A DNA stretch of 64,000 nt from an uncultured archaeon (GTDB lineage: Archaea > Nanobdellota > Nanobdellia > Woesearchaeales > CAIVOO01): assembly GCA_963845175.1 (NCBI GenBank), contig CAWJRI010000001.1, positions 6,874-70,873 of the forward strand. The letters are read 5' to 3'. This document shows positions 1 through 64,000 of this stretch, in pieces. Below the pieces are notes generated by a model that saw only the letters and a list, made by a program, of their open reading frames with translations, searched no databases and was not told the origin of the DNA. Every line of letters begins with the position of its first letter. The stretch's first letter is position 1. The translations under genes and the position numbers were made by a program.

Positions 1-349
1 TTTCTATTTGCTCGTGATTGCGAACAATTTCTATACGATTTCACTGATAACTTAAGATACACTCCCTACATTGTCTTACTTGGGCACGGTGTTCAACATT
101 CTCATCTTCCATATCCTGTACCTCATATATTTTTCGAGGAAGTCCAGCGATAATTCGATCTTGAGTTGTAGATACCATAACGAGACACGCTCCCGCAAAC
201 CTTGCGGCGCAAGCTGAAATGTTGGCTCTGTCACGTTATCAATCTTCCGAAGTGTCAATCGTTGAATTCTTCTGTGTAATAATATTTGAACCATGGTTTT
301 GGATCGAACCAGAACTGCGAAGTGGTGTTATTTCCCGAATTAAACTGTT

Positions 350-798
350 TTACAAGCACCGCGTCAACCCTTTGACCATCACATTCGCGTGCCGTTGCTG
401 GTTTAGTCCGCCTTGTCGTTTAATAAGCGCGCGGCAAACGTAAAGATAATCCCAATTACGACGAATACGTACATCCACATTTGCAAGTTGCTGCGTGACG
501 AGATCCATATCCATCCTGCGCTTGCGCGTTTGTAACAGAATGTACAAAAACACGGTTGCGCTTGCTTCCCGAGAGACGACAATCGAAATAGCTGTGCTTC
601 ATCGACACCGAGAGAAATATCGTACAAATTCTGATTATTCTCAAGCATTTGTTCAAGATTGATCAGTTTATACGGAAACTTCAGGTGATAATTTGCATAA
701 ATGTTGCGTTTTCGCGTCTACCAGTCATAAAATAACATGCGCGTCAGTAAAACGCTCTTGCCGCTTCCCTTTGGTCCGACGATTATGCGAAGTGCCAT
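350..798 (-). pseudogene. P-loop NTPase (Zot / viral morphogenesis ATPase-like), disrupted
   Basis: ATG at 798-796. Walker A is IIVGPKGSGKS and Walker B is LGVDEAQLF. There is an in-frame TAG at 720-718. The sensible continuation (LLQTRKRRMDMDLVTQQLANVDVRIRRN) lies in another frame (ORF 350..553), and further fragments continue to about 76. Confidence 0.6.
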
Positions 799-1047
799 TC
801 ATTTTTCCTTTGTCACCGAAAATTCTGCCACTTTTCCGCGAGAGTTGTCAACAGGATTAACTCCGGTAAGCAGGTAAATAATTTTTCGTCCGAGAGCGGC
901 AATTTCTTCGACCTGCCATGATCCGTACCTGAAGTCGTCGGGGGATTGAAAGATTCTTTCAATCCTGATCTCGATACCTTCTTCTCGCTGCAATCGTTTT
1001 CGTTCATCTGGATCGAAGATCCCCGGCGCTGTTTTCTTTATTTTCAT
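799..1047 (-). CDS. hypothetical protein (virus-like block)
   Basis: 82-aa ORF. Its stop (801-799) abuts the NTPase ATG. Confidence 0.4.
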   Translation of the reverse strand: MKIKKTAPGIFDPDERKRLQREEGIEIRIERIFQSPDDFRYGSWQVEEIAALGRKIIYLLTGVNPVDNSRGKVAEFSVTKEK

Positions 1048-1585
1048 TGTACACGGAACGGCATTGATGCCATTGGTCCCATTCCACCGCCGCGTCCTCC
1101 GTGACGATGTTCTTCAAGCCCGGAAAGCTGTCAACAACTTCTTTGCGCGATCCACGGTTATGCGAAACCATGTTTGCGAGATGATGTTCGACGAATTTCT
1201 TCATACGTTCCGATTGAAACGTGTCGGCAATCTCATTAAGAACCGTGACCGCGCGTACTTCATCGCGCGTCATCTCGCTTTGCATACGAAGATCATCTTT
1301 ACCCATGAGCGCGATAATTGCTTTTGCAGTGTCGGAATCCGTTTTTTCTTCCGTTACGACATGAAAACCATTCTCTTCACCGTTTTCTGTTGCACCCGGA
1401 GATGGTCTTTCGATGCCGCTTGAAGTAATATTGTCGATATGATCGTCGGGAGGAGTTAAAATTTGTTCATCGGACGGTGTGAATGTACCCGGCGGTACAT
1501 CCTCATCGATTTTTTCCTGCATGTATTCTTCGAGTGCGTCAGGATCGTCGGCATAAGTATCAATTCCCGCTTTGTACTTACGCAA
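1004..1585 (-). CDS. Acidic hypothetical protein. It is probably joined by a frameshift to ORF 1456..1680.
   Basis: Asp/Glu/Pro-rich 193-aa ORF with a TTG pseudo-start. Its frame is open upstream and overlaps ORF 1456..1680 (MSRLDDIRARR...), which starts right after the stop of the upstream gene. The likely junction is at an A5/G4 run near 1610-1625. Confidence 0.4.
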   Translation of the reverse strand: MRKYKAGIDTYADDPDALEEYMQEKIDEDVPPGTFTPSDEQILTPPDDHIDNITSSGIERPSPGATENGEENGFHVVTEEKTDSDTAKAIIALMGKDDLRMQSEMTRDEVRAVTVLNEIADTFQSERMKKFVEHHLANMVSHNRGSRKEVVDSFPGLKNIVTEDAAVEWDQWHQCRSVYNENKENSAGDLRSR

Positions 1586-1681
1586 ACGTGCTTCGCTGAC
1601 AATTCGCCCCGCTTTTTCGGCTCTGCTACAGTAACCTCTTGGTGAATTCTGCGCGCTCGAATATCATCAAGTCGTGACATA

Positions 1682-2301
1682 TTACATCACCGGCGGAGGA
1701 GGCGTACCTGAATTTGTTGCTGTAACAACTGGTACAGGTGTTACCGGTACTATTGTTGGTGTCGGTGTTACACCCGGCTGTACAATCACGCCGCCGTTCT
1801 GTACTCCGATGAGTTGTGAAAGCTGCGCGCTGATATTTTCGAGAGACTGACCGTTCTTGTAGTTGAGATAACATCCGGCTCCTGCGGCACAAATTGCGAT
1901 AATCAGCAGCAGAGACGTTGTTTTCTGGAACTTTGTCTGTTCATTATTGCGCGGCAAGAGCTCAGCCATGGCACGAGTGCCCATAAAAATCGCGTCACCC
2001 AACTCTTCTGAGTGAAAGATGCTTTCGCTTCACGTCGCTTGATGGGTCTCGGATCATTTTCGTAAAAAGCAATCGCTTTGTACGTCGTTGAACCGATTAA
2101 TCCTTTCTTGTCATAGTCGAAGAAACAATCGGGATCGATGTAATACTTCTTCCGTACCGATCCATCGGGAGAAATCGATGTGTAAAACTGTTCACCAGCT
2201 TTCACTTCTCCTTCTCGCATCTTGTTATCGTTCCCGATTACGAGAACTTTGATCAAATCATCACTCATCATCATCACCTGACCGCTTTGTTGATTGTGCA
2301 A
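1682..2301 (-). pseudogene. Single-pass membrane protein with a Pro/Thr/Val-rich tail, split by a frameshift
   Basis: ORFs 1903..2301 and 1682..2002 overlap in different frames. Read together they give a soluble N-domain, a TM helix (SLLLIIAICAAGAGCYL) and a PVTPVPVV tail. Confidence 0.4.
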
Positions 2302-2563
2302 TATTTCTCGCTCGCATTAACCACATCCAGAAGAACCCTGCAACAGCGTATGCAATATTTTGTGCCCTGATTATCTGATAACCAGCACACGTTGACATCG
2401 CAATCGGTACATTGATTGAAGGACCGCCTGAAAATATGGAAGTGTAGTCTCCGCGCATGTAACAGAGACCCCAAAATACGACGAAATAAAGGAGAAGCGC
2501 AGCTAAACCGTCGAATGCGACAGGAATAACTACTTCTTCTATCACTTTACGTTTTACTGACAT
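2261..2563 (-). CDS. small multi-TM membrane protein
   Basis: 100-aa ORF with hydrophobic segments (LAALLLYFVVFWGLCY, AYAVAGFFWMWLM). Confidence 0.45.
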   Translation of the reverse strand: MSVKRKVIEEVVIPVAFDGLAALLLYFVVFWGLCYMRGDYTSIFSGGPSINVPIAMSTCAGYQIIRAQNIAYAVAGFFWMWLMRARNIAQSTKRSGDDDE

Positions 2564-2617
2564 GCTTTGCCTCTATGTCAACAGTTGTTCATCGTGCGAT
2601 ACAATAAAGTTAACGGT

Positions 2618-2914
2618 TTAATCTCCGGGTGGAGGTTGCCCCGTTTCTTTCGGTTTCATTTTTTCTTTTTCTATCATGAGTACCAGTATCGAGAAGATGT
2701 AATATATCGAAACGAGAGCGAATAATTCACCAAGCGTAATACCATACGCAACAATCACCGTTTTCACAAAGTCATTCGCGTAGATCATCGCTGCTAACAC
2801 GAATGAAACGAGCGAGAACACAAAATCTTTGTGTTTTTCTGCGAGCATGATGAATATTGTCCAGAACGACAGGAGAATTACTGCTCCCGCTGCCGTAAAT
2901 GCATCATAAACCAT
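2618..2914 (-). CDS. small multi-TM membrane protein
   Basis: 98-aa ORF with three hydrophobic helices. Its start overlaps the upstream stop by 1 nt. Confidence 0.5.
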   Translation of the reverse strand: MVYDAFTAAGAVILLSFWTIFIMLAEKHKDFVFSLVSFVLAAMIYANDFVKTVIVAYGITLGELFALVSIYYIFSILVLMIEKEKMKPKETGQPPPGD

Positions 2915-3420
2915 TACTTATCACCTCTGAACCACGGGAATAATCCTTCAACAACCTGCACGACGCGCACAATTAGCACCACTCCCATGAGCGTGAGCGG
3001 AATACCGAACAGGAAATTGAGCGGGAACGGTGCCGCAGGTATTACACAAGCAACACCGCCAACTGTACCGCACGTAACCGGCGAACCAACCCATATCCAT
3101 GTGAAGAGGAAGATTGAAGCTAAAGAAATTAAGAAAGCAAGTATTCCTGCGATAAAATTAACTATAGCAATTATAGCATCTATAAGCCATCCTACAAAAG
3201 TACCAACGGGACATACCCAATCTGTAAATGGGATTATTGGAGAACCACAAGAAGCCAATGATGGAACTATTATTGGTGTAATTACCGAAAACGTAAACGG
3301 CGAGGGAATGGTTGCTCCCCCAAGATCGACCATTGCCGCTGTTACGAACACGTAAACTATCGTAGCAAAGATGATCATGCTCATCGAGAGCTCAATTGCC
3401 GCGCGCGTTTTATCTTTCAT
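2914..3420 (-). CDS. multi-TM membrane protein
   Basis: 168-aa ORF, almost entirely hydrophobic, with Cys/Pro/Gly-rich loops. Confidence 0.5.
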   Translation of the reverse strand: MKDKTRAAIELSMSMIIFATIVYVFVTAAMVDLGGATIPSPFTFSVITPIIVPSLASCGSPIIPFTDWVCPVGTFVGWLIDAIIAIVNFIAGILAFLISLASIFLFTWIWVGSPVTCGTVGGVACVIPAAPFPLNFLFGIPLTLMGVVLIVRVVQVVEGLFPWFRGDK

Positions 3421-3423
3421 CGC

Positions 3424-5549
3424 TTACCGTCCCATCCCGCTTTCTGTTGGTGAAGCTTCGCCACCTCCGCCAAAAATATTCTTGGAATTAATTGCTATTA
3501 CTGCCGCTGCTATGATTGCGATAAGCAGGATCACGTAAATGTTAAACAGCCCGAGCGCGTACACGATGATTACACCAAGCGCGCCGCTGAAGATTGGCAC
3601 CGATCCCGGCAGGTTCCATCTGCGGAAGAGAACCATCGGCAGGAATGCGAATATCAGCACAATGATTACGCCGATGATGATCATTCCAAACGCTGTTGCA
3701 ATTCCGAACCATCCGCCGAGCCAGTTGCCCCAATTTGTCGGATCAAAGATGTTGTTGCTTACGCTTACCGTAGCAGTTGTCAACGGTGTTACAGCCACAT
3801 CAGCGGTCAATTTCGCATAGTACGTGCCCGTCTTGTCATCTGTACTGCCAAGAGGCATTGTCTTGAACGAATACGGCACTTTGTAGAGGAATGGTGCGCC
3901 CGGTGGATGATCTGCGAGAGTAAATCCGTTACTGTTGTACACGAGTTCTGTTCCACCACCCGGTAGATTATGATACACACTTACGTTCACGTAACTGTAC
4001 CCGGCTGTGAGATACGAGATCGGAACAGAGACGTACACGTACGGATTGTCGGTTGTTGAGTACGAGGTTGCCGTAGATGCATCGGGCTTTGCCATTCGCA
4101 GGAAACCAACCATGTTCACATTCGTCAAATAGAAATCTGCTCCCGCTGGCGGAGAAATGCTTGTTACAAGGCTTACCGGATGAGCATTAAACGTAGCAGG
4201 CTCTTGTCAATAAAGCCCGTGCTTGACGCATTGAGATTTCCAATAACAAACAACTTCGAGATCGTATAGTCGTACGCATTGAGAGCATGATTCTGTGTCT
4301 CTCCCGTGATGAAATCGGTCATCTTCTCCGTTAACGTAAACACACTTGTAGTGTAGTTTGCGTTAAATTCGTGGTACGGAGGAACTCCAACACCCGGCTG
4401 TACCGTTGTGTTTACAACCTGTATCATCGGACGATAATATGACGTTGCGTACAGTGAACCCGTCGTACACGAATGTTACTGCGTCGGTATCAGTAAGCGA
4501 CGCGCCAGATACGAGCGTTGCAGGTAGATGATCAGCGGTTGTAATCGCAAGCGACGTTGCGTGCCATGCAACCGTGACAGGAATGCTCGTGAAGTACGTA
4601 TAATTCGCGCCATGCGTGCCGTAAATCCAGAGATTTGTGTCAGCCGGTCCATTGATTACCGTGTCGGTTGAAAGATTGAACGTACTTTGTCCAATATCCG
4701 AAGCCTGAATTGGCGATGGTGGCAATCCCGGCGCTGTTAACGAACCAGAGAACGCACATACTGAGCTTCCCGCTCCCGCTGCAACAGGATTTGCACAGAG
4801 AGCGAACCAATATCTTCCCGAAGTCGTGTTGTGCGTCAATATTCCGTACGTGTCGTATCCTGATGGAATGTTTGCCCATGCGAGCGTGTCGTACCCGGCA
4901 CCGAGATAGATTTTATTTGCTGCCGGTGCTGAAATTGAGACCGTTGGTGTACCCGGCGGTGGTGTTGGTGTCGGTGTTGGTGTTGGAGCGGTGCCAACGT
5001 ACATGAATGACGATGAAATGGTTGTACCGCCATTACCATCGGTCAAATACATGTACCAGTAACCGATCTGATCCGTATAATACGTCGCGCTACCTGAAGC
5101 CGCAACCGATGAATTAAAGAAATTACCATCGGGTTTCTGTACGTCGATATACGGTGAAGCAAGTCCCGTTGACGACCACGAATACGGCGCATAAGTATTC
5201 AAATAGCCCGGTGGAGTTGTCCATGAAACAGTACCAACATTTGAAATCGAAATCGTGCTTGATGAAAGCAATGAACCGTAGTAACCATACATGTAATACG
5301 TCCAGACACCGTTTGCCGATACTGTCTGTACTCCACTGCCACCAGCACCGCTCACGCTCGTATTCGACCATCCGCCGCCCGGTATCGAAAGATTAAGGAA
5401 ATAAGTATTCCCGGTAATTCCTTCATGTGTAAACGAGAATGATTGGTCTGATCCGTACAATCCAGTCGGGTTTGCCCACGCGATATTACCATATTCCGTA
5501 ATTTCGCTTACGGTAAGAGCGCTGATTGAATAAACGAGACCTCATACAT
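3424..5549 (-). pseudogene. Large spike/adhesin-like structural protein with C-terminal TM anchors, interrupted by 2-3 frameshifts
   Basis: ORFs 4363..5460, 4173..4427 and 3424..4128 are consecutive, overlapping open frames. The frame of 4363..5460 stays open to 5541 and a candidate ATG lies at 5549-5547 in another frame. There is a TPTPTPTPTPPPGTPT linker, and the C-terminus has TM helices (IIGVIIVLIFAFLPMVLF, LLIAIIAAAVIAI). Confidence 0.5.
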
Positions 5550-5567
5550 GTTCCATTGGCAGTTATT

Positions 5568-5575
5568 TATTTAAA
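5568..5575 (-). promoter_or_regulatory. TATA box (TTTAAATA) for the spike-like gene
   Basis: The reverse complement of tatttaaa lies 18 nt upstream of the candidate ATG at 5549. Confidence 0.35.
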
Positions 5576-5648
5576 CTTTTCAGTCAGGCACGTAAGAATC
5601 ACGGGAATAAATCGCGTGAGGAATTATGGGCTTAATATTCACAATCTT

Positions 5649-5656
5649 TTTAAATA
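5649..5656 (+). promoter_or_regulatory. TATA box (TTTAAATA) for the thioredoxin-CcdA gene
   Basis: tttaaata lies 20 nt upstream of the GTG start at 5677. Confidence 0.35.
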
Positions 5657-5676
5657 GTCATATATGAACTAGTGCT

Positions 5677-6777
5677 GTGAAAGCCAAAATACTGATACCT
5701 TTTATGCTGCTGCTTCTTGCCAGCGTTGCCTATGCGCAGGATGAGAAAACCTGTTTATATTTCTTCTACGGAAACGGTTGCCCGCACTGCGCAAGGGTTG
5801 AGCCGCTGATTAACCAGCTTGGCCAGAGGGCTGATTTAGATGTGAAGCAGTTTGAAATCTATTATGACCGGGAGAATGTCAATCTGCTCCAGCAGTATTT
5901 TGACTCATACAATGTCCCTGAAGATCAAAGAGGGATTCCGGCTGTGTTCATCGGAAACACATACCTGTCAGGCGACACGCCGATTCTCGACAAGCTTGAA
6001 AAGGTGATAAAACAAAATAATGGCTCCGCATGCCCGGTGGTTGGCCAGAACAACAAGACAGGAATAAGCGGGCCGTCATCGCCGACATCGCAGGCAGTTC
6101 ATACATTATCAATCATGACAGTTATAGGCGCCGCAATTGTTGACTCAATCAACCCCTGCGCAATCGCTGTTTTGTTAATCCTGCTTGGAACTCTTCTCAA
6201 GGCAGGAGACAGGAAAAGGGCACTGTACTCGGGCATAGCATTCATTGTTTCAATTTATATTGTCTACTTCCTCTTCGGGCTTGGAGTTTTCCAGGCACTA
6301 AGGGTTTCCGGACTGTCGTTCTGGTTCTATAAACTTATTGGTGTAATTGCAATCCTGATTGGTCTTGCAAATCTGAAGGACTACTTCTGGTACGGCAAGA
6401 TTTTCGTGACAGAGATACCGAGGAAATGGAGGCCGACACTGCAGAGGATGCTCAAGCATGTCACTTCGCCCCTAGGCGCATTTGTCATGGGCTTTGTCGT
6501 CTGCCTCTTTGAACTGCCCTGCACAGGCGGTCCATATTTGTTTGTCCTTGGTCTGCTGGCTGAAAAGACAACACAGATTATTGCAATCCCGACATTGCTC
6601 CTGTATAATTTATTTTTCGTGCTTCCGCTTATACTGATAACTGTATTCATATTCATCGGCCGCACAAACATTGAGAAGACAAATGCCTGGAGGGAAAAGA
6701 ATTTAAGGGTGCTTCACCTGATAGCAGGAATAATAATGCTCGCGTTGGGATTGTTTGTTGTAACAGGAATTCTTTAG
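5677..6777 (+). CDS. Secreted thioredoxin-like domain fused to a CcdA/DsbD-type thiol:disulfide electron-transfer membrane domain
   Basis: Signal peptide, a CPHC thioredoxin motif, then a multi-TM domain with the two CcdA Cys motifs (DSINPCAIAVLL and FELPCTGGPYLF). Confidence 0.75.
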   Translation: MKAKILIPFMLLLLASVAYAQDEKTCLYFFYGNGCPHCARVEPLINQLGQRADLDVKQFEIYYDRENVNLLQQYFDSYNVPEDQRGIPAVFIGNTYLSGDTPILDKLEKVIKQNNGSACPVVGQNNKTGISGPSSPTSQAVHTLSIMTVIGAAIVDSINPCAIAVLLILLGTLLKAGDRKRALYSGIAFIVSIYIVYFLFGLGVFQALRVSGLSFWFYKLIGVIAILIGLANLKDYFWYGKIFVTEIPRKWRPTLQRMLKHVTSPLGAFVMGFVVCLFELPCTGGPYLFVLGLLAEKTTQIIAIPTLLLYNLFFVLPLILITVFIFIGRTNIEKTNAWREKNLRVLHLIAGIIMLALGLFVVTGIL

Positions 6778-6809
6778 GATTGAAACTGCGCCAAAATTCT
6801 AAAAAAGAT

Positions 6810-7217
6810 TCACTGCACAACAAAAGACTCTATTCCTTTTTCAGTTTTGTATGTCCTTAATTTTTCAGGCATCTCATCAATTATATACCACTGGGGCAAA
6901 TTGTTTGTTGTCAGCGTAATAACTCTTATGCCGTCCATAATTATTGAAGAAACATAAATCTGATCGTCTGACAGATAATTCATTAGCTCTTTCATCGCAT
7001 CACGCCTCTGGCCCATGTCCTGCCCCGTTGTCACAATTATGCAGCAGTTTTTTATTGCCATTAATTTTTCAGGCTCGCCCCCAATCGCTTCCTCCAGCGT
7101 TTCTTCAGAAACAGGCTTCATAATCTTTTCTTTTAGTTTTTTCTCTTTGAGTTTTTTGATTACTTTTATCAGTTTCAGCACTTCATTATTATAGCCCATT
7201 TTGTCATCATAGCCCAT
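6810..7217 (-). CDS. hypothetical protein
   Basis: The ORF track starts at TTG 7283. I prefer the ATG at 7217 because an AT-rich TATA-like box (7241-7252) lies about 23 nt upstream. No recognisable motifs. Confidence 0.4.
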   Translation of the reverse strand: MGYDDKMGYNNEVLKLIKVIKKLKEKKLKEKIMKPVSEETLEEAIGGEPEKLMAIKNCCIIVTTGQDMGQRRDAMKELMNYLSDDQIYVSSIIMDGIRVITLTTNNLPQWYIIDEMPEKLRTYKTEKGIESFVVQ

Positions 7218-7386
7218 GAAAAACAATAAAGGCGCCGGATTTTTATATTTTTGGCAAGATTTAAAAAGAGTGATTTTTAACAATGGTATATGCTCCTATA
7301 CATACTGGTTTCAGTAATTATTGTAAGCCTGCTGTCTTTCACAGGGCTTGTTTTCATATCGATGAGGCAGAAGACGCTTGACAGGA

Positions 7387-7758
7387 TTATTCTTTGCACT
7401 TTGTGCATATTCCATACACATCTATCTGGAAATGGCAGACATCTTCCTTGATGTTATTTTTCAGGAAATCAACCTTTTTAATTGAGAAATGAGTTGTTTT
7501 TCCGCATTTTGTGCATATGAAATGGCAGTGGTTGGCAGTTTTTGATGAGTATACTTTTCTTCTGTTGCATTGGTAAGAGTGTATATGTTCTTTTTTGGAT
7601 GTGTCATTCAGAAATCTATAGACTGTCGCTATCCCTATGCGGTCATCTTTCTTTTTCACTCGGTCATAGAGCTCTTTTGCGTTGAAGAAAGTATTTATTT
7701 TATTGAATTCCTGTTTTATTAGCTCTTTCTGTTTAGTGTTTCTGTCTTTTCTTGGCAT
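7387..7758 (-). CDS. zur: Fur-family metal-responsive repressor, probably Zur
   Basis: N-terminal winged helix (RIGIATVYRFL), a HxH-type metal site and two CxxC pairs (CTKCG, CTKCK). It is divergent from a ZIP transporter gene. Confidence 0.75.
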   Translation of the reverse strand: MPRKDRNTKQKELIKQEFNKINTFFNAKELYDRVKKKDDRIGIATVYRFLNDTSKKEHIHSYQCNRRKVYSSKTANHCHFICTKCGKTTHFSIKKVDFLKNNIKEDVCHFQIDVYGICTKCKE

Positions 7759-7787
7759 TTTAACAGACTAATTTTGCCCTCATCTTC

Positions 7788-7811
7788 TTATTGATAATGA
7801 GAATCAATAAC
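7788..7811. promoter_or_regulatory. Fur/Zur-box palindrome in the divergent zur-ZIP promoter
   Basis: TTATTGAT-N7-ATCAATAA is a perfect 8-bp inverted repeat. The stretch 7793-7811 (GATAATGAGAATCAATAAC) matches 16 of 19 positions of the classical Fur box GATAATGATAATCATTATC. Confidence 0.6.
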
Positions 7812-7846
7812 ATATTTAAATAATTATGTTTTATTGACTGATTATT

Positions 7847-8566
7847 ATGAATAAACTGATTATTTTGCTAGCATTGGCAACTTTTTTCTCTACATTGATT
7901 GGCGGAGCAGTTATCATTAAGCTTAGAAAATATCTGCCTTACTTTTTCGCATTTGCTGCAGGCAGCCTGATTGCTGTCTCATTTCTTGACCTGTTGCCTG
8001 AAAGTCTGGAGATTTCCAATAAAATCAATCTGCCAGTTCGTTTTGTCATGCTGACAATTGTGGCTTCTTTTTTCTTTTACAGCCTGCTGGAGCGTTTCTT
8101 TTTGACCCATGAGATGGACAGCCATAACATTCATGGTCACATAATGGGCCCTATTGGTGCGGGCAGTTTAGTCATCCATAGTTTTTTGGATGGTGTGGCG
8201 ATAGGCGCGGCATTTCAAGTGAATGCGTCAATTGGCTTGATTGTGGCGCTTGCAGTTATTTTACATGATTTCACAGATGGGATAAATACAGTCACTATTA
8301 TGCTGAAGAACAGGCATCAGATAGGAAAAGCCATTGTTTTTCTTGTGCTGGATGCATTGGCGCCAGTCTTAGGCGTATTGGCTACCGCTTTGGTAGCCCT
8401 GCCTGAAAGTGTGCTTGCGATTGTCCTTGCAATATTTGTTGGGGAGTTTTTGTACATCGGCGCATCAACTCTATTGCCCGAGACGAGGAATCATCCTTCT
8501 AGGGGAATAATTGTTGCCATGGCCCTCGCAATTGTTTTAATAGCCGTGCTGACTTCACTTGTTTGA
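7847..8566 (+). CDS. zupT: ZIP-family zinc/metal transporter (ZupT-like)
   Basis: Multi-TM protein with a His-rich loop (HEMDSHNIHGH) and ZIP signature segments (HSFLDGVAIG, LHDFTDG, GEFLYIGA). Confidence 0.8.
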   Translation: MNKLIILLALATFFSTLIGGAVIIKLRKYLPYFFAFAAGSLIAVSFLDLLPESLEISNKINLPVRFVMLTIVASFFFYSLLERFFLTHEMDSHNIHGHIMGPIGAGSLVIHSFLDGVAIGAAFQVNASIGLIVALAVILHDFTDGINTVTIMLKNRHQIGKAIVFLVLDALAPVLGVLATALVALPESVLAIVLAIFVGEFLYIGASTLLPETRNHPSRGIIVAMALAIVLIAVLTSLV

Positions 8567-8670
8567 GTTATCAGAAAGTATGGGCAAGGCTATCAACCAA
8601 TTTTTTATTTATCATTATTGTTGGTATTGGTCTGATGTGGGCGCTGAAGCTCGCGTTTGCTTAAAAAACC

Positions 8671-8991
8671 TTATCTCGGCAAATAAGCTTCTATGCGTAT
8701 TGAATTTTTGCCGTCGATTCTTACAAAGAAACCATAGCTGTCATTGGGAGGCATCCGGAACATTTCAGTCACGCAGCCTTTTAATTTTTCCCTGACATAT
8801 CCTCCAAAGCTTATGTAGCCTATTCTTTCCGCAAGGTCAGAATTAAGGTGGATTACGCCGTCCTCAATTTTTTCAATCCTTGGGTTTTTCAGCTTGTCCA
8901 GGCTCATTATCCTTGAAAGCGCAGCTATCTGCTCCATATTTATTTTATGGTGCCTTAAAATAAAATCCAATGCTTCCTGGGTGCTAACCAT
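8671..8991 (-). CDS. hypothetical protein
   Basis: 106-aa ORF with no recognised motif. Confidence 0.4.
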   Translation of the reverse strand: MVSTQEALDFILRHHKINMEQIAALSRIMSLDKLKNPRIEKIEDGVIHLNSDLAERIGYISFGGYVREKLKGCVTEMFRMPPNDSYGFFVRIDGKNSIRIEAYLPR

Positions 8992-9080
8992 GTAATTTGG
9001 GTGCAGCAGCTCGTATATAACCTTTTTCCAAAAAATTTATAAACAAAAACGCCCAAAGCCAAGCCAGAAGAGGTGACAAT

Positions 9081-9269
9081 ATGGCTGAAAAAAGGCTTTG
9101 CATGAGCTATGAACAGGTTGAGAGCATAGAGGGCGACATAAGGGACATTCTCAACTGGATAGAGACCTTCAAGCAGGAATATGATGTTCCAGCTGAAATG
9201 GAGAAGATACTGAACAAGAAGCTCGGGGCGCTTGCAAAGAAAGTCGGAAGCGCGAAAGTGCTGAAATAA
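9081..9269 (+). CDS. small hypothetical protein
   Basis: 62-aa helical, charged ORF with a GAGGTG Shine-Dalgarno-like element upstream. Confidence 0.35.
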   Translation: MAEKRLCMSYEQVESIEGDIRDILNWIETFKQEYDVPAEMEKILNKKLGALAKKVGSAKVLK

Positions 9270-9887
9270 TTATTTCATTTCTTTTTTGACTTTGTTTCCT
9301 AATTTGTGCGCCAGCTGAAGCGGTTCAGGCAGCTTGTGCGGCGGCCTGATGCAGTTCTTGACAATCTCAACGCTTGTTTTCAGGGAAATCTTGTGCCCGG
9401 GCGAAACAACTATCGGGTTTGATTTTTCCTTTGCTGAAATCATCGCACCCTTTACTTTTTTGTCTATGACAACCTTGTAATTTTCAATCTCCCCCACAAT
9501 TAATTTATTCGCAATGCCGATTGTCGCCTGGTCCAAAACCAATCCTGCGTGCGAGGCAATGCCCAGGCCGCGCGGATGCGTTACTCCATGCCCGCCCACA
9601 ATCAAAACATCCGGCTTTACATTTAATTTATTGTAGGCTTCGACAATCGCAGGCAGTTCGCGGTAGGCCCTGAAGCCGGGGACATATTTCAGCTTTGACT
9701 CTGTGACAGCGTATTGTTCCTCAATTATATTCATTGTTCTGTAATCGCAGACAACAATCGCAGAGATAATTTTGCTGTCTGTGAATGCCTGGTCAACTCC
9801 GCCAATAGTCTCTAGCTTTTCAAAAGAATCCTTCAGAATTACTTTCCTAGCTAGCTCTGTCTGCTCTTTCTGTAATTTGTTCAACAT
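9270..9887 (-). CDS. nfi: endonuclease V
   Basis: Motifs GGVDQAF, YVPGFRAYRELP and VGGHGVTHPRGLGIASHAGL match Nfi family signatures. Confidence 0.85.
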   Translation of the reverse strand: MLNKLQKEQTELARKVILKDSFEKLETIGGVDQAFTDSKIISAIVVCDYRTMNIIEEQYAVTESKLKYVPGFRAYRELPAIVEAYNKLNVKPDVLIVGGHGVTHPRGLGIASHAGLVLDQATIGIANKLIVGEIENYKVVIDKKVKGAMISAKEKSNPIVVSPGHKISLKTSVEIVKNCIRPPHKLPEPLQLAHKLGNKVKKEMK

Positions 9888-10191
9888 TTTGAGTGTCTCT
9901 CATGTCAGTATGCAGCTTTTCCAGCTGCAGCTGCGGCCGCTCCGCGATGTCGTAGTCAAAGCCGACAGCAAAAAGCCTTCTGTGAGGCGGGCGCATGGAG
10001 TGGCGCTTGTTAAACCCCTCCACAATCTTGTCGAGGTTCTTAAAATCCTCATATGTTCCCGGGGAAATCAGGGTTAGCTGCGACGATGGGCCGTAGGCGT
10101 CAACAATGCCCTGCGGCGCGTACTTCCTTATCACATCCATTGTGTCTGAAAATATGTTGAATCTGTCCTCGTCTATTATGTCCAGCGGCAT
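9847..10191 (-). CDS. hypothetical protein (intact paralog of the 10.6-10.95 kb relic)
   Basis: 114-aa ORF. MPLDIIDEDRFNIF...GPSSQLTLISPGTYEDF...IVEGFNKRH aligns with LPLNVLENPSNYGIF...GPEFQITSIFPDTWVET...IVEDFNTKY. Confidence 0.45.
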   Translation of the reverse strand: MPLDIIDEDRFNIFSDTMDVIRKYAPQGIVDAYGPSSQLTLISPGTYEDFKNLDKIVEGFNKRHSMRPPHRRLFAVGFDYDIAERPQLQLEKLHTDMRDTQNVEQITERADRAS

Positions 10192-10203
10192 TCCGTTCTC
10201 GGG

Positions 10204-10947
10204 TTATTTCGAAAAATACCATTGTAACAGCCGACTCCAGAGATTTTTCAAGAAGCGTGTCGAGAAAAGGTGATTTGCATAAGCCAGTGACTGCCTGTTT
10301 TCCAAGTAAAGCGACTGCATGTATTTTCTTTTATTGGCCCTCCTCCAGGCATCAACTGCAAGGAACAGTCTGTATTCGTGATTCCATATGCCTCGATTTT
10401 GTGCATCTCTTTTTCCTCTCGGCAAAAGCGCCCAGGCGGACATTTTCAGCCATTTCAGCTGAGTTGAGATATTCCTTCAGATGGTAAATGCATCCCATCG
10501 CTTCGGAGGGTGCAACTTCTTTATTTTCGCGCACCCTGTAAAGTGTTTCCTTCTCAAAAACAGTCCTGCATGTCGGGCACTGCGCGTATTCTCAACTTCT
10601 TTTTTCATCTCTTCCCCACCATGTTTTCCCCGGGCATCATGCCGCGGCATTCCTGCAGCCCTTTGTAAAGTGCATCTATCAGTCCATAAGGGATTTCATC
10701 TGGCCTATGCACATGAATGATGCCGAGCCATTCTCACGTCCTCTGCCGGATATTTTGTATTGAAATCTTCAACTATCCTGCAGAGTTTTTGCTGCGTTTC
10801 CACCCAGGTGTCTGGGAATATACTTGTTATCTGGAATTCAGGTCCGAGCGTTTCTATAAAACCGCCCTTGTTGCGGAATCTTATTATATATTTTGCAGTA
10901 TGGAATATTCCATAATTACTTGGGTTCTCCAAAACATTTAGCGGCAG
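10204..10947 (-). pseudogene. Decayed gene pair: a paralog of 9847..10191 lacking its ATG, plus a CPTC zinc-ribbon-like gene broken by frameshifts
   Basis: At the position homologous to the Met there is CTG (10947-10945). ORF 10705..10932 continues in another frame (IHVHRPDEIPYGLIDALYKGL...). The downstream reading MKKEVE / EYAQCPTCRTVFEKE... / ...DAQNRGIWNHEYRLFLAVDAWRR needs two frame changes, one at an A5 run. Confidence 0.5.
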
Positions 10948-11007
10948 ATTTTTTTCTTGAGCTCAAGATAAAGAATGTTTATAGGCTTATTGCCATGCTT
11001 TCATATA

Positions 11008-11636
11008 TCATGACTTCCCTGGCAAGATGGTCATTGCAGTAATCTTTTTTTTTTTGAAGCAGTTGTCATCTTTACGAGCAAGTATTTTCAGAAAAATCAG
11101 CGGGTCTTTTCTGTCAGAATCCAGTTCACTGGCTGCGCTCATCCTCCTTATGGAATCTAATGACGAGAAAACAGGGCTATCTGCAATTTTCCTGTCTATG
11201 CTTTCCGCACTCGCTAATCTCTTTTCAAGGTTTTCTTCGCTCATTTTCTCTGTATATGCTGTATCCACATCAATCCTATCTTGTACATCGCCTTGTTAAA
11301 CTTGTCAGAGATTATGTACTGCTTCTTGTACATATCATAGTCGATCATGCCCATGCCCTTCATCGGCGTCAAAATCCTGTCGTAAAACTGCCTTTTGTTG
11401 TAGGAAACTTTCGTCTTTTCCTTTTTCCTGAACATGCCCTCGCCCTTCTCCACTTCAACAACAACGCCGTCATGGAGCTGGGTGGCGAAGACAGACATCT
11501 CTGTCTTGCCCATCATGCCTTCTGTTGATTTCATCTGGTCAACAAGCATCTTGGCTACAAGCGCCTGCTGCTCTGTGGCAAAAACCACATCAAAGACATT
11601 TTCAGGCATGTGAAACATGTCAAATAGTACTACCAT
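11008..11636 (-). CDS. Hypothetical protein. ORFs 11241..11636 and 11008..11268 may be one gene with a frameshift, or two overlapping genes.
   Basis: The frame of the second ORF is open from 11295 and overlaps the tail of the first. No motifs recognised. Confidence 0.35.
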
Positions 11637-11654
11637 GGTGGAATAATAAGAAAT

Positions 11655-11698
11655 CCACTACCAGTATATAAATGTTACGCTTTTGTATACTGGTGTGG
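11655..11698 (-). terminator. Inverted repeat (CCACTACCAGTATA / TATACTGGTGTGG) followed by a T-rich tract on the minus strand
   Basis: 13/14-nt arms at 11655-11668 and 11686-11698, located between the stop of 11757..12215 and the start of 11241..11636. Confidence 0.3.
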
Positions 11699-11756
11699 TA
11701 TTTGAGTTAATTTATATATAAATTATATATTAATATAAGAAAGCCAACCAATATAT

Positions 11757-12215
11757 TCATGGCAGCTTGGACTGCCAGGCGCATCTTGCAGGCGATTGGT
11801 AGTTCATGTTTCTGCCGGTTTCAATTTTTGAGATAATCTTCGTGTTATTTATAATCAGGCACACTTCATAATAACCATCTGACCCGGAAGCAGCCATGCC
11901 GCCCCTGATTTCCTGGAAATAGAATGGCTTCGGCTCTTTTGAATGGTCATCATTTTCAAAATAAGTGCCTGTCATTTCCCACTGCCCATAGGGCATATCC
12001 TGCAGGCATCTTACATTCTGCACATTTAATTCATCTGCAGTAATATTTGCATCATTGAAAATAAAATAAAGCGAATTTTCATAACATTCAATCTTATTTT
12101 CATCAAGTTTTATATAACTGGATTTTTGCGGCAGCAGATATTTTATTGAGATTGCAGCCAGAATAACGATTACGAGCACTCCGGCAACAACAAATAGTAT
12201 TTTTCTTTTTTTCAT
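11757..12215 (-). CDS. N-terminally membrane-anchored hypothetical protein
   Basis: MKKRKILFVVAGVLVIVILAAISI signal-anchor. 152 aa. Confidence 0.5.
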   Translation of the reverse strand: MKKRKILFVVAGVLVIVILAAISIKYLLPQKSSYIKLDENKIECYENSLYFIFNDANITADELNVQNVRCLQDMPYGQWEMTGTYFENDDHSKEPKPFYFQEIRGGMAASGSDGYYEVCLIINNTKIISKIETGRNMNYQSPARCAWQSKLP

Positions 12216-12276
12216 ATGTCAGTCTGTGTTTTCCCAGCCTCCAGCACAATATTATCAAGAAATCCAACAATCAAAA

Positions 12277-12540
12277 TTAACGCTTTGGTTTATACGCTGG
12301 CTTTTCTCTGCTGTATATTCCAATTCCACTTAAATTAGATACGCGTGATTCATATTCCTTTTTGAAGACTGCGTTAATTCGATTTATAGCGTACTCAACT
12401 CCACTAATAAATCCCCATCTGTCAGAATGTTCTCCATGTTGACTTTCTTTATTGCTCTGCGAAAATGCTTCTTTTTGCAGCTTAAGAACAACCTCGTCCA
12501 ACCTTTGTTTGTTTAAATCCGTTATTTTAACCCCCATCAT
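12277..12540 (-). CDS. hypothetical protein
   Basis: 87-aa ORF with no motif. Confidence 0.4.
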   Translation of the reverse strand: MMGVKITDLNKQRLDEVVLKLQKEAFSQSNKESQHGEHSDRWGFISGVEYAINRINAVFKKEYESRVSNLSGIGIYSREKPAYKPKR

Positions 12541-12655
12541 TATTATAACTCAATAGTGGTATATAATACTTTCGTTTTTTGCCAGCCTCTGCCAATTATA
12601 ATTAAAAACATATATAAATATGTTAATTTTTTAAAATTAAAAAGAGGCTGTTTCT

Positions 12656-13216
12656 TTGAAAATGGAAGAAAAAACACTGTGGGAACTGTTTAACCTGGCA
12701 GAGAAAAACCCTGACCAGGGCGGCGGGATTTTGTACTGCCTAAGGTACAATGCAGACCAGCTTAAAGAGCACCATAAAGCAGTTGTTTCAGCCCTGGAAG
12801 CGAATATTAAAATGGAGGATTATGGCGACAATGGAATTGGTGTTGTTCTAAAAAAGCAATTAACAGAATCTGAAACAGATAATGTGATGGTACTTCTTGA
12901 AGAGCTTTCTGTGCTGAATGAGGCGCAGGAATATATTGATGTAGGATTTGGCAAATATAAAAATCTGCAGGATTTGAAATATGGGCTTATGAGCAATTAT
13001 CTTTCTCTTCTTAATAACCGCGAACTGGCAGATGCCTATAATCTTGTTCAATCAGCAATCCCCCAACTAGTCAGGGATATTTTTGTTGCCCACAGGCAGA
13101 ATAATGTTCTGTCAGGCAAGGATAAAAGGACAATGGGGGAACTGGCTTCTTTTTCAAAAAATCATACAAGAATACTAAACAAGCCAGAAGGTTTTGTCCT
13201 GTTTGGCTCGAAATAA
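12656..13216 (+). CDS. hypothetical protein
   Basis: 186-aa ORF. The TTG start is 9 nt after AAGAGG; an alternative ATG lies at 12662. Confidence 0.45.
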   Translation: MKMEEKTLWELFNLAEKNPDQGGGILYCLRYNADQLKEHHKAVVSALEANIKMEDYGDNGIGVVLKKQLTESETDNVMVLLEELSVLNEAQEYIDVGFGKYKNLQDLKYGLMSNYLSLLNNRELADAYNLVQSAIPQLVRDIFVAHRQNNVLSGKDKRTMGELASFSKNHTRILNKPEGFVLFGSK

Positions 13217-13559
13217 GAAATTTATGCGACAAGACAAAAGAGAACGGGATTTGTATGAAAGAGTTCTGAAAGAACAAGTTAGTGCAGTCGTCCTCAAGCA
13301 ATGGCCATATAATTATCATTGCGGTGTTTGGGACAAACACAAACCAGATGAAAATGGCTGTCAATACTTTATTCGCTTAAACAAAACTAAAGGTGTTGAT
13401 TGCATGAAGGTTACACTAATTCATGAACTTGTGCATATTTGTGATGATCTGGAAGGAATTGAAAGGTCAAATATAGCTACTGAAGATAAAGCATTGGCAT
13501 TCTGTGATAAAAACAGAAGATTTGTTGATTATCTTTGGGTAAAATATGCAAGTAATTAG
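13194..13559 (+). CDS. small putative zinc metallopeptidase (HExxH)
   Basis: VTLIHELVHICDD contains an HExxH motif. The gene overlaps the upstream gene by 23 nt. Confidence 0.4.
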   Translation: MSCLARNKKFMRQDKRERDLYERVLKEQVSAVVLKQWPYNYHCGVWDKHKPDENGCQYFIRLNKTKGVDCMKVTLIHELVHICDDLEGIERSNIATEDKALAFCDKNRRFVDYLWVKYASN

Positions 13560-13583
13560 CCCGCCAGCCAGGATTTATTGCAG

Positions 13584-14303
13584 TTAATGATTTTCAACAA
13601 TGACTGATTCGCATGTGTGATTTTTACAGGAGGAGTTAAAATACTCATTGTCATTTGCACATTTATCTGTTACGCATTCATCTTCAATCATTGGAACAAA
13701 ATCCCAGATTAGGTAATGCTTGGCATTTATTGAAGTTCTGCAGCCGGAGTCGCAGTCTGCACTGCTGCTTACCGGGCATTTGCCAGATGGGTCGCAAACA
13801 CCTCCTGATTCCAATGTGCAATCATCATCTGTATTGCAGGTTTTCAAATCGCTGATGCTGTTGATTACGGTGCTTCTTTTAACATCAAAATCATAGCCAA
13901 TTGCATTCCATTGAGAAAGTTCTGGACCATTCTTTTTTATAAAATTCACAATCTTATTGTCTTCAAAACAGACAAAGTAACTCGGTTCTTGGGATCCGCT
14001 GTAAAAACAATTTTTTGTGCCATATCCAAATGAACCGGCAATTTTCATTCTTTTTAAGGCATTGGCAATGTCTTTTAATTCCTGAGCCCCAATTTCCCGT
14101 GTTGTGTTTTGCACGTGTCCGCCTCCGCTGGACGCATCTGAATCATATTCATTTATTTCATATCCCGAATTAACATCCACCTTGCCCAAAAAGGCAGAAA
14201 GCGATTTTGATTCAGGCTTGTTTTGAGACTGACAGGACAACAAAACCAACCCTGCGAGAATTATCAAGATAAAAATTGTAAGCGACTGATATTTCTTGTT
14301 CAT
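13584..14303 (-). CDS. Secreted Cys-rich lipobox protein. 100 more codons are open in-frame upstream, to 14603.
   Basis: The internal Met at 14303 begins MNKKYQSLTIFILIILAGLVLLSC, a signal peptide plus lipobox-like Cys. The C-terminal region is Cys/Asp-rich. The ORF track gives 13584..14603. Confidence 0.5.
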   Translation of the reverse strand: MNKKYQSLTIFILIILAGLVLLSCQSQNKPESKSLSAFLGKVDVNSGYEINEYDSDASSGGGHVQNTTREIGAQELKDIANALKRMKIAGSFGYGTKNCFYSGSQEPSYFVCFEDNKIVNFIKKNGPELSQWNAIGYDFDVKRSTVINSISDLKTCNTDDDCTLESGGVCDPSGKCPVSSSADCDSGCRTSINAKHYLIWDFVPMIEDECVTDKCANDNEYFNSSCKNHTCESVIVENH

Positions 14304-14604
14304 GGCATTAATCAGTGTCTGGCTCCTTAAAAACATTTCTACTCCAAAAGCCCGCCAGCCAATTGAAACTAATTCGTTTTTCCCAGCCTCCAGCACAATA
14401 TTGTCAAGAAACTCCTTCTGGCGCAGTAATTTTTCACAGCAGCCAGGCATTGTTTTCTTAATATTCTGTTTCAGCAGCACTCTGTAGCGGACCTGAATAT
14501 ATGTCCAGGATTCGTGATGCGCAAGCAAAAGTTCCTTTGCCCTCTCAAGATTCCCCTGCTCAAAGGCAATCTGATACTCCTCTGCAACCTTTAGATAGCC
14601 CATC

Positions 14605-16469
14605 TTAGCTGAAGAAGTTTCTTATCTCACTTATATAATTTTTGCTTACAGTGTATTCTGTGTCAGAGGGCAGGCACTGCTTGTAAAATGGCGTTGCATA
14701 TCTTTTGTCCAGCAGAATCAGAACACCCTTGTCTGTCTCGCTTCGTATGCATCTTCCTGTTGCCTGCACAGCTTTATTAATTGCAGGAAAGAAATATCCG
14801 TAATATTTTCCGATGCTTCCGAACTTCTCCTCATAATACTTGATGAGCTCTCTTAGCTCGAGATCAGGCGGATTCAGCGGGATGCCCACCACAACAACGC
14901 ATTTCAGAATCCTGGCATATCAATGCCCTCGCCGAAGCTTCCTGAGAAGACATTCAATAAAACCGCTTCCTTATAGCTGGTGAACTTCTCAAGGAAATTC
15001 TTCTTCTCCTCCTTTCCCATTTTCGTTTCCCTGAATGTTGTTTTCCTGCAGATTTTTGAGAAATAATTGTCAACATCATCCCTGAACCTATAGCTCGGGA
15101 AATAAAACGCAGAATGACCTGGCACTGTGTTTGCGATTTCAGCGCAGATTTTTGCAATGTTCTGGTACATCGCAGGGCTTCTCTCAGCCTGAAGCGATGT
15201 TGTCAGCGGAATTATCAGGTTTAATTTATTTTTTTCAGGGAAAGGATTTTCAAACTCCTCTTCCTCGCATTTCTCAAGCCCGAGCAAATCCTTGTACATT
15301 GCAGTCGGCCTTAGCGTCCCGCTCATGACAATTGTTGAATATGCTTTTTCAAAGACAGGCGCTGTTACAATCGAGGCATCCAGGCATTTGTATAACAAAG
15401 TCAGCACAGGCTTGTTTTTTATCCTTCTGCTGCCTACGATTCTCGTAAACCCGTCGTCAGGCCCTCTCCAGGATTCCAGGAATTTTGAGATTCCGCCGAT
15501 GAATGAGCGCTTCTGCCTCAGCCTGACTGTATCTGCAATCAATTCAAGGTCAGCAACTATCTTGTCATAATCATTTATCTTGTTCACTTTGCTGACGAAA
15601 TCATCTTTTTCAACCAGCACTTCGTATATGTTTTGTTCAGGCTCAAGCTCCAGGCTTAGGTCCTCGAGCACTTTCTTTATTCCGCCAAGGAGTTCAGCTG
15701 TCTCGTCAAAGTTGTATTTTTTCGCCTCCGTAATTGCCCTGTCAATTGTGATGCTTGTGAGTCTTTCGGAGACAAGCTCCCGCATCCTGTCAGAAAGATT
15801 GTGCCCCTCGTCAATCACAAGGATGCATTTCTCAAGCTCGATGCCCGCTCTTTTGAAAAAGGAGTTTCTTATGTTTTCATTGAACACATAGTTATAATCA
15901 GAAACAATGACAGAAGAATCTTTTGCAAGGTTAATCGCCAGCTCATAGGGGCAGACCTTGCTCTGCCTGCAGACCTCTATTATTTTCTCTGTGTGGCACG
16001 GGCTGAAGAATTTTATGTCAGACAGCACTTTCCTTGCCTGCACACTCAAACTGTTCCCGTTTTTTGAATTCTCGTAGAATTCGCAGCTTCCGCCCTCCCT
16101 CAGCGACTTGCAGTACTCGGCGAACTCAAATGAATGAAGACCCTCGACAGCAGGCTGGAGGCACATGCCCCTTTTCCCTATTATGTCAGCTGTGATGAAC
16201 TTTGTCCCGTACTTTTCCTTGATCAGATTCAGCGTGTCAATGGCAATCAGGTGCTGGGTGTGCCTCGATGTGAGGAAAAAAACCTTCAGGTCTTTGTCGA
16301 GCGCATACTTCAGCACAGGCGAAAGCACAGCAGATGTTTTTCCCAGACCGGTCGGCGCATGGACAATGAGATTTTTCCTTTCAACAAGGGTTTTTACAAC
16401 TGCCTCAATCAACTTGTCCTGCTTTTCCCTGACTTTTTCATGCGGAAAAAGAAATTCTTCTGCCTTCAT
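14605..16469 (-). pseudogene. xpd: XPD/Rad3-family 5'-3' DNA helicase with a single frame break
   Basis: Walker A HAPTGLGKTS, a DEGH box (VIDEGHNL), and a Cys-containing insert where the XPD 4Fe-4S cluster domain would lie. The 521-aa ORF ends ...FGEGIDMPGF*. The next frame is open from 14919 and reads ILKCVVVVGIPLNPPD...GRCIRSETDKG (helicase motifs V/VI). Confidence 0.8.
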
Positions 16470-16597
16470 CAGCAGAAAAAATAGAAAGACTTATAAAAAG
16501 CTTTGTATATTCTATAATATATATATAGAAAACTATAAATATTTAAAAATGACTACCATTAACTATAGGTTGTAAGACACATTTGGGGGTTTTATCA

Positions 16598-16864
16598 ATG
16601 GACAAAAAGATTTTCAATGTTTTTTTTAGGGAAAAACCATCACAGATGCTCATAAATTTGAAAAATTGCAAGTCAGGCGCTTACGCTTCTTCGCTTGCAA
16701 AATCCGTCGACTGCACCTACAGCCACGTCGTCAAGATCCTGCAGATGATGGAGAAATCAAAGCTTGTTAATTTCGAGAAGCAGGGAAGGCTGAAGCTTCT
16801 TACATTGACAAGGAGCGGGCAGGACATTGCAGAAAAAATGGAGTCAATTAAAGGTCTTTTGTAA
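16598..16864 (+). CDS. winged-helix transcriptional regulator (ArsR/MarR-like)
   Basis: YASSLAKSVDCTYSHVVKILQMMEKSKLVNFEKQGRLKLLTLT. ATG at 16598 follows a GGGGG Shine-Dalgarno-like element; the ORF track starts at TTG 16583. Confidence 0.6.
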   Translation: MDKKIFNVFFREKPSQMLINLKNCKSGAYASSLAKSVDCTYSHVVKILQMMEKSKLVNFEKQGRLKLLTLTRSGQDIAEKMESIKGLL

Positions 16865-18230
16865 ACTTCTTCATAACTTCTTCGGCAATCTTGATGAAAT
16901 TCTCTTCGTTATCCTTTGAAATTATCGCGCCGGCTGCAAGCTTGTGGCCGCCTGCCTCACCGCCTGCCTTTGCAGTTATCTCGCTGACTATGTCCCTCAG
17001 GTCCATGCTTGTGTCGCTGACAACCCTCAGAGAAACTTTTGTGAAATCAGCGCTTCTTGCCATTGTCATTATCAGCGTGCCTTTCTCATAATTGCCTGAT
17101 TTTGAGAGAATTGAGCCGAGCGTTCCCGCAATTGTAGAAAGTATGTTGCTTTCTGCATTTATTATCATGTATTTTTTGCCTTTGATAAACGAATTAGTAT
17201 TCCCGTTGAACCATGCCAGCGCGCCTGTTATCTCCTTCTTGTAATTCGAAAGGTTTTCAACCGCCTTCCGCTTTAATTTCTCGTCGCCGAGGCAGGCGCC
17301 TATGCCGAGCGAGGCTTTCTGTAGCCTTCCGCAGGCGTTCAGTATCGTCGAGAACTCCCTCACATCCTTGAATGCGCCTTTTTCCCTGACAAGCAGGTAG
17401 TTGTTTGCAAAGATGTCCTCTGGCTTTTCCTCATTCATTCTTTTGATTATTATTCCCGACGCCAGCTTTTTCTTCTCAGCATCTGTCAAATCGCAGAGCT
17501 TCCTGAATTCATAGCCGTTCCTGTGCGGAATGCCGAGCTCCTGGAGAAACTCAATTGTCCTGAATTCGTCGCCGTAAATCTCGGGTATCTTCGGCTCGCA
17601 GTACTGCAGAAGCTTGTGTATGGGCTTTGAATAGGTGCCGAAAAACTTGAAGCCCCTCTTCACTTCTATCAAATCGCGGTCGATTGCCGTCTGCAGGATT
17701 TCGTCGTTCAGCCTTTGAAATCCGTTGTCCTCCTGGACATCGCCGATTGCGCCGACAATTGCGATGTGCGCCAGGTCAATGTTTTTAGGATCAAGCTCCT
17801 TCGCAAACAAATAAACAATTCCTGAGCCGGAGATTTCCCTTCCGCCGTCTATGTCATGAACATTTGGATTAACATGAACAACATCCGGGTTTTTTGTCTC
17901 CCCCTCTATCCCGTGGTGGTCGAATATGAAAATATTCTTGCCCTTTAATTTTTCAGCGATTGTCTTCAATCTTCCTGAGCCGATGTCAACGAAGAAATAA
18001 TTCTTATGTTTTTCCTTTGCAAACGAATCAATTATCTCGGTTGTAAGCTGGGGGACAATTGAGATGGAGTAGCGCATGTTCTCTGAATTTAAAACTTTCA
18101 CGAGAATCGAGCAGGCAGCTATTCCGTCTGCATCCAGGTGGGCGATGACTCTTGCAGGTTCATTTTTCTCAATCTGCCTGAACCTGGCTACAGCTTCCTT
18201 TACACTGTCCTTGAATTTTTGATATTTCAA
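16848..18230 (-). CDS. recJ: DHH/DHHA1 phosphoesterase, archaeal RecJ/GAN (Cdc45-like) nuclease
   Basis: DHH motifs HLDADGIAAC, VDIGSG and IFDHH, plus the DHHA1 motif GGHKLAAGA. It lies next to the uS15 gene. Confidence 0.75.
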   Translation of the reverse strand: MKYQKFKDSVKEAVARFRQIEKNEPARVIAHLDADGIAACSILVKVLNSENMRYSISIVPQLTTEIIDSFAKEKHKNYFFVDIGSGRLKTIAEKLKGKNIFIFDHHGIEGETKNPDVVHVNPNVHDIDGGREISGSGIVYLFAKELDPKNIDLAHIAIVGAIGDVQEDNGFQRLNDEILQTAIDRDLIEVKRGFKFFGTYSKPIHKLLQYCEPKIPEIYGDEFRTIEFLQELGIPHRNGYEFRKLCDLTDAEKKKLASGIIIKRMNEEKPEDIFANNYLLVREKGAFKDVREFSTILNACGRLQKASLGIGACLGDEKLKRKAVENLSNYKKEITGALAWFNGNTNSFIKGKKYMIINAESNILSTIAGTLGSILSKSGNYEKGTLIMTMARSADFTKVSLRVVSDTSMDLRDIVSEITAKAGGEAGGHKLAAGAIISKDNEENFIKIAEEVMKKFTKDL

Positions 18231-18244
18231 TATGAGTTATGAGT

Positions 18245-18700
18245 TTATTCGAGGTAAAACCTTGCCTGCGATGAATCATAGACCCAGTCCTTTGGCAAAA
18301 CCTTTGACTTTTTGTAGTATTTTACCAATCTCCTGATTTTTGATTCAGTCAGGTGCAGCCCCCTTATTGCTGCCTTGTCTGCCTTGTTTGATTCAAGATG
18401 CTTTTTGACTGCGATGCTTTTCTTGATTAAATAGGAGATGTCTTCGGGAAGCTTCTTTGTCAGTTTCTTTTCCTTCAGTATCTGCGTTATTGTGACCCCT
18501 GTTATTAATTTGACATCAGGGATTCCGTACCTGTCCCTCAGGTGAAGCCCAATCTGGGATGCTGTAAATCCCTCTTTTGCGAGCTTTGCAATTAGAAGCT
18601 CAATCTCATTTTTTTTGTATCCAAGCCATGTTGGGGTTGTCTTCTGCGCAGGCTTTGTGCTTCCTGCCTTCCCCTTTGCTCCAGAATGCATTCGTGACAT
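18245..18700 (-). CDS. rps15: 30S ribosomal protein uS15 (archaeal S15P / S13e type)
   Basis: MSRMHSGAKGKAGS..., LRDRYGIPDVK and ESKIRRLVKYYK. GGGAGG Shine-Dalgarno element upstream. Confidence 0.9.
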   Translation of the reverse strand: MSRMHSGAKGKAGSTKPAQKTTPTWLGYKKNEIELLIAKLAKEGFTASQIGLHLRDRYGIPDVKLITGVTITQILKEKKLTKKLPEDISYLIKKSIAVKKHLESNKADKAAIRGLHLTESKIRRLVKYYKKSKVLPKDWVYDSSQARFYLE

Positions 18701-18788
18701 TTTTATCCTCCCGGCATAAGCGAGCCTTAACCAGCTTATCCTGCATATAACTAGAAAGGAGGTGGTTTATAAAGGTTGCTGTCAAAAC

Positions 18789-18812
18789 CTTTCTCTAGAA
18801 GAGAAAGCTTTT
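18789..18812. terminator. Symmetric hairpin CTTTCTCT-AGA-AGAGAAAG flanked by T-runs on both strands
   Basis: 8-bp perfect stem (18789-18796 / 18800-18807), about 125 nt downstream of the Nudix gene stop. Confidence 0.4.
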
Positions 18813-18931
18813 GATAGGAAAGAGACTATTTTACAAGTGTCATAATAGTTAAGCGCGTAGCCGCGCGCATTCTAACTGAAAACGTGTTCTGGAACGGGGA
18901 TGAAAAATATAAAACTATTCTATTGAGAAAA

Positions 18932-19657
18932 TTATAAACTCTGCGATTTACAGTAATTCTTTATTTCAAGATACCTCTCCAGCGCCCTGTCATTGCCAAA
19001 TGCAATCTCATAGTTCTTCAGCTCAGAGGGAGGGACCCAATTCCACTCTGAGGATTCTTCATTCAGCTTCAGCTCCCCTGTAAAGGTTGCAGTGTAGTAG
19101 AAAGTTATGTAGTCCTTCATTGTGTCATCAAAAAACTGGAACCGCGGTCCGTAGATTGTAAGCGCTGTCTCCTCCTTTGCCTCTTTCCTGCATGTATCCT
19201 CAAGCGTGTCGCCTGACTCGACCTTTCCTCCCGGAAGGCACCACTTGCCCCTGCCTTCATTGCTTGCCCTTTTCAAAAGCAGAATACTGTCTTTCAGATC
19301 CTCAAGAATAACTCTCGCAACAGGTATGGGGTGCCTTTCCATTTTATTTTTTGATTCCAAATATTCTTTGATGCTAAACTCCATCTTATTATGCGGAATG
19401 TCATACAGCAGGCTACCGCCCCCTTCTTTCATGATTTTCAGGTAATCTTCGTAGGTGTTTTCAGCCTCCTGCCTGCTGGCTGACGAATATAATTCGAGAA
19501 ATCTGGCTTTGTCGAACAGAAGATAAATTCTGAAGGGGTTGTTATGCAGTTCCAGCCCGTCAAGAACCAGGTCTATGGATGAAATAGGTTTGGCAATAAT
19601 ATTATATGGGTTTATTTTAACTGCATCCATGCGCAAATGTTTCGCAGGTTCGGACAT
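18932..19657 (-). CDS. Nudix hydrolase with an N-terminal domain of unknown function
   Basis: Nudix box GGKVESGDTLEDTCRKEAKEETAL. The N-terminal ~105 aa is paralogous to ORF 19734..20069. ATG at 19657; the track starts at TTG 19672. Confidence 0.75.
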   Translation of the reverse strand: MSEPAKHLRMDAVKINPYNIIAKPISSIDLVLDGLELHNNPFRIYLLFDKARFLELYSSASRQEAENTYEDYLKIMKEGGGSLLYDIPHNKMEFSIKEYLESKNKMERHPIPVARVILEDLKDSILLLKRASNEGRGKWCLPGGKVESGDTLEDTCRKEAKEETALTIYGPRFQFFDDTMKDYITFYYTATFTGELKLNEESSEWNWVPPSELKNYEIAFGNDRALERYLEIKNYCKSQSL

Positions 19658-19733
19658 GATAATATTAAGCAAATGCTTTCTTATAAATCTTTTGCAGAAG
19701 TTTTTGTCCGGGCTGGTGACAAAAATCTAAAAT

Positions 19734-20069
19734 TCATGCTGTTTTCTTTTCGTTAACTTCAAACCTTTTCGTTGCTGCATTATAAATCAGCGGGTAGTCG
19801 GTGCCGGACTTGATTAGGGCTGAATATTCCAGATACTTTCTTTCAGCCTCTTCCAGGATTTTTGACGAGAATAATATATATCGAGCATATTCAGATTTTT
19901 CTTTCGCCACCAGCACAACTGCATAGGGCTCGCGCCCCCTTTCAATCTCTTCAAGAACCAAGTCTATCGACTCCGGCTGCTTGAGAGCCATTTTTTTTGG
20001 CTCTAGTTTGATTGTCTCTGTGATCAATTTTTTAACCTTGATTTCCTGCAAAAGATTCAGTTCTGGCAT
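19734..20069 (-). CDS. Hypothetical protein, a stand-alone copy of the Nudix N-terminal domain
   Basis: PESIDLVLEEIERGREPYAVVL...EEAERKYLEYSALIKSG aligns with ISSIDLVLDGLELHNNPFRIYL...QEAENTYEDYLKIMKEG. Confidence 0.5.
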   Translation of the reverse strand: MPELNLLQEIKVKKLITETIKLEPKKMALKQPESIDLVLEEIERGREPYAVVLVAKEKSEYARYILFSSKILEEAERKYLEYSALIKSGTDYPLIYNAATKRFEVNEKKTA

Positions 20070-20077
20070 TTTGAAAG

Positions 20078-20488
20078 TTATTTAATTCGTGAAATATCCC
20101 CATTAATGACAACCGGCTTGACAGCTTCAATCTCAGTCCTGTAATGCATGTCAGGGATTGGGTTCCACAGGAATATCTTCTGGTTCAGGACATGGGCAAA
20201 GCCGATTTCCATCAGCGTATTGCCTCCAATATAGTTCTTGACGCCGTTCTTGTCAAGATTAATGACAAGAAGCGCATCAGCGCCCTGCATTGCCTTCCAG
20301 AAAACGCGGATTGCGTCCCTGTTGTATTTCTGGTGAAGCTTGATTTTCTCAATTTCTTCATTGTTTTTGCCTACCAGCGCCCTGTGCAGGTCTGTTACAA
20401 ACGCGTCATGGCCCAGCTTTCTCAGTTTGTCGCGCACTTCAAGAATTTCTTCAACAAACTGCATTGAGCCTGCTATTCCGATTCTCAT
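20078..20488 (-). CDS. nucleoside 2-deoxyribosyltransferase-like (NDT/DNPH1-type Rossmann) protein
   Basis: MRIGIAGSM..., ADALLVINLD... and IGGNTLMEIGFA resemble the NDT-like family. ATG at 20488 lies 1 nt after the upstream stop. Confidence 0.45.
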   Translation of the reverse strand: MRIGIAGSMQFVEEILEVRDKLRKLGHDAFVTDLHRALVGKNNEEIEKIKLHQKYNRDAIRVFWKAMQGADALLVINLDKNGVKNYIGGNTLMEIGFAHVLNQKIFLWNPIPDMHYRTEIEAVKPVVINGDISRIK

Positions 20489-20489
20489 T

Positions 20490-20837
20490 TTACCTGAACA
20501 CGACCTGCCCTTTTGTGAATCTTGAGACATCTGCTTTCGTGATATTCACGAAAGGCCCGACTTCCCTGTTTATCTTGTTGTACAATCCCAGCCCCTTCTG
20601 CGTCAGCCTCAATTGCCTGTTGTTGTAATTCAAATATTTCTTGTTTTCCAAATCCTCAAGGTTCTTGTACAATGCCCGGATTGATTTGTCGCAGATTTTC
20701 GCCTTCTTCGCCATCTCAATGAAGCTTATTTTAGAGACAGACATTGAAAGCGGAGCATCAGAGAATCTTCTGTTGCACTCCTGCAGATAATGGCATAAAG
20801 CATAAAGAACTATCCTGTGCTTTTTGCTGACCCCCAT
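20490..20837 (-). CDS. putative winged-helix DNA-binding protein
   Basis: MSVSKISFIEMAKKAKICDKSIRALYKNLEDLENKKYLNY...LRLTQKG is wHTH-like. It is the first gene of the Nudix operon. Confidence 0.4.
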   Translation of the reverse strand: MGVSKKHRIVLYALCHYLQECNRRFSDAPLSMSVSKISFIEMAKKAKICDKSIRALYKNLEDLENKKYLNYNNRQLRLTQKGLGLYNKINREVGPFVNITKADVSRFTKGQVVFR

Positions 20838-20914
20838 AATTGAGTATTAAGCAAATGAAGTTTTTAAAGGTTTCTTTGGAAATATTTAAATATACAGCCC
20901 GCTTATATACCTAT

Positions 20915-21214
20915 ATGAAAAGGTTAATTCTGCTGGTTCTTTTGGTTTCATTAGTCTTTGCAGGCTGCACCAAGAGCGATGGAATGAAGAGTTTAACAGG
21001 CGCAGCAGTAGGCGTTACAAGCGAGTGCTCTGATTCAGACGGCTTGAACCCGAACACAGCAGGAACAACAATCCTTAATTCTGACGGCAAGACAATCACA
21101 AGGCACGACCTATGCACCGCAAACTTTGTCACAGAATATTACTGCGAAGACAATCAGCTAAAGACGCAAAACTTCAGGTGCGAGAACACATGCGCTGAAG
21201 GCGCCTGCAAATAA
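20915..21214 (+). CDS. small secreted lipobox protein with a C-terminal Cys-rich module
   Basis: MKRLILLVLLVSLVFAGC, with C-terminus CSDSDG...EYYC...CENTCAEGACK. TTTAAATA at 20885-20892. Confidence 0.6.
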   Translation: MKRLILLVLLVSLVFAGCTKSDGMKSLTGAAVGVTSECSDSDGLNPNTAGTTILNSDGKTITRHDLCTANFVTEYYCEDNQLKTQNFRCENTCAEGACK

Positions 21215-21628
21215 TCAGGCTGCCATCTTGAAATGAGTTCTATTGTCTATTATATATGCCCCCCTTAAAATAAAAAATGTGAGCAGGCCATTTGCTTTCT
21301 CAAGCGCTTCATCTGAATAAAAATCAGCCACACCTATCATGGAAAGACTTCCGCTTCCCCTGCCAATGTTTAATTCCTTGACTTCTTTTCCTTCAATTAC
21401 AGCAAAAGCCTCCACAAGATCCTTTGCAATTGATGGACCGCTCTTCAATTGATTGACTGTTATTTTAAGCACCTTCGCAGCAAAATCCAGGCTATTGCCT
21501 GCCTTCGGCACCGGATAAACTATTTTTGAAATAACATTTACTAGGAAACGCACCATCAACTCTCCTTTTCCCAAGTCAAGGCCGCATTCATTTATTATAT
21601 CCTCTGTCAGCTTTTGTGGTTCCTGCAT
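21215..21628 (-). CDS. hypothetical protein
   Basis: 137-aa ORF with no confident motif. Confidence 0.4.
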   Translation of the reverse strand: MQEPQKLTEDIINECGLDLGKGELMVRFLVNVISKIVYPVPKAGNSLDFAAKVLKITVNQLKSGPSIAKDLVEAFAVIEGKEVKELNIGRGSGSLSMIGVADFYSDEALEKANGLLTFFILRGAYIIDNRTHFKMAA

Positions 21629-21637
21629 ATTATTTTT

Positions 21638-21898
21638 CTAAAACTTCATCAGCATGAATCCAACTGCAATCACAACCAATGTCCAGAGAGGGATTTTGAC
21701 AAGCATCCCTGCGTAATTCAATGCATAGAGCACGCCTATGATGAAGATGAGCCTTCCCGCTGCTCCGCCGTGGTGCTCCCTGTGAAATATCCAGTGATGC
21801 TTCCAGCCAGAGCATTCCATCCCTTCTTTGTGCTGCTCCATCTTTTTCCCTATCGCCTTCCCGATTTCATCCCAGTTTAGTTCCTTTTTCTTCGCCAT
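21638..21898 (-). CDS. small His-rich membrane protein
   Basis: ATG at 21898 follows GAGGTG. His-rich stretch (WKHHWIFHREHHGG) plus two TM helices. Confidence 0.45.
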   Translation of the reverse strand: MAKKKELNWDEIGKAIGKKMEQHKEGMECSGWKHHWIFHREHHGGAAGRLIFIIGVLYALNYAGMLVKIPLWTLVVIAVGFMLMKF

Positions 21899-22041
21899 TT
21901 GTATCACCTCGCTTTGATAGATTAATAGCCATTTCGAACTCTTGGCAAAGTATATCTCCTAAATTATATAAATATGCCTCTATTTTTAAAATCTTTTGCG
22001 TTGCAAAAGGTTTTTAAATACAAGTATACTGAACAACAAAA

Positions 22042-22656
22042 ATGAACAAAACAATTTTAATAATTTTTATGGCAGTGTGTTTAGTTCTTATGGGCTGTTC
22101 CAAAGAACCGTTTTGCAAAAGTCCTTCTATAGAATATCAGAAAGGAAGCTGCTGTTTGGACTCAAATTCCAATAACATCTGTGACATTAATGAAACAGTT
22201 GTTCAAGCTCAACCAGAAACAAACGCTACAGAAACACAGCAAACAGTTGTTCAAGCTCAACCAGAAACAAACACTACAGAAACGCCACAACCAGTCCAAT
22301 CCAGTGTTCAATCTGCAACCATGAAGCCTGAAGAGAACAGGCTGTGCCCAATTAATTATACAATAATATATGTTCCGGGAGCCTGCAAAATTAAAAATGA
22401 CAGCGTTACTTTTGCACTCAGGGGGCTGGGAAGCGCAGGAATCAACGGAGCCTGGCTTTACACGACAGACACAAATGGAAACACCAGCTATTGGAAAGAT
22501 ACAGCAAGCGGAGCAAAGAACACGAATGTCATATTTAATGTGCCAGCAAAGAATGTAATGAAAATGCTCGCGCTTCCAATAAAAGACAGCACGGCATGTT
22601 TAAACCAACGGGTATATGTAATAAACAATGAAGTATGTATTAACCTAAAAAGTTAA
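22042..22656 (+). CDS. secreted lipobox protein with a tandem-repeat linker
   Basis: MNKTILIIFMAVCLVLMGC, with a duplicated TVVQAQPETN(A/T)TET segment. Confidence 0.6.
   Translation: MNKTILIIFMAVCLVLMGCSKEPFCKSPSIEYQKGSCCLDSNSNNICDINETVVQAQPETNATETQQTVVQAQPETNTTETPQPVQSSVQSATMKPEENRLCPINYTIIYVPGACKIKNDSVTFALRGLGSAGINGAWLYTTDTNGNTSYWKDTASGAKNTNVIFNVPAKNVMKMLALPIKDSTACLNQRVYVINNEVCINLKS
22195..22290 (+). repeat. 2 x 48-bp in-frame tandem repeat
   Basis: Units at 22195-22242 and 22243-22290 differ at a few positions. Confidence 0.9.
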
Positions 22657-22687
22657 AAGATTTCTGTACAGCATAGAAAAAATCTAA

Positions 22688-22761
22688 TAGCCCCGGGCGG
22701 ATTCGAACCGCCGTCCCGAGATCCAAAGTCTCGGATGATTGACCGGCTACACTACGGGGCT
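22688..22761 (-). tRNA. tRNA-Gln (anticodon UUG)
   Basis: 74-nt cloverleaf. Acceptor AGCCCCG/CGGGGCU, T-arm GGCGG-UUCGAAU-CCGCC, anticodon arm CGAGA-CUUUGGA-UCUCG. No encoded CCA and no intron. Confidence 0.9.
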
Positions 22762-22836
22762 GTATAAAAGACTGATATTGGCTTATTTTTATAAATTTTC
22801 GCAATATTTATATATTAATGCCCTTTAAACATATAT

Positions 22837-23670
22837 ATGGTTCATAAACTTATTCAGAGGAATTTCATAGTTATCTGGATTATTGTACTGCTTTCTTTGG
22901 TGCTGGTTCTCACACTGCTTCTTACTGGCTGTAGCAGAGGAACAACTGTGATAAGCGCAAAGGAAATCCCAAACAAGACAGCAGAGGCTGAAAAGCCAGT
23001 ACCTGCTCAGCCGAATGCAGTTGTAAATACCACAAAAAATATTTCTGCAGAAAAGAAGCCGGCTGCGCCTGCTGCAGCTGATTCGTCATCAAAAAAAGAC
23101 CTGAAGCTTGTAAATATTTTAGCAAGCACGATTTATCCACAGCCCAATGAATTATTTGACGTGACAGCCAATGTTCAAAACCCTGGGCAGGAAAAAATAG
23201 ATTCGTTTGAATACCTCATCAATATAATGAAAGGCGGCGCACTGGAAAAAACACAGAGGGGCGAAGGCGGAGAGCTGCCTGCCGGCGGAAAAATAAAGAT
23301 AAAGAATGAATTTTCACTTTCGTCAAAAGGAGAATATGTAATTGAAGTTATACTTGACCCAGGCAACAAGGTAAAAGAATTTAATGAAGCAAACAACAAC
23401 AATACATTCACAATCAATGTTGTCGCGCCTTCCAACACAACAACGCATGCAAACGAGGTGGCTGCACCAGTGTCATCAGGAGCATGCACAGACACTGATG
23501 GGGGACTGATTTATACAGCGAAGGGAAAGTGCACAGACCAGGGAGCATATAGCGCAGGCTTCAATGACTTTTGCTCTTCAAGCACAGAACTGGTTGAAAT
23601 GTATTGCAAGAACGGAGTCTGTGCGCAGACTAATCATTATTGCTCTTGCTCAGAAGGCGCCTGCAAATAA
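22837..23670 (+). CDS. secreted lipobox protein with a CARDB-like domain and a C-terminal Cys-rich module
   Basis: LLLTGCSRG lipobox. CARDB-like segment (DVTANVQNPGQEKID...VILDPGNKVKEFNEANNN). C-terminus CTDTDGG...EMYC...CSCSEGACK. Confidence 0.6.
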   Translation: MVHKLIQRNFIVIWIIVLLSLVLVLTLLLTGCSRGTTVISAKEIPNKTAEAEKPVPAQPNAVVNTTKNISAEKKPAAPAAADSSSKKDLKLVNILASTIYPQPNELFDVTANVQNPGQEKIDSFEYLINIMKGGALEKTQRGEGGELPAGGKIKIKNEFSLSSKGEYVIEVILDPGNKVKEFNEANNNNTFTINVVAPSNTTTHANEVAAPVSSGACTDTDGGLIYTAKGKCTDQGAYSAGFNDFCSSSTELVEMYCKNGVCAQTNHYCSCSEGACK

Positions 23671-23700
23671 CACTCAAAAAACAAAAAAGGAGGTGAACAG

Positions 23701-24060
23701 ATGGCAAAGAAAGACGGATGGATTTTGGTAGGGAAGTATGCGTTTCTTATCGGCCTGATATTGTCTGTACTTGGCGGGATAGTTCCGCTCGGCGCCTACT
23801 CGTCTATTGTGATTTCAATAATAGTGGTAATCGGACTTTTGGTAGGCCTGATAAACATATCAGCCAAAGACACAATACCTTACCTGGTAGCGTCAGTGGT
23901 GCTCGTTTTGGTGGCTGGTTTCGGAGGAGCTGCACTTGCAAATGTGAGTTATGTCGGCGGATACCTCAGAAACATACTGGGAATGCTGATGACACTGGTT
24001 GTGCCTGCAGCAATAATAGTTTCATTGAAAGAGCTCTACGTGTTTGCTGAAAAAAGGTAA
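23701..24060 (+). CDS. multi-TM membrane protein
   Basis: 119 aa with four hydrophobic helices. Confidence 0.5.
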   Translation: MAKKDGWILVGKYAFLIGLILSVLGGIVPLGAYSSIVISIIVVIGLLVGLINISAKDTIPYLVASVVLVLVAGFGGAALANVSYVGGYLRNILGMLMTLVVPAAIIVSLKELYVFAEKR

Positions 24061-24084
24061 ACATTTTTTCTTTTTTTTATTAAA

Positions 24085-25032
24085 ATGTATGACATAATAT
24101 CAGTTGGAAGCGCGACAAGGGACATATTTGTCTGGACAGATGCAAAACTAAAGAAGGGGATGTTCTGCTATCCTGTCGGCGCAAAGATTCTTGCCACCAA
24201 TATTGACTTTCACTCGGGCGGCGGCGGGACAAATACAGCTGTCTCGTTCGCAAGAAAAGGGCTGAAGGCAGCCTATCTCGGCATGCTCGGCAGGGACAGC
24301 AATGGCATCTACATCAGGACTCTGCTTGACGCCTCCGGCGTTGATTTCATAGGCAACATCGGCAAAGAGATGACAGGCGTCTCAGTAATCCTTGACAGCA
24401 GGACAAAGCATGACAGGACAATTCTCGCCTACAAGGGTGTGAACAACCAGCTTAAATTTTCGCAGATAAAGCTTTCAAAGCTGAAGACAAAATGGTTCTA
24501 TTTCTGCGCAATGGAGGGCGAGTCATTCAAAACACTGGAGAAGCTTGCGGACTATGCAAAAAGAAAAAAGATCAAGGTCATGTTCAATCCAAGCTCATAC
24601 CTTGCAAAGGAGGGCATGAATCACCTGAAAAGAATAATCTCTGCAACAGACATCCTTGTGCTGAACAAGGAGGAGGCGGAATTATTGGCTGGCAGGGGCA
24701 GCATGAACGAGCTTCTGAAAAGGCTCCAGAAGCATGTCAAAATCGTGATTATCACAGACGGAAGCAACGGAGCTTGCGCCTACAACGGAATACAAAAATA
24801 CTTTGTGAAAAGGAATGTGAAGGTTGTGGAGGCGACAGGCGCAGGCGACGCATTCGGCTCCGGATTTCTCACTGGGATTATCCTGAAGAAGGATTTGGAG
24901 TTTGCGATGAAGCTTGCGCAGGCAAATGCCGAATCTGTTTTGAAATATGTCGGGGCAAAGGACAATCTTCTGTATGCAAACGAGATAAAAGGGGCGATTA
25001 GGGGACTTAAAGTCAGGATTGAAAAAATATGA
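24085..25032 (+). CDS. PfkB-family sugar/nucleoside kinase
   Basis: GGGGTNTAV and the C-terminal TGAGDAFGSGF signature. Confidence 0.8.
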   Translation: MYDIISVGSATRDIFVWTDAKLKKGMFCYPVGAKILATNIDFHSGGGGTNTAVSFARKGLKAAYLGMLGRDSNGIYIRTLLDASGVDFIGNIGKEMTGVSVILDSRTKHDRTILAYKGVNNQLKFSQIKLSKLKTKWFYFCAMEGESFKTLEKLADYAKRKKIKVMFNPSSYLAKEGMNHLKRIISATDILVLNKEEAELLAGRGSMNELLKRLQKHVKIVIITDGSNGACAYNGIQKYFVKRNVKVVEATGAGDAFGSGFLTGIILKKDLEFAMKLAQANAESVLKYVGAKDNLLYANEIKGAIRGLKVRIEKI

Positions 25033-25559
25033 ACTATAATCTGAACACAGACATTCTTCTGTCAGTTGAATACTTGAAATTCCTGCTTAAGTCAGGCTAC
25101 TCAGTTAAAGATGCTGTGAAAATAATTTCAAACAGGAAGCTCGGCGCAGTATCCGACCTTTTTGACAGCTCTCTGAAAAAGATGGAGTCCGGGAAGACGC
25201 TTAACGAAGCGCTCGCTGAGCAGGCCTCCGCACTCTCCGGAAACCTGAAAGAGCTTTTTCTTTCGCTGTCGAGCACCATGCCTGTCGAGAGCCTCGATTC
25301 GCTTGAAAAGAAGGCAATGGACACAAGAACCAATACAATTGAAAATTTGTCGAAAAAAGCAGGAAATCAGATTGGGAAGATAGCGCTTGTGCTCCTGATA
25401 CCCATGTTTTACTATTTTTTTGTTGCACTGAAAACTATTTTTGAGTCGATCGGCTGGAATGTGGCGGTTCCCCCGAATGCCGAGCTGGTTGTGCTCGGAG
25501 CAGTTGTCGCCCTGCTGGTTGTAATAATTTATCTGATGAGGTACAAAGAAAATGGATAA
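25029..25559 (+). CDS. membrane protein, possibly a T2SS-F/TadB-like pilus assembly domain
   Basis: SGYSVKDAVKII...GKTLNEALAEQA pattern followed by TM helices. Confidence 0.35.
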   Translation: MNYNLNTDILLSVEYLKFLLKSGYSVKDAVKIISNRKLGAVSDLFDSSLKKMESGKTLNEALAEQASALSGNLKELFLSLSSTMPVESLDSLEKKAMDTRTNTIENLSKKAGNQIGKIALVLLIPMFYYFFVALKTIFESIGWNVAVPPNAELVVLGAVVALLVVIIYLMRYKENG

Positions 25560-26217
25560 CTCAGTAATTGCGCTTGCAGTATCTGCAATAATCTATCTTT
25601 TTTATTCAGCGTACAAGGGAGGAAAGGAAAACACAGATAAGAAAGTGGCGGGCGCATTGAGGGATATTTCAAGGGCAGGCAATTTTGACCAGATGCTGAA
25701 ATATCTTACAGAAAGAAATGATTTCCTCGGCAGCGATTTCAGGAAGGCAAAGCAAAGGCTGGACAGGGGCGAGGATGTTGAGCAGGTTCTTATGGATGTT
25801 TCAATCAAGAAAAGCGTCATTTACAAATGCCTGACAGACAGCCTTGTTGTTGCACACAAGTCACCGGCAGACTTTTCAAAAAGCATGTTCGAGTTCTCTG
25901 AAAAGCTTGCTCACTTTGAGGAGATTAACGGAAAAATGAAATCAGTCATGCGGGTCTCCGCCATTCTAATTCAGATGATTGCAATAGTTGTTGTTCCTTT
26001 GATGTACATAATTATGTCGCACATGCTTGGTTTCGAGCTTACAAATGTAACTTTTATTTTCTTCGGCGCAGTTGCCTTTATCACCTCTATGCTGCCGCTG
26101 ATAGCCTTCGGAAATATTGCAGACAGCGTTTTCTTCCTGCCGCTCGGCATGTCAGCGTTCTACTTCATAATCACAGTGGTTTCCCCGCTGCTGCTTAATT
26201 TCCTCGGAAGCTTCTAA
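25552..26217 (+). CDS. membrane protein, possibly a T2SS-F/TadC-like domain
   Basis: N-terminal TM, a helical soluble domain and C-terminal TM helices. It overlaps the upstream gene by 8 nt. Confidence 0.35.
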   Translation: MDNSVIALAVSAIIYLFYSAYKGGKENTDKKVAGALRDISRAGNFDQMLKYLTERNDFLGSDFRKAKQRLDRGEDVEQVLMDVSIKKSVIYKCLTDSLVVAHKSPADFSKSMFEFSEKLAHFEEINGKMKSVMRVSAILIQMIAIVVVPLMYIIMSHMLGFELTNVTFIFFGAVAFITSMLPLIAFGNIADSVFFLPLGMSAFYFIITVVSPLLLNFLGSF

Positions 26218-26349
26218 AACCAGGCTTATTAAGATGAAACTAAAAGAAGGAGTTAAATCAGGTGCACTTGTGCATGATCTTGAATTAGTTTATCGGAGTA
26301 TACAAAGACACAGATAATTTTATATAATACCTATACTTAATTCTCATTA

Positions 26350-26688
26350 ATGAACTGGATTGAATTATTTGATAAATTAATTATAGGAATTGCAACAGAA
26401 TTGAAATTAAAGTTTTTTAAAACTAGTGGTGGTTATTTATTATCTCATGAAAATGTTTTTATTGGAGGGGTTTCTTATATTATTGGTAGAAACGAAAAAT
26501 TAAGGATATTGGTTAATCCTGCTCCCGCCAGATTTAAAGGAATGCCTATAGAAAGTATTCCTAAAGTTTCTGCATTCTTAGAAAGATCAATTGATTTAGG
26601 CGAGTATACAATGGAAGAATTACAAGGTAAAAATTCAAAGGCCAGAATAGCCATAATTTCGGCCATAATAAAGCAAATAGGAAAATGA
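26350..26688 (+). CDS. hypothetical protein (AT-rich island)
   Basis: 112-aa ORF in a very AT-rich segment. Confidence 0.4.
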   Translation: MNWIELFDKLIIGIATELKLKFFKTSGGYLLSHENVFIGGVSYIIGRNEKLRILVNPAPARFKGMPIESIPKVSAFLERSIDLGEYTMEELQGKNSKARIAIISAIIKQIGK

Positions 26689-26761
26689 TTATCTTTCTAT
26701 CTTCAGCAGATTTGCTAACTTTATAGAAATGTTTATAAATTTCATTATACTATTAAATATA

Positions 26762-27286
26762 ATGAAACGTGAATTAGTATTAGAAAAAGAAGATTATGAA
26801 ATTTTAAATCCAATTTTAGATATTCAAGCTAAATTCAAAACAGATGGCTGGAAGCCCGAATATGCCCAAGTAATTAAACAATGTGTTTCTAATCTTAATA
26901 AGGTACTTGAAGAAGTAAATAAAGAAGTAATATATAGAAATGAAAATAAAATAATGATAAATTATTCTTTTACAGAATTTTATGCTTCAATATACCAAGT
27001 ATTTACTCAAGCCAAGGATGAAAGTTTTTTAGAATTATTAGTTAGCGAAGTTCCTGAACTTGTAGAAATCATCCCAAAAGCAAACAATCTTTGGGATGAA
27101 ATAAAATTAAACTGTAAAATTATTCCTTTAAGTGGTCCGAGAGTCCCAGACTTTATATTTCAACCAGAAGAACTTTCTAATGGAACTTACGAAGGAATTC
27201 CAATTGAGGAAATAGTAAAGAATTCAAGAGATATTGGTGAGTATTTAAAAGAATTTGCAAAAGAACATTCTGATGTATTAAAATAA
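26762..27286 (+). CDS. hypothetical protein (AT-rich island)
   Basis: ATG at 26762 lies 22 nt after TTTATAAA (26732-26739). The track starts at 26729. Confidence 0.4.
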   Translation: MKRELVLEKEDYEILNPILDIQAKFKTDGWKPEYAQVIKQCVSNLNKVLEEVNKEVIYRNENKIMINYSFTEFYASIYQVFTQAKDESFLELLVSEVPELVEIIPKANNLWDEIKLNCKIIPLSGPRVPDFIFQPEELSNGTYEGIPIEEIVKNSRDIGEYLKEFAKEHSDVLK

Positions 27287-27296
27287 TTACTTTTCG

Positions 27297-27328
27297 TTCT
27301 TTCTTGACTTTGTCAAGAAGAATTTTTG
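27297..27328 (+). terminator. hairpin TTCTTGAC-TTT-GTCAAGAA followed by TTTTT
   Basis: Perfect 8-bp stem at 27301-27308 / 27312-27319, extendable, with a T5 run at 27323-27327. It begins 10 nt after the stop at 27286. Confidence 0.55.
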
Positions 27329-27529
27329 TGCAAAGCCCCTAAAACCAAAATGCTTATAAATAGAGGATTCGTAATCATAGACTTCGAGGGTTGATAAGTA
27401 TTGATTAATTACGACAGAAGACTTGTACACAGAGAAAATGAGAAGGAAACTGATCCGATTTTGAAAAATCTCATCTGGATCATGGCGATCCTTGTGCTGT
27501 TTTTGATTGTGCTGTAAAAAAGAGGCGAA

Positions 27530-28297
27530 ATGGCAAAGCTCAGGATTGAAAAGATTTTAACTAATGGGAAGAGTCTGCTTCTGGCAATGAATCAGGGATT
27601 GGAGCACGGGCCGAAGGATTTCACGCTGCAGACAATAGACCCTGACTATGTTCTCAACATCGCAAGGAAAGGCGGCTACAACGGCATGATTCTCCAGAAA
27701 GGCATTGCTGAGAAATATTTTGAAAATTACAGGCAGGATGTTCCTTTAATCCTAAAAGTAAATGGCAAGGCTTCAATTGCGCAGATTGACCCCTACTCAA
27801 GCCAGCTCTGCTCTGTGAAAAAGGCTGTCCAGCTCGGCGCTTCAGCAGTCGGCTACACAATTTACCTCGGAAGCCCGCAGGAGCCGCATATTTTCAGGGA
27901 GTTCTCTAAAATACAGGAGGAGGCGCACCAGTTCGGGCTGCCGATAATTGCCTGGATGTACCCGCGCGGACCTTTTATTAAAAATGACATTGATACAGAC
28001 ATTCTGGCTTACGCAGCAAGAGTCGGTCTTGAGCTCGGCGCTGATTTTGTGAAGATGAAGTACAACAATGACCCGAAGGGATATGAATGGGTTGTGAAGT
28101 GTGCCGGAAAGACAAAGCTGTTGGTGGCTGGCGGAGAGAAAAAAACAGAAGCCCAGCTTTACAAAGATGTTTATGAAGTGATGCAGGCGGGAGCAACTGG
28201 CATGGCAATCGGAAGGAATGTCTGGCAGAGCAAAAATCCGCTTGAGATAACAGCCAAGCTAAAGAAGATTATTTTCGAAGGGAAGAAGATTCTATAA
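27530..28297 (+). CDS. fba: class I fructose-bisphosphate aldolase, archaeal DhnA type
   Basis: DhnA-family pattern including GADFVKMKY (Schiff-base Lys region) and MAIGRNVWQ. Confidence 0.7.
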   Translation: MAKLRIEKILTNGKSLLLAMNQGLEHGPKDFTLQTIDPDYVLNIARKGGYNGMILQKGIAEKYFENYRQDVPLILKVNGKASIAQIDPYSSQLCSVKKAVQLGASAVGYTIYLGSPQEPHIFREFSKIQEEAHQFGLPIIAWMYPRGPFIKNDIDTDILAYAARVGLELGADFVKMKYNNDPKGYEWVVKCAGKTKLLVAGGEKKTEAQLYKDVYEVMQAGATGMAIGRNVWQSKNPLEITAKLKKIIFEGKKIL

Positions 28298-29401
28298 TTT
28301 TTCTGCAATTATTGCTTTGTCGAACACGAACAAATGCACTTCTTTGGCGCCTGAGAGCTTTCTTTCGTATTTGTTCCTTTCGGTCCAGTAATCCTTCGGC
28401 GACACAGTCATCCTAAGCACAACCTTGCCAGCCTTCTGCCTCTGCAGCGCCTCGAGAATCTTTTCAAATTCGTCTTCGACAACCTCAAGAACTTCATACG
28501 CTTTTACAAAATCATTTTTAAGAAGCTTGCCCGAAGTCAGGTAAATGTCCTCATCCTGCTCGTAAACATAGGCGCCTTTCATCGCCAGCAGAAGCTCTGC
28601 AGTTAATTCAGCTTTTTCAACTGCCGGGTCAACTTCATATAAGAAATTCATTATTTTTGGCGCCTTCTGCTCCTCTGCAATTATGTTTTTAACAACAGCT
28701 GCGTGTATGACAGCGCCCTGGGGAAGGACAACAGCAGATGCCTTGCATTTTCTCAGCCCGTTAAAGTAGAGATTAAGCCTGTTGAGCTCGCCGTTCAGCG
28801 AAAGATACTCTTTTTCACATTCAAATGGAATATTTTTAATCATGGGCGGGAATTCAATGCAGATTTTTGGATACAGTTTCAGCAGCTTCTCAACATCCGG
28901 TCTTATTGTCTTGATTGTCCTTGCTGTTTCAGAAGGAAGCCTTTCAGGGTCGCAGAAAAAGACATCAGCATCCTTTAATTTGTCAGCAACCTTCTTGCTT
29001 AGTATATCGCCTTCGATGAATTCGATGTTTTTTATTCCAAGCGCTTCGGCATTCAGCTTCGCAAACTCGATTTTCCTTTTGTCAATGTCAACTGCATAAA
29101 CTTTCTTGCAGTGTTTTGCAAATGAAAAAGTCTGGAAACCGACGCCGCAGCCCAGGTCAGCGATTTTGTTGCAGCTTAATCTTTTTGCTCTGTATTCAGC
29201 GACTTCATAGGGCGTTGCCCATCTTAAATCATCCAGAAGCATGAATAATTTGTCAGCTTTAGGGTGTTTCTCTTTTCCTTTTATCCTTGCCTTTGCAATC
29301 TCAAATGTCTCGTTGTCGAACTTCTCAAGAATTATCTCTCTGGAGGCATTCAGCTTCAGCAGCTCCATCGCCTCTCTTATGCTTTTCTCATTCATAGCCA
29401 T
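28292..29401 (-). CDS. class I SAM-dependent methyltransferase (substrate unknown)
   Basis: SAM motif I IADLGCGVGFQT, then VYAVDID and EFIEGD. Confidence 0.6.
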   Translation of the reverse strand: MAMNEKSIREAMELLKLNASREIILEKFDNETFEIAKARIKGKEKHPKADKLFMLLDDLRWATPYEVAEYRAKRLSCNKIADLGCGVGFQTFSFAKHCKKVYAVDIDKRKIEFAKLNAEALGIKNIEFIEGDILSKKVADKLKDADVFFCDPERLPSETARTIKTIRPDVEKLLKLYPKICIEFPPMIKNIPFECEKEYLSLNGELNRLNLYFNGLRKCKASAVVLPQGAVIHAAVVKNIIAEEQKAPKIMNFLYEVDPAVEKAELTAELLLAMKGAYVYEQDEDIYLTSGKLLKNDFVKAYEVLEVVEDEFEKILEALQRQKAGKVVLRMTVSPKDYWTERNKYERKLSGAKEVHLFVFDKAIIAEKL

Positions 29402-30023
29402 ACCTTCCCTTTAATGGAACAAACATGAAGTTGCCAAGGGTCTTCATTTCTATCTTTCCCTTTATTTTTCTCAGCTGGATCATCTCCTGCGCATGCACGG
29501 GCCCCACTGGCGCGACAATTATCCCGTTGCTTTTCAGCTGGTCAATCCACGGCTCAGGTATCTCGGGGCAGGCGCAGGTTGAAATAATTCTGTCAAAGGG
29601 CGATTTTTCCCTCAGGCCGAAGCTTCCGTCTGTGTGGATGACTTCGACATTTGCTATCTTCTCCTTTTTGAGGTTTTTTTTGGCGAACGGAATCAGCTCT
29701 TCAACTATTTCAGTTGAATAGACAAATCCCCTGCTGCAGACAGAAGCAATAAGCGCAGCGTTGTAGCCTGAGCCTGCGCCTATCTCCAGAACCTTGTCAG
29801 TTTCCTTCAGCTCAAGCGCCTCAAGCATCGTCATTATTGTAGTTGGCTGGGAAATTGTCTGACTGCCGAGGATTTGAAGCGGATAATCGCTGTAGGCATG
29901 CGAAATATCCTTTTTCAGAATGAAATTCTCCCTTTTTATTTTCCTGAATGCGTTAATCAGCCGTTCGTCTTTGACAATCCCTTCTTTTTTCCACTTCTCA
30001 ATCAGCTCTTCTTTGGCATTCAT
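29388..30023 (-). CDS. pcm: protein-L-isoaspartate O-methyltransferase
   Basis: QTISQPTTIMTMLE and VLEIGAGSGYNAALIA. Confidence 0.85.
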   Translation of the reverse strand: MNAKEELIEKWKKEGIVKDERLINAFRKIKRENFILKKDISHAYSDYPLQILGSQTISQPTTIMTMLEALELKETDKVLEIGAGSGYNAALIASVCSRGFVYSTEIVEELIPFAKKNLKKEKIANVEVIHTDGSFGLREKSPFDRIISTCACPEIPEPWIDQLKSNGIIVAPVGPVHAQEMIQLRKIKGKIEMKTLGNFMFVPLKGRYGYE

Positions 30024-30958
30024 CTTAGCACAGCAATCTTCTTTGTAAGGCTCTTGTGTATATAGTAGCTGAATTCATTTTCTATTTTTAAATTTGCTCC
30101 TTTTACCAGCTTCCTGTAGTTGACATTGTCAGGGAAGACAACAACAGCCCTCTTCTGCAGGACTTTCTTAAGATTTTTCAGGAATTTTGAATAGAGCGTC
30201 TCGATTTTTTCAGAGATTTTGCTGCTTCTTCCATAAGGCAAATCAGTCACAACATACTCTGCCTTTGGAATCTTTGTCCCGTCGCCTTCAATTAGCTTAT
30301 AACCCTTGACTTTGAAATAAGAAAGATTCTTATCAGCCATCTTGAGCATTATTTTGTCAATGTCATAGCCGACTGCCTTCAGCCCCATAAGGCCAGCTTC
30401 CATTAAAATGCCTCCTGAGCCGCAGAAAGGGTCAACAACCTCGCCCTTGACAGCGCCTGACAGATTAACAAGCGCCTTTGCAAGCTTCGGATGCAAAGAA
30501 GTTGGGTGAGGCATCGGCCTGAGATGAGTTTTCCTCAGCAGATATTTTTTGTCTGATTCATGAAGCAGAAGGCAGCAGTAGATTTTTTTGCCAACAATAA
30601 TTTCAATCCTTGTGCCTGGCTTCTCCAGGTCAACCTTCGGCTTCTTCAGCTTGTTCCAGACAAAGCCAGCTAGCTGGGCTTCATTTTTCGCAAGCTCTCC
30701 TTCAATCCTTAAACAAAAGCTTTTTTCATAGACAGAGTTCCAGTCAAACTTCTGCAAATCCTTTTCAAGATTCTTCTTGTCTGTGACAAACAGGATTTTG
30801 CAGATTTTGTTTGCAAATGCAAGCCTTTTCATTAGATTCAAGTCTTCATTTGCAGTAAACAGAATATTATCCTCAGCTTTTACCTTGCCAAGCAGAGCCT
30901 CTGCTTCTGCCTTTGCCAAATCCAATTTCTCTTTTGATAAAAGAAGCAAGTTCATCAA
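30020..30958 (-). CDS. trm11: THUMP-domain tRNA (guanine-N2)-methyltransferase (Trm11 / Trm-G10 type)
   Basis: VDPFCGSGGILMEAG, GYDID and the VTDLPYGRSS catalytic motif. Confidence 0.75.
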   Translation of the reverse strand: MMNLLLLSKEKLDLAKAEAEALLGKVKAEDNILFTANEDLNLMKRLAFANKICKILFVTDKKNLEKDLQKFDWNSVYEKSFCLRIEGELAKNEAQLAGFVWNKLKKPKVDLEKPGTRIEIIVGKKIYCCLLLHESDKKYLLRKTHLRPMPHPTSLHPKLAKALVNLSGAVKGEVVDPFCGSGGILMEAGLMGLKAVGYDIDKIMLKMADKNLSYFKVKGYKLIEGDGTKIPKAEYVVTDLPYGRSSKISEKIETLYSKFLKNLKKVLQKRAVVVFPDNVNYRKLVKGANLKIENEFSYYIHKSLTKKIAVLR

Positions 30959-30980
30959 TATAAAGAAAAAACAGCTTTAT

Positions 30981-31629
30981 TTATAACTTTCCATCCCATT
31001 CCTTGAAAAATATCTCCAGGTAAATCTCCATTGTCTTGTGCCTCATCTCTGCAATCTGCTTTCCTGTTTCTGTGTTCATTGTGTCCTTCAGCTTCAGAAG
31101 CTTGTCATAGAAATGATGTATTGCAGAAACATTCATTTTATGCGGGTCATGCAAATCTGGATTAAGAGGCACATTAGAGTCATAAATCTTGCTCCCCCTT
31201 GCGCCGTTGAAATAAAGGCATCTTGCAATTCCGATTGCACCCATTTGCGTCAAGCCTGTCAGCGTCCTGTACAATCAGGCATTCCAAAATCTTCGTTTGG
31301 TTCCCGCCAATGCCGAATCCGTAATCTTCATGGTGCTTTACTATTTCAAGAATTGCAGGAATTTTTTCTTTAGGATATCCAATATATTCCAGGACGCGAT
31401 TCTGGATAAAAAACATTGCATAATCGCTGGTATTCGTTAATTCTTTTGTTTTAGAAACGGCCTGTAGGCGTCATGCCAAGCGAGGCGACACAATCATCTC
31501 CTTATCTCCCCCTTCTTTTTCAGCTATTCTCATGGCCAGGTTAAACACTCTTTTGGCGTGTTCGAAATCATGTCCTGTTTTTTCCTGATCAAGGATATCC
31601 TTCATCCTTCTCTCTACTTTGTCTATCAT
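30981..31629 (-). pseudogene. HD-domain phosphohydrolase (YedJ-like), multiply frameshifted
   Basis: MIDKVERRMKDILDQEKTGHDFEHAKRV... stops after 52 codons. The HD motif (LAWHDAYRP) is in a second frame. QDADRLDA.. and ..GAIGIARCLYFNG lie in two further overlapping frames (ORFs 31180..31416 and 30981..31274). Confidence 0.7.
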
Positions 31630-31682
31630 TTTAACCCCGAAAACAAGGAGAATATCTCATTAATAAATATATTCTTTACAAT

Positions 31683-32039
31683 ATGGAAACATTTAAAAAC
31701 CTTTACCTCTTACTAATGGCTATGAAGCGGGGTAGACCAGTAAAATCAGTAATTAGGCAGAATATTGTTGAAATTCTTTATTACCGTGGAGAGGGATACG
31801 GCTATGACATTTACAAGATTTACAGGGCAGTGTTCCCAGCCTGCACCCAGAAATCTATCTATTACCATTTGAAAAAAGGGGTTGCTACAGGAGAGTTTGT
31901 TGAAGCGAAAAGAGAGAAGGAAAAGGGCGACTTTTCCTGGGGCTCAGAGGTTGAGAAGGTCTATTACAAGCTCGGCCCAAAGGCCCAGGCAAAAGGCGAG
32001 CCAAGAGTAAAAGAGTTCGTTTCAAAGCTCAAGAAGTAA
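31683..32039 (+). CDS. PadR-like winged-helix regulator
   Basis: ILYYRGEGYGYDIYKIY...SIYYHLKKGVATGEF pattern. Confidence 0.5.
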   Translation: METFKNLYLLLMAMKRGRPVKSVIRQNIVEILYYRGEGYGYDIYKIYRAVFPACTQKSIYYHLKKGVATGEFVEAKREKEKGDFSWGSEVEKVYYKLGPKAQAKGEPRVKEFVSKLKK

Positions 32040-32043
32040 AACA

Positions 32044-32652
32044 ATGTCCAAGTATGTTTCAAATAAAGACAAGTTCTTGAGGATTCTTGGTTTCTCAGTC
32101 TATATTTCAGCACTGCTTGGCGTCCTTGGAGGGATGTTCATTGACACAAGCACGGCATTCTGGATTTCTGTCTTTTCATTCATTTATTTCATGCTGATTT
32201 TCTTTTTCCTCTACAAGACAAAGAACCTGCATTTTAATGTCCTGATACAGCCGCACCACATTGAGAAAGTTGTTTACAAAATAGAGCACAAGATTATTGA
32301 TTTGCCTGCTTCAAAAGCATTCTTCTGGATTGGAACAGTCATTTTGGCGCTGTCGATAGCATTTTTCTCTTTCCAGAGAAACTATGTCTTCATGCTGCTG
32401 CTGTCCATGCTCCTTGTTATAAACTACCTGTATTTCTTCAGGCACATAATAACAATCTATTTCACAAAAAGCGGGCTTGCAATTGACTACGGGCACTGGA
32501 TTACCATGACGAGATGGGACGAGTTTGACAGGGTCGAGATAAAAGGCAGGCACGCAAGATTCTACCTGAAGGAGAAGCACGTGCATAGGTCAATCCCGAT
32601 TGACAACAAGAAAGAGTTCAAGAAGGTTGTTGGGAAGTTTGTTAAGGGCTAG
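32044..32652 (+). CDS. multi-TM membrane protein
   Basis: 202 aa with four hydrophobic helices and a soluble tail. Confidence 0.5.
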   Translation: MSKYVSNKDKFLRILGFSVYISALLGVLGGMFIDTSTAFWISVFSFIYFMLIFFFLYKTKNLHFNVLIQPHHIEKVVYKIEHKIIDLPASKAFFWIGTVILALSIAFFSFQRNYVFMLLLSMLLVINYLYFFRHIITIYFTKSGLAIDYGHWITMTRWDEFDRVEIKGRHARFYLKEKHVHRSIPIDNKKEFKKVVGKFVKG

Positions 32653-32969
32653 TTAAGATAGTATTCAATTGGTTTTGAAAATCCGTGATAAAGGCAGACT
32701 TTTTTCTTTAATTTTAGTTCTTCCCTCAGCTGTTCAGTTAATATTTCAAGACAGGCGCCCATTCTTTTCTCTTTTTCAATTTTCCTGCTGTTTCCAAGAA
32801 TCTTTGCAACAGAAAGTTCTGTGGCATTGCCTATTGACTTGGCTTTGTAAATAATTACTTCGCCCCTGATATCCTTAAAATAAGCAGCAAATGTAACAAT
32901 GTCTGACGCTTTTTTTGCAATGTAAAAATATCCGTTCAAGCCGCTGCTAAGTTCATTAAGCCTGTTCAT
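32649..32969 (-). CDS. hypothetical protein (duplication copy 1)
   Basis: 106 aa. LSVAKILGNSRKIEKEKRMGACLEILTEQLREELKLKKKV is paralogous to 33066..33377. Confidence 0.5.
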   Translation of the reverse strand: MNRLNELSSGLNGYFYIAKKASDIVTFAAYFKDIRGEVIIYKAKSIGNATELSVAKILGNSRKIEKEKRMGACLEILTEQLREELKLKKKVCLYHGFSKPIEYYLN

Positions 32970-33065
32970 TTTTTATTGAATAAATATACATCCTTATAAT
33001 GTTTATTGAAAATAATTAAACAGGAAAGAGTTCAAGAAAGTTGTCGGGAAGTTTGTAAAATCAGT

Positions 33066-33377
33066 TCAAAACAGCGCATCCACAACTGAACCATAACGAC
33101 CGCCGCTACGATCCTGTATAATATTTACTTTGCCCTTTAATCCTAATTCCTCTCTTGCGCGTTTGGTAATCTCTTCAAGGCAGAATTCCATTCTCTTGTC
33201 TTTTCTGATGCCTCTTGCATCTCCAAGGATTTTTTTAACAGAAATGGTTGTGTCGATGCCCTCTTTCTTTGTGTTATAAATTTTCACTTTTCCATCGACA
33301 TTGCCAAAATGGGTGGCAATTGTGTCATATTTGCCTTTGCAGATATATCCATTTGTACATTTCTCCAACGGAACCAT
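33066..33377 (-). CDS. hypothetical protein (duplication copy 2)
   Basis: 103 aa. ISVKKILGDARGIRKDKRMEFCLEEITKRAREELGLKGKV. Confidence 0.5.
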   Translation of the reverse strand: MVPLEKCTNGYICKGKYDTIATHFGNVDGKVKIYNTKKEGIDTTISVKKILGDARGIRKDKRMEFCLEEITKRAREELGLKGKVNIIQDRSGGRYGSVVDALF

Positions 33378-33422
33378 ATTATTTTAGGAAATATACATCT
33401 TTATAATTTTTATTGAAAATAA

Positions 33423-34109
33423 TCATTTAATCTTCTTCAGAAACCCAAACAGCGCATTCAATTCCCTCTTTGTCAGCATTGCCTTGCCAAGCAGCCTTTT
33501 CCACAGCGTTTTCTGCGTCTGCCTTTTTTCCTTTGTCGAGAACTCCATCTTGTCAAGCACTTTACTGACGTTCTTCAGGAAAGCTTCTTTCTCCCTTTTG
33601 CCTGCGAACAGAATCTTTTCCCTGACTCTGTCAACACCTTTCTTCTTGTAAATCTCATACAAAACAATCGCTACCGCGTGCGAGACATTCATTGTCTCAT
33701 AATTTTTTGATGTCGGAATCGTTACAATGAAGTCGCACAAGTCAATTTCTTTGTTCCTCAGCCCAATCCCCTCTCTGCCGAATATCAATCCTATTTTCTT
33801 ATTAATTTTGACTTTGTCAGCCAGCTCCTCCGGACTCAGAGGCGAGCGGGGAATGTTGTAGTCAGTGCCAATCTTGGCTGTTGTGCCAATCAAATAATCA
33901 AAGCTTTTCAGATAAGAAAAATCCTTCACCTTCGCGTTCTTCAGAATCTTCAGCGCAGAATGCTTGCCTCTCAGAATAGCTTCGTTATCCAGATGGTTGC
34001 ATTTTGGATTGACAAGAACAAGCTCAGCAAAATCAAAATTAGCCATCACCCTTGCAACTGCGCCGACATTTGACGAATGCTCTGGCTCTATGAGAATTAC
34101 GGACAGCAT
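33423..34109 (-). CDS. trmJ: SpoU/TrmH-family RNA 2'-O-methyltransferase (TrmJ-like)
   Basis: VILIEPEHSSNVGAVARVMANF, LIFGREGIGL and MNVSHAVAIVLYE. Confidence 0.75.
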   Translation of the reverse strand: MLSVILIEPEHSSNVGAVARVMANFDFAELVLVNPKCNHLDNEAILRGKHSALKILKNAKVKDFSYLKSFDYLIGTTAKIGTDYNIPRSPLSPEELADKVKINKKIGLIFGREGIGLRNKEIDLCDFIVTIPTSKNYETMNVSHAVAIVLYEIYKKKGVDRVREKILFAGKREKEAFLKNVSKVLDKMEFSTKEKRQTQKTLWKRLLGKAMLTKRELNALFGFLKKIK

Positions 34110-34466
34110 TTACTCACCAACCCAGATATCGCCGCCTATATATTCTCCTTCAGGGTTGTATGCATAATAAATTGTGGCAACAGAACGGTCAGAGGCAGAG
34201 CCCATACCTTCTATTGTTTTCTTCTGAGCTTCAAATAACGCTTCTTCCGGAGTATCATATTCACCCCATTCCCAATCCTCATTAGAAAATTTATCAACAC
34301 CGATTACTTTATACTTTCCAGAACAAGATTTACGAAGCTGCGCAACTCTTTCTCTTTCTTTTTCCACCCTGAATATTAATTCTTCACTTGATATGCCCAT
34401 ATCACTAGCTGCGCTGTTCACCAGTTCTCTCAAGCCTTCATAATCTTTTGTAAGATCTCTCCCCAT
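34110..34466 (-). CDS. hypothetical protein
   Basis: 118-aa acidic ORF abutting trmJ. Confidence 0.4.
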   Translation of the reverse strand: MGRDLTKDYEGLRELVNSAASDMGISSEELIFRVEKERERVAQLRKSCSGKYKVIGVDKFSNEDWEWGEYDTPEEALFEAQKKTIEGMGSASDRSVATIYYAYNPEGEYIGGDIWVGE

Positions 34467-34538
34467 ACATTATTATATGGTTTAGAACTATATAAGTTTA
34501 ACGAAACTGCAAACAAAACATTTAAAAACCTATTCGTC

Positions 34539-35567
34539 ATGTGCATAAAGCCTATGTCACCGCTAAAACAAATCTTACTAAAGGGAGACCCGTTCTCAGA
34601 TATTCTGGGGCAGGACAATGCAAAGAAACAGCTGAAATCAGCTCTGCTCACAGGCAGGCACGTTCTTATTCTCGGCCCGCCAGGCATAGGAAAGACAACC
34701 TTGGCAAAGAACCTTGCAAAGCTTCTGCCGGACTTGACTGTCAATGACTGCAGCTTCAACTGCCTTCCAGACAATCCAGTCTGCCCCGAGTGCAGGGCAA
34801 GGAAGCAGAAGACAAGGAAAACAAAGGGCATTGAAAGGTTCATAAGGATACAGGGCAGCCCCGACCTGACTGCAGAGGATTTGATTGGTGACATTGATCC
34901 AATTAAGGCATTGAAATTCGGGCCACTATCGCCAGAAGCATTCTCGCCCGGGAAGATTTTCAAGGCAAACAACGGGATTCTATTTTTTGACGAGCTGAAC
35001 AGGTGCCCTGAAAAGCTCCAGAACGCCCTGCTCCAGGTTTTGCAGGAAGGAAAGGCAACAATCGGAAGCTACGATGTTGACATTGAATCAAGCTTCATCT
35101 TCATCGGAACAATGAATCCGAAAGACACAAGCACAGAAAGATTGTCAGATGTCCTGATGGATAGGTTTGATGTTGTCTACATGACTTATCCTGAGACAGC
35201 TGAGACAGAGAAGGAAATAGTGAAAAGACACGGAAAAAGCTTCAAGGAGATTGAATTCCCAAACAGCATCCTGAATTTGACAGTTGGTTTCATAAGAAAC
35301 CTGAGGGATGACAGCAAGCTTGAAAAAGTTCCAAGCGTAAGGGCAACATTGGGATTGTACGAGAGAGCACAGGCAAATGCGCTGCTGAAAAACAAGAAGA
35401 TAGTCAGCTTTGTGGATGTTGAAGAGGCAATGCTTTCTGTCCTGTCGCACAGAATAAGGCTGAAGCCGACTGCTGAGTATCTACAGAGCCCTGCTGAATA
35501 CATAAAAGATGAGTTTAAGAAGTTTGCAGAGCATAATAAAATCACAGAAAAGGGCGATTATCCGTAG
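34539..35567 (+). CDS. MoxR/ChlI-like AAA+ ATPase with a Cys4 insert
   Basis: Walker A GPPGIGKTT and Walker B ILFFDELNR, then CPEKLQNALLQVLQEGK. A CSFNC...CPEC insert lies between them. Confidence 0.75.
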   Translation: MCIKPMSPLKQILLKGDPFSDILGQDNAKKQLKSALLTGRHVLILGPPGIGKTTLAKNLAKLLPDLTVNDCSFNCLPDNPVCPECRARKQKTRKTKGIERFIRIQGSPDLTAEDLIGDIDPIKALKFGPLSPEAFSPGKIFKANNGILFFDELNRCPEKLQNALLQVLQEGKATIGSYDVDIESSFIFIGTMNPKDTSTERLSDVLMDRFDVVYMTYPETAETEKEIVKRHGKSFKEIEFPNSILNLTVGFIRNLRDDSKLEKVPSVRATLGLYERAQANALLKNKKIVSFVDVEEAMLSVLSHRIRLKPTAEYLQSPAEYIKDEFKKFAEHNKITEKGDYP

Positions 35568-36759
35568 CAGAGAGGAAACAGAGCAGGCAGTTGCGAAAAT
35601 AGGCAATCTTGAAGAGATTGAGGAGATGACAGGCAAGCTTGATATGCAGAATCTCGAGCCGAAACTGATGCACTCTGTTATTGAAAACGACAAGGATGTC
35701 ATAGATGACGGCAAGTTAATCAAGGAAGCCTACAACCAGGGGCTTTCAAATTTTATTCCTGACCTGATGTTCGAGCAGCTGGTTAAGAATTTCTCAATGG
35801 CAAAGCAGATTTACGGCGAGACAATCCTAAAGCTCATGACTGGCTACGATGCAGATTATATAGAGAAAAACATCAAGATTCCCGAGTTCCAGAAGGTGAT
35901 AAAGAAGGCGATTGAGGAGAAAGTAAAGAAATTGAAAAAAGAGAAAGTACTTGACAAGGAGAATTCATTCAATGACGCTTCTCTTGAGCTTGCTTCGATG
36001 GTGATGTACCTTGAAGAGCTTGACAACATAACTCCGAAAGGCATTTACGGCGAAAAAATACACAAGAAAATCTCGCTTTACGGCGACAGGGAGGATTACA
36101 AAAACTTTACAAGAGACACAAGATACAGGGACATTGCGATTAAGCATTCTGTCAAGACAGCAATAAGAAGAGGGCACAAGACTCTTGAAATAAAAGATTT
36201 GAAGGCATTTGAAAGGGGAAGCAAAGGGAAAGCAATCATAATCTATGCAATGGATTCATCAGGCTCGATGAAAGGCAAGAAAATTGACTCTTCAAAAAAA
36301 GCAGGCATTGCCCTGGCATTCAAGGCGCTGAAGGAGAAGGATGAAGTCGGATTGATTGTTTTCGGGGACGATTTAAAGGCAGTGATTCCGCCGACAACGG
36401 ATTTCACAAGGCTGCTCAAGGAAATCACAATGATAAAGGCGTCGAAGGAGACAAACATCGCGCTGCCGCTGAAGAAATGCATTGAGTTGTTCCCTTCAGA
36501 GGAGGTTACAAAGCATCTGATTCTGCTGACAGATGCGATACCAACTGTCGGCGAAGAGCCGGAGAAGGAGACAATAAACGCGGCAATCGAGGCAAGGGAG
36601 AAGGGGATAACGATTTCCCTGATTGGCATAAATTTGGACAAGAAAGGAAAAGAATTGGCGAAGAAGATAGTTGACATTGGGCAGGGAAAGCTGTACATGG
36701 CGAAGAAAGTGGAGGAGATTGACAAGATAGTATTAGAAGATTACTACAACATTGCTTAA
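35509..36759 (+). CDS. vWA-domain protein (MoxR partner, ChlD-like)
   Basis: C-terminal vWA domain with MIDAS motif IIYAMDSSGSMKG. The start is uncertain: it overlaps the upstream gene by 59 nt, and an alternative Met lies near 35626. Confidence 0.7.
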   Translation: MSLRSLQSIIKSQKRAIIRSREETEQAVAKIGNLEEIEEMTGKLDMQNLEPKLMHSVIENDKDVIDDGKLIKEAYNQGLSNFIPDLMFEQLVKNFSMAKQIYGETILKLMTGYDADYIEKNIKIPEFQKVIKKAIEEKVKKLKKEKVLDKENSFNDASLELASMVMYLEELDNITPKGIYGEKIHKKISLYGDREDYKNFTRDTRYRDIAIKHSVKTAIRRGHKTLEIKDLKAFERGSKGKAIIIYAMDSSGSMKGKKIDSSKKAGIALAFKALKEKDEVGLIVFGDDLKAVIPPTTDFTRLLKEITMIKASKETNIALPLKKCIELFPSEEVTKHLILLTDAIPTVGEEPEKETINAAIEAREKGITISLIGINLDKKGKELAKKIVDIGQGKLYMAKKVEEIDKIVLEDYYNIA

Positions 36760-36796
36760 GAAACATTTATAAAATAATTTATCAACCGCCAATTCA

Positions 36797-37210
36797 ATGG
36801 CAAACAAACAGGAGCATTATCTTTCTTTATTCAATACAGCCAAGACAAAGGAGGAGATAAAGAGAAAACTTGTCAGCCTCGATACATACTTGTCAGATCT
36901 CATAAGAAGGAACGATCCCAATTTCAATGAAAAGATTGTAAGTATGCTGATTAAGGTTACGACGCAGGCATATAAAGAGATAATCTATTCTAACGGCGAA
37001 ATCTCAGACATACTTGCCATAAACAGCATATCTCTCTACAAGACATTAGGAACAATACTCAGCAACTACAACCTTTATATCGCGAGCGAGCCTCAAAACG
37101 CCAATGTTCTTATGCCTTTGTTTGATAACTACAGCAAGTGCTATGTTTCATTGGGAGAAGCCATTGAAAATAAGACAAAAGTGCATCCTGACAAGATAAA
37201 GCTAGATTAA
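36797..37210 (+). CDS. hypothetical protein
   Basis: 137-aa ORF, convergent with the giant gene. Confidence 0.4.
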   Translation: MANKQEHYLSLFNTAKTKEEIKRKLVSLDTYLSDLIRRNDPNFNEKIVSMLIKVTTQAYKEIIYSNGEISDILAINSISLYKTLGTILSNYNLYIASEPQNANVLMPLFDNYSKCYVSLGEAIENKTKVHPDKIKLD

Positions 37211-40200
37211 ACTTTCTTCTCCTCAAACAGATTCACAAACTTGATTTTCTTGAACTCTCTGCTGTAAAGCTCTGGCACCTGCTCCATTGTGAATATCTTT
37301 TTATTCCTCATTCTGTGTGCGTAGTGCGTCAGTGCGAATGTGATGTCCCTGCACAGCTCCATAGGCAGCTTGTATGTGTTGTGTATCAAATCAACTTTCC
37401 ATTCATACTTTTTCTCAAGCTCGAACGCAACAAGATTTTTCAGTTCACTGTGTTTTTCGCAGTTCTCCTTTAATGTGTAAATCTTTCTGTATTTCTTTAT
37501 CTTATTCTCACTTATTAATTTTTCAATTGTCCCGCTGTCAGCTATCAGTGTTCCTTTTGGCCAGAGCAGAAGCAATAAAATAATAGCTGAGGCTATTACT
37601 GCCCCGACTATCCACCACAGCAGCCCGCTTCTGCCAGAATTTGTATTCGGTGTTGGCTTTTCCTCCTTAGGCTTCTCTTCAACATTTTTCTCAGGTGCTT
37701 TTTCCTCTGTTTTTGCTTTCTCAGCAGGCGTTGTCTCCCCTTTTGCAGGCGTCCTCAACGCAGGCGTCTCATTTGATTTTGGAGGTCCTATATAAGGCGC
37801 GATGCCTCCGCTGTTCTTTCCTGTTTTATTGCTTCCCGGAGGCGTCACTACTCCGCCAAATACATTAATTGTAAGTTTAAAAATTCCAGATTTGCCTGTG
37901 TTTCCTGCAGCGTCTGTGCAGTTGACGCTCCAGTTGTATTTTCCGTTTGCTAATGTCCTTGCGAAGCTCTGCGTTATCCCTTTTGTTATGGTCAAGTTAT
38001 TTGCAACTTTTACTTTATTCAAAATCAGCGAGCAGTTCGAAATGCTGTTAGCGTCGCTCACATTGTAATTGATTGTTGTTGAATTATCTGTCCTTAATGT
38101 GTTATTGGCAGGCGACTGGAGCTTTACAACCGGCGCATTTGTGTCCCTTGTTGTTATGTTTATTACTGTTGAGAGCCTGCTGTTCAGCGTGTCATTGACA
38201 GAAATGTTCAGCCATCTCGTTCCTATCGGCACTGACGTGCTTTCTTCTATCACACCTGTTGTTTTGTTTATCTTGAAGTAACCCGTGTCATTAATCCAGT
38301 ATTGGCTTATTCCGTCTGGGTCAGTTGCATTTACATCATAGTAAAACGAGTCTCCAAACTCAAGTGTCTTGTTCTGCGGCGTCTCCACCCAGGTCGGCGG
38401 TGTGTTTGTAACGCCCAAAACAGTAAGGTTGTTGCTCTTCTTTGCCAGACCATCAACATAGCCGTTATTCGGCGTGATTTCCGCCTGCCATGTCTCTCCA
38501 ACTTTTATTTCCTGCTTTACAATCCTGTCTGTCCTATTGTTGTACAGCGCTTTTATCTGTTCAGCTGACAGGCTTCTGTTGTAGATTCTTACTGAATTAA
38601 TTGTGCCGTTGAATGGGATGCTTCCAGTATCTGTTGTTCCTATGAATGTGCTTGCTGAAACTTCATTCAATGATGGAGGCGTGCATGATGGTGAGCATAC
38701 TATTTGTGGCAGGCTGCCGTCTACATATATCGAAACATCTGTCGTGTTCCATATGCCCACCAGATGATGCCATTTTCCATCCAGAATGCTTATGTTGGCA
38801 ATCGCATTGTACCATGATGCACCATCTGAAACAGCGAAATACGGATATGCGCCAGGAGCAATCGCAAGCCCCCATTGTGATGATGACGCACCAATTGATG
38901 ATGATACTTTTCCAATGATTGCTGCATACCAACCTACGTTGTCTGTCTTTACCCATACCTCTACTGAGAATGCCTCTGATGTGTTAAAAGTAAGCGAAGC
39001 TGAATCATTTATTTCTATGTAATCATCAACTCCATTGAATTTGTAGGCGCCTTTCCCATCAAATCCTCCATTTGAAACCCAAGTTGCTCCATTTACAGTT
39101 CCATTATTCCCATAATGTGAGTAGTCCTTTGTCTTTCCAGCGCCTGCAGAATTATCAGATTCAAACGGCATGTTCAATGCTATAATCGAAGCACCATTCC
39201 TGTACCAGTTGATTATGTTTGTTACATTAAGCCCGTTTGGATCAAATGTTGATTGGTTGTAAACAGTCAGATTTTCATTCGAAGTATTTGTTCCGTATGT
39301 TGAGTTCAGAATCGGCGTCCCCTGCGTCGGCGGCATTGTGTGAACAGTGAAGAACACCTGCGTTGAATTAATGTGATTGACTGTATCATTTACATAAACT
39401 GTAATATTGTTCAGCCCTTCTTGCCCGAAGAAAGTTACATTTATGCATCCAGGCAGCTTCAATTCGCCGCCTGTCACATTAACATACCAGCATTCTGAGA
39501 TATTTATGTTGTCACTTGCAGAATAATTCAGTGTCAATGTTTTTGTGTTATGAAGCGAGTTATTCCGCGGCAGATAGACAACAAGCGCCGGCGGGGTTGA
39601 ATCATTGATTGCACTAACTGCAATATCAACAGTCAGGTTGTACTTTACTGAAGCGCCTGTGTTTCCTGCAGCGTCTGTGCAGTTGACGCTCCAGTTGTAT
39701 TGTCCGTTTGCCAATATCCTTGCGAAGCTCTGCGTTATGCCCTCTGTTATTGTTGTATTAGTTTCATTATTCTTGTTATTTAATATTAATGAGCAATTCG
39801 AGATACTGTTTGCGTCGCTGACATTGTAATTGAATGTTGTTGAATTGACTGTCCTTAGCGTGTTGTTGGCAGGTAACTCAAGCCCTACAACTGGCGCATT
39901 TGTGTCCCTTGTTGTTACATTTATTATTGTTGAGCGCCTATTATTCAGTGTATCATTGACAGAGATGTTTAACCATCTTGTTCCAATAGGCAAGCCAGTA
40001 TTGTTTTGTATTATTCCTATATTTTTGTTAATCTTGAAATAAGTTGTGTCATTAATCCAGTATTGGCTTATTCCGCTCGGGTCTGTTGCGTTGACATCAT
40101 AGTAAAATGGATGTGTAAATTCAACAGTTCTATTTGTCGGCGTTTCGTTCCATGTCGGTGGAGTTGTATCAACAATGAAGAATACCTGCTTTGAAGCGGT

Positions 40201-43200
40201 TTGGTTTGAACTGTCGTTTGCATAGACAGTTATGTTGTTCCGCCCCTCTTTTCCGGAGAATGTAACATTTTTGCACCCAGGCAAATTAATCCTATTCCCA
40301 GTCACATTCGCGTACCAGCACTGCGATATTGCTGTATCATCATGAGCAGTGTAATTGAGCGTGATTGTTTTTGAATTATGAAGCGAGTTGTTTCGTGGCA
40401 GAGAAATATTTAGAATCGGTGCAGTTGCATCGAGCGTGAAGACGATTGGGGTGTCTGTGAGCAGCGCTATATTTTGCTTTGAGTTGACTGAAATGTTAAA
40501 TATTTTTGCATAAGTTGTTGAAACAAACGTTAAGTTAGGGTAGGCAATCCCCTGCGAATTTGTGTATCCCTGCCACAAAATATTTGTTCCATTTGTGACA
40601 TTGACATATCTATTCACTGCCATTGAGCCGTTTGTGTAGTTTATGACAACAGGATAGAACCTGTGTATAATTGAGCCAGATACGAATCCACCTACTAGAG
40701 AAGAAGTAAAGTCAACATACCCTTTGATTGTTGTACTATGTCTTCTTACGCTATTTACTTCTTTAACAATTGATTTTGGTTCTAGGAAATCTACAGTTGG
40801 ATTCCCGCTTAGCCAACCAAATTGGGTGCTATTTAGGTTAGAATTTTTTACATATGTAACAGAATTATTATAGAAATAAATTTTGTATTTCATATTTGCA
40901 TTTTCAATTGTATTATTTGAATTGTCATGAAAATGAACTTCATTGAAGAATAAGCTGTTATTAACAGTATTTACAGAGTCTCCTGAAAAATAACTTACTC
41001 CGCTGAAATTGCACTTATCAATCTTGTTGATCGAATTACCTCTAAAATCAATATTAGAAAGGAATACGCTATTCTTGATATTGTTTATCCCATTCGCTTC
41101 TGCATAAGGTCTTGAGAGATTAAAAGTCACTCCGCTCAAATTCGCCGAACCATAGATATAAATATCAAAATATTTTCCAGCAACCCCACTCCTTATGATT
41201 GATTTTTTTAATATTAAATTTGAAGTTTGATTAATGATAATCCTTCTATCAATATTTGATTGGTCAAGAACAAATGTTGTATTTTCCAAAACTAATGTCG
41301 TGTTTCTTTTTACAAACAGCGTCTGGTTCTTGAAGTACAAAAATGTATTGTTGCAAACAATACCTGCATTCTCTATTGTCCAATTAACATTCGGAGGAGG
41401 CAGCCCGCATCCCGGAAGCACTGAAATGTCATCGGATGTTTTCAGGTATTCATAATTTGTCTGGCTGCAGCTAACATTGTAATAATAAGGACCTGCGGTT
41501 GTGAAATTCCTGCTGAATTCGAACAATTTAGTTGATGAAGTATAGTTCATTGAGCCACTTAAGTCAGAGAAGCTTATGTTGCATGAAGCAGCTGTTATTG
41601 GCGCTCCTGAAGTTCTGTTTGAGTAATTTGCATAGAATATTATTTTTTCATATGTTGTCCTGTTCATCCAGCCGCCTTCTGGATCGTTCTCGTCAAAAAT
41701 TTTTAATTCTGAATTAGCTCCTGCGCTGTAATTTGAGAAGCCGGCAACTTCAAAAGTGAAATTCTTTCCATCATACCCTCTGCTTTTGCAGTTATGACAG
41801 ACAGCCCCATTTTTTAAAACAATTGGTGTTTTCTTAAAATTCAGGCTGTAAATTGTCAAATTTGCAGACTTGTTAAATTGAGAGTATTTGCTTGCGTTCA
41901 TGAAAATCGAATTATTGCCTATTACAAATGCTTCTGAAACCTTTGTCAAATCAATCGATTTTCCGAACTTTACCTTTCCATATCCATCTTTTTTCAATGA
42001 ATTCTCTGTTCCATTTACTTGTAAAATGGCATTTACTGCTTGAAGAACATCGATTCTTGGGAATGATAATCCAGTACGGCTATCGTTTATGAACTTATTT
42101 GTCCTTGTTTTTAACAGTTCCTTGACAACGCTTGGAGTTGCGTTTCTCTTATTTAGGAGCTTTTCTTTTTGATAGATTAGTGCTGCAGCGCCTGCAACAT
42201 GAGGCGCTGCCATAGATGTTCCAGATAAGGTGCGGTAGCCGGTGGCGCTGCAATTGCTGCAGCTGCCCTTGGGCACAGTTGAATTTATAGAGTACCCTGG
42301 AGCCAGCAGGTCAAGTATTCTATCAGTATTTGAAAATAGAGATAACGTATCTATTGCCATGCCTCCTGAACCATCATTAGAAGAGCCGACAGATGTGGCA
42401 TTTGGAGCGCAGGCAGGATAATTAATGCCATCACTTGCTCCATCATTTCCAGAAGCGGCAACCACAAAAATATTTTTTGCAACAGCAGTATCAATTGCAT
42501 TTGCAACCAGCCCGCCATCACTATTGTTTAGATCAATACTCCCTAACTGACATTGAGTATAACGGTTGTTGTGATGCTCGCCATCTCCTAAGCTTAGAGA
42601 TATCACAGAAATATTATACTTGCTTTGATTATTAATACACCAATCAATGGCATCGACAACATCTGGCCAGTGAAACTTTCCACTGGAGTTTGCCACTTTC
42701 ATCGCAACAAGCGTTGCTTCAGGCGCAACCCCCCTCAATTTTCCGTTTGCAGCAATAATTCCTGCAACGTGTGTTCCGTGGCCGTTGTCATCGTAAGGAT
42801 TATTGTTTTCAGAACTGCAATTTTCGTCAGCACAATAGTTATGCCCACCAATAACTTTTGCATTAGGGAAGCTGTTAAAACCTCCAAAATCTGAATGGTT
42901 ATAAGCAATTCCTGTATCAATAATACAGACGCTAACCCCTTTTCCCGTCAAATTTATCCCGTTTATTTTTATACCCTGGACAACATCTGCTTTAATCAGA
43001 GGAACACTTTTGCTTAAGCTAATACTGCCCACATTATCCTTAATTATACTTTTAATATTTTTATTTTTCTCAATCTTTTCAAGTTCTTTTTCTGTGACCT
43101 TTAATTCAAGTGCATTAATATTTGAATATTCATGCTCTATTTTTGTCTCATTCTTGTCAAGTATTTTTTTGACTTCTTCCTGTGCAATTTTTATTCTCTC

Positions 43201-43764
43201 CTTCCTTTGCTCTTCCTCATTATTTGCAACAGAAAACTTCTTTCCTTTTGGGTCTTCAAGAATTACAATGATATCATAGCTTTTTTCTTTTACTCCAGAT
43301 ACAAGACTTTTGTCAATCACAGGATTTTTTTCTTCTTCAACCCAAGTCAAATTTTGCACAACATAGTTTGCCTTTTTCAGCTCCAGGGTCCCGTTTAATT
43401 TAACAATCAGTTCAAAGCTTGTCTGGTTGAATTCGTCAATTGAGCAGGTTTCTTCGCATTTGTCTTCAAAATTTTCTGTGCCGTTGACTATTAAATATGT
43501 TTTATTCGTTGCTTTTAGATAAATTTCAGCGCTTCCATTAACATTTCCAGTCAGCTTGAAGCTTGTCAATCTTGGGATTCTTGGGGATTCAAGGTCGACT
43601 GTCAAATTAGTTGATGAGTTTAATGTCATGTTAATATCTTTTTCATAGCTCAGGTCATTGACATTTTGCCAGAATAAGCCAGTTATATTCGGATTTGAAA
43701 ATGCAAAGACTAGCGCAACTATCAAGACAATTCCTATAATTGCTTCTTTTAGCCTCATTCTCAT
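37207..43764 (-). CDS. Giant (2185 aa) surface protein: signal anchor, subtilisin (S8) protease, beta-helix-like region, repeated Ig-like modules, LamG lectin-like domain, TM helix and a 117-aa cytoplasmic tail
   Basis: S8 triad motifs VCIIDTG (Asp codon at 42918-42916), HGTHVAG and SGTSMAAPHVAG (Ser codon at 42216-42214). LamG-like segment at about 38518-39132 (FSVEVWVKTD...WHHLVGIW...VRIYNRSLS). TM LLWWIVGAVIASAIILLLLLW at 37561-37623. N-x-S/T sequons are very dense. Confidence 0.85.
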   Translation of the reverse strand: MRMRLKEAIIGIVLIVALVFAFSNPNITGLFWQNVNDLSYEKDINMTLNSSTNLTVDLESPRIPRLTSFKLTGNVNGSAEIYLKATNKTYLIVNGTENFEDKCEETCSIDEFNQTSFELIVKLNGTLELKKANYVVQNLTWVEEEKNPVIDKSLVSGVKEKSYDIIVILEDPKGKKFSVANNEEEQRKERIKIAQEEVKKILDKNETKIEHEYSNINALELKVTEKELEKIEKNKNIKSIIKDNVGSISLSKSVPLIKADVVQGIKINGINLTGKGVSVCIIDTGIAYNHSDFGGFNSFPNAKVIGGHNYCADENCSSENNNPYDDNGHGTHVAGIIAANGKLRGVAPEATLVAMKVANSSGKFHWPDVVDAIDWCINNQSKYNISVISLSLGDGEHHNNRYTQCQLGSIDLNNSDGGLVANAIDTAVAKNIFVVAASGNDGASDGINYPACAPNATSVGSSNDGSGGMAIDTLSLFSNTDRILDLLAPGYSINSTVPKGSCSNCSATGYRTLSGTSMAAPHVAGAAALIYQKEKLLNKRNATPSVVKELLKTRTNKFINDSRTGLSFPRIDVLQAVNAILQVNGTENSLKKDGYGKVKFGKSIDLTKVSEAFVIGNNSIFMNASKYSQFNKSANLTIYSLNFKKTPIVLKNGAVCHNCKSRGYDGKNFTFEVAGFSNYSAGANSELKIFDENDPEGGWMNRTTYEKIIFYANYSNRTSGAPITAASCNISFSDLSGSMNYTSSTKLFEFSRNFTTAGPYYYNVSCSQTNYEYLKTSDDISVLPGCGLPPPNVNWTIENAGIVCNNTFLYFKNQTLFVKRNTTLVLENTTFVLDQSNIDRRIIINQTSNLILKKSIIRSGVAGKYFDIYIYGSANLSGVTFNLSRPYAEANGINNIKNSVFLSNIDFRGNSINKIDKCNFSGVSYFSGDSVNTVNNSLFFNEVHFHDNSNNTIENANMKYKIYFYNNSVTYVKNSNLNSTQFGWLSGNPTVDFLEPKSIVKEVNSVRRHSTTIKGYVDFTSSLVGGFVSGSIIHRFYPVVINYTNGSMAVNRYVNVTNGTNILWQGYTNSQGIAYPNLTFVSTTYAKIFNISVNSKQNIALLTDTPIVFTLDATAPILNISLPRNNSLHNSKTITLNYTAHDDTAISQCWYANVTGNRINLPGCKNVTFSGKEGRNNITVYANDSSNQTASKQVFFIVDTTPPTWNETPTNRTVEFTHPFYYDVNATDPSGISQYWINDTTYFKINKNIGIIQNNTGLPIGTRWLNISVNDTLNNRRSTIINVTTRDTNAPVVGLELPANNTLRTVNSTTFNYNVSDANSISNCSLILNNKNNETNTTITEGITQSFARILANGQYNWSVNCTDAAGNTGASVKYNLTVDIAVSAINDSTPPALVVYLPRNNSLHNTKTLTLNYSASDNINISECWYVNVTGGELKLPGCINVTFFGQEGLNNITVYVNDTVNHINSTQVFFTVHTMPPTQGTPILNSTYGTNTSNENLTVYNQSTFDPNGLNVTNIINWYRNGASIIALNMPFESDNSAGAGKTKDYSHYGNNGTVNGATWVSNGGFDGKGAYKFNGVDDYIEINDSASLTFNTSEAFSVEVWVKTDNVGWYAAIIGKVSSSIGASSSQWGLAIAPGAYPYFAVSDGASWYNAIANISILDGKWHHLVGIWNTTDVSIYVDGSLPQIVCSPSCTPPSLNEVSASTFIGTTDTGSIPFNGTINSVRIYNRSLSAEQIKALYNNRTDRIVKQEIKVGETWQAEITPNNGYVDGLAKKSNNLTVLGVTNTPPTWVETPQNKTLEFGDSFYYDVNATDPDGISQYWINDTGYFKINKTTGVIEESTSVPIGTRWLNISVNDTLNSRLSTVINITTRDTNAPVVKLQSPANNTLRTDNSTTINYNVSDANSISNCSLILNKVKVANNLTITKGITQSFARTLANGKYNWSVNCTDAAGNTGKSGIFKLTINVFGGVVTPPGSNKTGKNSGGIAPYIGPPKSNETPALRTPAKGETTPAEKAKTEEKAPEKNVEEKPKEEKPTPNTNSGRSGLLWWIVGAVIASAIILLLLLWPKGTLIADSGTIEKLISENKIKKYRKIYTLKENCEKHSELKNLVAFELEKKYEWKVDLIHNTYKLPMELCRDITFALTHYAHRMRNKKIFTMEQVPELYSREFKKIKFVNLFEEKKV
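37864..38394 (-). repeat. intragenic 531-bp module, copy 2 (B2C2)
   Basis: Colinear with 39625-40155 at a constant 1761-nt offset. There is a 47-nt identical run (37894-37940 = 39655-39701). My hand alignment gives about 76% amino-acid identity (134 of 177). Confidence 0.9.
39328..39603 (-). repeat. intragenic 276-bp module, copy 2 (A2)
   Basis: DSTPPALVVYLPRNNSLHNTKTLTLNYSASD... is paralogous to DATAPILNISLPRNNSLHNSKTITLNYTAHD... at 40156-40431. Confidence 0.85.
39625..40155 (-). repeat. intragenic 531-bp module, copy 1 (B1C1)
   Basis: See the 37864-38394 entry. Confidence 0.9.
40156..40431 (-). repeat. intragenic 276-bp module, copy 1 (A1)
   Basis: See the 39328-39603 entry. Confidence 0.85.
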
Positions 43765-43765
43765 T

Positions 43766-44035
43766 TTATCCTACATAATCTATTTTGTGCGTTTCTCCTA
43801 TGAGCTCCACAGAATATTTGTCAAACTTTACATTCCAAATATTGAAGACATGCTCTATTTCCCTGGATTTGTCAAACGGGATTATGAAGCAGCCTGGGAC
43901 AAGAAATTTTCCACCAGAATCTTCTACAATTCCCTTACGCTTATTCCTTCCTTTCAGAACCTGGACAAATTTGACCTTTGTAAGACTATTTAACTCAGAA
44001 AGATTGTAAACATATATTACCTCTTTTTTGTGCAT
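43766..44035 (-). CDS. Small (89 aa) hypothetical protein translationally coupled to the giant gene
   Basis: Its stop (43768-43766) lies 1 nt before the giant gene ATG (43764). TATA box and palindromic sites lie upstream. Confidence 0.55.
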   Translation of the reverse strand: MHKKEVIYVYNLSELNSLTKVKFVQVLKGRNKRKGIVEDSGGKFLVPGCFIIPFDKSREIEHVFNIWNVKFDKYSVELIGETHKIDYVG

Positions 44036-44063
44036 TTATGTTAATAGGTTAACATATAACTAG

Positions 44064-44071
44064 TATTTAAA
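44064..44071 (-). promoter_or_regulatory. TATA box (TTTAAATA)
   Basis: 28 nt upstream of the ATG at 44035. Confidence 0.4.
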
Positions 44072-44078
44072 TTTTTTG

Positions 44079-44145
44079 GTTAACGAATTAACAAAGTGGT
44101 ATTTGTTGGTTAATGTATTAACAGAATTTAAGTTAATGAATTAAC
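44079..44145. promoter_or_regulatory. Three copies of the palindrome GTTAAY-GN-ATTAAC (candidate operator array)
   Basis: GTTAACGAATTAAC at 44079-44092, GTTAATGTATTAAC at 44109-44122 and GTTAATGAATTAAC at 44132-44145. An additional GTTAAC lies at 44048-44053. Confidence 0.55.
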
Positions 44146-44148
44146 AAA

Positions 44149-47100
44149 TCAAGGATATCCGCAAGTATTTATCGCCCAATTCAGGAATTGTGTTATTGTT
44201 TGGTTATACTCTTTTGCTGTGGATAGATTAATGGGTTTTATAAGCTCGTTATAACCCATTTTGCAGTTGTTTATTTCATTGTTAAGTTGCGTTATCCAGT
44301 TTGCAGGTAACCCCGCTCTTTCACTAGTGCCAGGATTATTTGGGGTTACGTATTCATCACCTATTGTGTGCTGCGACCCAGTTTCCATCCTGTCAACATT
44401 TAATGTAAATCCGTCTATTGTTCCCAATGTTGTATGATTCAAATTATGGCCAAGCAAAATCCCTAAATTTTCGTAAAGCGGAGTAGAAATCGCATTTGCT
44501 TCATTTTCTGTTATATAAACAGTTATGTTTACATATTTAACTGCCTTATTCCCTGCTTTATCTGTTGCAGTTATTTTCATTACATAATGCCCGCTTTTGT
44601 TATAAACTATTTTTGTTGCATCAGCTATATTATCTGATACACCTGGGAAATATACTGCTGTCCCTCCAACACCTGAATAATCAACTGTCTTATTGTCTGT
44701 TATGTCCTTGTCAATTGTTATGTTTACACTATTATCAGCCCTTCCTCCAATTTCTATCGAAGCAATTGACGCCAATGTCCCTGACTGAGCAGGATCTCTT
44801 GCACTATATTCAAGGTAAAATGTATCATTTGTGAATCCCTTCGCAATAGTCTTGATTACATTGCTTCCGTTATCAAGGTAACCAAGATCCAATGTGCCCT
44901 CTAATCCTCCATTTATGAAAGGAGGCGTCGTGTCCTTCACAACAAAGAAATCCCCAATCTTGTGCATCTTCCCCCACTTCAGATTATCATAGGCGTGAAT
45001 CTCATATCTTCCAGGTCCCCAGTTGCAGGGTATGTAAACCTTGTAGTTCTTGTTGTGCTGTTTATTGTCGTTTGGCAGGAATAGGTTCTCAGAAGATTTG
45101 CTCTGGTTTCCGCAGTAGACTGTCTTGCCGTCAACATGGCAAGGGATATTAGATGGGAAAGAACTGCTGTCTGCTGTGTGATTCTCAACAATAAACGTTA
45201 CAGTTGTGTCATTGTAGCCGTTGTTTACGCCGAACATGTTGAAATTAACATATTCGTTGCAAGTATAGTTGTTGTTTCCTTCGAATCTTCCTGAATAAAT
45301 TATATATCCGTCGAAATTCAGACTCTTGTAATATGTGGAGTTCTCAGCAACCTCTGAAATATGCATGCCATTGTCACATGAGCTATCATTCCAATCCTGC
45401 CAGTTCTTCACTCCATTATGATTGCAGTCATCTGTGTAAATAGTAGTGTTCTGCGTAGGCTTGCTGTAATTGTACAAATCAACAAGTATGACAGCATCGT
45501 TGTAGTCAAAGTCTGGCATGATGCTCTTCTTAACGTCAAGGTCTTCAAAATAAATCCTCCAGGTGTCATAGTCAAGCCTGTCGACTATTGCGTAGCTTGA
45601 GTTTGAATAGTGATCATAATCTATTTTCTTTGTGCAGTATCCTGGTACGCAGTGCACTCTGATGTAGAACAAGAGATTTGTCAATGCAGGTATTTTCTGC
45701 CCGTTGTTGATGATTACTGATTCTCCTGTCGAACTGTTCGCGACAAGCAATTTGTCATAAGGCTGTGCAATGCGAAGATCAGATTTTAGGGCAGCATCCT
45801 CCTTTTCAAAAAGGACCTTCACATTGCCTGTTTCAGGCAGTACTATCTGCTTGTCCTCTGTTGGCTGCGTGCTCATCTTATGGTCAAAATCCTTTTCACT
45901 ACAGCCCTGAATGACAATGTTTGTATAACCTGTGCTTGATGTTGTGAATCCGTAATAAGAGCCGTTTGCATCTGTCACAGCGTCGGGAACAGGCTTTGGC
46001 TGCAACGCAGAGTAATTGCCTGTCATATTCTCAGCATCCCAGACGCTAGTGTCATAAAATGATATATTTGCTCCTGCAACCGGCAGGCCAGTGTTTGTGT
46101 CGACCACTCTTCCATAAACATTTGGAATAAAGTTTGAGCAGCTTGGGTAAGTCCCATTCCAGTCAAGGCTGTGAAAGTTGCACACATCTACTGTGTCATT
46201 GCTTCCATCATTGCATTCGGAATTTACATGGCATGACTGGTGGGCGTGAAGTATTATCGATTTTGAGACATTGTCTATGCCGTCAGTCGCCTTCAATGTG
46301 ATGTTGTAATCTCCGTACTGCGTTGAATTGGGTGTCCAGGAAATCACATTGTTTTTGAACGTCGCTCCTGGAGGAAGATTCTGTGCCGAAATGCTGACTG
46401 TGCCGTTGTCAGGATCATTCATATTAATAGAAATATTATTATTGTATGTGCTCCAGGCTTCGCTGTCGCCGGTAATTATTTGGGGAGGAGCATTAAGGTA
46501 TGTGTTGTTCGCAAAAACATTGTTTGAGCTGTTTGCCCTGTACCCGCCGAAATTGAGCAGATTTTTGGTTATCGAATTTCCCATTGAATTGTAGCCAATT
46601 AAAATTGCTGTTGCGCTGTTGCGCGTTACATTGTTTTTGCTGATTATGTTATTGTTATCCCGAAGCCCTCTTGAGGGAACAATGTCACTCATCAGCAGAA
46701 TTCCTTCAAATGCATTGTTCTTTACATTGTTATTCCTTATCTCGTTATTGCTTGAGTTGAAAAGCGCGATTCCAGGACCAAGGTTGTTCAGCACATTGTT
46801 GTTTAATATGTAATCAGGTCCTGCATTTCCGACGTAAATGCCAGAATAAAATCCTCTTTTGCTTTCGCTTGTGTCGTATCCGCCGTTTCCAGTCAGATTG
46901 TTGCCAGCAACATAGTTGTAAACTGCATTGTTATTATTGTTGCCGGTAATCTGGATTCCTGAGTTTGAATTGTAATTTACATTGTTGTTTGTGACATTGT
47001 TGTAGTCATCACCGTTCTGGAGCGTGATTCCGTATTCCTGATTTTCAACAACATTATTTTTTATGATATTGTATTTGCAGCTTGTTGCATCATTCAATAT

Positions 47101-48234
47101 GTCTGACGGAACAAGATTTATGCCTCTTTTGTTGTTGAATCTTAATGTATTTCCTGAGATTGTGTTGTGGGAAGCGTCAACAAGCTCAATTCCAGCAACT
47201 GTGCTGTTTGTTACAATGTTGTTTGTTATGATGTTGCTGTTGGAATTTTCAAGATAAATCCCTTTGTTATATTTCTTTATGTTGCAGTTCTTTATTGTGT
47301 TGCCGCTGTGGGTGCTGCTGTAAATTCCGTAGCCGTTTCCATTACCGACAATGACTGAGTTGTTGCAGTTCAGCACAACATTATTTGCGCCCATCTTCAG
47401 GATTCCATCGTTGTTCGCGTCATTTATGTTGTATGTTTTTGCGCAGAGCGTTGCGTTTGAGTTCACAACCAAGTCATCTGTCAGGTTGATGCAGTGCCCT
47501 GACTCGCCTGCGGTGTAGTTCGTGAAATGCTGGACAGTGAATGTCAAATCCCCGTTTGAATAGCTTATTACATTGCAGTCACTGCATTCGCTACCATCCT
47601 TTAAAACGACAGGATTGCCGAAAGACAAGCCATAGAGTGTCAAGGTTGCCGGCTTGTTCAGCTCAGGCAGGTTGCTTGAATCAACTGAAATGAGATTATA
47701 TGATATCTGGACATAGGCGTCAAGGTTTGCATTTGAAACATCAACAGACTGTCCGCTGAAATCGATTTTTCCATTTGTTGGGATATCCAGCACCAAATCG
47801 TCGACAGCTTTCAAATTGCTTTCTTTTGAAAAGTCAGTTGTATCGCCTGAGAACTTTGTTGCATCAGGAAGGTTTGAGTTTGAACCGCTTCCACTGCTTG
47901 AGCTGCCTCCTGAAGAGGTTGATATGGTTTTCTTGCTTGTGCTTGAGCCTGCGAGGATATTATAACTTGGCTTTGTCTGGTTTTGGGTCTGGTTCTGGGC
48001 AGCAGTTACCTGAGTTTTAGTTGTCTGGTTTTTTATTGTTTCCTGAACTTTGTTCTGCGAACTTTCATTTGCAACTACAGGAGTTTCATTTGCCTCTGCT
48101 GCCTTCAACTCCGAGGAAGCTGTTCTGTCATAGACAACGTGACCTGTAATAACACCATTGCTGCAGCCGTAGAGAAACATAGTCAAGAATGCCAGAATTA
48201 ATACAATGCCCCTCTTTTTATTTTTCAGCTTCAT
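44149..48234 (-). CDS. Large (1361 aa) secreted lipobox protein with parallel beta-helix (PbH1/NosD-like) repeats and a DUF4114-like segment
   Basis: LAFLTMFLYGCSNG, a Ser/Thr/Gln linker, and many N-rich beta-helix repeats (NNIVTNSTVAGIELVDASHNTISGNTL...) at about 46430-47520. FDYNDAVILVDLY lies near 45480-45520. Confidence 0.8.
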   Translation of the reverse strand: MKLKNKKRGIVLILAFLTMFLYGCSNGVITGHVVYDRTASSELKAAEANETPVVANESSQNKVQETIKNQTTKTQVTAAQNQTQNQTKPSYNILAGSSTSKKTISTSSGGSSSSGSGSNSNLPDATKFSGDTTDFSKESNLKAVDDLVLDIPTNGKIDFSGQSVDVSNANLDAYVQISYNLISVDSSNLPELNKPATLTLYGLSFGNPVVLKDGSECSDCNVISYSNGDLTFTVQHFTNYTAGESGHCINLTDDLVVNSNATLCAKTYNINDANNDGILKMGANNVVLNCNNSVIVGNGNGYGIYSSTHSGNTIKNCNIKKYNKGIYLENSNSNIITNNIVTNSTVAGIELVDASHNTISGNTLRFNNKRGINLVPSDILNDATSCKYNIIKNNVVENQEYGITLQNGDDYNNVTNNNVNYNSNSGIQITGNNNNNAVYNYVAGNNLTGNGGYDTSESKRGFYSGIYVGNAGPDYILNNNVLNNLGPGIALFNSSNNEIRNNNVKNNAFEGILLMSDIVPSRGLRDNNNIISKNNVTRNSATAILIGYNSMGNSITKNLLNFGGYRANSSNNVFANNTYLNAPPQIITGDSEAWSTYNNNISINMNDPDNGTVSISAQNLPPGATFKNNVISWTPNSTQYGDYNITLKATDGIDNVSKSIILHAHQSCHVNSECNDGSNDTVDVCNFHSLDWNGTYPSCSNFIPNVYGRVVDTNTGLPVAGANISFYDTSVWDAENMTGNYSALQPKPVPDAVTDANGSYYGFTTSSTGYTNIVIQGCSEKDFDHKMSTQPTEDKQIVLPETGNVKVLFEKEDAALKSDLRIAQPYDKLLVANSSTGESVIINNGQKIPALTNLLFYIRVHCVPGYCTKKIDYDHYSNSSYAIVDRLDYDTWRIYFEDLDVKKSIMPDFDYNDAVILVDLYNYSKPTQNTTIYTDDCNHNGVKNWQDWNDSSCDNGMHISEVAENSTYYKSLNFDGYIIYSGRFEGNNNYTCNEYVNFNMFGVNNGYNDTTVTFIVENHTADSSSFPSNIPCHVDGKTVYCGNQSKSSENLFLPNDNKQHNKNYKVYIPCNWGPGRYEIHAYDNLKWGKMHKIGDFFVVKDTTPPFINGGLEGTLDLGYLDNGSNVIKTIAKGFTNDTFYLEYSARDPAQSGTLASIASIEIGGRADNSVNITIDKDITDNKTVDYSGVGGTAVYFPGVSDNIADATKIVYNKSGHYVMKITATDKAGNKAVKYVNITVYITENEANAISTPLYENLGILLGHNLNHTTLGTIDGFTLNVDRMETGSQHTIGDEYVTPNNPGTSERAGLPANWITQLNNEINNCKMGYNELIKPINLSTAKEYNQTITQFLNWAINTCGYP

Positions 48235-48905
48235 TTTTTATTGTACCAGTCAATCTGCGCCCTGAAAATATCACCTGTTGGATTATTAAACTCAACTGTT
48301 TTTGTAACAGGATTCTTGTATGTAATGTCGCCTGAAACAAAATAAGGGCATCCAGCTGGATTGTCACAGCCAGTGGATGTCACAGCCAGTGGATAATTAG
48401 TGGATGTCGCAGCTGTTGGATAATTCGCAGTTACCGAAGGATCAGATATTTTACTAATCACACCAATAACATCATTGAGCACAACGCCGTCTGTCAGGTT
48501 TTTGATTCCGAAGTTCACCTGCACATTTCCCCCTAAAGATGAGACGCAGTTTGCATCAGCACTTATGCTGTAATCAGCGCTTACTGTGCGGTCAACCTGC
48601 GAAACACTGCATTCGTCACTGTCAATGTCCCAATGCCAGGTTTCAAGAAGATAATGCTGCGGTGCAGGAGGCTGCTGCTGGGCAGGCGGAGAGCCACCAC
48701 CACTTCCTTGACAGGAGGAGAACATTGGAAATGATTGAGTTTTTAGCGCTTGATAATCCTTAACATTAGTTCCATATGTTTCTGACACACATCTTTCCAA
48801 TGCGCTGCCCTGCTGACCTTCGCACACATCCTTGAAATTAGAACTCATGCTGCATCCTAGACTAATTATTGTTGCGGCAATACCAATAGGTTTCCATATT
48901 CGCAT
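48231..48905 (-). CDS. secreted lipobox protein
   Basis: MRIWKPIGIAATIISLGCS. ATG at 48905 follows GGGGG. Its stop overlaps the ATG of the 1361-aa gene by 4 nt. Confidence 0.55.
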   Translation of the reverse strand: MRIWKPIGIAATIISLGCSMSSNFKDVCEGQQGSALERCVSETYGTNVKDYQALKTQSFPMFSSCQGSGGGSPPAQQQPPAPQHYLLETWHWDIDSDECSVSQVDRTVSADYSISADANCVSSLGGNVQVNFGIKNLTDGVVLNDVIGVISKISDPSVTANYPTAATSTNYPLAVTSTGCDNPAGCPYFVSGDITYKNPVTKTVEFNNPTGDIFRAQIDWYNKK

Positions 48906-49010
48906 CTTGTCCCCCACACCTCTATTTAGTATCCAAACCCCCTATTTGTACTACTTATCAATTACAAGTATTTAAACCTTTCTGAAAGTCATATATTTCA
49001 AGAAATTTTA

Positions 49011-50525
49011 TTATGAAGCAGGCAAATAAATATTAAAAATTGTGCCTTTTCCCGGCTCTGACTCTACATCAATCTGTCCGTTATGCCTCTTAATTATGGA
49101 ATATGCAGTTGAAAGCCCAATTCCTGTTCTTCCTTCTTTGGTTGAGAAAAAAGGGTCAAATATCTTAGATAATTTATCTTTGGGAATACCAACTCCCTGG
49201 TCTTTAACAGCGATTTTTATGTATCTTCCTTCTTGTAAATCTGAATATTCTCTGTTTTTAAATAAAATGTTTTCAGCCTGAATATTAATCAATCCTCCGT
49301 CTGGCATTGCCTGGTCCGCATTCATAACAATATTGGCAATAACCTGGCTTATCTGCCCTTCATCCATGTTAACCAGGCCAAGATTATCCGCAATATTAAA
49401 CTCATACTTGACATTAGATCTGCTCAGTGCAAAATTGGCAGAGTCTTTAATTATCTTTTCAATAGACGTCATATTTTTGACTGGCCCTCCTCCGCCTGCA
49501 AATGTGACTAATTGGCTGGCCAGATTTTTTCCCCGCAGGGATGCTTTTTCCACATCCTCTATTATTTCATATAATTCCTTATCATCACTGTATTGCTCTT
49601 TAATGCAGGAAATATTGCCTAAGATACCTGCCAATACATTGTTGAAATTATGGGCGATGCCTGCCGCAAGATTGCCAATGGCTTCAAGTTTTTGCATTTT
49701 AAGCTTCTGCTCTTCAGCTTTCCTATGCTCTGTGATATCCCTAAAGAGACCTAGGAGATATGTTTTTCCAGCCAGCGTTATCGGAGTCGAGTTTATGTCT
49801 GCATAAAAAACACTGCCGTCTTTTCTTTTTACCGGAATATCTTTAGCCACTGCAATCTCTCTTCTTGCCTGTTTCTCAAACTGCTCTATAACATAAGGTA
49901 AATCTTTCTCGGGATGAATATCAGTGACTCCCAAATTTTTAATTTCTTCAAGTCTGTAACCTAGCATTTGACAGATTGCATTATTGGAGCTATCAAATTT
50001 TTTGGTCTCATTATCTACCAGGATTATTCCGTCGTTTGCACTGTCAAAAATAGCTTTAAATCTTTCCTCGGAATCCCGCAGCGCCTCCTCCGCCTGCCTG
50101 CGCTCGGTGATGTCACGGCACAGCGTAAGAATCTTTGTTACTTCGTCCACTTTCACGACAGTCGCATTAATTTCAATCGGGGTAATCTTGCCTTGAGCAT
50201 TTATGTAGTCAATATTTAAATTTCTGATTTGGCCCTCTCTGAAACAATTACCGACAGCCTCGGCATTCTTTTCTTTTTCGTAATCAGCTGTCCATTCAAC
50301 TATACTTCTACCGCATATCTGGCTGAGATCCTTATGCCCAGAAAGACGGACATACTCCTGATTTGCATCAAGGACCTTGCCTTCCTGGTCAAGAATTACA
50401 AAACCTGTATTAGTTGTTTCAATAAGCCCCTTATATAATCTTAGGCTTTTCTGCAATGCCTCTTCAGCTTTCTCCAGCTCCCGAACCCTTTTTTCCAGCT
50501 CCGAATAAGTTGGTTTTTTATCCAT
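49011..50525 (-). CDS. cytoplasmic PAS-PAS sensor histidine kinase
   Basis: Two PAS-like segments, H-box AAGIAHNFNNVL, and ATPase N/G boxes (NADQAM, DQGVGI, GTGIGLS). No TM helix. Confidence 0.85.
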   Translation of the reverse strand: MDKKPTYSELEKRVRELEKAEEALQKSLRLYKGLIETTNTGFVILDQEGKVLDANQEYVRLSGHKDLSQICGRSIVEWTADYEKEKNAEAVGNCFREGQIRNLNIDYINAQGKITPIEINATVVKVDEVTKILTLCRDITERRQAEEALRDSEERFKAIFDSANDGIILVDNETKKFDSSNNAICQMLGYRLEEIKNLGVTDIHPEKDLPYVIEQFEKQARREIAVAKDIPVKRKDGSVFYADINSTPITLAGKTYLLGLFRDITEHRKAEEQKLKMQKLEAIGNLAAGIAHNFNNVLAGILGNISCIKEQYSDDKELYEIIEDVEKASLRGKNLASQLVTFAGGGGPVKNMTSIEKIIKDSANFALSRSNVKYEFNIADNLGLVNMDEGQISQVIANIVMNADQAMPDGGLINIQAENILFKNREYSDLQEGRYIKIAVKDQGVGIPKDKLSKIFDPFFSTKEGRTGIGLSTAYSIIKRHNGQIDVESEPGKGTIFNIYLPAS

Positions 50526-50925
50526 TTTTTCCTTCCAATATCAGGGCGATTGCCTTCTTCATCTCGTCTAATGTATATGGTTTGGCAAGAGCGCCTTTAA
50601 AATGATATTTTTCAAAATCAGACATTATAGGACTGTTAGAATAACCGCTTGAAGCCAACACTTTGACATTGGGGTCTATTTCAATCAGTTCATCTAATGT
50701 TTTCTCACCCCCCATGCCACCTGGTATAGTTAAATCAAGTATGACAATGTCAAATGACTTGTTTGATTTCCTGGCTTCTTTATACAATTTTACAGCTTCA
50801 GCGCTGTTTGAGGCAAACTCTCCAATATATCCCAAATTTTTAAGTATTCTGCCAGCAACCTTTATTATTATTTCTTCATCGTCCATTACAAGTATCTTTG
50901 CTTTATAATCTGTTTTTTTATTCAT
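50518..50925 (-). CDS. stand-alone receiver-domain response regulator (CheY-like)
   Basis: ILVMDDEE, IVILDLTIPGGMGG, LASSGY and AKPY. No output domain. It overlaps the kinase start by 8 nt. ATG at 50925. Confidence 0.8.
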   Translation of the reverse strand: MNKKTDYKAKILVMDDEEIIIKVAGRILKNLGYIGEFASNSAEAVKLYKEARKSNKSFDIVILDLTIPGGMGGEKTLDELIEIDPNVKVLASSGYSNSPIMSDFEKYHFKGALAKPYTLDEMKKAIALILEGKNG

Positions 50926-50960
50926 TTTAATTAAAAAACATTCTTTACTTAAAATAGCTT

Positions 50961-51731
50961 CTAAAAAGCCCACTCATCGCCATTCCTCAAATACTTTTTC
51001 CACCTACTACTCTCACCATTTAATACGCTGGCAACAGCGTCTGCGATTGTAGTGTCAACATACTCTTTCTTGACCCTTTCAAGATGGCTTTCATAAAAAT
51101 CACTTACTATCTTTCTTGCATTCTCCCTTTTTTCAGGAATGTATGGATCATCTGCCTTAATTCTGCCCCAATTATCTGTGATTGACTTCTGATGTATGTT
51201 TTCAACCTCGAAACTAACTATTGTCTGTCTGATTTCGCCCTGCATTTTTTTAAAATCATTAAACTTTGGATAATCCTTTGCGTATTCCTCAAACCACTTG
51301 CACAGAATATTTGCCTCTGCAAAAGGCCATCTGTCCCAGCTGACTGTCCTTTCTCCTTTTTGAATGCTTTTCATGCCTTCATCTTTAAGCGCAGCAATCC
51401 TGTTGTACATCTGCCTCTGGATTTTCGTACACCTTTTTCTGACATTTTTCATGTCTTCCTTCATCTCAGGAAATTTCTTAGGATTTACATTTTTTCTCAT
51501 CCAATAGCAATAATTACCTGCAAGCTGAAGCTCCTCATCTGGGCTTTTTTGATATTCAAAACTGAAGACTTTTTCATAGCCTTTTTTGTATTCTGCAACC
51601 TGAGCTTTATGCTGTGCTACTCTTGCTTCCAAGGCTATCCTCTCTGGAGGCAGTCTTGGGCTGCTGCAGCCATAAAGCGCATCTGCTGCAAGAAACAGAA
51701 GTCCAGCGCCAAAAGCGAGTTTTTTATTCAT
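50961..51731 (-). CDS. secreted lipobox protein
   Basis: MNKKLAFGAGLLFLAADALYGCSSP. It is the first gene of the co-directional cluster. Confidence 0.55.
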   Translation of the reverse strand: MNKKLAFGAGLLFLAADALYGCSSPRLPPERIALEARVAQHKAQVAEYKKGYEKVFSFEYQKSPDEELQLAGNYCYWMRKNVNPKKFPEMKEDMKNVRKRCTKIQRQMYNRIAALKDEGMKSIQKGERTVSWDRWPFAEANILCKWFEEYAKDYPKFNDFKKMQGEIRQTIVSFEVENIHQKSITDNWGRIKADDPYIPEKRENARKIVSDFYESHLERVKKEYVDTTIADAVASVLNGESSRWKKYLRNGDEWAF

Positions 51732-51823
51732 TTTGACATATAATAAACTGTCTTTATTTATAAATTTTACTATTTAGTAGTAGTATCGCTTTATTTATAT
51801 TTAAGCGCTTTCTTCCTCATTAT

Positions 51824-52414
51824 ATGAGGATTTTAGGCTTTGTGGATGTCCATGGCAACACATCTGCCCTGAAAAAGGTGATTGAAAAAGCGAAAAAAGC
51901 AGACATAATCATCTGCGCAGGTGACTTGTCTATTTTTCAGGAAGGTCTAGATATTCTTCTGTCCAAATTAAGCAGAACAAAAAAGCTTGTTTTGGTTATC
52001 CCAGGCAACCATGAGGATGAACAACTTCTGGCTGACATGTGCTCTGTATTTAACAATGTTCTTTACATGCATGAGCGCTCGTACCATTTCGGAAAATATG
52101 TTTTCTTCGGCTATGGCGGAGGCGGCTTCTCGCAGAATGATGAAAGGCTTGAAAGACTGACAAAGCGGTTCAAGAAGCATCTGAAAAAGAGCGACAAGGT
52201 GATTTTGTTCACACATGCCCCTCCGTACAGGACAAAACTTGACAAGATAGGGCGTGATTATGTCGGAAACGAATCAGTAAATAAATTTGTAAAGCTGATT
52301 AAGCCAAAACTGCTTATCTGCGGGCACATCCACGAGACAGCTGGAAAAAGCGATAAAATTGGCTCAACAAAAATCATAAATCCGGGACCAGAAGGCAGGC
52401 TGATTGAGATATGA
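51824..52414 (+). CDS. calcineurin-like metallophosphoesterase (YfcE/MJ0936 type)
   Basis: Motifs DVHGN, GDL, GNHE and GHIHE. Confidence 0.75.
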   Translation: MRILGFVDVHGNTSALKKVIEKAKKADIIICAGDLSIFQEGLDILLSKLSRTKKLVLVIPGNHEDEQLLADMCSVFNNVLYMHERSYHFGKYVFFGYGGGGFSQNDERLERLTKRFKKHLKKSDKVILFTHAPPYRTKLDKIGRDYVGNESVNKFVKLIKPKLLICGHIHETAGKSDKIGSTKIINPGPEGRLIEI

Positions 52415-53712
52415 AATACAACAAAAATCAGAAAAATCTTTTTGTCAACGGAGCGCTCTGGGCAGTCTACAACGGGCTGACAAGCACATTCCTGATTGCG
52501 TTTGCGCTTGCGCTTGGCGCGTCAAATGTTGTTATCGGGCTGCTTTCCGCGATTCCATATGTTTCAATAATGCTGTCAGAATTCATCGGCGCGAAACTTG
52601 TTGAGTTCTATTCAAGGAAAGGAATCTGCGTCATGGCGCATCTGGTGGCGAAATTCCTCTGGTTTCCAATTGTATTAATACCGATTTTCTTCAGCCAGCA
52701 CCCAATAGCGGTTGTGGTAATATTTTATTTTTTAATACAGTTCTCGGAGTATCTCACAGACCCTGCCTGGACATCGCTTGCAGCTGACATTGTCCCTGAA
52801 AAAGCCAGGGGAATGTTCTTTGCAAGAAGGAATATGCTAATATGGATTGCAACAATGATTACAAGCATTGTCGCAGCATATTATCTTGATTTGTTCCCGA
52901 AAAATAATCTGTTCGGATTTTCTTCAATATTTTTAATTGGGCTTGCTTTCGGGCTGACTGCAACAGCGGTGTTATGGAGAATAAAGGAGCCAAAATACGG
53001 GGACAATGTGCATCACTCGTTCAAGGAATCTTTTTCAATTAATGGCGATTTCAGGAAATTTGTCTTAATTGTCTCGTTCTTCTATTTTGCAGTCATGATC
53101 GCCTCCCCATTTTTCACTGTTTACATGCTTGAAAATCTTGGCATGAGTTACACATTTTTTATGGTTGCCACCGCAATATCCATACTTGCAAGAATAGTGA
53201 CTCAGACGCAGTACGGCAGGATAAGCGACAAATACGGCGACAAGCCAGTTGCAATTTTGTCAATGTTCGGAACAGCGCTCATACCGTTAATTTACCTGTT
53301 CACAACAAGGCAGAATCTCTGGCTCATTGTTCCTGCACAAATATTGTCTGGGCTTGTCTGGGCAGGGGCTGACTTGGCGACTTTTAATCTGCTTCTTGAC
53401 CTTTCACCGAAGAAGCGGGCAGTGAATGTGGCTGTTTATTCGACGATTACAGCAATCCCGATGATAATCGCACCCATTATCGGCGGATTCATCGCAGACA
53501 ACGCATCATTCTTCCTTTCAGGAATTCCGTTCGTGTTCACAATCGCTGTTTTCCTGAGGTCAATCTCTTCGCTTTTCATGTTTTCAATCAAAGAGCCAAG
53601 GGCAAAAGAAGAGCATCAGGTTGGAGAGGTTTTCCTGAGATTGATTTCAATACATCCGATAAGGGGAATTGAGAATGTTTTCAGGGCAGTCAGGAGAGTT
53701 GTGAGGAAATAG
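52411..53712 (+). CDS. MFS transporter
   Basis: 433 aa, about 12 TM helices with a central loop. Confidence 0.7.
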   Translation: MKYNKNQKNLFVNGALWAVYNGLTSTFLIAFALALGASNVVIGLLSAIPYVSIMLSEFIGAKLVEFYSRKGICVMAHLVAKFLWFPIVLIPIFFSQHPIAVVVIFYFLIQFSEYLTDPAWTSLAADIVPEKARGMFFARRNMLIWIATMITSIVAAYYLDLFPKNNLFGFSSIFLIGLAFGLTATAVLWRIKEPKYGDNVHHSFKESFSINGDFRKFVLIVSFFYFAVMIASPFFTVYMLENLGMSYTFFMVATAISILARIVTQTQYGRISDKYGDKPVAILSMFGTALIPLIYLFTTRQNLWLIVPAQILSGLVWAGADLATFNLLLDLSPKKRAVNVAVYSTITAIPMIIAPIIGGFIADNASFFLSGIPFVFTIAVFLRSISSLFMFSIKEPRAKEEHQVGEVFLRLISIHPIRGIENVFRAVRRVVRK

Positions 53713-54268
53713 CAAGCAGTTCATCAAGCGCGGATTTTAATTCAGTGATGCCATCGCTTCCGCTGAAATGTTTTTTGTTTTTCTCAATAATTATCTTCGC
53801 CCCAAGCTTGCTCTTGAAGATTTTTGAATCGCTGAGCGGGACATAGGGGTCGTTGTCAGAGAATATCACAACAAATCTGCGTTTCTTTATTTCATTCCAG
53901 TCAACTGGCGTTTCCAGCCAGGGCTTTGCGATTTTTCTGTCTTCCTCAGTTTCAAGCGCCGCAGCTGTCAGATGAACCCAGCCTGCAACGAGAATAACGC
54001 CCCCGATTTTTTTATTTTTAACAGTTTCCAGATACCTCAGGATCGCCTGGCAGCCGATGCTGTGCCCCACAAAGAAAGTTTCTTCGTCAACAGCTCCTAC
54101 AATTTTCTTCAAATGAGAAACCCAGGCATTTATTTTAGGATGAGCTGTTTCAGGCATTGTAGGAATCTCAACTTTAAATCCTTTTTTCTCAAGCTCTTTC
54201 TTCAGCCAGGGAAGCCATCCTTCTTCTGGATAACCTCCCCAGCCATGGATTATAAAGACACGCTTCAT
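53690..54268 (-). CDS. alpha/beta serine hydrolase (YdeN/RBBP9 family)
   Basis: VFIIHGWGG and the nucleophile elbow GHSIGC. Confidence 0.65.
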   Translation of the reverse strand: MKRVFIIHGWGGYPEEGWLPWLKKELEKKGFKVEIPTMPETAHPKINAWVSHLKKIVGAVDEETFFVGHSIGCQAILRYLETVKNKKIGGVILVAGWVHLTAAALETEEDRKIAKPWLETPVDWNEIKKRRFVVIFSDNDPYVPLSDSKIFKSKLGAKIIIEKNKKHFSGSDGITELKSALDELLAISSQLS

Positions 54269-54270
54269 TT

Positions 54271-55194
54271 TTAGAATTTAATCTTGCGAGTTTTTAAATC
54301 TTTCTTCATCAGCAGCACAACCCTGCTTTCTTTTTTCTCATCAACAATATTGTAGCCGCAGTTCTTTCCAATCTTTTTTGCGAATTCCTTCACTTCAGGA
54401 TGCAGCGGCATGTTCTTTATGTTCAGCCTTTTCTGCGATGCGCCGACCCACATATATGATTTAACTTCGACAAAGTCAGGCATTGCAATTTTTATTAATT
54501 TAGCATAATTTTCCGGCTCAATCATGTTTAGGTTTTTGATCAGCGTAATCCTCAATGTTTTCCTTGTTTTAATATTCTTCATCACTTTCAGGCTTTTCAG
54601 CAGCCTTTTCCAACAATCCTTGAAAACAGGTGCGCAGATTTTCCTATATAATTTCTCATTCGGAGCATTTATTGAGATGTAAAGCTGAGTCGGATTCAGC
54701 CCCTTCAGCTTGTTTGGGAACATGCCGTTTGTCACAACAAAAGAAGTCATGCCTCTTTTGTTGATTTCCTTAATCAATTCTTTTAATTTTGAGTAGATTG
54801 TCGGCTCGCCGCTCAATGAAATCGCGAAATGCATCGGCTTCTTGCTTTCTGCCAGCTTTTTCTTGTCTGACTTGTGAGTTCCGCCGAATCCCGCAAGCTT
54901 CCATATCTGCGCTTCGATGCACTTGTCAACTATTTTCTTCGGGCTGTCCTCTTTTTTTATTTTGATGCCGTAATTGTACTCAAGCGGGCGCCAGCAGAAG
55001 ACGCAGGAATTGGAGCAGTAATTAAGCGCAGGCGTCATCTGCACGCATCTGTGGGAATTGATGCCGTAGAACTTCTGCTTGTAGCAGAATCCTTCATTTC
55101 TCATTGACTGCTTTGTCCATTCGCAGATTTTTACAGCGGAATGCCTGCCCACAAGCTCGTAGTGCTGCCTTTCCAATAGTTCTTTGAGTTTCAT
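54271..55194 (-). CDS. taw1: tRNA 4-demethylwyosine synthase (radical SAM, Taw1/TYW1)
   Basis: CxxxCxxC (CSNSCVFCWRP) with the Taw1-like N-terminal HSAVKICEW...C motif. ATG at 55194. Confidence 0.75.
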   Translation of the reverse strand: MKLKELLERQHYELVGRHSAVKICEWTKQSMRNEGFCYKQKFYGINSHRCVQMTPALNYCSNSCVFCWRPLEYNYGIKIKKEDSPKKIVDKCIEAQIWKLAGFGGTHKSDKKKLAESKKPMHFAISLSGEPTIYSKLKELIKEINKRGMTSFVVTNGMFPNKLKGLNPTQLYISINAPNEKLYRKICAPVFKDCWKRLLKSLKVMKNIKTRKTLRITLIKNLNMIEPENYAKLIKIAMPDFVEVKSYMWVGASQKRLNIKNMPLHPEVKEFAKKIGKNCGYNIVDEKKESRVVLLMKKDLKTRKIKF

Positions 55195-55281
55195 TTTAAA
55201 ATAAATCAAGCTTGAAGTATTTTATCAGGCTTACGCCTTTCCTGTCTATTTTTAAATTTATCTGCCAGGTCTCCAGCCCCC

Positions 55282-55899
55282 TTAGGCTGCCCTGCGGGCG
55301 GCATTAACTATTCTCGTCTCCTGCACAGCCGGCGTCGGTACCCTGAATTTTTTCGCATTGAACAAAAAGCACAGCAAAAAAATTGCCCTTTTCCCCCGGT
55401 TTCCTGAAATGTCATTCATGTGCTTAATAGTGCGCTCGAATGAGGTGGATTTCCTCTGTTTTTCCCCTCCGCAGCCAATGTCAGTCAGAGGAGTCTTGAC
55501 CTCCAGCAGGCAGCTGCCGTTGATGAGGAAATCAATCCTTGATTTGTTTAATTTCACTTCCCTCCTGATTGTTTTCACATTTCCAGCTATCTTCCGCAGC
55601 TGGCCTGTTTTCAAAAAGAATTCTATATATCTGTTGGCTTTTGTCTGGTTTATGCCAATCCAATTTTTTCTGTCCAATGAAATGGCTTCGACTGTGCAGC
55701 TGGTTTTCCTTTTTGCATTCTCATTGCTGGACAAAAGGCAGGGGACATCTGCAAACTTTATGCAGCCGATTCTTCCTGTGGAAGGGCAGTGGCACCTAAG
55801 AAGGGAGCCATTCATTTTAACGTTCATAACAAACCTGTTTGGCCTTGATTTTATCAGCCCTTCAGAAAGTGGCTTAGTGAATTTGTATTCCTTGTTCAT
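55282..55899 (-). CDS. sfsA: SfsA-family nuclease/DNA-binding protein
   Basis: RPNRFVMNV...CHCPSTGRIG...IDFL...LEVK pattern. Confidence 0.7.
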   Translation of the reverse strand: MNKEYKFTKPLSEGLIKSRPNRFVMNVKMNGSLLRCHCPSTGRIGCIKFADVPCLLSSNENAKRKTSCTVEAISLDRKNWIGINQTKANRYIEFFLKTGQLRKIAGNVKTIRREVKLNKSRIDFLINGSCLLEVKTPLTDIGCGGEKQRKSTSFERTIKHMNDISGNRGKRAIFLLCFLFNAKKFRVPTPAVQETRIVNAARRAA

Positions 55900-56031
55900 G
55901 ATTTTTCCCTCAATCGTTGTTTGAGGCTTTATCTCATTCGCTTGAAGTTAGATTTAAATATTTTTCTGAAAGAAGGTGATGCAAACATTTTTAAACTCCC
56001 TTATTTTTATATAATAAAACGAGGCTGAAAG

Positions 56032-56496
56032 ATGAATTTCAAATTAAGAGAAACAGACAGGCACTTTCTTATGTCATTGGTCGGTGCAACAGGAATTATT
56101 CTTTTTTGGAGAGGGCTTTGGGGAGGCATAGATTCTTTTACGAATTTTAGCTCTCCTTTTCTGCAAATATTTGCCTCACCCTGGGTCAGCCTATTTTTTG
56201 GGCTTGTAATACTTACATTCACAGGACTAATATTTGCACAGTTTGACCCTTTGGGCGGCATAGAAGGAGGTGTAATGAGCGCTGTTCAGAAGGTTGCAAA
56301 CCATCCGAGGAAACACGAATTTATTATAAAATATTATGATAAGCTGCAGAAAAAAGATGTAGAAATAAGCGCTAAAAACATAAGGCAGATAGAAAAGAAT
56401 ATTCTGTTGATACATGAAAAAGGAAAGGAAGTATTCATCCCTCTGCACAGAGTCAAGTCAATCCATAGATTTGGAAAAACCATTTGGAGGCTGTGA
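56032..56496 (+). CDS. membrane protein with a C-terminal DUF504-like segment
   Basis: Two TM helices, then ...VFIPLHRVKSIHRFGKTIWRL. Confidence 0.4.
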   Translation: MNFKLRETDRHFLMSLVGATGIILFWRGLWGGIDSFTNFSSPFLQIFASPWVSLFFGLVILTFTGLIFAQFDPLGGIEGGVMSAVQKVANHPRKHEFIIKYYDKLQKKDVEISAKNIRQIEKNILLIHEKGKEVFIPLHRVKSIHRFGKTIWRL

Positions 56497-56538
56497 TTTT
56501 TCAAAACTTTTTTAAAGGCATCTATTTTTTCATTCTAA

Positions 56539-57024
56539 ATGCTTAAAGATCAGATAGAAAGCGTAGAGAAGAGCGCAGAGTTCAAGAAAAAGAAGAATCT
56601 CTACCTGGCGCACGTCTTCTTCATGCTTGACGAGCCTAACAAAAATATTGTGCAGGTCGGCTACTGCACGCCTGAGCAGAAAATAGTCACATTTGTTATA
56701 GATGGGAAAAAAATAACAGCAATCCCCGAGGCAATGCCTTACAAGAACCCGAAGGCAAAAATAAAGAAGCTCGAGATTTCAAAAGTAAAAATTGAGCTGG
56801 ATGTGGCATTGGACGCAGCAAAAGCGCTTCAGGAAAAAAAGTATGCTCAGCACAAGCTGTTCAAGCAGATAGTCATTCTGCAGAACATTGATGAGGGGCA
56901 GGTGTGGAACATAACATTTATCACGCAGTCATTCAACACGCTTAACATAAAAATCGATGCAGAGACAGGAAAAGTAGTGAAGGACGAGCTCATATCACTA
57001 GTGGATTTTGACCATTCTTCTTGA
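56539..57024 (+). CDS. hypothetical protein
   Basis: 161-aa ORF with no confident motif. Confidence 0.4.
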   Translation: MLKDQIESVEKSAEFKKKKNLYLAHVFFMLDEPNKNIVQVGYCTPEQKIVTFVIDGKKITAIPEAMPYKNPKAKIKKLEISKVKIELDVALDAAKALQEKKYAQHKLFKQIVILQNIDEGQVWNITFITQSFNTLNIKIDAETGKVVKDELISLVDFDHSS

Positions 57025-57736
57025 AAATCAAATGCAGAATAATTCCTACAGCAGTTAGCACAGCTCCGGCAATAAGAAGCTTCAGGAAAATTGATGTAAA
57101 TGAGCTGAATATTATCTCGGACACATCATTTGGAATTACTCCTATTCTCGTTTTAAAATAATTCAGGAAGAAATAGTTCAAGCCAACAACCATCAGGCAG
57201 ATGCCCGGATTCATCAGTTTCAACCATCTTTTCGAACAGATGATAAGAAGGACCAAGAAGAAAACAGCGCCAATCAGGAGATAGTATGTAAGCTTTAGAT
57301 AATAATCATGGCCTTTTTTTGAAACCAGAAGAAAAAATTTGTCCTGACCTTGTGTCTGGCTGAGGCAGTCCCTGAAATTGCAGCCGTATTCTTTGTAATA
57401 AACACTTTCAAACATAGCAACGCCCACAAGCGAAGGCAGCTCAGACGCATTTGTTTCCTTTATCTTGGCGCAGTCAAGAAATATTGTCTGGTTTTCAAGC
57501 GGAAACTGCACCTTGTCAGCACTTTCGCATTTGATAAGAAGCAATGATTTGATAAGCGCCAGCTGGTTTACACCAACCTTGCTGCTTATCTGCTCTTTTA
57601 CTGTATTTGCAAAGAACGGAGAAAGATTATTGTAATCTGTAAATTTGTAAAGTCCCAGCGGCAGGACAGCAAGCGCTAGAAAAATGCAGAAAAATACACT
57701 GCCAACACCTTTTCCAACGCCTCTAAGCACACTCAT
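56990..57736 (-). CDS. multi-TM membrane protein (last gene of the nrd operon)
   Basis: 248 aa. Its start overlaps the ferredoxin stop by 4 nt. Confidence 0.5.
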   Translation of the reverse strand: MSVLRGVGKGVGSVFFCIFLALAVLPLGLYKFTDYNNLSPFFANTVKEQISSKVGVNQLALIKSLLLIKCESADKVQFPLENQTIFLDCAKIKETNASELPSLVGVAMFESVYYKEYGCNFRDCLSQTQGQDKFFLLVSKKGHDYYLKLTYYLLIGAVFFLVLLIICSKRWLKLMNPGICLMVVGLNYFFLNYFKTRIGVIPNDVSEIIFSSFTSIFLKLLIAGAVLTAVGIILHLIFKKNGQNPLVI

Positions 57737-57945
57737 TTGACGTGGATGCAGTGCACAGGGCAGACAGCTTCCGCTTCCTTGCAGCAGCCGGCGTCTTTCA
57801 GTTCAAGCTCGAAGTTCTCGCCCTTCTGGGTTGCGCCCTTCAGCATTGACTTGCCGTCGTCGCCCATCTCAAAATAATCAGGGCAGACTCCTGTGCATGC
57901 GCCGCAGCCTATGCATTTCTCTCGTTCATGTATTACCTTTGCCAT
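57733..57945 (-). CDS. fdx: 4Fe-4S ferredoxin
   Basis: CIGCGACTGVCP ... CPVHCI. Confidence 0.8.
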   Translation of the reverse strand: MAKVIHEREKCIGCGACTGVCPDYFEMGDDGKSMLKGATQKGENFELELKDAGCCKEAEAVCPVHCIHVK

Positions 57946-58640
57946 TAAGCTCCTCTTATTCTCACATCTTTTATAAATCTTTTCAGAATTTCAGCAAGCT
58001 CCTGCAATTCCTCAAGAGTGTATGATTTTGAATCCCTTAATTTCCTGTCCATGGCGTTGTCCGGCCTGAACCGCTGCAGGCAAACTTTCTTCGCGCCCTT
58101 CAGCATCTGCCCAATTTTTTCAACTGTTTCCCTGTTCACGAATTTAGGCACAGCAGTTATCCTGAATTCATATGGAATTTTTCCGTTCATAAGGAAACTG
58201 GCGCTTTCCTTCAATTTCTTGACGTCAACATCAACATTTGTTATTTTTTTGTAATCCTCAAAAAGCCCCTTTATGTCCATTGCAATGTAATCCACAAGGT
58301 TTTCTTCTGCAAGTTTTTTAATCACGCCGGGAAAAGAGCCGTTTGTGTCAACCTTGACTAAAAACCCAAGCGCCTTTATTTTCCTGCAAAGCTCCGCAGT
58401 CTCAGGGTGCATGCAGGGCTCCCCGCCTGTTATGACAACTGCATCGACAAAATCAGAATGGCTCTTCAGGAATTTTTCTATTTTTTTAAAAGAAATTGTC
58501 TCAAGCGTCTCAGGCTCGAGCACCAGCTTCTGGTTGAAGCAGAAGCCGCACCTGAAGTTGCAGTTAGGCAGGAATACGACAGCGCTTATTTTCCCGTCGT
58601 AGTCTACAAGAGAATTTTCAATAAAGCCCTTAATTTCCAT
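57945..58640 (-). CDS. nrdG: anaerobic ribonucleotide reductase activating protein (radical SAM)
   Basis: CNFRCGFCFN cluster motif and GGEP. Confidence 0.85.
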   Translation of the reverse strand: MEIKGFIENSLVDYDGKISAVVFLPNCNFRCGFCFNQKLVLEPETLETISFKKIEKFLKSHSDFVDAVVITGGEPCMHPETAELCRKIKALGFLVKVDTNGSFPGVIKKLAEENLVDYIAMDIKGLFEDYKKITNVDVDVKKLKESASFLMNGKIPYEFRITAVPKFVNRETVEKIGQMLKGAKKVCLQRFRPDNAMDRKLRDSKSYTLEELQELAEILKRFIKDVRIRGA

Positions 58641-58887
58641 TCTTCAGCACAGCTAAAATCTCTTCTTTTTTCGGCACTTCGCCCCTGAAACCCATAACTT
58701 CATGCTCATCATTCACAATTATTATTGACGGAGTGCTCATCACAGTGTAGAAGCTCGCCTCTGCAAGCCCGTCCCTTTCTTCAACATCAAAGTATTCAAT
58801 TTGGCACTGGTCCTTTAGGCTGTCGCAGAGCGCCTTTGCCAGCGGGCATTTCGGGCAGTTAGCTTTCGTGAACAGTTTTATCTTCAT
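58630..58887 (-). CDS. glutaredoxin/NrdH-like redoxin
   Basis: CPKCP motif in an 85-aa thioredoxin-fold protein. Confidence 0.7.
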   Translation of the reverse strand: MKIKLFTKANCPKCPLAKALCDSLKDQCQIEYFDVEERDGLAEASFYTVMSTPSIIIVNDEHEVMGFRGEVPKKEEILAVLKNGN

Positions 58888-60968
58888 GAGAAAAACCCCT
58901 GATTCCTGTATCTGTCATGCAGTTCAGCTATCTTGCCCTGGTTCCAGCCGCTTGTCTTTGAGAAATAGCCGGTCACCCTTGTAATGCCGTCGACATTTAC
59001 GGAGCCGCAGTAGCTGCATTTTTCCTTTATACCTCTCGCTGTCCTGCCGCAGTCAAGGCAGTTTGTGAACTCGGGGCTGAATGCTATCTGGGAGTTCTGC
59101 GAGTTTTTGAACGCCTTTACGACAAAATTTGCAATGGACTCTGTGCTTGGCCTCGACTCGCCAAGCCAGATGTGCGAGATTGCGCCTGCTTCGATAAGCG
59201 GATGGAACAGCCCTTCATCCTTGACCCTGTCAATCGGGTTTATCGGCTCTGAGATATTAAGCAGCGTCGAATTGGTGTAATAAATGCTGTTGGTGCTTAT
59301 GTCCCCCTTGATGACCTGGCTTGTCTGAAGTGCATAGCTTTTGTAGTCAAGCTTTGCCATCCTGTAGGCAGTTGATTCAGCAGGCGTCTGCTCAAGCACG
59401 AACTTAAGCCCAAACTCATCTTTCAGTTTCTCGCATTCTCTGTTCATGTGCGCTATAACTTTCAAGCCGAACTTCATTGCCTTGACTGACTGGTGAAGCT
59501 CTTCGCCTGTCATGTACTGCACAAGCTCGTTCAGGCCCAGCATTCCAATCAGGAATGTTGCCCTGTTCAGCCTGTAATAAGGCTCGCCGTCCAGTTCCAT
59601 TGCAAGAAGATTAAGCGGACCCCTGCTGCCCATGTTAAGAATAGAGGCAATAAATTTCTTTTTCTGCTGATGCGCTTTTGCAACAAGCTTCATCCTGTCT
59701 GTGATAATCTCAAACATCTTTGTCTCGTCCCTTGATGATTCATAGCCTATCCTTGGGAGGTTTATTGTGACGTTCTGCATCGCGCTGTATCTCATTTTCC
59801 ACGGCTGCTTTGCATCCTCCAGGTCAGACGCCTCCAGCTTGAATGCGAGCCTGCAGCACTCGCTTATCTTTGCAGTGTCGCCCCTGTCCATTACAAAATA
59901 GCTGTTTCCCTTCACAGCCGCGACTTCGCATATCTTGTTCAGAATTTCCTCATTTCCCTCTGTCTTGAAGAATTTGTCTGTGATGTGGATGTCAGGCTTC
60001 GGAAAGAAGAAAGGCCTTCCTGTCTTGTCGCCTTCAAGGTAGACATCCATCAGCGCGCTCATGAACCGCTGCGATTCATCAGTGTAATCAGAGTAGGTGT
60101 TTCCAGTGTAGACTCCGCCGGGACCTATTGCCTTTACATCTGCAAAATGCTTCGGAATCTCCCAGTAAAGGTTTATGTCAGAAAATATTGACTGCCCTCC
60201 CCTTGCAACTGCCTGCTGGGCAAACTCGAAGATAAGGTTCTGTGAAAGCTGCTTCAGCTCATTGTCGCCGATGCCCTTAAGGTATGGCGCGACAAAAATA
60301 TTCAGAGCGTCCCAGCCGATTGCTCCTGCAAAGCTTCCCTGCAGGCAGGCGCTCATCTTGAGCAGATGCCCGAGCAGTACAAAAGGATGTTTTGCAGGTC
60401 CTGCGATTGAGATTGCATTGGGAAGGTTAAGCCCGAATTTCTTGACGTATTCTATTGAGTTGCCTGAGCAGTAGGGCCTGTCAATCATGCCGAGGTCGTG
60501 GAGATGAATCTGGCCCAGCATGTGCGCCTCCGCGACATCCAGCGAGAAAACATTAAGCAGCGCGTACTCCTGCTTTATACCCTCTGCCAGCGTCATGTTC
60601 GTGGCTTCAGGGCCATGCGGGACATTTGCGTTTGCCTTGTTCTGCGCAGTGATTATGTTTTCAACATCATAGACAGGAAATCCCAGCCTCGAGTGCTTTC
60701 TTCTTACGTCTTCAAACCCGTATTCGAAAAGCTTTGCGTTTGTCAGCTCCCTGATTAGTGGGGCAGTGATATTTCTTATCTTTGTATTGGCAATCATGTT
60801 CTCGACTTCTTTGGCAATTATGCTCGCAATCCTCGGGTCTATTGCCGTCTCCCTCACAAGCGCGTCAACAATCCTCTGCGGATCCCACTTCAGGATTCGC
60901 TGGTCAGAAGTCTGTACAAAAAGAATAGAGTCAGTGCTTTCTTTCTTTGTTGTTATCTGTTCCATCAT
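58884..60968 (-). CDS. nrdD: class III anaerobic ribonucleoside-triphosphate reductase
   Basis: C-terminal Zn site CLDCG...CSYCG and the glycyl-radical motif TRVTGYFS. Confidence 0.9.
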   Translation of the reverse strand: MMEQITTKKESTDSILFVQTSDQRILKWDPQRIVDALVRETAIDPRIASIIAKEVENMIANTKIRNITAPLIRELTNAKLFEYGFEDVRRKHSRLGFPVYDVENIITAQNKANANVPHGPEATNMTLAEGIKQEYALLNVFSLDVAEAHMLGQIHLHDLGMIDRPYCSGNSIEYVKKFGLNLPNAISIAGPAKHPFVLLGHLLKMSACLQGSFAGAIGWDALNIFVAPYLKGIGDNELKQLSQNLIFEFAQQAVARGGQSIFSDINLYWEIPKHFADVKAIGPGGVYTGNTYSDYTDESQRFMSALMDVYLEGDKTGRPFFFPKPDIHITDKFFKTEGNEEILNKICEVAAVKGNSYFVMDRGDTAKISECCRLAFKLEASDLEDAKQPWKMRYSAMQNVTINLPRIGYESSRDETKMFEIITDRMKLVAKAHQQKKKFIASILNMGSRGPLNLLAMELDGEPYYRLNRATFLIGMLGLNELVQYMTGEELHQSVKAMKFGLKVIAHMNRECEKLKDEFGLKFVLEQTPAESTAYRMAKLDYKSYALQTSQVIKGDISTNSIYYTNSTLLNISEPINPIDRVKDEGLFHPLIEAGAISHIWLGESRPSTESIANFVVKAFKNSQNSQIAFSPEFTNCLDCGRTARGIKEKCSYCGSVNVDGITRVTGYFSKTSGWNQGKIAELHDRYRNQGFFS

Positions 60969-60985
60969 TTAAACACCTCTTGACT

Positions 60986-61429
60986 TTATTTTTTTAATAA
61001 TTTAATCTCCTGCTCAAATTCCTTGACATTGTCAAATGACCTGCAGACAGATGCAAAGCGCATGTAGGCAACCTCGTCAACCGCCTTCAGCTTTTTCATG
61101 ACCATGTCGCCGATTAAGCTGCTTTTTATCTCCGTGCCTTTCCTTTTTCTTATGCTTGCCTCGATGCAGTCTGCAATCAAATTTATCTTTTCAGCTGTCA
61201 CCGGCCTTTTTTCGCAGGCAAGCATCATTCCCTTGATTAATTTCTCCCTGCTGTAGGGCTCTTTTGCGGCATCGCGCTTCAGCACGCAGATGTCAAGCCA
61301 CTTCACCCTTTCCTGTGTTGTGAACCTTTTTGCGCAGCTCAGGCATTCGCGCCTGCGCCTTATTTCACTCTCAGCGTTTCTCTTGTCAACGACCTTTGTT
61401 TCGCTTTTCCGGCAGTAGGGGCACAGCAT
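60986..61429 (-). CDS. nrdR: NrdR transcriptional repressor (Zn-ribbon plus ATP-cone)
   Basis: MLCPYC...CLSCAKRFTTQERV followed by an ATP-cone. ATG at 61429 is preferred over the track GTG at 61471. Confidence 0.85.
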   Translation of the reverse strand: MLCPYCRKSETKVVDKRNAESEIRRRRECLSCAKRFTTQERVKWLDICVLKRDAAKEPYSREKLIKGMMLACEKRPVTAEKINLIADCIEASIRKRKGTEIKSSLIGDMVMKKLKAVDEVAYMRFASVCRSFDNVKEFEQEIKLLKK

Positions 61430-61435
61430 CTTGGA

Positions 61436-61483
61436 CCACAACATCTTGTGGTTGTTATCATTGAAATACACAAGATATAGTTA
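61436..61483. promoter_or_regulatory. tandem NrdR-box-like palindromes
   Basis: CCACAACATCTTGTGG (61436-61451) and ACACAAGATATAGTTA (61468-61483). They match 12/16 and 13/16 positions of acaCwAtATaTwGtgt, with centres 32 bp apart. Confidence 0.6.
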
Positions 61484-61684
61484 TATTAGATAATTGCAAC
61501 CCCTATTTAAACTTTTATATTTTTTAAACTATGTTGTGCAAAATATATTATATAAAAAGACACCATACAAAAGTAAAAAAAATTTAAATCAACATTGTTT
61601 TTATTATAGTTATAGCATACTCTCTTCAAAATATACTTTTAAGCTTGATGATGCTTAAATACTAACTTGAATTACAGGCAGTAG

Positions 61685-61801
61685 ATGGCGTTAATGACAA
61701 AAAGAGAGGCAGCGGCAGGCAACAAGCCAAAGGACATAAGCTATGAGACAGTCAAGAACAACAAATCTCTTTCTGAGTTTATGGAAAAAGAAGCAGAATA
61801 A
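61685..61801 (+). CDS. possible 38-aa small protein
   Basis: ATG lies 23 nt after CTTAAATA (61654-61661). Lys/Glu-rich. No other support. Confidence 0.2.
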   Translation: MALMTKREAAAGNKPKDISYETVKNNKSLSEFMEKEAE

Positions 61802-61820
61802 ATTACAATAGTGTAAAGAA

Positions 61821-62444
61821 TTAACTTTTGAGTTTTATGTCGACATGAAGCCTTATTTCGTCAAAAACATCATCAGGAGATTGCATTCCGTTCACGTAAA
61901 CAATGTCTTCATTTGGCCAGACACTCCTAACTTTTGAGAAATTTTCCCTGACTTTTTCCAGGAATCCGGTGTCCTCAAACTTTTCTTTTGGCCTTCCTGC
62001 TTTTTCAGCTCTTTTTCTGGCTTCATCAGCTGTTATGTTAATTATTACAGCCAAATCAGGCGCAATTATGCCCCTGTGAGCCTCAATTATCCTTTCCGGC
62101 TCTATTCCCTGCGCAACCTGATAAGCGTAGGTTGAATATTTCCCCCTGTCCTGCAGGATTATGTGCTTGCTTTCGTAGGCAGGCATGATAACCCTTTTGA
62201 TGTGGTCTATCCTGTCCCTGACATAGAGGTCAAAGCATTTCTCCGCACCCTTGTACGGGTCTTTTTCCTCTGCAAGAATTTTTCTTATATCTGCTCCGTA
62301 AACGCCGTAGGTCGGCTCCCTTGTAATCGCCAGCGTGTTTCTCTTGTCTTTGCCAAAAATATACTCTGCCAGCTTGAAAAGCTGCGTTCCCTTTCCGCAG
62401 AAATCAATTCCGTCGAGGACAATGTATTTTGATTGAGGGTTCAT
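61821..62444 (-). CDS. tmk: thymidylate kinase
   Basis: LDGIDFCGKGTQ P-loop and DRGKYSTYAYQ. ATG at 62444 overlaps the thyX-like stop by 4 nt. Confidence 0.8.
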   Translation of the reverse strand: MNPQSKYIVLDGIDFCGKGTQLFKLAEYIFGKDKRNTLAITREPTYGVYGADIRKILAEEKDPYKGAEKCFDLYVRDRIDHIKRVIMPAYESKHIILQDRGKYSTYAYQVAQGIEPERIIEAHRGIIAPDLAVIINITADEARKRAEKAGRPKEKFEDTGFLEKVRENFSKVRSVWPNEDIVYVNGMQSPDDVFDEIRLHVDIKLKS

Positions 62445-63802
62445 TCTGCTTTTATTTTTTCGCAACGTCCGCACGGCTTTCTTTCAGGGCATTTGCCGTA
62501 AGTTATACCCTGCGGTTGCGTGTACTTTCCAAGAACAGGGTTATCCTGTTGGATTAGATGCGCCATTTGTTTGGCGATGCCCCTTATTTCCCACTGCGCT
62601 TCATTGCATGTTCTCTTTCCTATTGAATGAATGCCGTTCCATCCATCCACATGTATTAAGTCGTAAACAGCCAATGCGTGGGGCAATATTCCAATTGCTT
62701 CTTGGACTGGGACATTTGCTTTTGCCATATTGCCATAGAGAGAAACGGATTTTATATTGAACTGCATGAACTTATGCAGGCATTCGCTGTCTTTGCTTAT
62801 GCTTGGAGCGACTCTGAAATGCGCTCTTTTAGCGGCATTGTAAATAGGCTCAACGCTCTGATGCCATGTTCTCTGCCTTGTTGCCTGATGGAAGCAGGAC
62901 AGGCTCATTTCCGCCAAAAATTCGTAATGTACATGCTTCAGGTTTGCAAGCTCTGCTTCGTCCCTGCCTTTGACAGCTTTTTCAATCCCTTCTTCGGTGA
63001 TTGGGATTCCTGAACTTGAAAGAATAGACACATAATCGTTGCCGTATTTGCCTATCAAGTCAGCCAGCGTTTTATTCTTCATTGCGAAGAGCTGCGAACT
63101 TGGGCGCCAGGCAAGCACTTCGTAGTTGGTGCCTCTTTCCTTAAACAGCCTTGGAGCAACTTCAGTTAACTTTGAAACCATGTCGTCAACTGTTTCCCTG
63201 ATAATTGAAGGCATGTAGTCATGCCTGCTCATGCTGTGCAGGTGCATCAGTTCCCTGGAGTCGCCGACTGTCTGGATGTTTGTTCTTGTAAACAAAGACA
63301 GGATATTTCTTGCGTCTTCCCCGGGAATGCCTTTTTGCATAAGCTCTTCATAAAGCGCAAAGCCCTCATTAAGCAAATCATTTACCTCATTAAAAAAACG
63401 GGATTCTATAATTGCTTTAGGAAGATAAAAGCCGCGGTCAGCCTTCGCCCTTCTCAATGACTGCTGCAGATGATCAAGATATTCAGGCAGGCAAAGCTGC
63501 AATGTAACCATTCTTGGGATGTCTTCGATTACAAATGCGAATCTGCTCTGGTCCAGCACAGAGCCATGGCCCCTGCCAGATGTTTCCCTGAGAATTTTTT
63601 CCTTTTTATTTGCAAAATCCTCTTCAGATAATTTTCCTTTGTCTTCAAGAAATAAATCCAATGATGTCTTTTCTTCAAAACAGCTAAGTGCACCATAAAC
63701 AGAAAGTTCTTCTGGACCCAGCCCCTTAATATCAGGCGATTCCAAAACTCCAACTAATTTGACAATTGGTTTTATTGCAACATCTTTTATCATATCAAAC
63801 AC
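62441..63802 (-). CDS. thyX: ThyX (Thy1)-family flavin-dependent thymidylate synthase-like protein, double length
   Basis: GHGSVLDQSRFAFVIEDIPRMVTLQL...QQSLRR resembles the ThyX core. A second ThyX-like segment has QATRQRTWHQS. The C-terminus has CPERKPCGRC. Confidence 0.55.
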   Translation of the reverse strand: MFDMIKDVAIKPIVKLVGVLESPDIKGLGPEELSVYGALSCFEEKTSLDLFLEDKGKLSEEDFANKKEKILRETSGRGHGSVLDQSRFAFVIEDIPRMVTLQLCLPEYLDHLQQSLRRAKADRGFYLPKAIIESRFFNEVNDLLNEGFALYEELMQKGIPGEDARNILSLFTRTNIQTVGDSRELMHLHSMSRHDYMPSIIRETVDDMVSKLTEVAPRLFKERGTNYEVLAWRPSSQLFAMKNKTLADLIGKYGNDYVSILSSSGIPITEEGIEKAVKGRDEAELANLKHVHYEFLAEMSLSCFHQATRQRTWHQSVEPIYNAAKRAHFRVAPSISKDSECLHKFMQFNIKSVSLYGNMAKANVPVQEAIGILPHALAVYDLIHVDGWNGIHSIGKRTCNEAQWEIRGIAKQMAHLIQQDNPVLGKYTQPQGITYGKCPERKPCGRCEKIKAE

Positions 63803-63929
63803 CCCCTGTTTTGCATTGGAATTTTAATTAGAGATATTTAAGCATTTATATCTTTTAGAATATATTACTATTTGAGAATGGTAAAGTATATATATTTGGG
63901 AGCATATTTAGTCTTAATTTGGGGGTAAA

Positions 63930-64000
63930 ATGATAATAGGGTTAACAGGCACACTCAGCTCCGGCAAAGGAACTATCGCGGAATTTCTGAAGAAGAAAGG
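63930..64000 (+). CDS. P-loop nucleotide kinase (CoaE/dNMP-kinase-like), 3'-truncated by the window edge
   Basis: MIIGLTGTLSSGKGT. GGGGGT Shine-Dalgarno element upstream. Confidence 0.5.
   Translation, partial: MIIGLTGTLSSGKGTIAEFLKKK

Follow-up and report, generated by a model that had tools for sequence, protein, structure and literature searches.

A virus-like morphogenesis block with a Zot/pI-like NTPase at a contig end of a DPANN archaeal genome assembly

Muninn virus (OM716000), a 12.7 kb linear virus of Candidatus Odinarchaeum, and Lokiarchaeota virus WyrdV1 (MZ666939), a member of the Wyrdviridae, are viruses of the spindle-shaped type with Asgard hosts. In both genomes an adhesin gene is followed by about five small genes, mostly for membrane proteins, and then by an ATPase gene, and the protein encoded upstream of the ATPase carries the motif MVSxNRxSRKE. 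Both also possess many small Zn-ribbon genes and, in Muninn virus, a gene for a protein-primed DNA polymerase B (pPolB) converges on the morphogenesis block. Linear, non-integrating genomes are the norm among viruses that use protein-primed polymerases. The ATPase of both viruses is pI/Zot-like and lacks a TM domain (bioRxiv 10.1101/2021.07.29.453957).

Here, we describe a related block at the left end of a 64,000-nucleotide stretch (the window) of contig C1, which belongs to a DPANN archaeal MAG. Window positions 1-5539 are genuine virus DNA of foreign composition and form a morphogenesis module with a Zot/pI-like NTPase at its end; together with 6.9 kb (6873 bases) further left they make up a 12.4-kb virus-like element that reaches the left end of the contig. 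We consider it probable, as one joint reading, that the block represents the morphogenesis half of a small linear archaeal virus genome, nearly complete at 12.4 kb or more, that this viral sequence was joined to the end of C1 by an assembly mistake and sits in the wrong place in the DPANN chromosome, and that consensus indel errors account for its frame breaks, most of them affecting a single base and several best explained by short-homopolymer losses. A heavily decayed resident provirus, if true, would have suggested long-term coexistence of virus and host in a DPANN lineage with few known viruses; the provirus reading is mostly an assembly artefact.

Gene content and composition of the block

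A first-pass annotation of the window had proposed a viral or foreign morphogenesis block with the minus-strand order spike-like protein, small membrane proteins, acidic protein, 82-aa protein and P-loop NTPase. The gene content, the Zot match, the relatives and the arginine codon usage bear out the block, and the gene set and its order stand as described (Table 1). The metagenomic relatives are L015 (Logan SRR29243458, 9 kb), L016 (SRR27943125, 2.3 kb) and L012, L013 and L014 (ENA, JGI, Logan).

Table 1. Features at the left end of the window.
Feature	Position	Strand	Remarks
Convergence zone	1..254	.	End of a plus-strand DUF5658-like membrane gene from the left, and short minus-strand ORFs
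Zot/pI-like P-loop morphogenesis NTPase, ~182 aa	255..798	-	Pfam Zot PF05707
82-aa protein	799..1047	-	44% identity to L016 95-aa protein, 41% to L015 69-aa protein
Acidic protein, ~212 aa	1044..1680	-	Colinear with L016 203-aa protein in three frames
~195-aa protein, one TM helix, TP-rich tail	1682..2274	-	Colinear with L016 196-aa protein in two frames
100-aa two-TM protein	2261..2563	-	47% identity to first ORF of L016
98-aa three-TM protein	2618..2914	-	Intact ORF
168-aa multi-TM protein	2914..3420	-	Intact ORF
Adhesin/spike-like gene, ~700 aa	3424..5539	-	Three-frame reading; 5' end missing
Breakpoint between host and virus-like DNA	5540..5544	.	L046 match ends; nothing similar to the left
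Host intergenic region	5545..5676	.	Identical to Logan contig L046 (ERR10755942)

The NTPase scores 26 bits against the Pfam Zot family (cut-off 20.3), matches the PHROG families 'Zot-like toxin' and 'protein I of M13', and has no TM helix anywhere in its ~182 aa. Read through its lesions, it can be aligned over its whole length with five intact homologues (184-187 aa) and retains 45 of 50 invariant columns, the intact members retaining 81-96% in a leave-one-out comparison. Two of the five missed columns sit at a guessed frame junction. A tblastn search of the phage/archaeal-virus collection finds WyrdV1 (6e-11) and Muninn virus (8e-9) and no pleolipovirus at E <= 0.01; the metagenomic relatives match over the full length at 63-42% identity.

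The adhesin gene has neither its own start codon nor a signal peptide, and encodes a TPTPTPTPPP linker and a three-helix C-terminal anchor. This anchor is homologous to the C-termini of a 952-aa protein of L015 and a 608-aa protein of L012 (E ~5e-10), and to 9 other proteins; no homologue was found for the adhesin outside it. The 168-aa protein, whose exact sequence is present in this MAG only, shows weak similarity to a 107-aa L012 protein in the same position, and the sole similarity detected for the 98-aa protein is to the C-terminus of a 1373-aa PKD/LamG protein of L012 (E 3e-7). By hhalign the 100-aa protein is unrelated to His1-like capsid proteins. Homologues of the ~195-aa protein occur in L015 (199 aa) and L012 (190 aa), and the MVSxNRxSRKE motif of the acidic protein recurs in the product of the gene that precedes the ATPase gene in Muninn virus (E 1e-5) and WyrdV1. 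Neither the spike nor the membrane proteins match Pfam or PHROG.

The 6873 bases to the left contain Zn-ribbon genes and a pPolB gene (C1:600-2575) with at least six frameshifts and no stop, whose product is 31% identical to PF03175 homologues at 94% coverage. The first-pass annotation had suggested looking there for an integrase, a Rep gene and att repeats. No integrase was found in the 12.4-kb element, left part included, and no att or flanking repeats were found around it, the left junction lying beyond the contig end. A terminal inverted repeat was likewise not found, the element being truncated at the junction on the right and at the contig end on the left.

The composition of the block also sets it apart. 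Per kb, its GC content amounts to 43-50%, compared with 41% on average for the genome: higher, as the first-pass annotation had claimed, with a smaller gap than its spot counts implied. In the tetranucleotide and codon-usage tests that it had suggested, the block windows rank 5th, 8th and 13th in tetranucleotide distance among 199 windows, and CGN codons account for 78% of the block's arginine codons, compared with 13% for the host (Fisher p = 1.5e-23), as expected from its observation that arginine is mostly CGN here and not in the rest of the window. The CGN share is ~81-83% in the closest relatives, L015 and L016, and only 11% in a viral contig that was binned with a different DPANN genome.

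Frame disruptions and errors elsewhere in the assembly

The block contains eight frameshifts and one in-frame TAG, ~1.7 lesions per kb against ~0.1 per kb in the host part, so that the lesions are indeed concentrated in the block with few elsewhere. The NTPase gene has the TAG at 718-720 and frame changes at 585-594, 546-550 (a T5 run) and 402-404 (an A run); the acidic gene is split twice, in an A5/G4 run at 1607-1617 and a G run at 1119-1121, and its corrected end leads to ATGA coupling with the next gene; the ~195-aa gene is split by a 1-nt loss best placed in an A run at 2023-2025; and the adhesin gene changes frame within 4366-4478 and 4176-4206. The TAG and most of the switches had been recognized in the first pass and are refined in position here. 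Two, at 402-404 and 1119-1121, had been missed, and a supposed switch at 5541-5549 proves to be the host/foreign junction, with no frameshift.

A net loss of 1 nt accounts for five of the eight frame changes, and the simplest repairs with L016 as a guide are A4>A3, G4>G3 and A4>A3, together with the A5/G4 site and the T5 site. In the frame-corrected block, gene lengths and ATGA coupling are preserved. The change at 585-594 and the two in the adhesin gene are not demonstrably homopolymer sites, and the TAG is an additional codon relative to all five homologues, which is atypical for a single-base error.

Host genes of the MAG contain proven indel errors. Between C1 and Logan contig L047 there are three 1-nt indels and 6 mismatches, all clustered in ~420 nt (window ~10000-10416), a stretch that is one open ORF in L047 and a broken gene in the MAG; the rest of L047 is exact to C1, L048 is exact, and L046 has one mismatch. 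Within the MAG, Rrp42 is split inside its RNase PH domain and XPD has lost 1 nt within a conserved motif, and such 'pseudogenes' are not to be taken as biology. Foreign high-GC DNA (~61-67% at its peak in 1-kb windows) lies at the ends of C6, C7, C13 and C15; at the C6 end, the one of these four that was examined, DctP and SDR genes are frame-split and DctP is cut by the junction. Users of this MAG are thus warned that several contig ends are chimeric and that indel errors are patchy.

Because indel errors are proven in host genes of the MAG, frameshifts far outnumber stops, and conserved residues and gene lengths are kept, the frame breaks of the block are most likely sequencing-consensus indel errors as well. 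Such errors are seen directly in the host genes, and for the block we infer them. They would arise from poor coverage or missing polishing of this stretch, the coverage step being conjectural.

The junction and the origin of the block

The site that the block occupies in C1 is found without it in the same strain. L046, a short-read contig from run ERR10755942, is identical to C1 at 2278 of 2279 positions without gaps (L046:4594-6872 against C1:12413-14691), and leftward it continues into a 417-aa gene, PolX-PHP and an acetyltransferase, with no virus; these three genes are absent from the MAG. In a same-genus genome PolX adjoins DsbD, and the 417-aa gene is missing at the equivalent place. The host intergenic region carries the divergent promoters of a DsbD-like gene (GTG 5677) and of the 417-aa gene, of which only the ATG (5546-5544) is left in C1. 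Since L046 carries the same flank and runs into host genes, this promoter region and the ATG at 5546 are assigned to the host; host sequence outside the viral block also includes the TTTAAATA box at 5568-5575. The first-pass annotation had taken the divergent promoter, with boxes on both sides, as the block's own and had argued against a chimeric join; neither point is supported, as the promoter is the host's and the junction falls just past the host ATG. A breakpoint within ~5 nt after the host start codon has a chance of roughly 1% for a random chimera and could hint at recombination.

As L046 has host genes where C1 has the element, we favor an assembly misjoin, which would have cut off the 5' end of the adhesin gene and truncated the host 417-aa gene just past its ATG. 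This reading is supported by foreign DNA at other contig ends of the MAG, of which the one examined is frame-broken; by the Logan short-read contigs, in which all 8 intact host proteins and none of the 3 intact small viral ORFs (found in MAG records only) are present; and by CGN usage opposite to that of the host in an element that yielded neither an integrase nor att or terminal inverted repeats. The virus would most likely infect a different archaeon of the sample, with a preference for CGN among its arginine codons. Judging from homology and gene order only, the virus may replicate by its own protein-primed DNA polymerase B and form membrane-associated, probably spindle-shaped or pleomorphic virions, with a C-terminally anchored adhesin, small hydrophobic proteins and a soluble Zot/pI-like ATPase predicted to drive extrusion or assembly at the membrane.

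The first-pass view, a fixed resident provirus or plasmid remnant decaying by real frameshifts, fits the dense lesions confined to the foreign block, the truncated adhesin and the lack of an integrase, but we regard it as very unlikely. The same strain has an empty site whose flank differs by just 1 of 2279 nt, which leaves no time for ~20-30 indels to accumulate. Frameshifts outnumber stops by roughly 15-20 to 1, several breaks are best read as homopolymer losses of 1 nt, conserved residues and gene lengths are intact, and lesions of the identical pattern affect both the unrelated bacterial DNA of another contig end and a host gene that short-read data show to be intact. Mixed stops, varied indels, large deletions and loss of conserved residues, the spectrum of decay, are not what the block displays, with its 8 frameshifts to 1 stop and full-length proteins. 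The clean resumption of frames and the homology of the products across every break would also suit programmed frameshifting, stop read-through or some unusual viral decoding. We give such biological signals hardly any credence, since the five intact homologues as well as L015 and L016 use single open frames, the breaks have no common slippery motif, and breaks of this type also affect host and bacterial genes elsewhere in the assembly.

A recent, polymorphic integration in a minority of the DPANN cells, with the assembler taking the minor path and low coverage producing the consensus errors, is possible though doubtful. The junction lies at a gene start and adjoins a place that varies between strains, where the same-genus genome lacks the 417-aa gene; a viral contig whose modules follow the same order (L043) is binned with another genome of this taxonomic order; and integrated viruses have been reported from DPANN (Nanohaloarchaeota) (bioRxiv 10.1101/2025.02.15.638363). 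Set against this are searches that found neither an integrase nor att repeats, an arginine codon usage opposite to the host's, a cut adhesin gene that would make the insertion a dead one, and plainly foreign bacterial-type DNA at four other contig ends of the MAG. The normally linear, non-integrating habit of pPolB viruses also speaks against it. True recombination of such a virus into a Woesearchaeota-like DPANN chromosome, precisely at the start codon of a gene specific to the strain and only in a fraction of the population, we hold to be unlikely; if true, it would offer a first look at a normally linear, non-integrating virus entering a DPANN genome.

Comparison with known viruses

The likeness to pleolipoviruses and inoviruses proposed in the first-pass annotation is approximate, and the detectable relatives are instead spindle-shaped-virus-like (Muninn virus, WyrdV1) or metagenomic genomes of 9-13 kb with pPolB. 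With the gIII-gVI-gI/Zot arrangement of Tubulavirales the block shares an NTPase that matches the Zot and M13 protein I families. Its ~182-aa ATPase has no TM anchor, however, its replication gene is a protein-primed PolB rather than a rolling-circle Rep, and its promoters and relatives are archaeal, which places it outside that order. With Pleolipoviridae it has in common only the general logic: a spike anchored in the membrane, small membrane proteins and, at the end of the block, a P-loop NTPase, with a pPolB that occurs there in one genus (gammapleolipovirus His2). The NTPase has no match in that family at E <= 0.01 in the phage/archaeal-virus collection, the spike and membrane proteins have no Pfam or PHROG hit, and these searches gave no homologues of HRPV-1 VP3, VP4 or VP8.

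The nearest named relatives, by sequence similarity, are Muninn virus and the wyrdviruses, not pleolipoviruses. The homologous TM-free ATPase, the gene order from adhesin to ATPase, the motif in the upstream protein and the many small Zn-ribbon genes are shared with Muninn virus and WyrdV1, and a convergent pPolB is shared with Muninn virus. Unlike these relatives, the block has an adhesin and small proteins that are mostly without detectable similarity to theirs, a different GC content and codon usage, an ATPase just ~30% identical, and no terminal inverted repeats in an element that may lack both ends. A capsid HMM based on the Muninn virus protein and both WyrdV1 copies, run against C1:1-12700 and the rest of the MAG, found no His1-like major capsid protein (~80 aa, two hydrophobic segments); in the named relatives the capsid gene lies upstream of the adhesin, a place beyond the junction here, and its absence may reflect truncation.

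The unclassified metagenomic relatives encode homologues of the adhesin anchor and of the 195-aa, acidic and 82-aa proteins; L016 is colinear with window 258-2524, and the two-arm architecture with a convergent pPolB recurs in L015. In contrast to the block, all their ORFs are intact and their adhesin ectodomains are unrelated, and a 71-aa two-TM gene immediately upstream of the L015 adhesin gene has no counterpart here. Homology places the viral sequence in this small set of genomes, which are unclassified, 9-13 kb long and equipped with a protein-primed polymerase and a pI-like ATPase. The ATPase and its conserved partner protein tie the group to the assemblage of spindle-shaped viruses, which takes in Halspiviridae, Wyrdviridae and Muninn-like viruses, and this modestly widens the known spread of the module beyond Asgard, halophilic and thaumarchaeal hosts.

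Gene content and composition of the contig end

The window (C1:6874-70873) opens 6.9 kb from the left end of its contig, C1, and the sequence to its left was therefore read as well. The contig belongs to a metagenome-assembled genome (MAG) of 687 kb in 20 contigs that is 65% complete; the genomes of its relatives are about 1 Mb, and their order holds very many families. The virus-like element at the contig end is 12.4 kb long and is organized in two convergent arms (see table). Inside it, left of the window, lie two paralogous CxxC Zn-ribbon genes with 77% DNA identity (L001:2781-2954 and 6068-6241). A check of this region for an integrase and att repeats had been proposed; the 12.4-kb element yielded no integrase, no tRNA genes as integration targets, and no convincing terminal inverted or flanking att-like repeats.

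Features of the element, frame breaks within it (with the simplest explanation of each, taking the related contig L016 as guide) and foreign contig ends of the MAG
Feature	Location	Strand	Description
Adhesin-like protein, ~700 aa	window 255-5539, first	minus	TP-rich linker and three C-terminal helices
Membrane proteins, 168, 98 and 100 aa	window 255-5539, after adhesin	minus	
Protein of ~195 aa	window 255-5539, after membrane proteins	minus	one transmembrane (TM) helix
Acidic protein, ~212 aa	window 255-5539, after ~195-aa protein	minus	
82-aa protein	window 255-5539, between acidic protein and NTPase	minus	
P-loop NTPase, ~182 aa	window 255-5539, last in order	minus	
Protein-primed DNA polymerase B (pPolB)	C1:600-2575, left of window	plus	read-through matches PF03175 proteins, 31% identity over 94% of length
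Run of small Zn-ribbon genes and a DUF5658 membrane gene	left of window	plus	
Break in 195-aa gene			AAAA read as AAA
First break in acidic protein			within A5/G4 stretch
Second break in acidic protein			GGGG read as GGG; repair restores ATGA stop/start overlap with 82-aa gene
Middle break in NTPase			within T5 run
Last break in NTPase			AAAA read as AAA; gives homologues' spacing exactly
Foreign high-GC end of C6	C6:40501-44848		
Foreign high-GC end of C7	C7:27501-29468		
Foreign high-GC end of C13	C13:1-1500		
Foreign high-GC end of C15	C15:80501-85566		

The foreign composition that the first-pass annotation assigned to the block holds in kind. By tetranucleotide distance its 6-kb windows rank 5th, 8th and 13th of 199, with the signal normal again directly past C1:12.5 kb, and CGN codons make up 78% of its arginine codons versus 13% in host genes (p = 1.5e-23). 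GC differs less than spot counts had suggested, at 43-50% per kb in the block versus a genome mean of 41%. The element and its closest relatives, the short-read contigs L015 and L016, use about 80% CGN for arginine, the opposite of the MAG's DPANN genome; L043, a virus-like contig of the same module order binned with another genome of the order, has 11% CGN. This opposition to both the DPANN genome and L043 argues that the virus would infect some other archaeon of the sample. L043 itself (G349:C19, a whole contig of 14.3 kb) encodes large TM-anchored proteins, small TM proteins and an ATPase, in that order, with host-like AGR arginine usage, and as a genuine DPANN virus of this type it is the stronger candidate.

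The junction with host sequence

The decisive evidence on the junction is an exact-sequence look-up among Logan contigs, since the flank of the same strain leads there into host genes and not into virus. The DsbD-like host protein beside the block is encoded with identical sequence by contig L046 from run ERR10755942, which matches C1:12413-14691 without gaps at 2278 of 2279 positions. Leftward, L046 carries the host genes for a 417-aa protein, a PolX-PHP polymerase and an acetyltransferase, which occur nowhere in the MAG; PolX adjoins DsbD in a same-genus genome too. Identity between L046 and the MAG ends at window 5540-5544, directly past the start codon (ATG) of the 417-aa gene. Host sequence thus includes the TTTAAATA box at 5568-5575, previously taken for the block's promoter, and the ATG at 5546; the adhesin gene is left without its own start or signal peptide, and the supposed frame switch at 5541-5549 is the host/virus breakpoint.

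The 417-aa gene (L046:3346-4599), which contains repeats and has no Pfam match, lies between PolX and DsbD in this strain and is absent from that spot in the same-genus genome, so that the PolX/DsbD spacer seems to be variable. All three junctions examined (window 5540, C6 ~40600 and C15 ~80500-80600) are near the 5' end of a host gene, at about +5 nt, about +60 nt (by eye, within what may be a signal peptide) and about -100 nt from the gene start; AT-rich promoter regions may be preferred sites of breaks or misjoins.

Frame disruptions and their origin

The in-frame TAG first noted at 718-720 is present, and the frame changes described with it were recovered at about 585-594, 546-550, 1607-1617, 2023-2025, 4176-4206 and 4366-4478; two more, at 402-404 and 1119-1121, had escaped the initial list. 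The block thus has 9 lesions over 5.3 kb (1.7 per kb), and pPolB has at least six frame changes in 2 kb (by eye up to nine), its correct frames being free of in-frame stops. The host part of the window has roughly 0.1 lesions per kb, as judged over 45 kb of aligned coding sequence with a same-genus genome as guide.

The read-through NTPase matches Pfam Zot at 26 bits (threshold 20.3) and the PHROG families 'Zot-like toxin' and 'protein I of M13'. It has five intact relatives of 184-187 aa (63-42% identity, 99-100% coverage), carried by contigs that are small viral genomes. Of the 50 columns invariant among these five, the window protein retains 45, two of the five misses falling at a frame junction that was guessed, and the intact proteins themselves score 81-96% in a leave-one-out comparison; the alignment gives no sign of relaxed constraint. 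All five homologues lack the TAG codon, and without it the spacing becomes exactly theirs; the TAG therefore resembles a 3-nt insertion, or a pair of compensating indels close together, rather than a simple nonsense substitution. Recoding of TGA/TAG and programmed frameshifting were rejected, because the intact homologues require neither.

Comparable lesions are found in host sequence. L047, another Logan contig matching C1, differs from it by three 1-nt indels and six mismatches, all in ~420 nt at window ~10000-10416, where a gene broken in the MAG is one open ORF in L047. Outside this patch L047 equals C1 (the surrounding 2.2 kb are identical), L046 has one mismatch and a further contig, L048, is exact; the patch is one of local consensus errors. 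In Rrp42, a subunit of the exosome core, the RNase PH domain is divided between two frames (G000:C16:26809-27217), and compared with the same-genus genome the XPD helicase at window 14910 has lost 1 nt within a conserved motif; both lesions are probably assembly errors and not pseudogenes. The four high-GC ends, which peak at ~61-67% GC (1-kb windows) on contigs of ~40% GC, are likely chimeric. That of C6 carries bacterial-type DctP, IclR, cyclase, cupin and SDR genes, of which DctP and SDR are frame-split (checked against Pfam), and DctP is cut off by the junction. Taken together, these cases indicate that foreign DNA at a contig end with many frameshifts recurs in this assembly and is not special to the viral block. 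Short-read support agrees with this: all eight intact host proteins tested were also found exactly in Logan, whereas the three small viral ORFs that are intact, and two host products affected by frame breaks, are on record from the MAG only. The exact proteins of the XPD neighbour and of the last host gene before the C15 junction are not on record for Logan contigs.

We consider it probable that viral DNA was misjoined to an archaeal contig and that the frame breaks are consensus errors, and we infer errors inside the viral block together with a coverage step at the junction. That the breakpoint falls so near the start codon of a host gene would be a strange coincidence in a random chimera and could hint at a real, recent insertion in a minority of cells, in which the frame breaks would still be technical; we regard such an insertion as unlikely. 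The resident, decaying provirus of the first-pass annotation is very improbable. The flanks of the 'occupied' and 'empty' contigs differ by 1 nt in 2279, which leaves no time for ~20-30 neutral indels to accumulate in the element, and the lesion spectrum is unlike decay. In prokaryotic pseudogene arrays after long decay, substitutions and stops would be expected to be far more numerous, indels to vary in size and conserved residues to be lost, whereas here frameshifts exceed stops by ~15-20 to 1 across the element, five of the eight frame changes in the block are net 1-nt losses, larger deletions are absent from the element, with gene lengths equal to those of relatives, and the conserved NTPase columns are kept.

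Relationship to archaeal viruses

Neither the adhesin nor the 168-aa protein has a close relative in IMG/VR, the full-length read-through adhesin matched none of 5.8 billion proteins, the adhesin was present among 61 related genomes in its own genome only, and megablast of the 12.5-kb element against a phage collection gave no match. L016 is colinear with window 258-2524, and L015 (9 kb) shares the two-arm plan of the element; in L015 a 71-aa two-TM gene and the gene for a 952-aa adhesin precede six smaller genes and the NTPase, with pPolB in the convergent arm. The related contig L012 encodes a 1373-aa PKD/Laminin_G_3 adhesin (L012:2590-6711) whose last 80 residues are similar to the window's separate 98-aa membrane protein, a likeness that suggests fusion or fission of adhesin and small membrane protein.

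A Zot-like P-loop ATPase match occurs in 52 of 401 genomes of the order. Widespread proviruses were rejected as its source, since three mapped long-contig loci (L038:9449-10309, L040:9633-10445 and L042:9375-10211) hold a lone TM-anchored paralogue among housekeeping genes, and L043 is the only virus-like locus of the four mapped. The three proteins measure 270-290 aa, with a TM helix at the N terminus and, at the C terminus, the conserved motif YIYSDxFxGFV...LPSFW; they look like cellular paralogues of the pI-like ATPase of the virus.

No His1-like capsid protein was detected in the element, which is therefore placed in no named family; its gene may lie beyond the junction, or the group may use another capsid protein. 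The 71-aa L015 protein is His1-like by pattern, but an independent three-sequence HMM does not recognise it, and the claim was dropped. The likeness to pleolipoviruses proposed initially found no counterpart in deposited phage and archaeal-virus genomes, where the NTPase matched no pleolipovirus and, among archaeal entries, only WyrdV1 (6e-11) and Muninn virus (8e-9), spindle-shaped-type viruses of Asgard archaea. Both run from capsid protein through adhesin and a small membrane protein block to the ATPase, and Muninn virus shares the convergent pPolB of the element. The MVSxNRxSRKE motif of the element's acidic protein recurs in the gene immediately upstream of the ATPase in both viruses. The pI-like ATPase of wyrdviruses is described as lacking a TM domain and as separated from the adhesin by five conserved genes; Zn-finger genes are numerous in these viruses, and the linear members have pPolB (bioRxiv 10.1101/2021.07.29.453957). 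This description fits the element, which by gene order and homology would work like the WyrdV1/Muninn-type viruses and belongs with a handful of unnamed metagenomic genomes.

Follow-up and report, generated by a model that had tools for sequence, protein, structure and literature searches.

The window analysed here, the whole of a 64,000-nucleotide stretch of DNA from an uncultured archaeon, carries an array of seven minus-strand genes (Table 1). All seven ORFs lie where an earlier, sequence-only reading had put them, with the same overlaps and gaps. The response regulator (RR) and histidine kinase (HK) genes overlap by 8 nt (50518-50525), the 228-aa and 1361-aa protein genes by 4 nt (48231-48234), a single nucleotide separates the 89-aa and 2185-aa protein genes, and the sizeable gaps measure 35, 93, and 113 nt. 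For the RR, that reading took the ATG start. The domain calls of that reading (REC-only RR; PAS-PAS kinase; beta-helix; subtilase/LamG/Ig) are likewise upheld by Pfam. Coding density is high across the window, and co-directional runs are common.

Table 1 Genes and regulatory features of the array, in window coordinates.
Feature	Position	Strand	Basis
256-aa protein, lipobox-like N-terminus (ALYGC)	50961-51731	-	ORF call
Receiver-only response regulator (RR)	50518-50973 (151 aa from GTG; 135 aa from ATG at 50925)	-	
PAS-PAS-HisKA-HATPase histidine kinase (HK), cytoplasmic, 504 aa	49011-50525	-	Pfam
Promoter TTTCAGAAAGG-TTTAAATA for the putative 228/1361 lipoprotein pair	48969-48987	-	Conserved in relatives
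228-aa Cys-rich protein, putative lipobox	48231-48917	-	ORF call
1361-aa surface protein, putative lipobox	44149-48234	-	Pfam
Regulatory region, four palindromes around a TATA box	44036-44148	-	Motif scan
89-aa protein, basic, cytoplasmic	43766-44035	-	ORF call, AF2
2185-aa membrane-anchored subtilase adhesin	37207-43764	-	Pfam

Pfam assigns Peptidase_S8, Inhibitor_I9, Laminin_G_3, and Big domains to the 2185-aa protein. The Peptidase_S8 match (E 1.1e-48, residues 274-555) is above the Pfam cut-off, and the catalytic motifs IIDTG, HGTHVAG, and GTSMAAPHVAG are seen in the translation, identifying a subtilase (S8). From its N-terminus the protein comprises a hydrophobic signal anchor, an I9 propeptide (43033-43209), the S8 domain (42100-42945), and Ig blocks; these are followed by LamG (38551-39033), a Pro/Glu/Lys-rich stalk, a transmembrane (TM) segment (37540-37632; residues 2045-2075), and a cytoplasmic tail of about 110 aa (37210-37539). 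A 300-nt direct repeat lies inside the gene (37864-38163 and 39625-39924). In two related loci, L002 and L004, the tail is 50-74% identical, and the Ig/LamG block is absent or shorter. The tail (searched as 37210-37575) gave no meaningful match in Pfam, NCBIfam, PHROGs, or a PDB profile search and zero matches in a large homolog search; a single-sequence AF2 model of it was discarded (pLDDT 43.8).

The 1361-aa protein matches Beta_helix, NosD, and He_PIG in Pfam and also has a lipobox-like N-terminus (FLYGC). A low-complexity linker comes first, then a ~90-aa domain also present in the subtilase; the beta-helix (residues 269-559) and He_PIG follow, and a conserved module of some 790 aa (44152-46512) makes up the C-terminal part. 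This module is 48% identical in L002 and 33% in L008. The large putative lipoprotein of L002 (1057 aa) has He_PIG, Big_9, and cadherin repeats in place of the N-terminal part, and a metagenome scan with the C-terminal module returned no matches. A Nup98/S59-like autopeptidase was considered for this protein and rejected, the Pfam match being below cut-off and the PDB sequence search giving noise. N-X-S/T sequons number 46 in the 1361-aa and 120 in the 2185-aa protein, or 3.4-5.5 per 100 aa as against at most 1.1 in the cytoplasmic proteins. Given this density, the signal or lipobox-like N-termini, and the Ig/LamG/beta-helix/PKD-type domains, both giant proteins are very probably extracellular.

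Set against the lipobox pattern, [LVI][ASTVI][GAS]C after a hydrophobic signal segment, the candidate motifs read in the translations are LYGC (256-aa and 1361-aa proteins) and SLGC (228-aa protein). A GAGGTG Shine-Dalgarno sequence precedes the ATG at 48905, the probable start of the 228-aa protein, which has a homolog in L004 and none in L002, and no Pfam or other family match. The 256-aa protein has a sub-threshold Syntaxin match in Pfam and no above-threshold family match. Its homolog in L002 (41% identical, 267 aa) carries a TM anchor instead of the lipobox-like Cys. No homolog was found in L004, so this gene is not a constant partner of the sensor.

The closest described counterparts in layout are the SPEARE proteins of Nanohaloarchaeota, giant surface proteins with an N-terminal serine protease, LamG/adhesion domains, a variable ectodomain, a TM segment near the C-terminus, and a cytoplasmic part that varies comparatively little (Hamm et al. 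2019, PMC6642349). The 2185-aa protein shares the protease, the LamG/adhesion ectodomain, the C-terminal TM segment, and the cytoplasmic C-terminus. It differs in its tail, which has no detectable domain: with no profile match and a length too short to hold one, it lacks the type III restriction-enzyme domain. It is also smaller than most SPEARE proteins (3315-8553 aa), no toxin-like domain was found in it, and no small regulator or operator is reported for SPEARE genes.

The RR matches Response_reg (E 1.3e-16) and has the receiver-domain residues D15/D16, D64, S92, and K115. In the HK, HATPase_c (E 1.7e-23) is above the Pfam cut-off and HisKA (E 6e-5, 23.4 bits) falls under the 26.9 cut-off; the boxes of a kinase are present, namely an H-box AHNFNN (His292) and the N, G1, and F boxes (NADQA, DQGVG, and FDPFF). 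That the RR lacks a DNA-binding output and the HK a membrane sensor, as first read, holds up, with REC the only domain Pfam finds in the RR and no hydrophobic segments in either protein. The same reading knew of no described system with this wiring. In archaea, however, a receiver-only RR is commonly paired with a cytosolic PAS kinase, and the layout is therefore not unusual; archaeal REC-only regulators with cytosolic kinases lie mostly outside conserved neighbourhoods (Galperin et al. 2018, PMC5847659). The pair here resembles those stand-alone REC systems in setting a REC-only RR beside a soluble PAS-HisKA-HATPase kinase, with the phosphotransfer residues all present and output presumed to run through protein-protein contact, and shows no difference in kind.

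In NCBIfam the RR best matches hybrid kinases at their receiver ends (PRK13557, CckA); it is absent from L002 and was not detected in L005-L013. The HK has a single close ortholog (91% identical). None of its other matches exceeds ~55% identity across most of the query, and those named to organism are bacterial. No paralogous sensors were found in the window. Among the loci examined, the pair occurs only here and in L004. It has the appearance of a bacterial hybrid kinase (CckA/AtoS-like) that has been split, and we infer a horizontal origin for it. It is read as a working cytoplasmic PAS phosphorelay of bacterial type.

Promoters were scanned with the archaeal TTTAWAWA motif and not with bacterial sigma-70 motifs, since the genome is archaeal. 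The 256-aa start has a TATA box (TTTATAAA) 33 nt upstream, and the 228-aa and 89-aa starts have theirs at 59 and 36 nt, respectively; the 35-nt gap before the RR contains no strict TATA match. In the 228/1361 and 89/2185 units the TATA box, preceded by purine-rich sequence, is conserved. The 228/1361 promoter element also precedes a 224-aa gene in L004, and in the sensor-less L002 it stands directly ahead of the 1057-aa lipoprotein gene. The array likely comprises three transcription units (256-RR-HK, 228-1361, and 89-2185), each marked by a TATA box with a purine-rich stretch ahead of it, their boundaries drawn from promoter motifs alone.

The array lies in a variable surface-protein island flanked by conserved housekeeping genes, Tyw1 and Metallophos on one side and VWA and MoxR on the other. 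Conservation of the full seven-gene order had been suggested as a check. The order RR-HK-228-1361-89-subtilase does recur in one close relative, L004, where VWA and then MoxR follow the subtilase; the 256-aa gene is missing there. Identities to L004 are 94% for Tyw1, 91% for HK, 78% for RR, 60% for the 228-aa, 72% for the 1361-aa, and 73% for the 89-aa protein, and 66% for the subtilase. In L002 they are 82% for Tyw1, 73% for Metallophos, 69% for the 89-aa protein, and 57% for the subtilase; this locus also keeps the large lipoprotein between the 256-aa homolog and the 89-aa gene, and has no RR, HK, or 228-aa gene. Metallophos and an 85-aa gene persist in L007, L008, and L013 together with a subtilase or LamG protein (L013 also has VWA/MoxR), and no HK or RR was detected in these loci by tblastn at E<=1e-5. 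In all four of these loci (L002, L007, L008, and L013) the 89-aa gene and then surface proteins occupy the same chromosomal position. What follows directly on the 89-aa gene is a subtilase in L002-L005, L007, and L008; in L009, L013, and L018 it is another large protein, either LamG-containing or unannotated.

These comparisons bear on the proposal that the seven genes are one module in which the PAS kinase and receiver-only RR control production or activity of both giants by protein contact, for example with phospho-RR bound either to the 89-aa protein or to the cytoplasmic tail of the protease. The genes are co-directional and tightly packed, six of them keep their order in L004, an RR with no output domain must work through partners, and the subtilase tail is conserved next to a variable ectodomain. 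Against this, the sensor had been read as tied to the surface proteins, yet it is missing from L002 and undetected in L007, L008, and L013, which retain the 89-aa gene and surface proteins; co-occurrence is confined to the window and L004, which is not the pattern of a dedicated system. Both surface-protein units also have their own conserved promoters, the configuration is an archaeal norm mostly without conserved neighbourhood (PMC5847659), the nearest named kinase relatives are bacterial, and the conserved tail is not common to more distant subtilases that follow the small gene. We consider this proposal quite improbable. The sensor appears to be an insertion specific to this lineage, placed in an island of giant archaeal surface proteins that is itself older and variable. 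Nonetheless, a lineage-specific regulatory link from RR-HK to the surface proteins may exist, since both genomes with a sensor keep it adjacent and in the same orientation.

The 113-nt gap ahead of the 89-aa gene had been described as carrying a TATA box and three palindromes. The TATA box (TTTAAATA, 44064-44071) is there; the palindromes are in fact four copies of a single 14-bp sequence, GTTAAY-NN-RTTAAC, at 44040-44053, 44079-44092, 44109-44122, and 44132-44145, and the proximal copy ends 4 nt ahead of the 89-aa ATG. The sequence-only reading saw both the palindromes and the 89-aa protein and drew no connection between them. Across the window, four sites compare with 0.24 expected, and the rest of the 64 kb has none. 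Taken together (185.5 kb), the window plus 12 related loci contain 36 strict N2 sites against 0.21 expected, and 36/36 lie within 360 nt of a gene for the domain. L014 and L020 contribute five more N2 sites, an N3-spacer variant is found in L015, L018, and L019, and two remote family members (L016 and L017) have no operator nearby.

The arrangement of the sites is also conserved. Every locus that similarity searches with the region brought up has an operator-TATA-operator-ATG layout next to its 89-aa homolog, and the same palindrome-TATA layout recurs across L002-L014. Consecutive sites are spaced 39-40 nt apart in 18 of 26 intervals, and the proximal site is 0-4 nt from the ATG in most loci. 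In L012 and L014 this layout drives two-gene operons whose second gene encodes a Pol-beta nucleotidyltransferase fused to the 89-aa domain. Operator and domain also occur together in subtilase-free contexts, comprising these two operons, L010 with a P-type ATPase neighbour, and L018. A dyad site at the candidate regulator's own promoter, inherited with the gene, is what a putative autoregulated operator-regulator pair would present. The connection between palindrome and 89-aa gene is the strongest signal in the locus.

Archaeal repressors of the TrmB-family, Phr, MDR1, and LrpA kinds bind palindromes that flank or overlap the TATA box and transcription start, and they use HTH or winged-helix domains. 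The sites described here resemble theirs in placement, just upstream of BRE/TATA and over the transcription start of the candidate regulator's own operon. The difference lies in the protein, which is ferredoxin-like and has no match among known DNA-binding families.

With a pI of 9.2, the 89-aa protein is basic; its AF2 model is confident (pLDDT 88.5) and ferredoxin-like, with the order beta-alpha-beta-beta-alpha-beta-beta. An invariant KVxFVxxLKGR lies on helix 1. No match came from Pfam or PDB sequences (both at E<=10) or from NCBIfam, PADLOC, or PHROGs (E<=0.01), and there was none to HTH, wHTH, RHH, AbrB, or other known DNA-binding families. Foldseek returned weak ferredoxin-fold matches (Cas2, procarboxypeptidase prodomains; best E 0.017, TM <=0.5) and nothing at E<=0.001 in the PDB or among viral structures, so no Cas2, prodomain, or E2-like assignment is made. 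Cas2 itself was rejected as an identity (Foldseek E about 0.1, TM 0.35-0.48), and no cas genes or repeats lie nearby. The window holds no further copies of the domain. A metagenome scan with the 89-aa alignment was productive, and the family has at least 273 clusters; by these searches, it is undescribed. Two tandem copies of the domain occur in 20/153 members examined, which fits a dimer on a dyad site. In 47/153 the domain is C-terminal, behind an N-terminal extension of at least 90 aa, which is a Pol-beta/NTP_transf_2 nucleotidyltransferase in all five scanned; a weak NCBIfam match to MntA was also seen. A remote 90-aa member (L018/L019) precedes a 2185-aa Disaggr_repeat/CBM96 protein.

The fusions invite comparison with HEPN/MNT (type VII) toxin-antitoxin systems. 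In L012 and L014 the family's nucleotidyltransferase fusions belong to two-gene operons that carry these operators, and in L003 NTase and HEPN genes lie just upstream of a 91-aa gene. The window's 89-aa protein differs in having neither a nucleotidyltransferase domain nor a HEPN partner. The 117-aa upstream partner in L012 was considered as a HEPN protein and gave no HEPN match.

An unlinked transcription factor might instead bind the palindromes, leaving the 89-aa protein as a subtilase adaptor or chaperone (binding the tail or nascent chain in the cytoplasm), a prodomain-like inhibitor, or an RRM-like RNA binder. The ferredoxin/RRM-like fold with its weak matches to protease prodomains and Cas2, the translational coupling to the subtilase across 1 nt, and the lack of a classical DNA-binding motif would all suit such roles. 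The operator, however, follows the domain into the subtilase-free loci (L010, L012, L014, and L018), and a protein that has no signal peptide is unlikely to act outside the cell as a prodomain in trans. Cas2 has its catalytic Asp at the end of strand 1; most family members have Asp there, whereas the window protein has Asn. On balance this alternative appears rather unlikely. That the genes are merely juxtaposed in a compact genome, with no shared regulation even between the 89-aa gene and the subtilase, would accord with the coding density and co-directional runs of the window. We regard it as extremely improbable in light of the synteny and operator statistics: the 89-aa gene precedes a subtilase or large protein in many loci, with a conserved promoter layout.

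We therefore favour, with moderate confidence, a composite array of separately promoted units in a variable surface-protein island, rather than a single sensor-to-surface machine, with the 89-aa protein as palindrome-binding regulator and RR-HK as a later arrival. The conserved old core would consist of a large secreted or lipid-anchored protein, an 85-90-aa gene, and the giant membrane-anchored subtilase adhesin, with the extracellular domains of the large proteins (beta-helix, PKD, He_PIG, LamG, Ig) swapped, duplicated, or lost among relatives. From its model and gene context, we infer that the 89-aa protein is a dimeric DNA-binding autoregulator of the subtilase adhesin, most likely a small regulator of an undescribed ferredoxin-fold family. 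It would bind the GTTAAY-NN-RTTAAC palindromes, one just upstream of TATA and the other between TATA and ATG, over the expected transcription start, and binding would repress, or in some other manner gate, transcription of the 89-aa gene and of the subtilase gene, which is translationally coupled to it. RR-HK, with the 228-aa gene, apparently reached the island in the ancestor that this organism shares with L004; if RR-HK is linked to the surface proteins at all, that link would be recent.

For giant surface proteases and adhesins the presumed role in small, host-dependent archaea is to bring about cell-cell contact, the function proposed for SPEARE proteins. A sensor kinase wired to a surface apparatus is an attractive reading of this locus and a weakly founded one, which adjacency alone would suggest; the 89-aa protein with its travelling palindromic site is the likelier switch for the giant protease and, with the 14-bp palindrome, a concrete entry point to the control of giant surface proteins. 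The sizeable unannotated family links surface-protein operons to nucleotidyltransferase, toxin-antitoxin-like operons. We suggest tentatively, at somewhat less than an even chance, that the 89-aa protein is the first recognised member of a new family of small ferredoxin-fold DNA-binding regulators that read GTTAAY-N2/3-RTTAAC around archaeal TATA boxes and act as dedicated switches that turn fast-evolving giant surface proteases and adhesins on or off in this archaeal lineage. If so, the family (at least 273 clusters) occurs stand-alone, in tandem, or fused to MNT-type nucleotidyltransferases, and the switch may also be gated by the acquired PAS kinase/REC pair or by the protease's conserved cytoplasmic tail, the latter of which would give feedback across the membrane.

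The array itself is confirmed. The lengths and junctions that the sequence-only reading gave for seven minus-strand ORFs all matched when the ORFs were re-read, and its domain calls were upheld by Pfam. The regulator (RR) consists of a receiver domain only and the kinase (HK) is PAS-PAS-HisKA-HATPase; a hydropathy scan found no membrane segment in either. The 1361-aa giant carries Beta_helix, NosD and He_PIG domains and the 2185-aa giant Inhibitor_I9, Peptidase_S8, Big domains and Laminin_G_3, while the 89-, 228- and 256-aa products match no Pfam family above threshold. Archaeal housekeeping genes flank the array (neighboring products are Tyw1, NrdD, ThyX, an XPD-like helicase, a DHH-CID nuclease, archaeal-type S15 and a MoxR-VWA pair), and part of the region occurs as an identical copy in one Logan assembly. 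A convergent 137-aa ORF faces the subtilase gene, with a 4-nt overlap at the subtilase stop. No family matches this ORF, and tblastn of related loci was empty (E≤1e-3 for L002-L004; E≤1e-5 for L005-L013); L004 carries a 312-aa ORF in its place.

Elsewhere in the window, a FUR-family regulator and a ZIP metal transporter, transcribed divergently, look like a simple metal-homeostasis unit, and two runs of 131-365-aa ORFs lacking a Pfam match at E≤1e-4 fit a poorly characterized archaeal lineage. A T2SSF-like fragment of the pilus or archaellum platform type and a CARDB-domain protein add cell-surface genes outside the array.

Locations of features in the window and related loci
Feature	Locus	Positions	Detail
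Seven-gene array	window	37207-51731	minus strand
113-nt gap	window	44036-44148	5' of 89-aa gene
137-aa ORF	window	36797-37210	plus strand
Subtilase cytoplasmic tail	window	37210-37539	~110 aa
Direct repeat, 300 nt	window	37864-38163 and 39625-39924	within subtilase gene
~90-aa domain, 2185-aa protein	window	41719-41979	residues 596-682
~90-aa domain, 1361-aa protein	window	47512-47826	residues 137-241
FUR-family regulator and ZIP transporter	window	7387-8566	divergent pair
ORF runs lacking a Pfam match	window	1004-5460 and 11241-13559	
CARDB-domain protein	window	22837-23670	near tRNA-Gln gene
T2SSF-like fragment	window	25029-25559	near tRNA-Gln gene
Pol-beta nucleotidyltransferase, 61-aa ORF, HEPN protein	L003	176-1244	
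Remote 90-aa member and the giant after it	L018	1288-4560	GCA_003695435.1

Just four close homologues of the 89-aa protein were found in a 5.8-billion-protein index. Their contigs, one genome match and a metagenome scan together yielded 12 further non-identical loci. The gene order proposed in the sequence-only reading is kept from the regulator to the subtilase in L004, from an uncultured archaeon, where Tyw1 (94% identity) is followed by Metallophos, an unrelated 214-aa gene, RR (78%), HK (91%), a 224-aa gene (60%), a 1346-aa gene (72%), the 89-aa gene (73%), a 1566-aa subtilase (66%), VWA and MoxR. That order does not hold further out. In L002, Tyw1 (82%) is followed by Metallophos, a 210-aa gene (judged by eye a homologue of the 214-aa gene of L004), a 256-aa homologue (41%), a 132-aa Cys-rich gene on the opposite strand, a 1057-aa lipoprotein gene, the 89-aa gene (69%) and the subtilase, with no RR, HK or 228-aa gene. 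In L008 (Tyw1 59%), L007 and L013, Metallophos and an 85-aa gene precede a subtilase or LamG protein, with VWA and MoxR next in L013, and tblastn gave no HK or RR match at E≤1e-5. The branch of the window and L004 is thus the only one with the sensor and the 228-aa gene, and the 256-aa gene is not a fixed neighbor of the sensor either. Since a small gene and a giant hold the same island position in L004, L002, L007, L008 and L013, both the position and the pair are old. The interpretation that the sensor is wired to the giant surface proteins is therefore weak: the sensor is confined to the window and L004, while the small gene and giant occur without it.

In layout the sensor is a two-component pair of ordinary archaeal style, and its ancestry is probably bacterial. 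Kinase and regulator keep every phosphotransfer motif, which makes a functional pair probable. Only one close ortholog of the kinase turned up (91% identity); the other kinase matches, at most ~55% over most of the query, are mainly longer PAS or hybrid kinases, and the named ones are bacterial (Nitrospirae, Deltaproteobacteria, Desulfopila and others). The best scores of the regulator are to the receiver ends of hybrid kinases. Base composition is not distinctive; we therefore infer that the acquisition was lineage-specific and old, not recent. The features that looked unusual in the sequence-only reading are common in an archaeal census (PMC5847659): about 40% of archaeal regulators are stand-alone REC proteins, cytosolic sensors occur far more often than in bacteria, and most REC-only regulators lack conserved neighborhoods; given this census, a receiver-only regulator with a cytosolic kinase is the archaeal default.

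When 14.9 kb of coding strand were searched for the promoter motif TTTAWAWA, eight matches came up; three are intergenic with purine-rich upstream sequence and precede the 256-aa start by 33 nt, the 228-aa GTG by 59 nt and the 89-aa start by 36 nt. The element 5' of the 228-aa gene, TTTCAGAAAGR-TTTAWATA, recurs 5' of its L004 ortholog and in L002 sits directly 5' of the 1057-aa lipoprotein gene. The L004 RR has its own TTTATAAA element and the 35-nt gap 5' of RR in the window contains no strict TTTAWAWA match; the likely transcription units in the window are therefore 256-RR-HK, 228-1361 and 89-2185.

The last of these putative units is preceded by a conserved operator palindrome, GTTAAY-NN-RTTAAC. 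The 113-nt gap contains, in order, GTTAATTCATTAAC, GTTAATACATTAAC, GTTAATTCGTTAAC, the TATA box TTTAAATA and GTTAACCTATTAAC, which ends 4 nt 5' of the 89-aa ATG. With one mismatch allowed, these four sites are the only matches to GTTAATNNATTAAC in 64 kb (0.24 expected). The operator-TATA-operator-ATG layout recurs 5' of the homologue in L002-L005, L007, L009, L010, L012 and L014; L008 and L013 have a single operator abutting the ATG. The next gene is preceded by a second operator pair in L003, L006, L009, L011 and L012 and by a single site in L013. The window and 12 related loci (185.5 kb in total) contain 36 strict matches, against 0.21 expected under a first-order Markov model; every one falls within 360 nt of a domain gene, 31 of them within 100 nt, and the spacing of neighboring sites is 39 or 40 nt in 18/26 intervals. 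Remote members vary: in L018/L019 a TATA box is followed by GTTAAT-N3-ATTAAC 3 nt before the ATG, a tandem-domain member in L015 has GTTAAC-TTA-GTTAAC upstream, and those in L016 and L017 have no operator nearby.

The 89-aa protein is confidently modeled by AlphaFold2 as beta-alpha-beta-beta-alpha-beta-beta (pLDDT 88.5; five-sequence alignment), and Foldseek matches the model weakly to ferredoxin-fold neighbors. The family comprises at least 273 clusters (full HMMER scan, 1.84 billion representatives), and the domain is not covered by Pfam, NCBIfam, PADLOC, PHROGs or the PDB. Among 153 members (150 of the 273 clusters plus three close homologues), the domain stands alone in 69, forms a tandem pair in 20, follows an N-terminal extension of ≥90 aa in 47 and has other architectures in 17. 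The extension was a Pol-beta/NTP_transf_2 nucleotidyltransferase in 5/5 members scanned, one also with NucS_C, and in both L012 and L014 the fused form belongs to a two-gene operon that has the identical operator arrangement. A remote 90-aa member (L018, L019) precedes a Disaggr_repeat/CBM96 giant, also of 2185 aa. In L003, the 91-aa homologue and its subtilase come immediately after a gene for a 195-aa Pol-beta nucleotidyltransferase, a 61-aa ORF and a gene for a 99-aa HEPN protein; the domain of this homologue is elsewhere fused to nucleotidyltransferases like its neighbor.

These otherwise unrelated operons have only the domain and the palindrome in common, which is most simply explained if the domain binds the palindrome. 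It would do so as a dimer, with tandem forms acting as pseudo-dimers, and would repress, because one operator site covers the expected transcription start. The operator layout matches, by analogy, that of classic archaeal repressors, but the candidate binder here belongs to an unannotated fold family.

The 2185-aa protein has a hydrophobic N-terminal segment, a C-terminal TM at residues 2045-2075 and ~110 cytoplasmic residues (hydropathy scan), with intact Asp/His/Ser subtilase motifs; the 1361-aa protein has a lipobox-like FLYGC of its own. N-X-S/T sequons number 120 (5.5 per 100 aa) and 46 (3.4 per 100 aa), respectively, compared with at most 1.1 per 100 aa in the cytoplasmic proteins, a density that fits glycosylated, extracellular giants. 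Subtilase orthologs are far shorter (1566 aa in L004, ~1290 aa in L002) and lack LamG and the repeat expansion. LamG segments like residues 1470-1787 recur in other proteins of L006 and L013, which points to ectodomains evolving by module shuffling, as would be expected of exposed surface proteins. The L002 lipoprotein shares a C-terminal module of ~790 aa (48%) with the 1361-aa protein but has He_PIG, Big_9 and cadherin repeats in its N-terminal part. Within the subtilase gene, a recent 300-nt duplication (80% identity) has left a copy of one Ig block on each side of the LamG insert. The two giants have in common a ~90-aa domain (40% identity), which in the 1361-aa protein ends in HFTNY and has a sub-threshold Pfam match to the Nup98 S59 autopeptidase. 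Nup98 self-cleavage occurs at HF|S, and the domain may be an autoproteolytic shedding module.

The subtilase tail has no family or structure match and is better kept than much of the ectodomain (74% identity in L004, 50% in L002). Remoter subtilases 3' of the small gene also have a TM and helical tail, which BLAST could not align with that of the window, so coupling between tail and 89-aa protein is without comparative support beyond close relatives. The 2185-aa protein is built like SPEARE proteins (PMC6642349), joining a protease to LamG and adhesion domains and ending in a C-terminal TM followed by a conserved cytoplasmic part, but it lacks their defining cytoplasmic restriction-enzyme domain; it is SPEARE-like in layout, not a member. 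The locus is notable instead for a family of small proteins that probably bind DNA and for a conserved operator, which together appear to control giant surface proteins.
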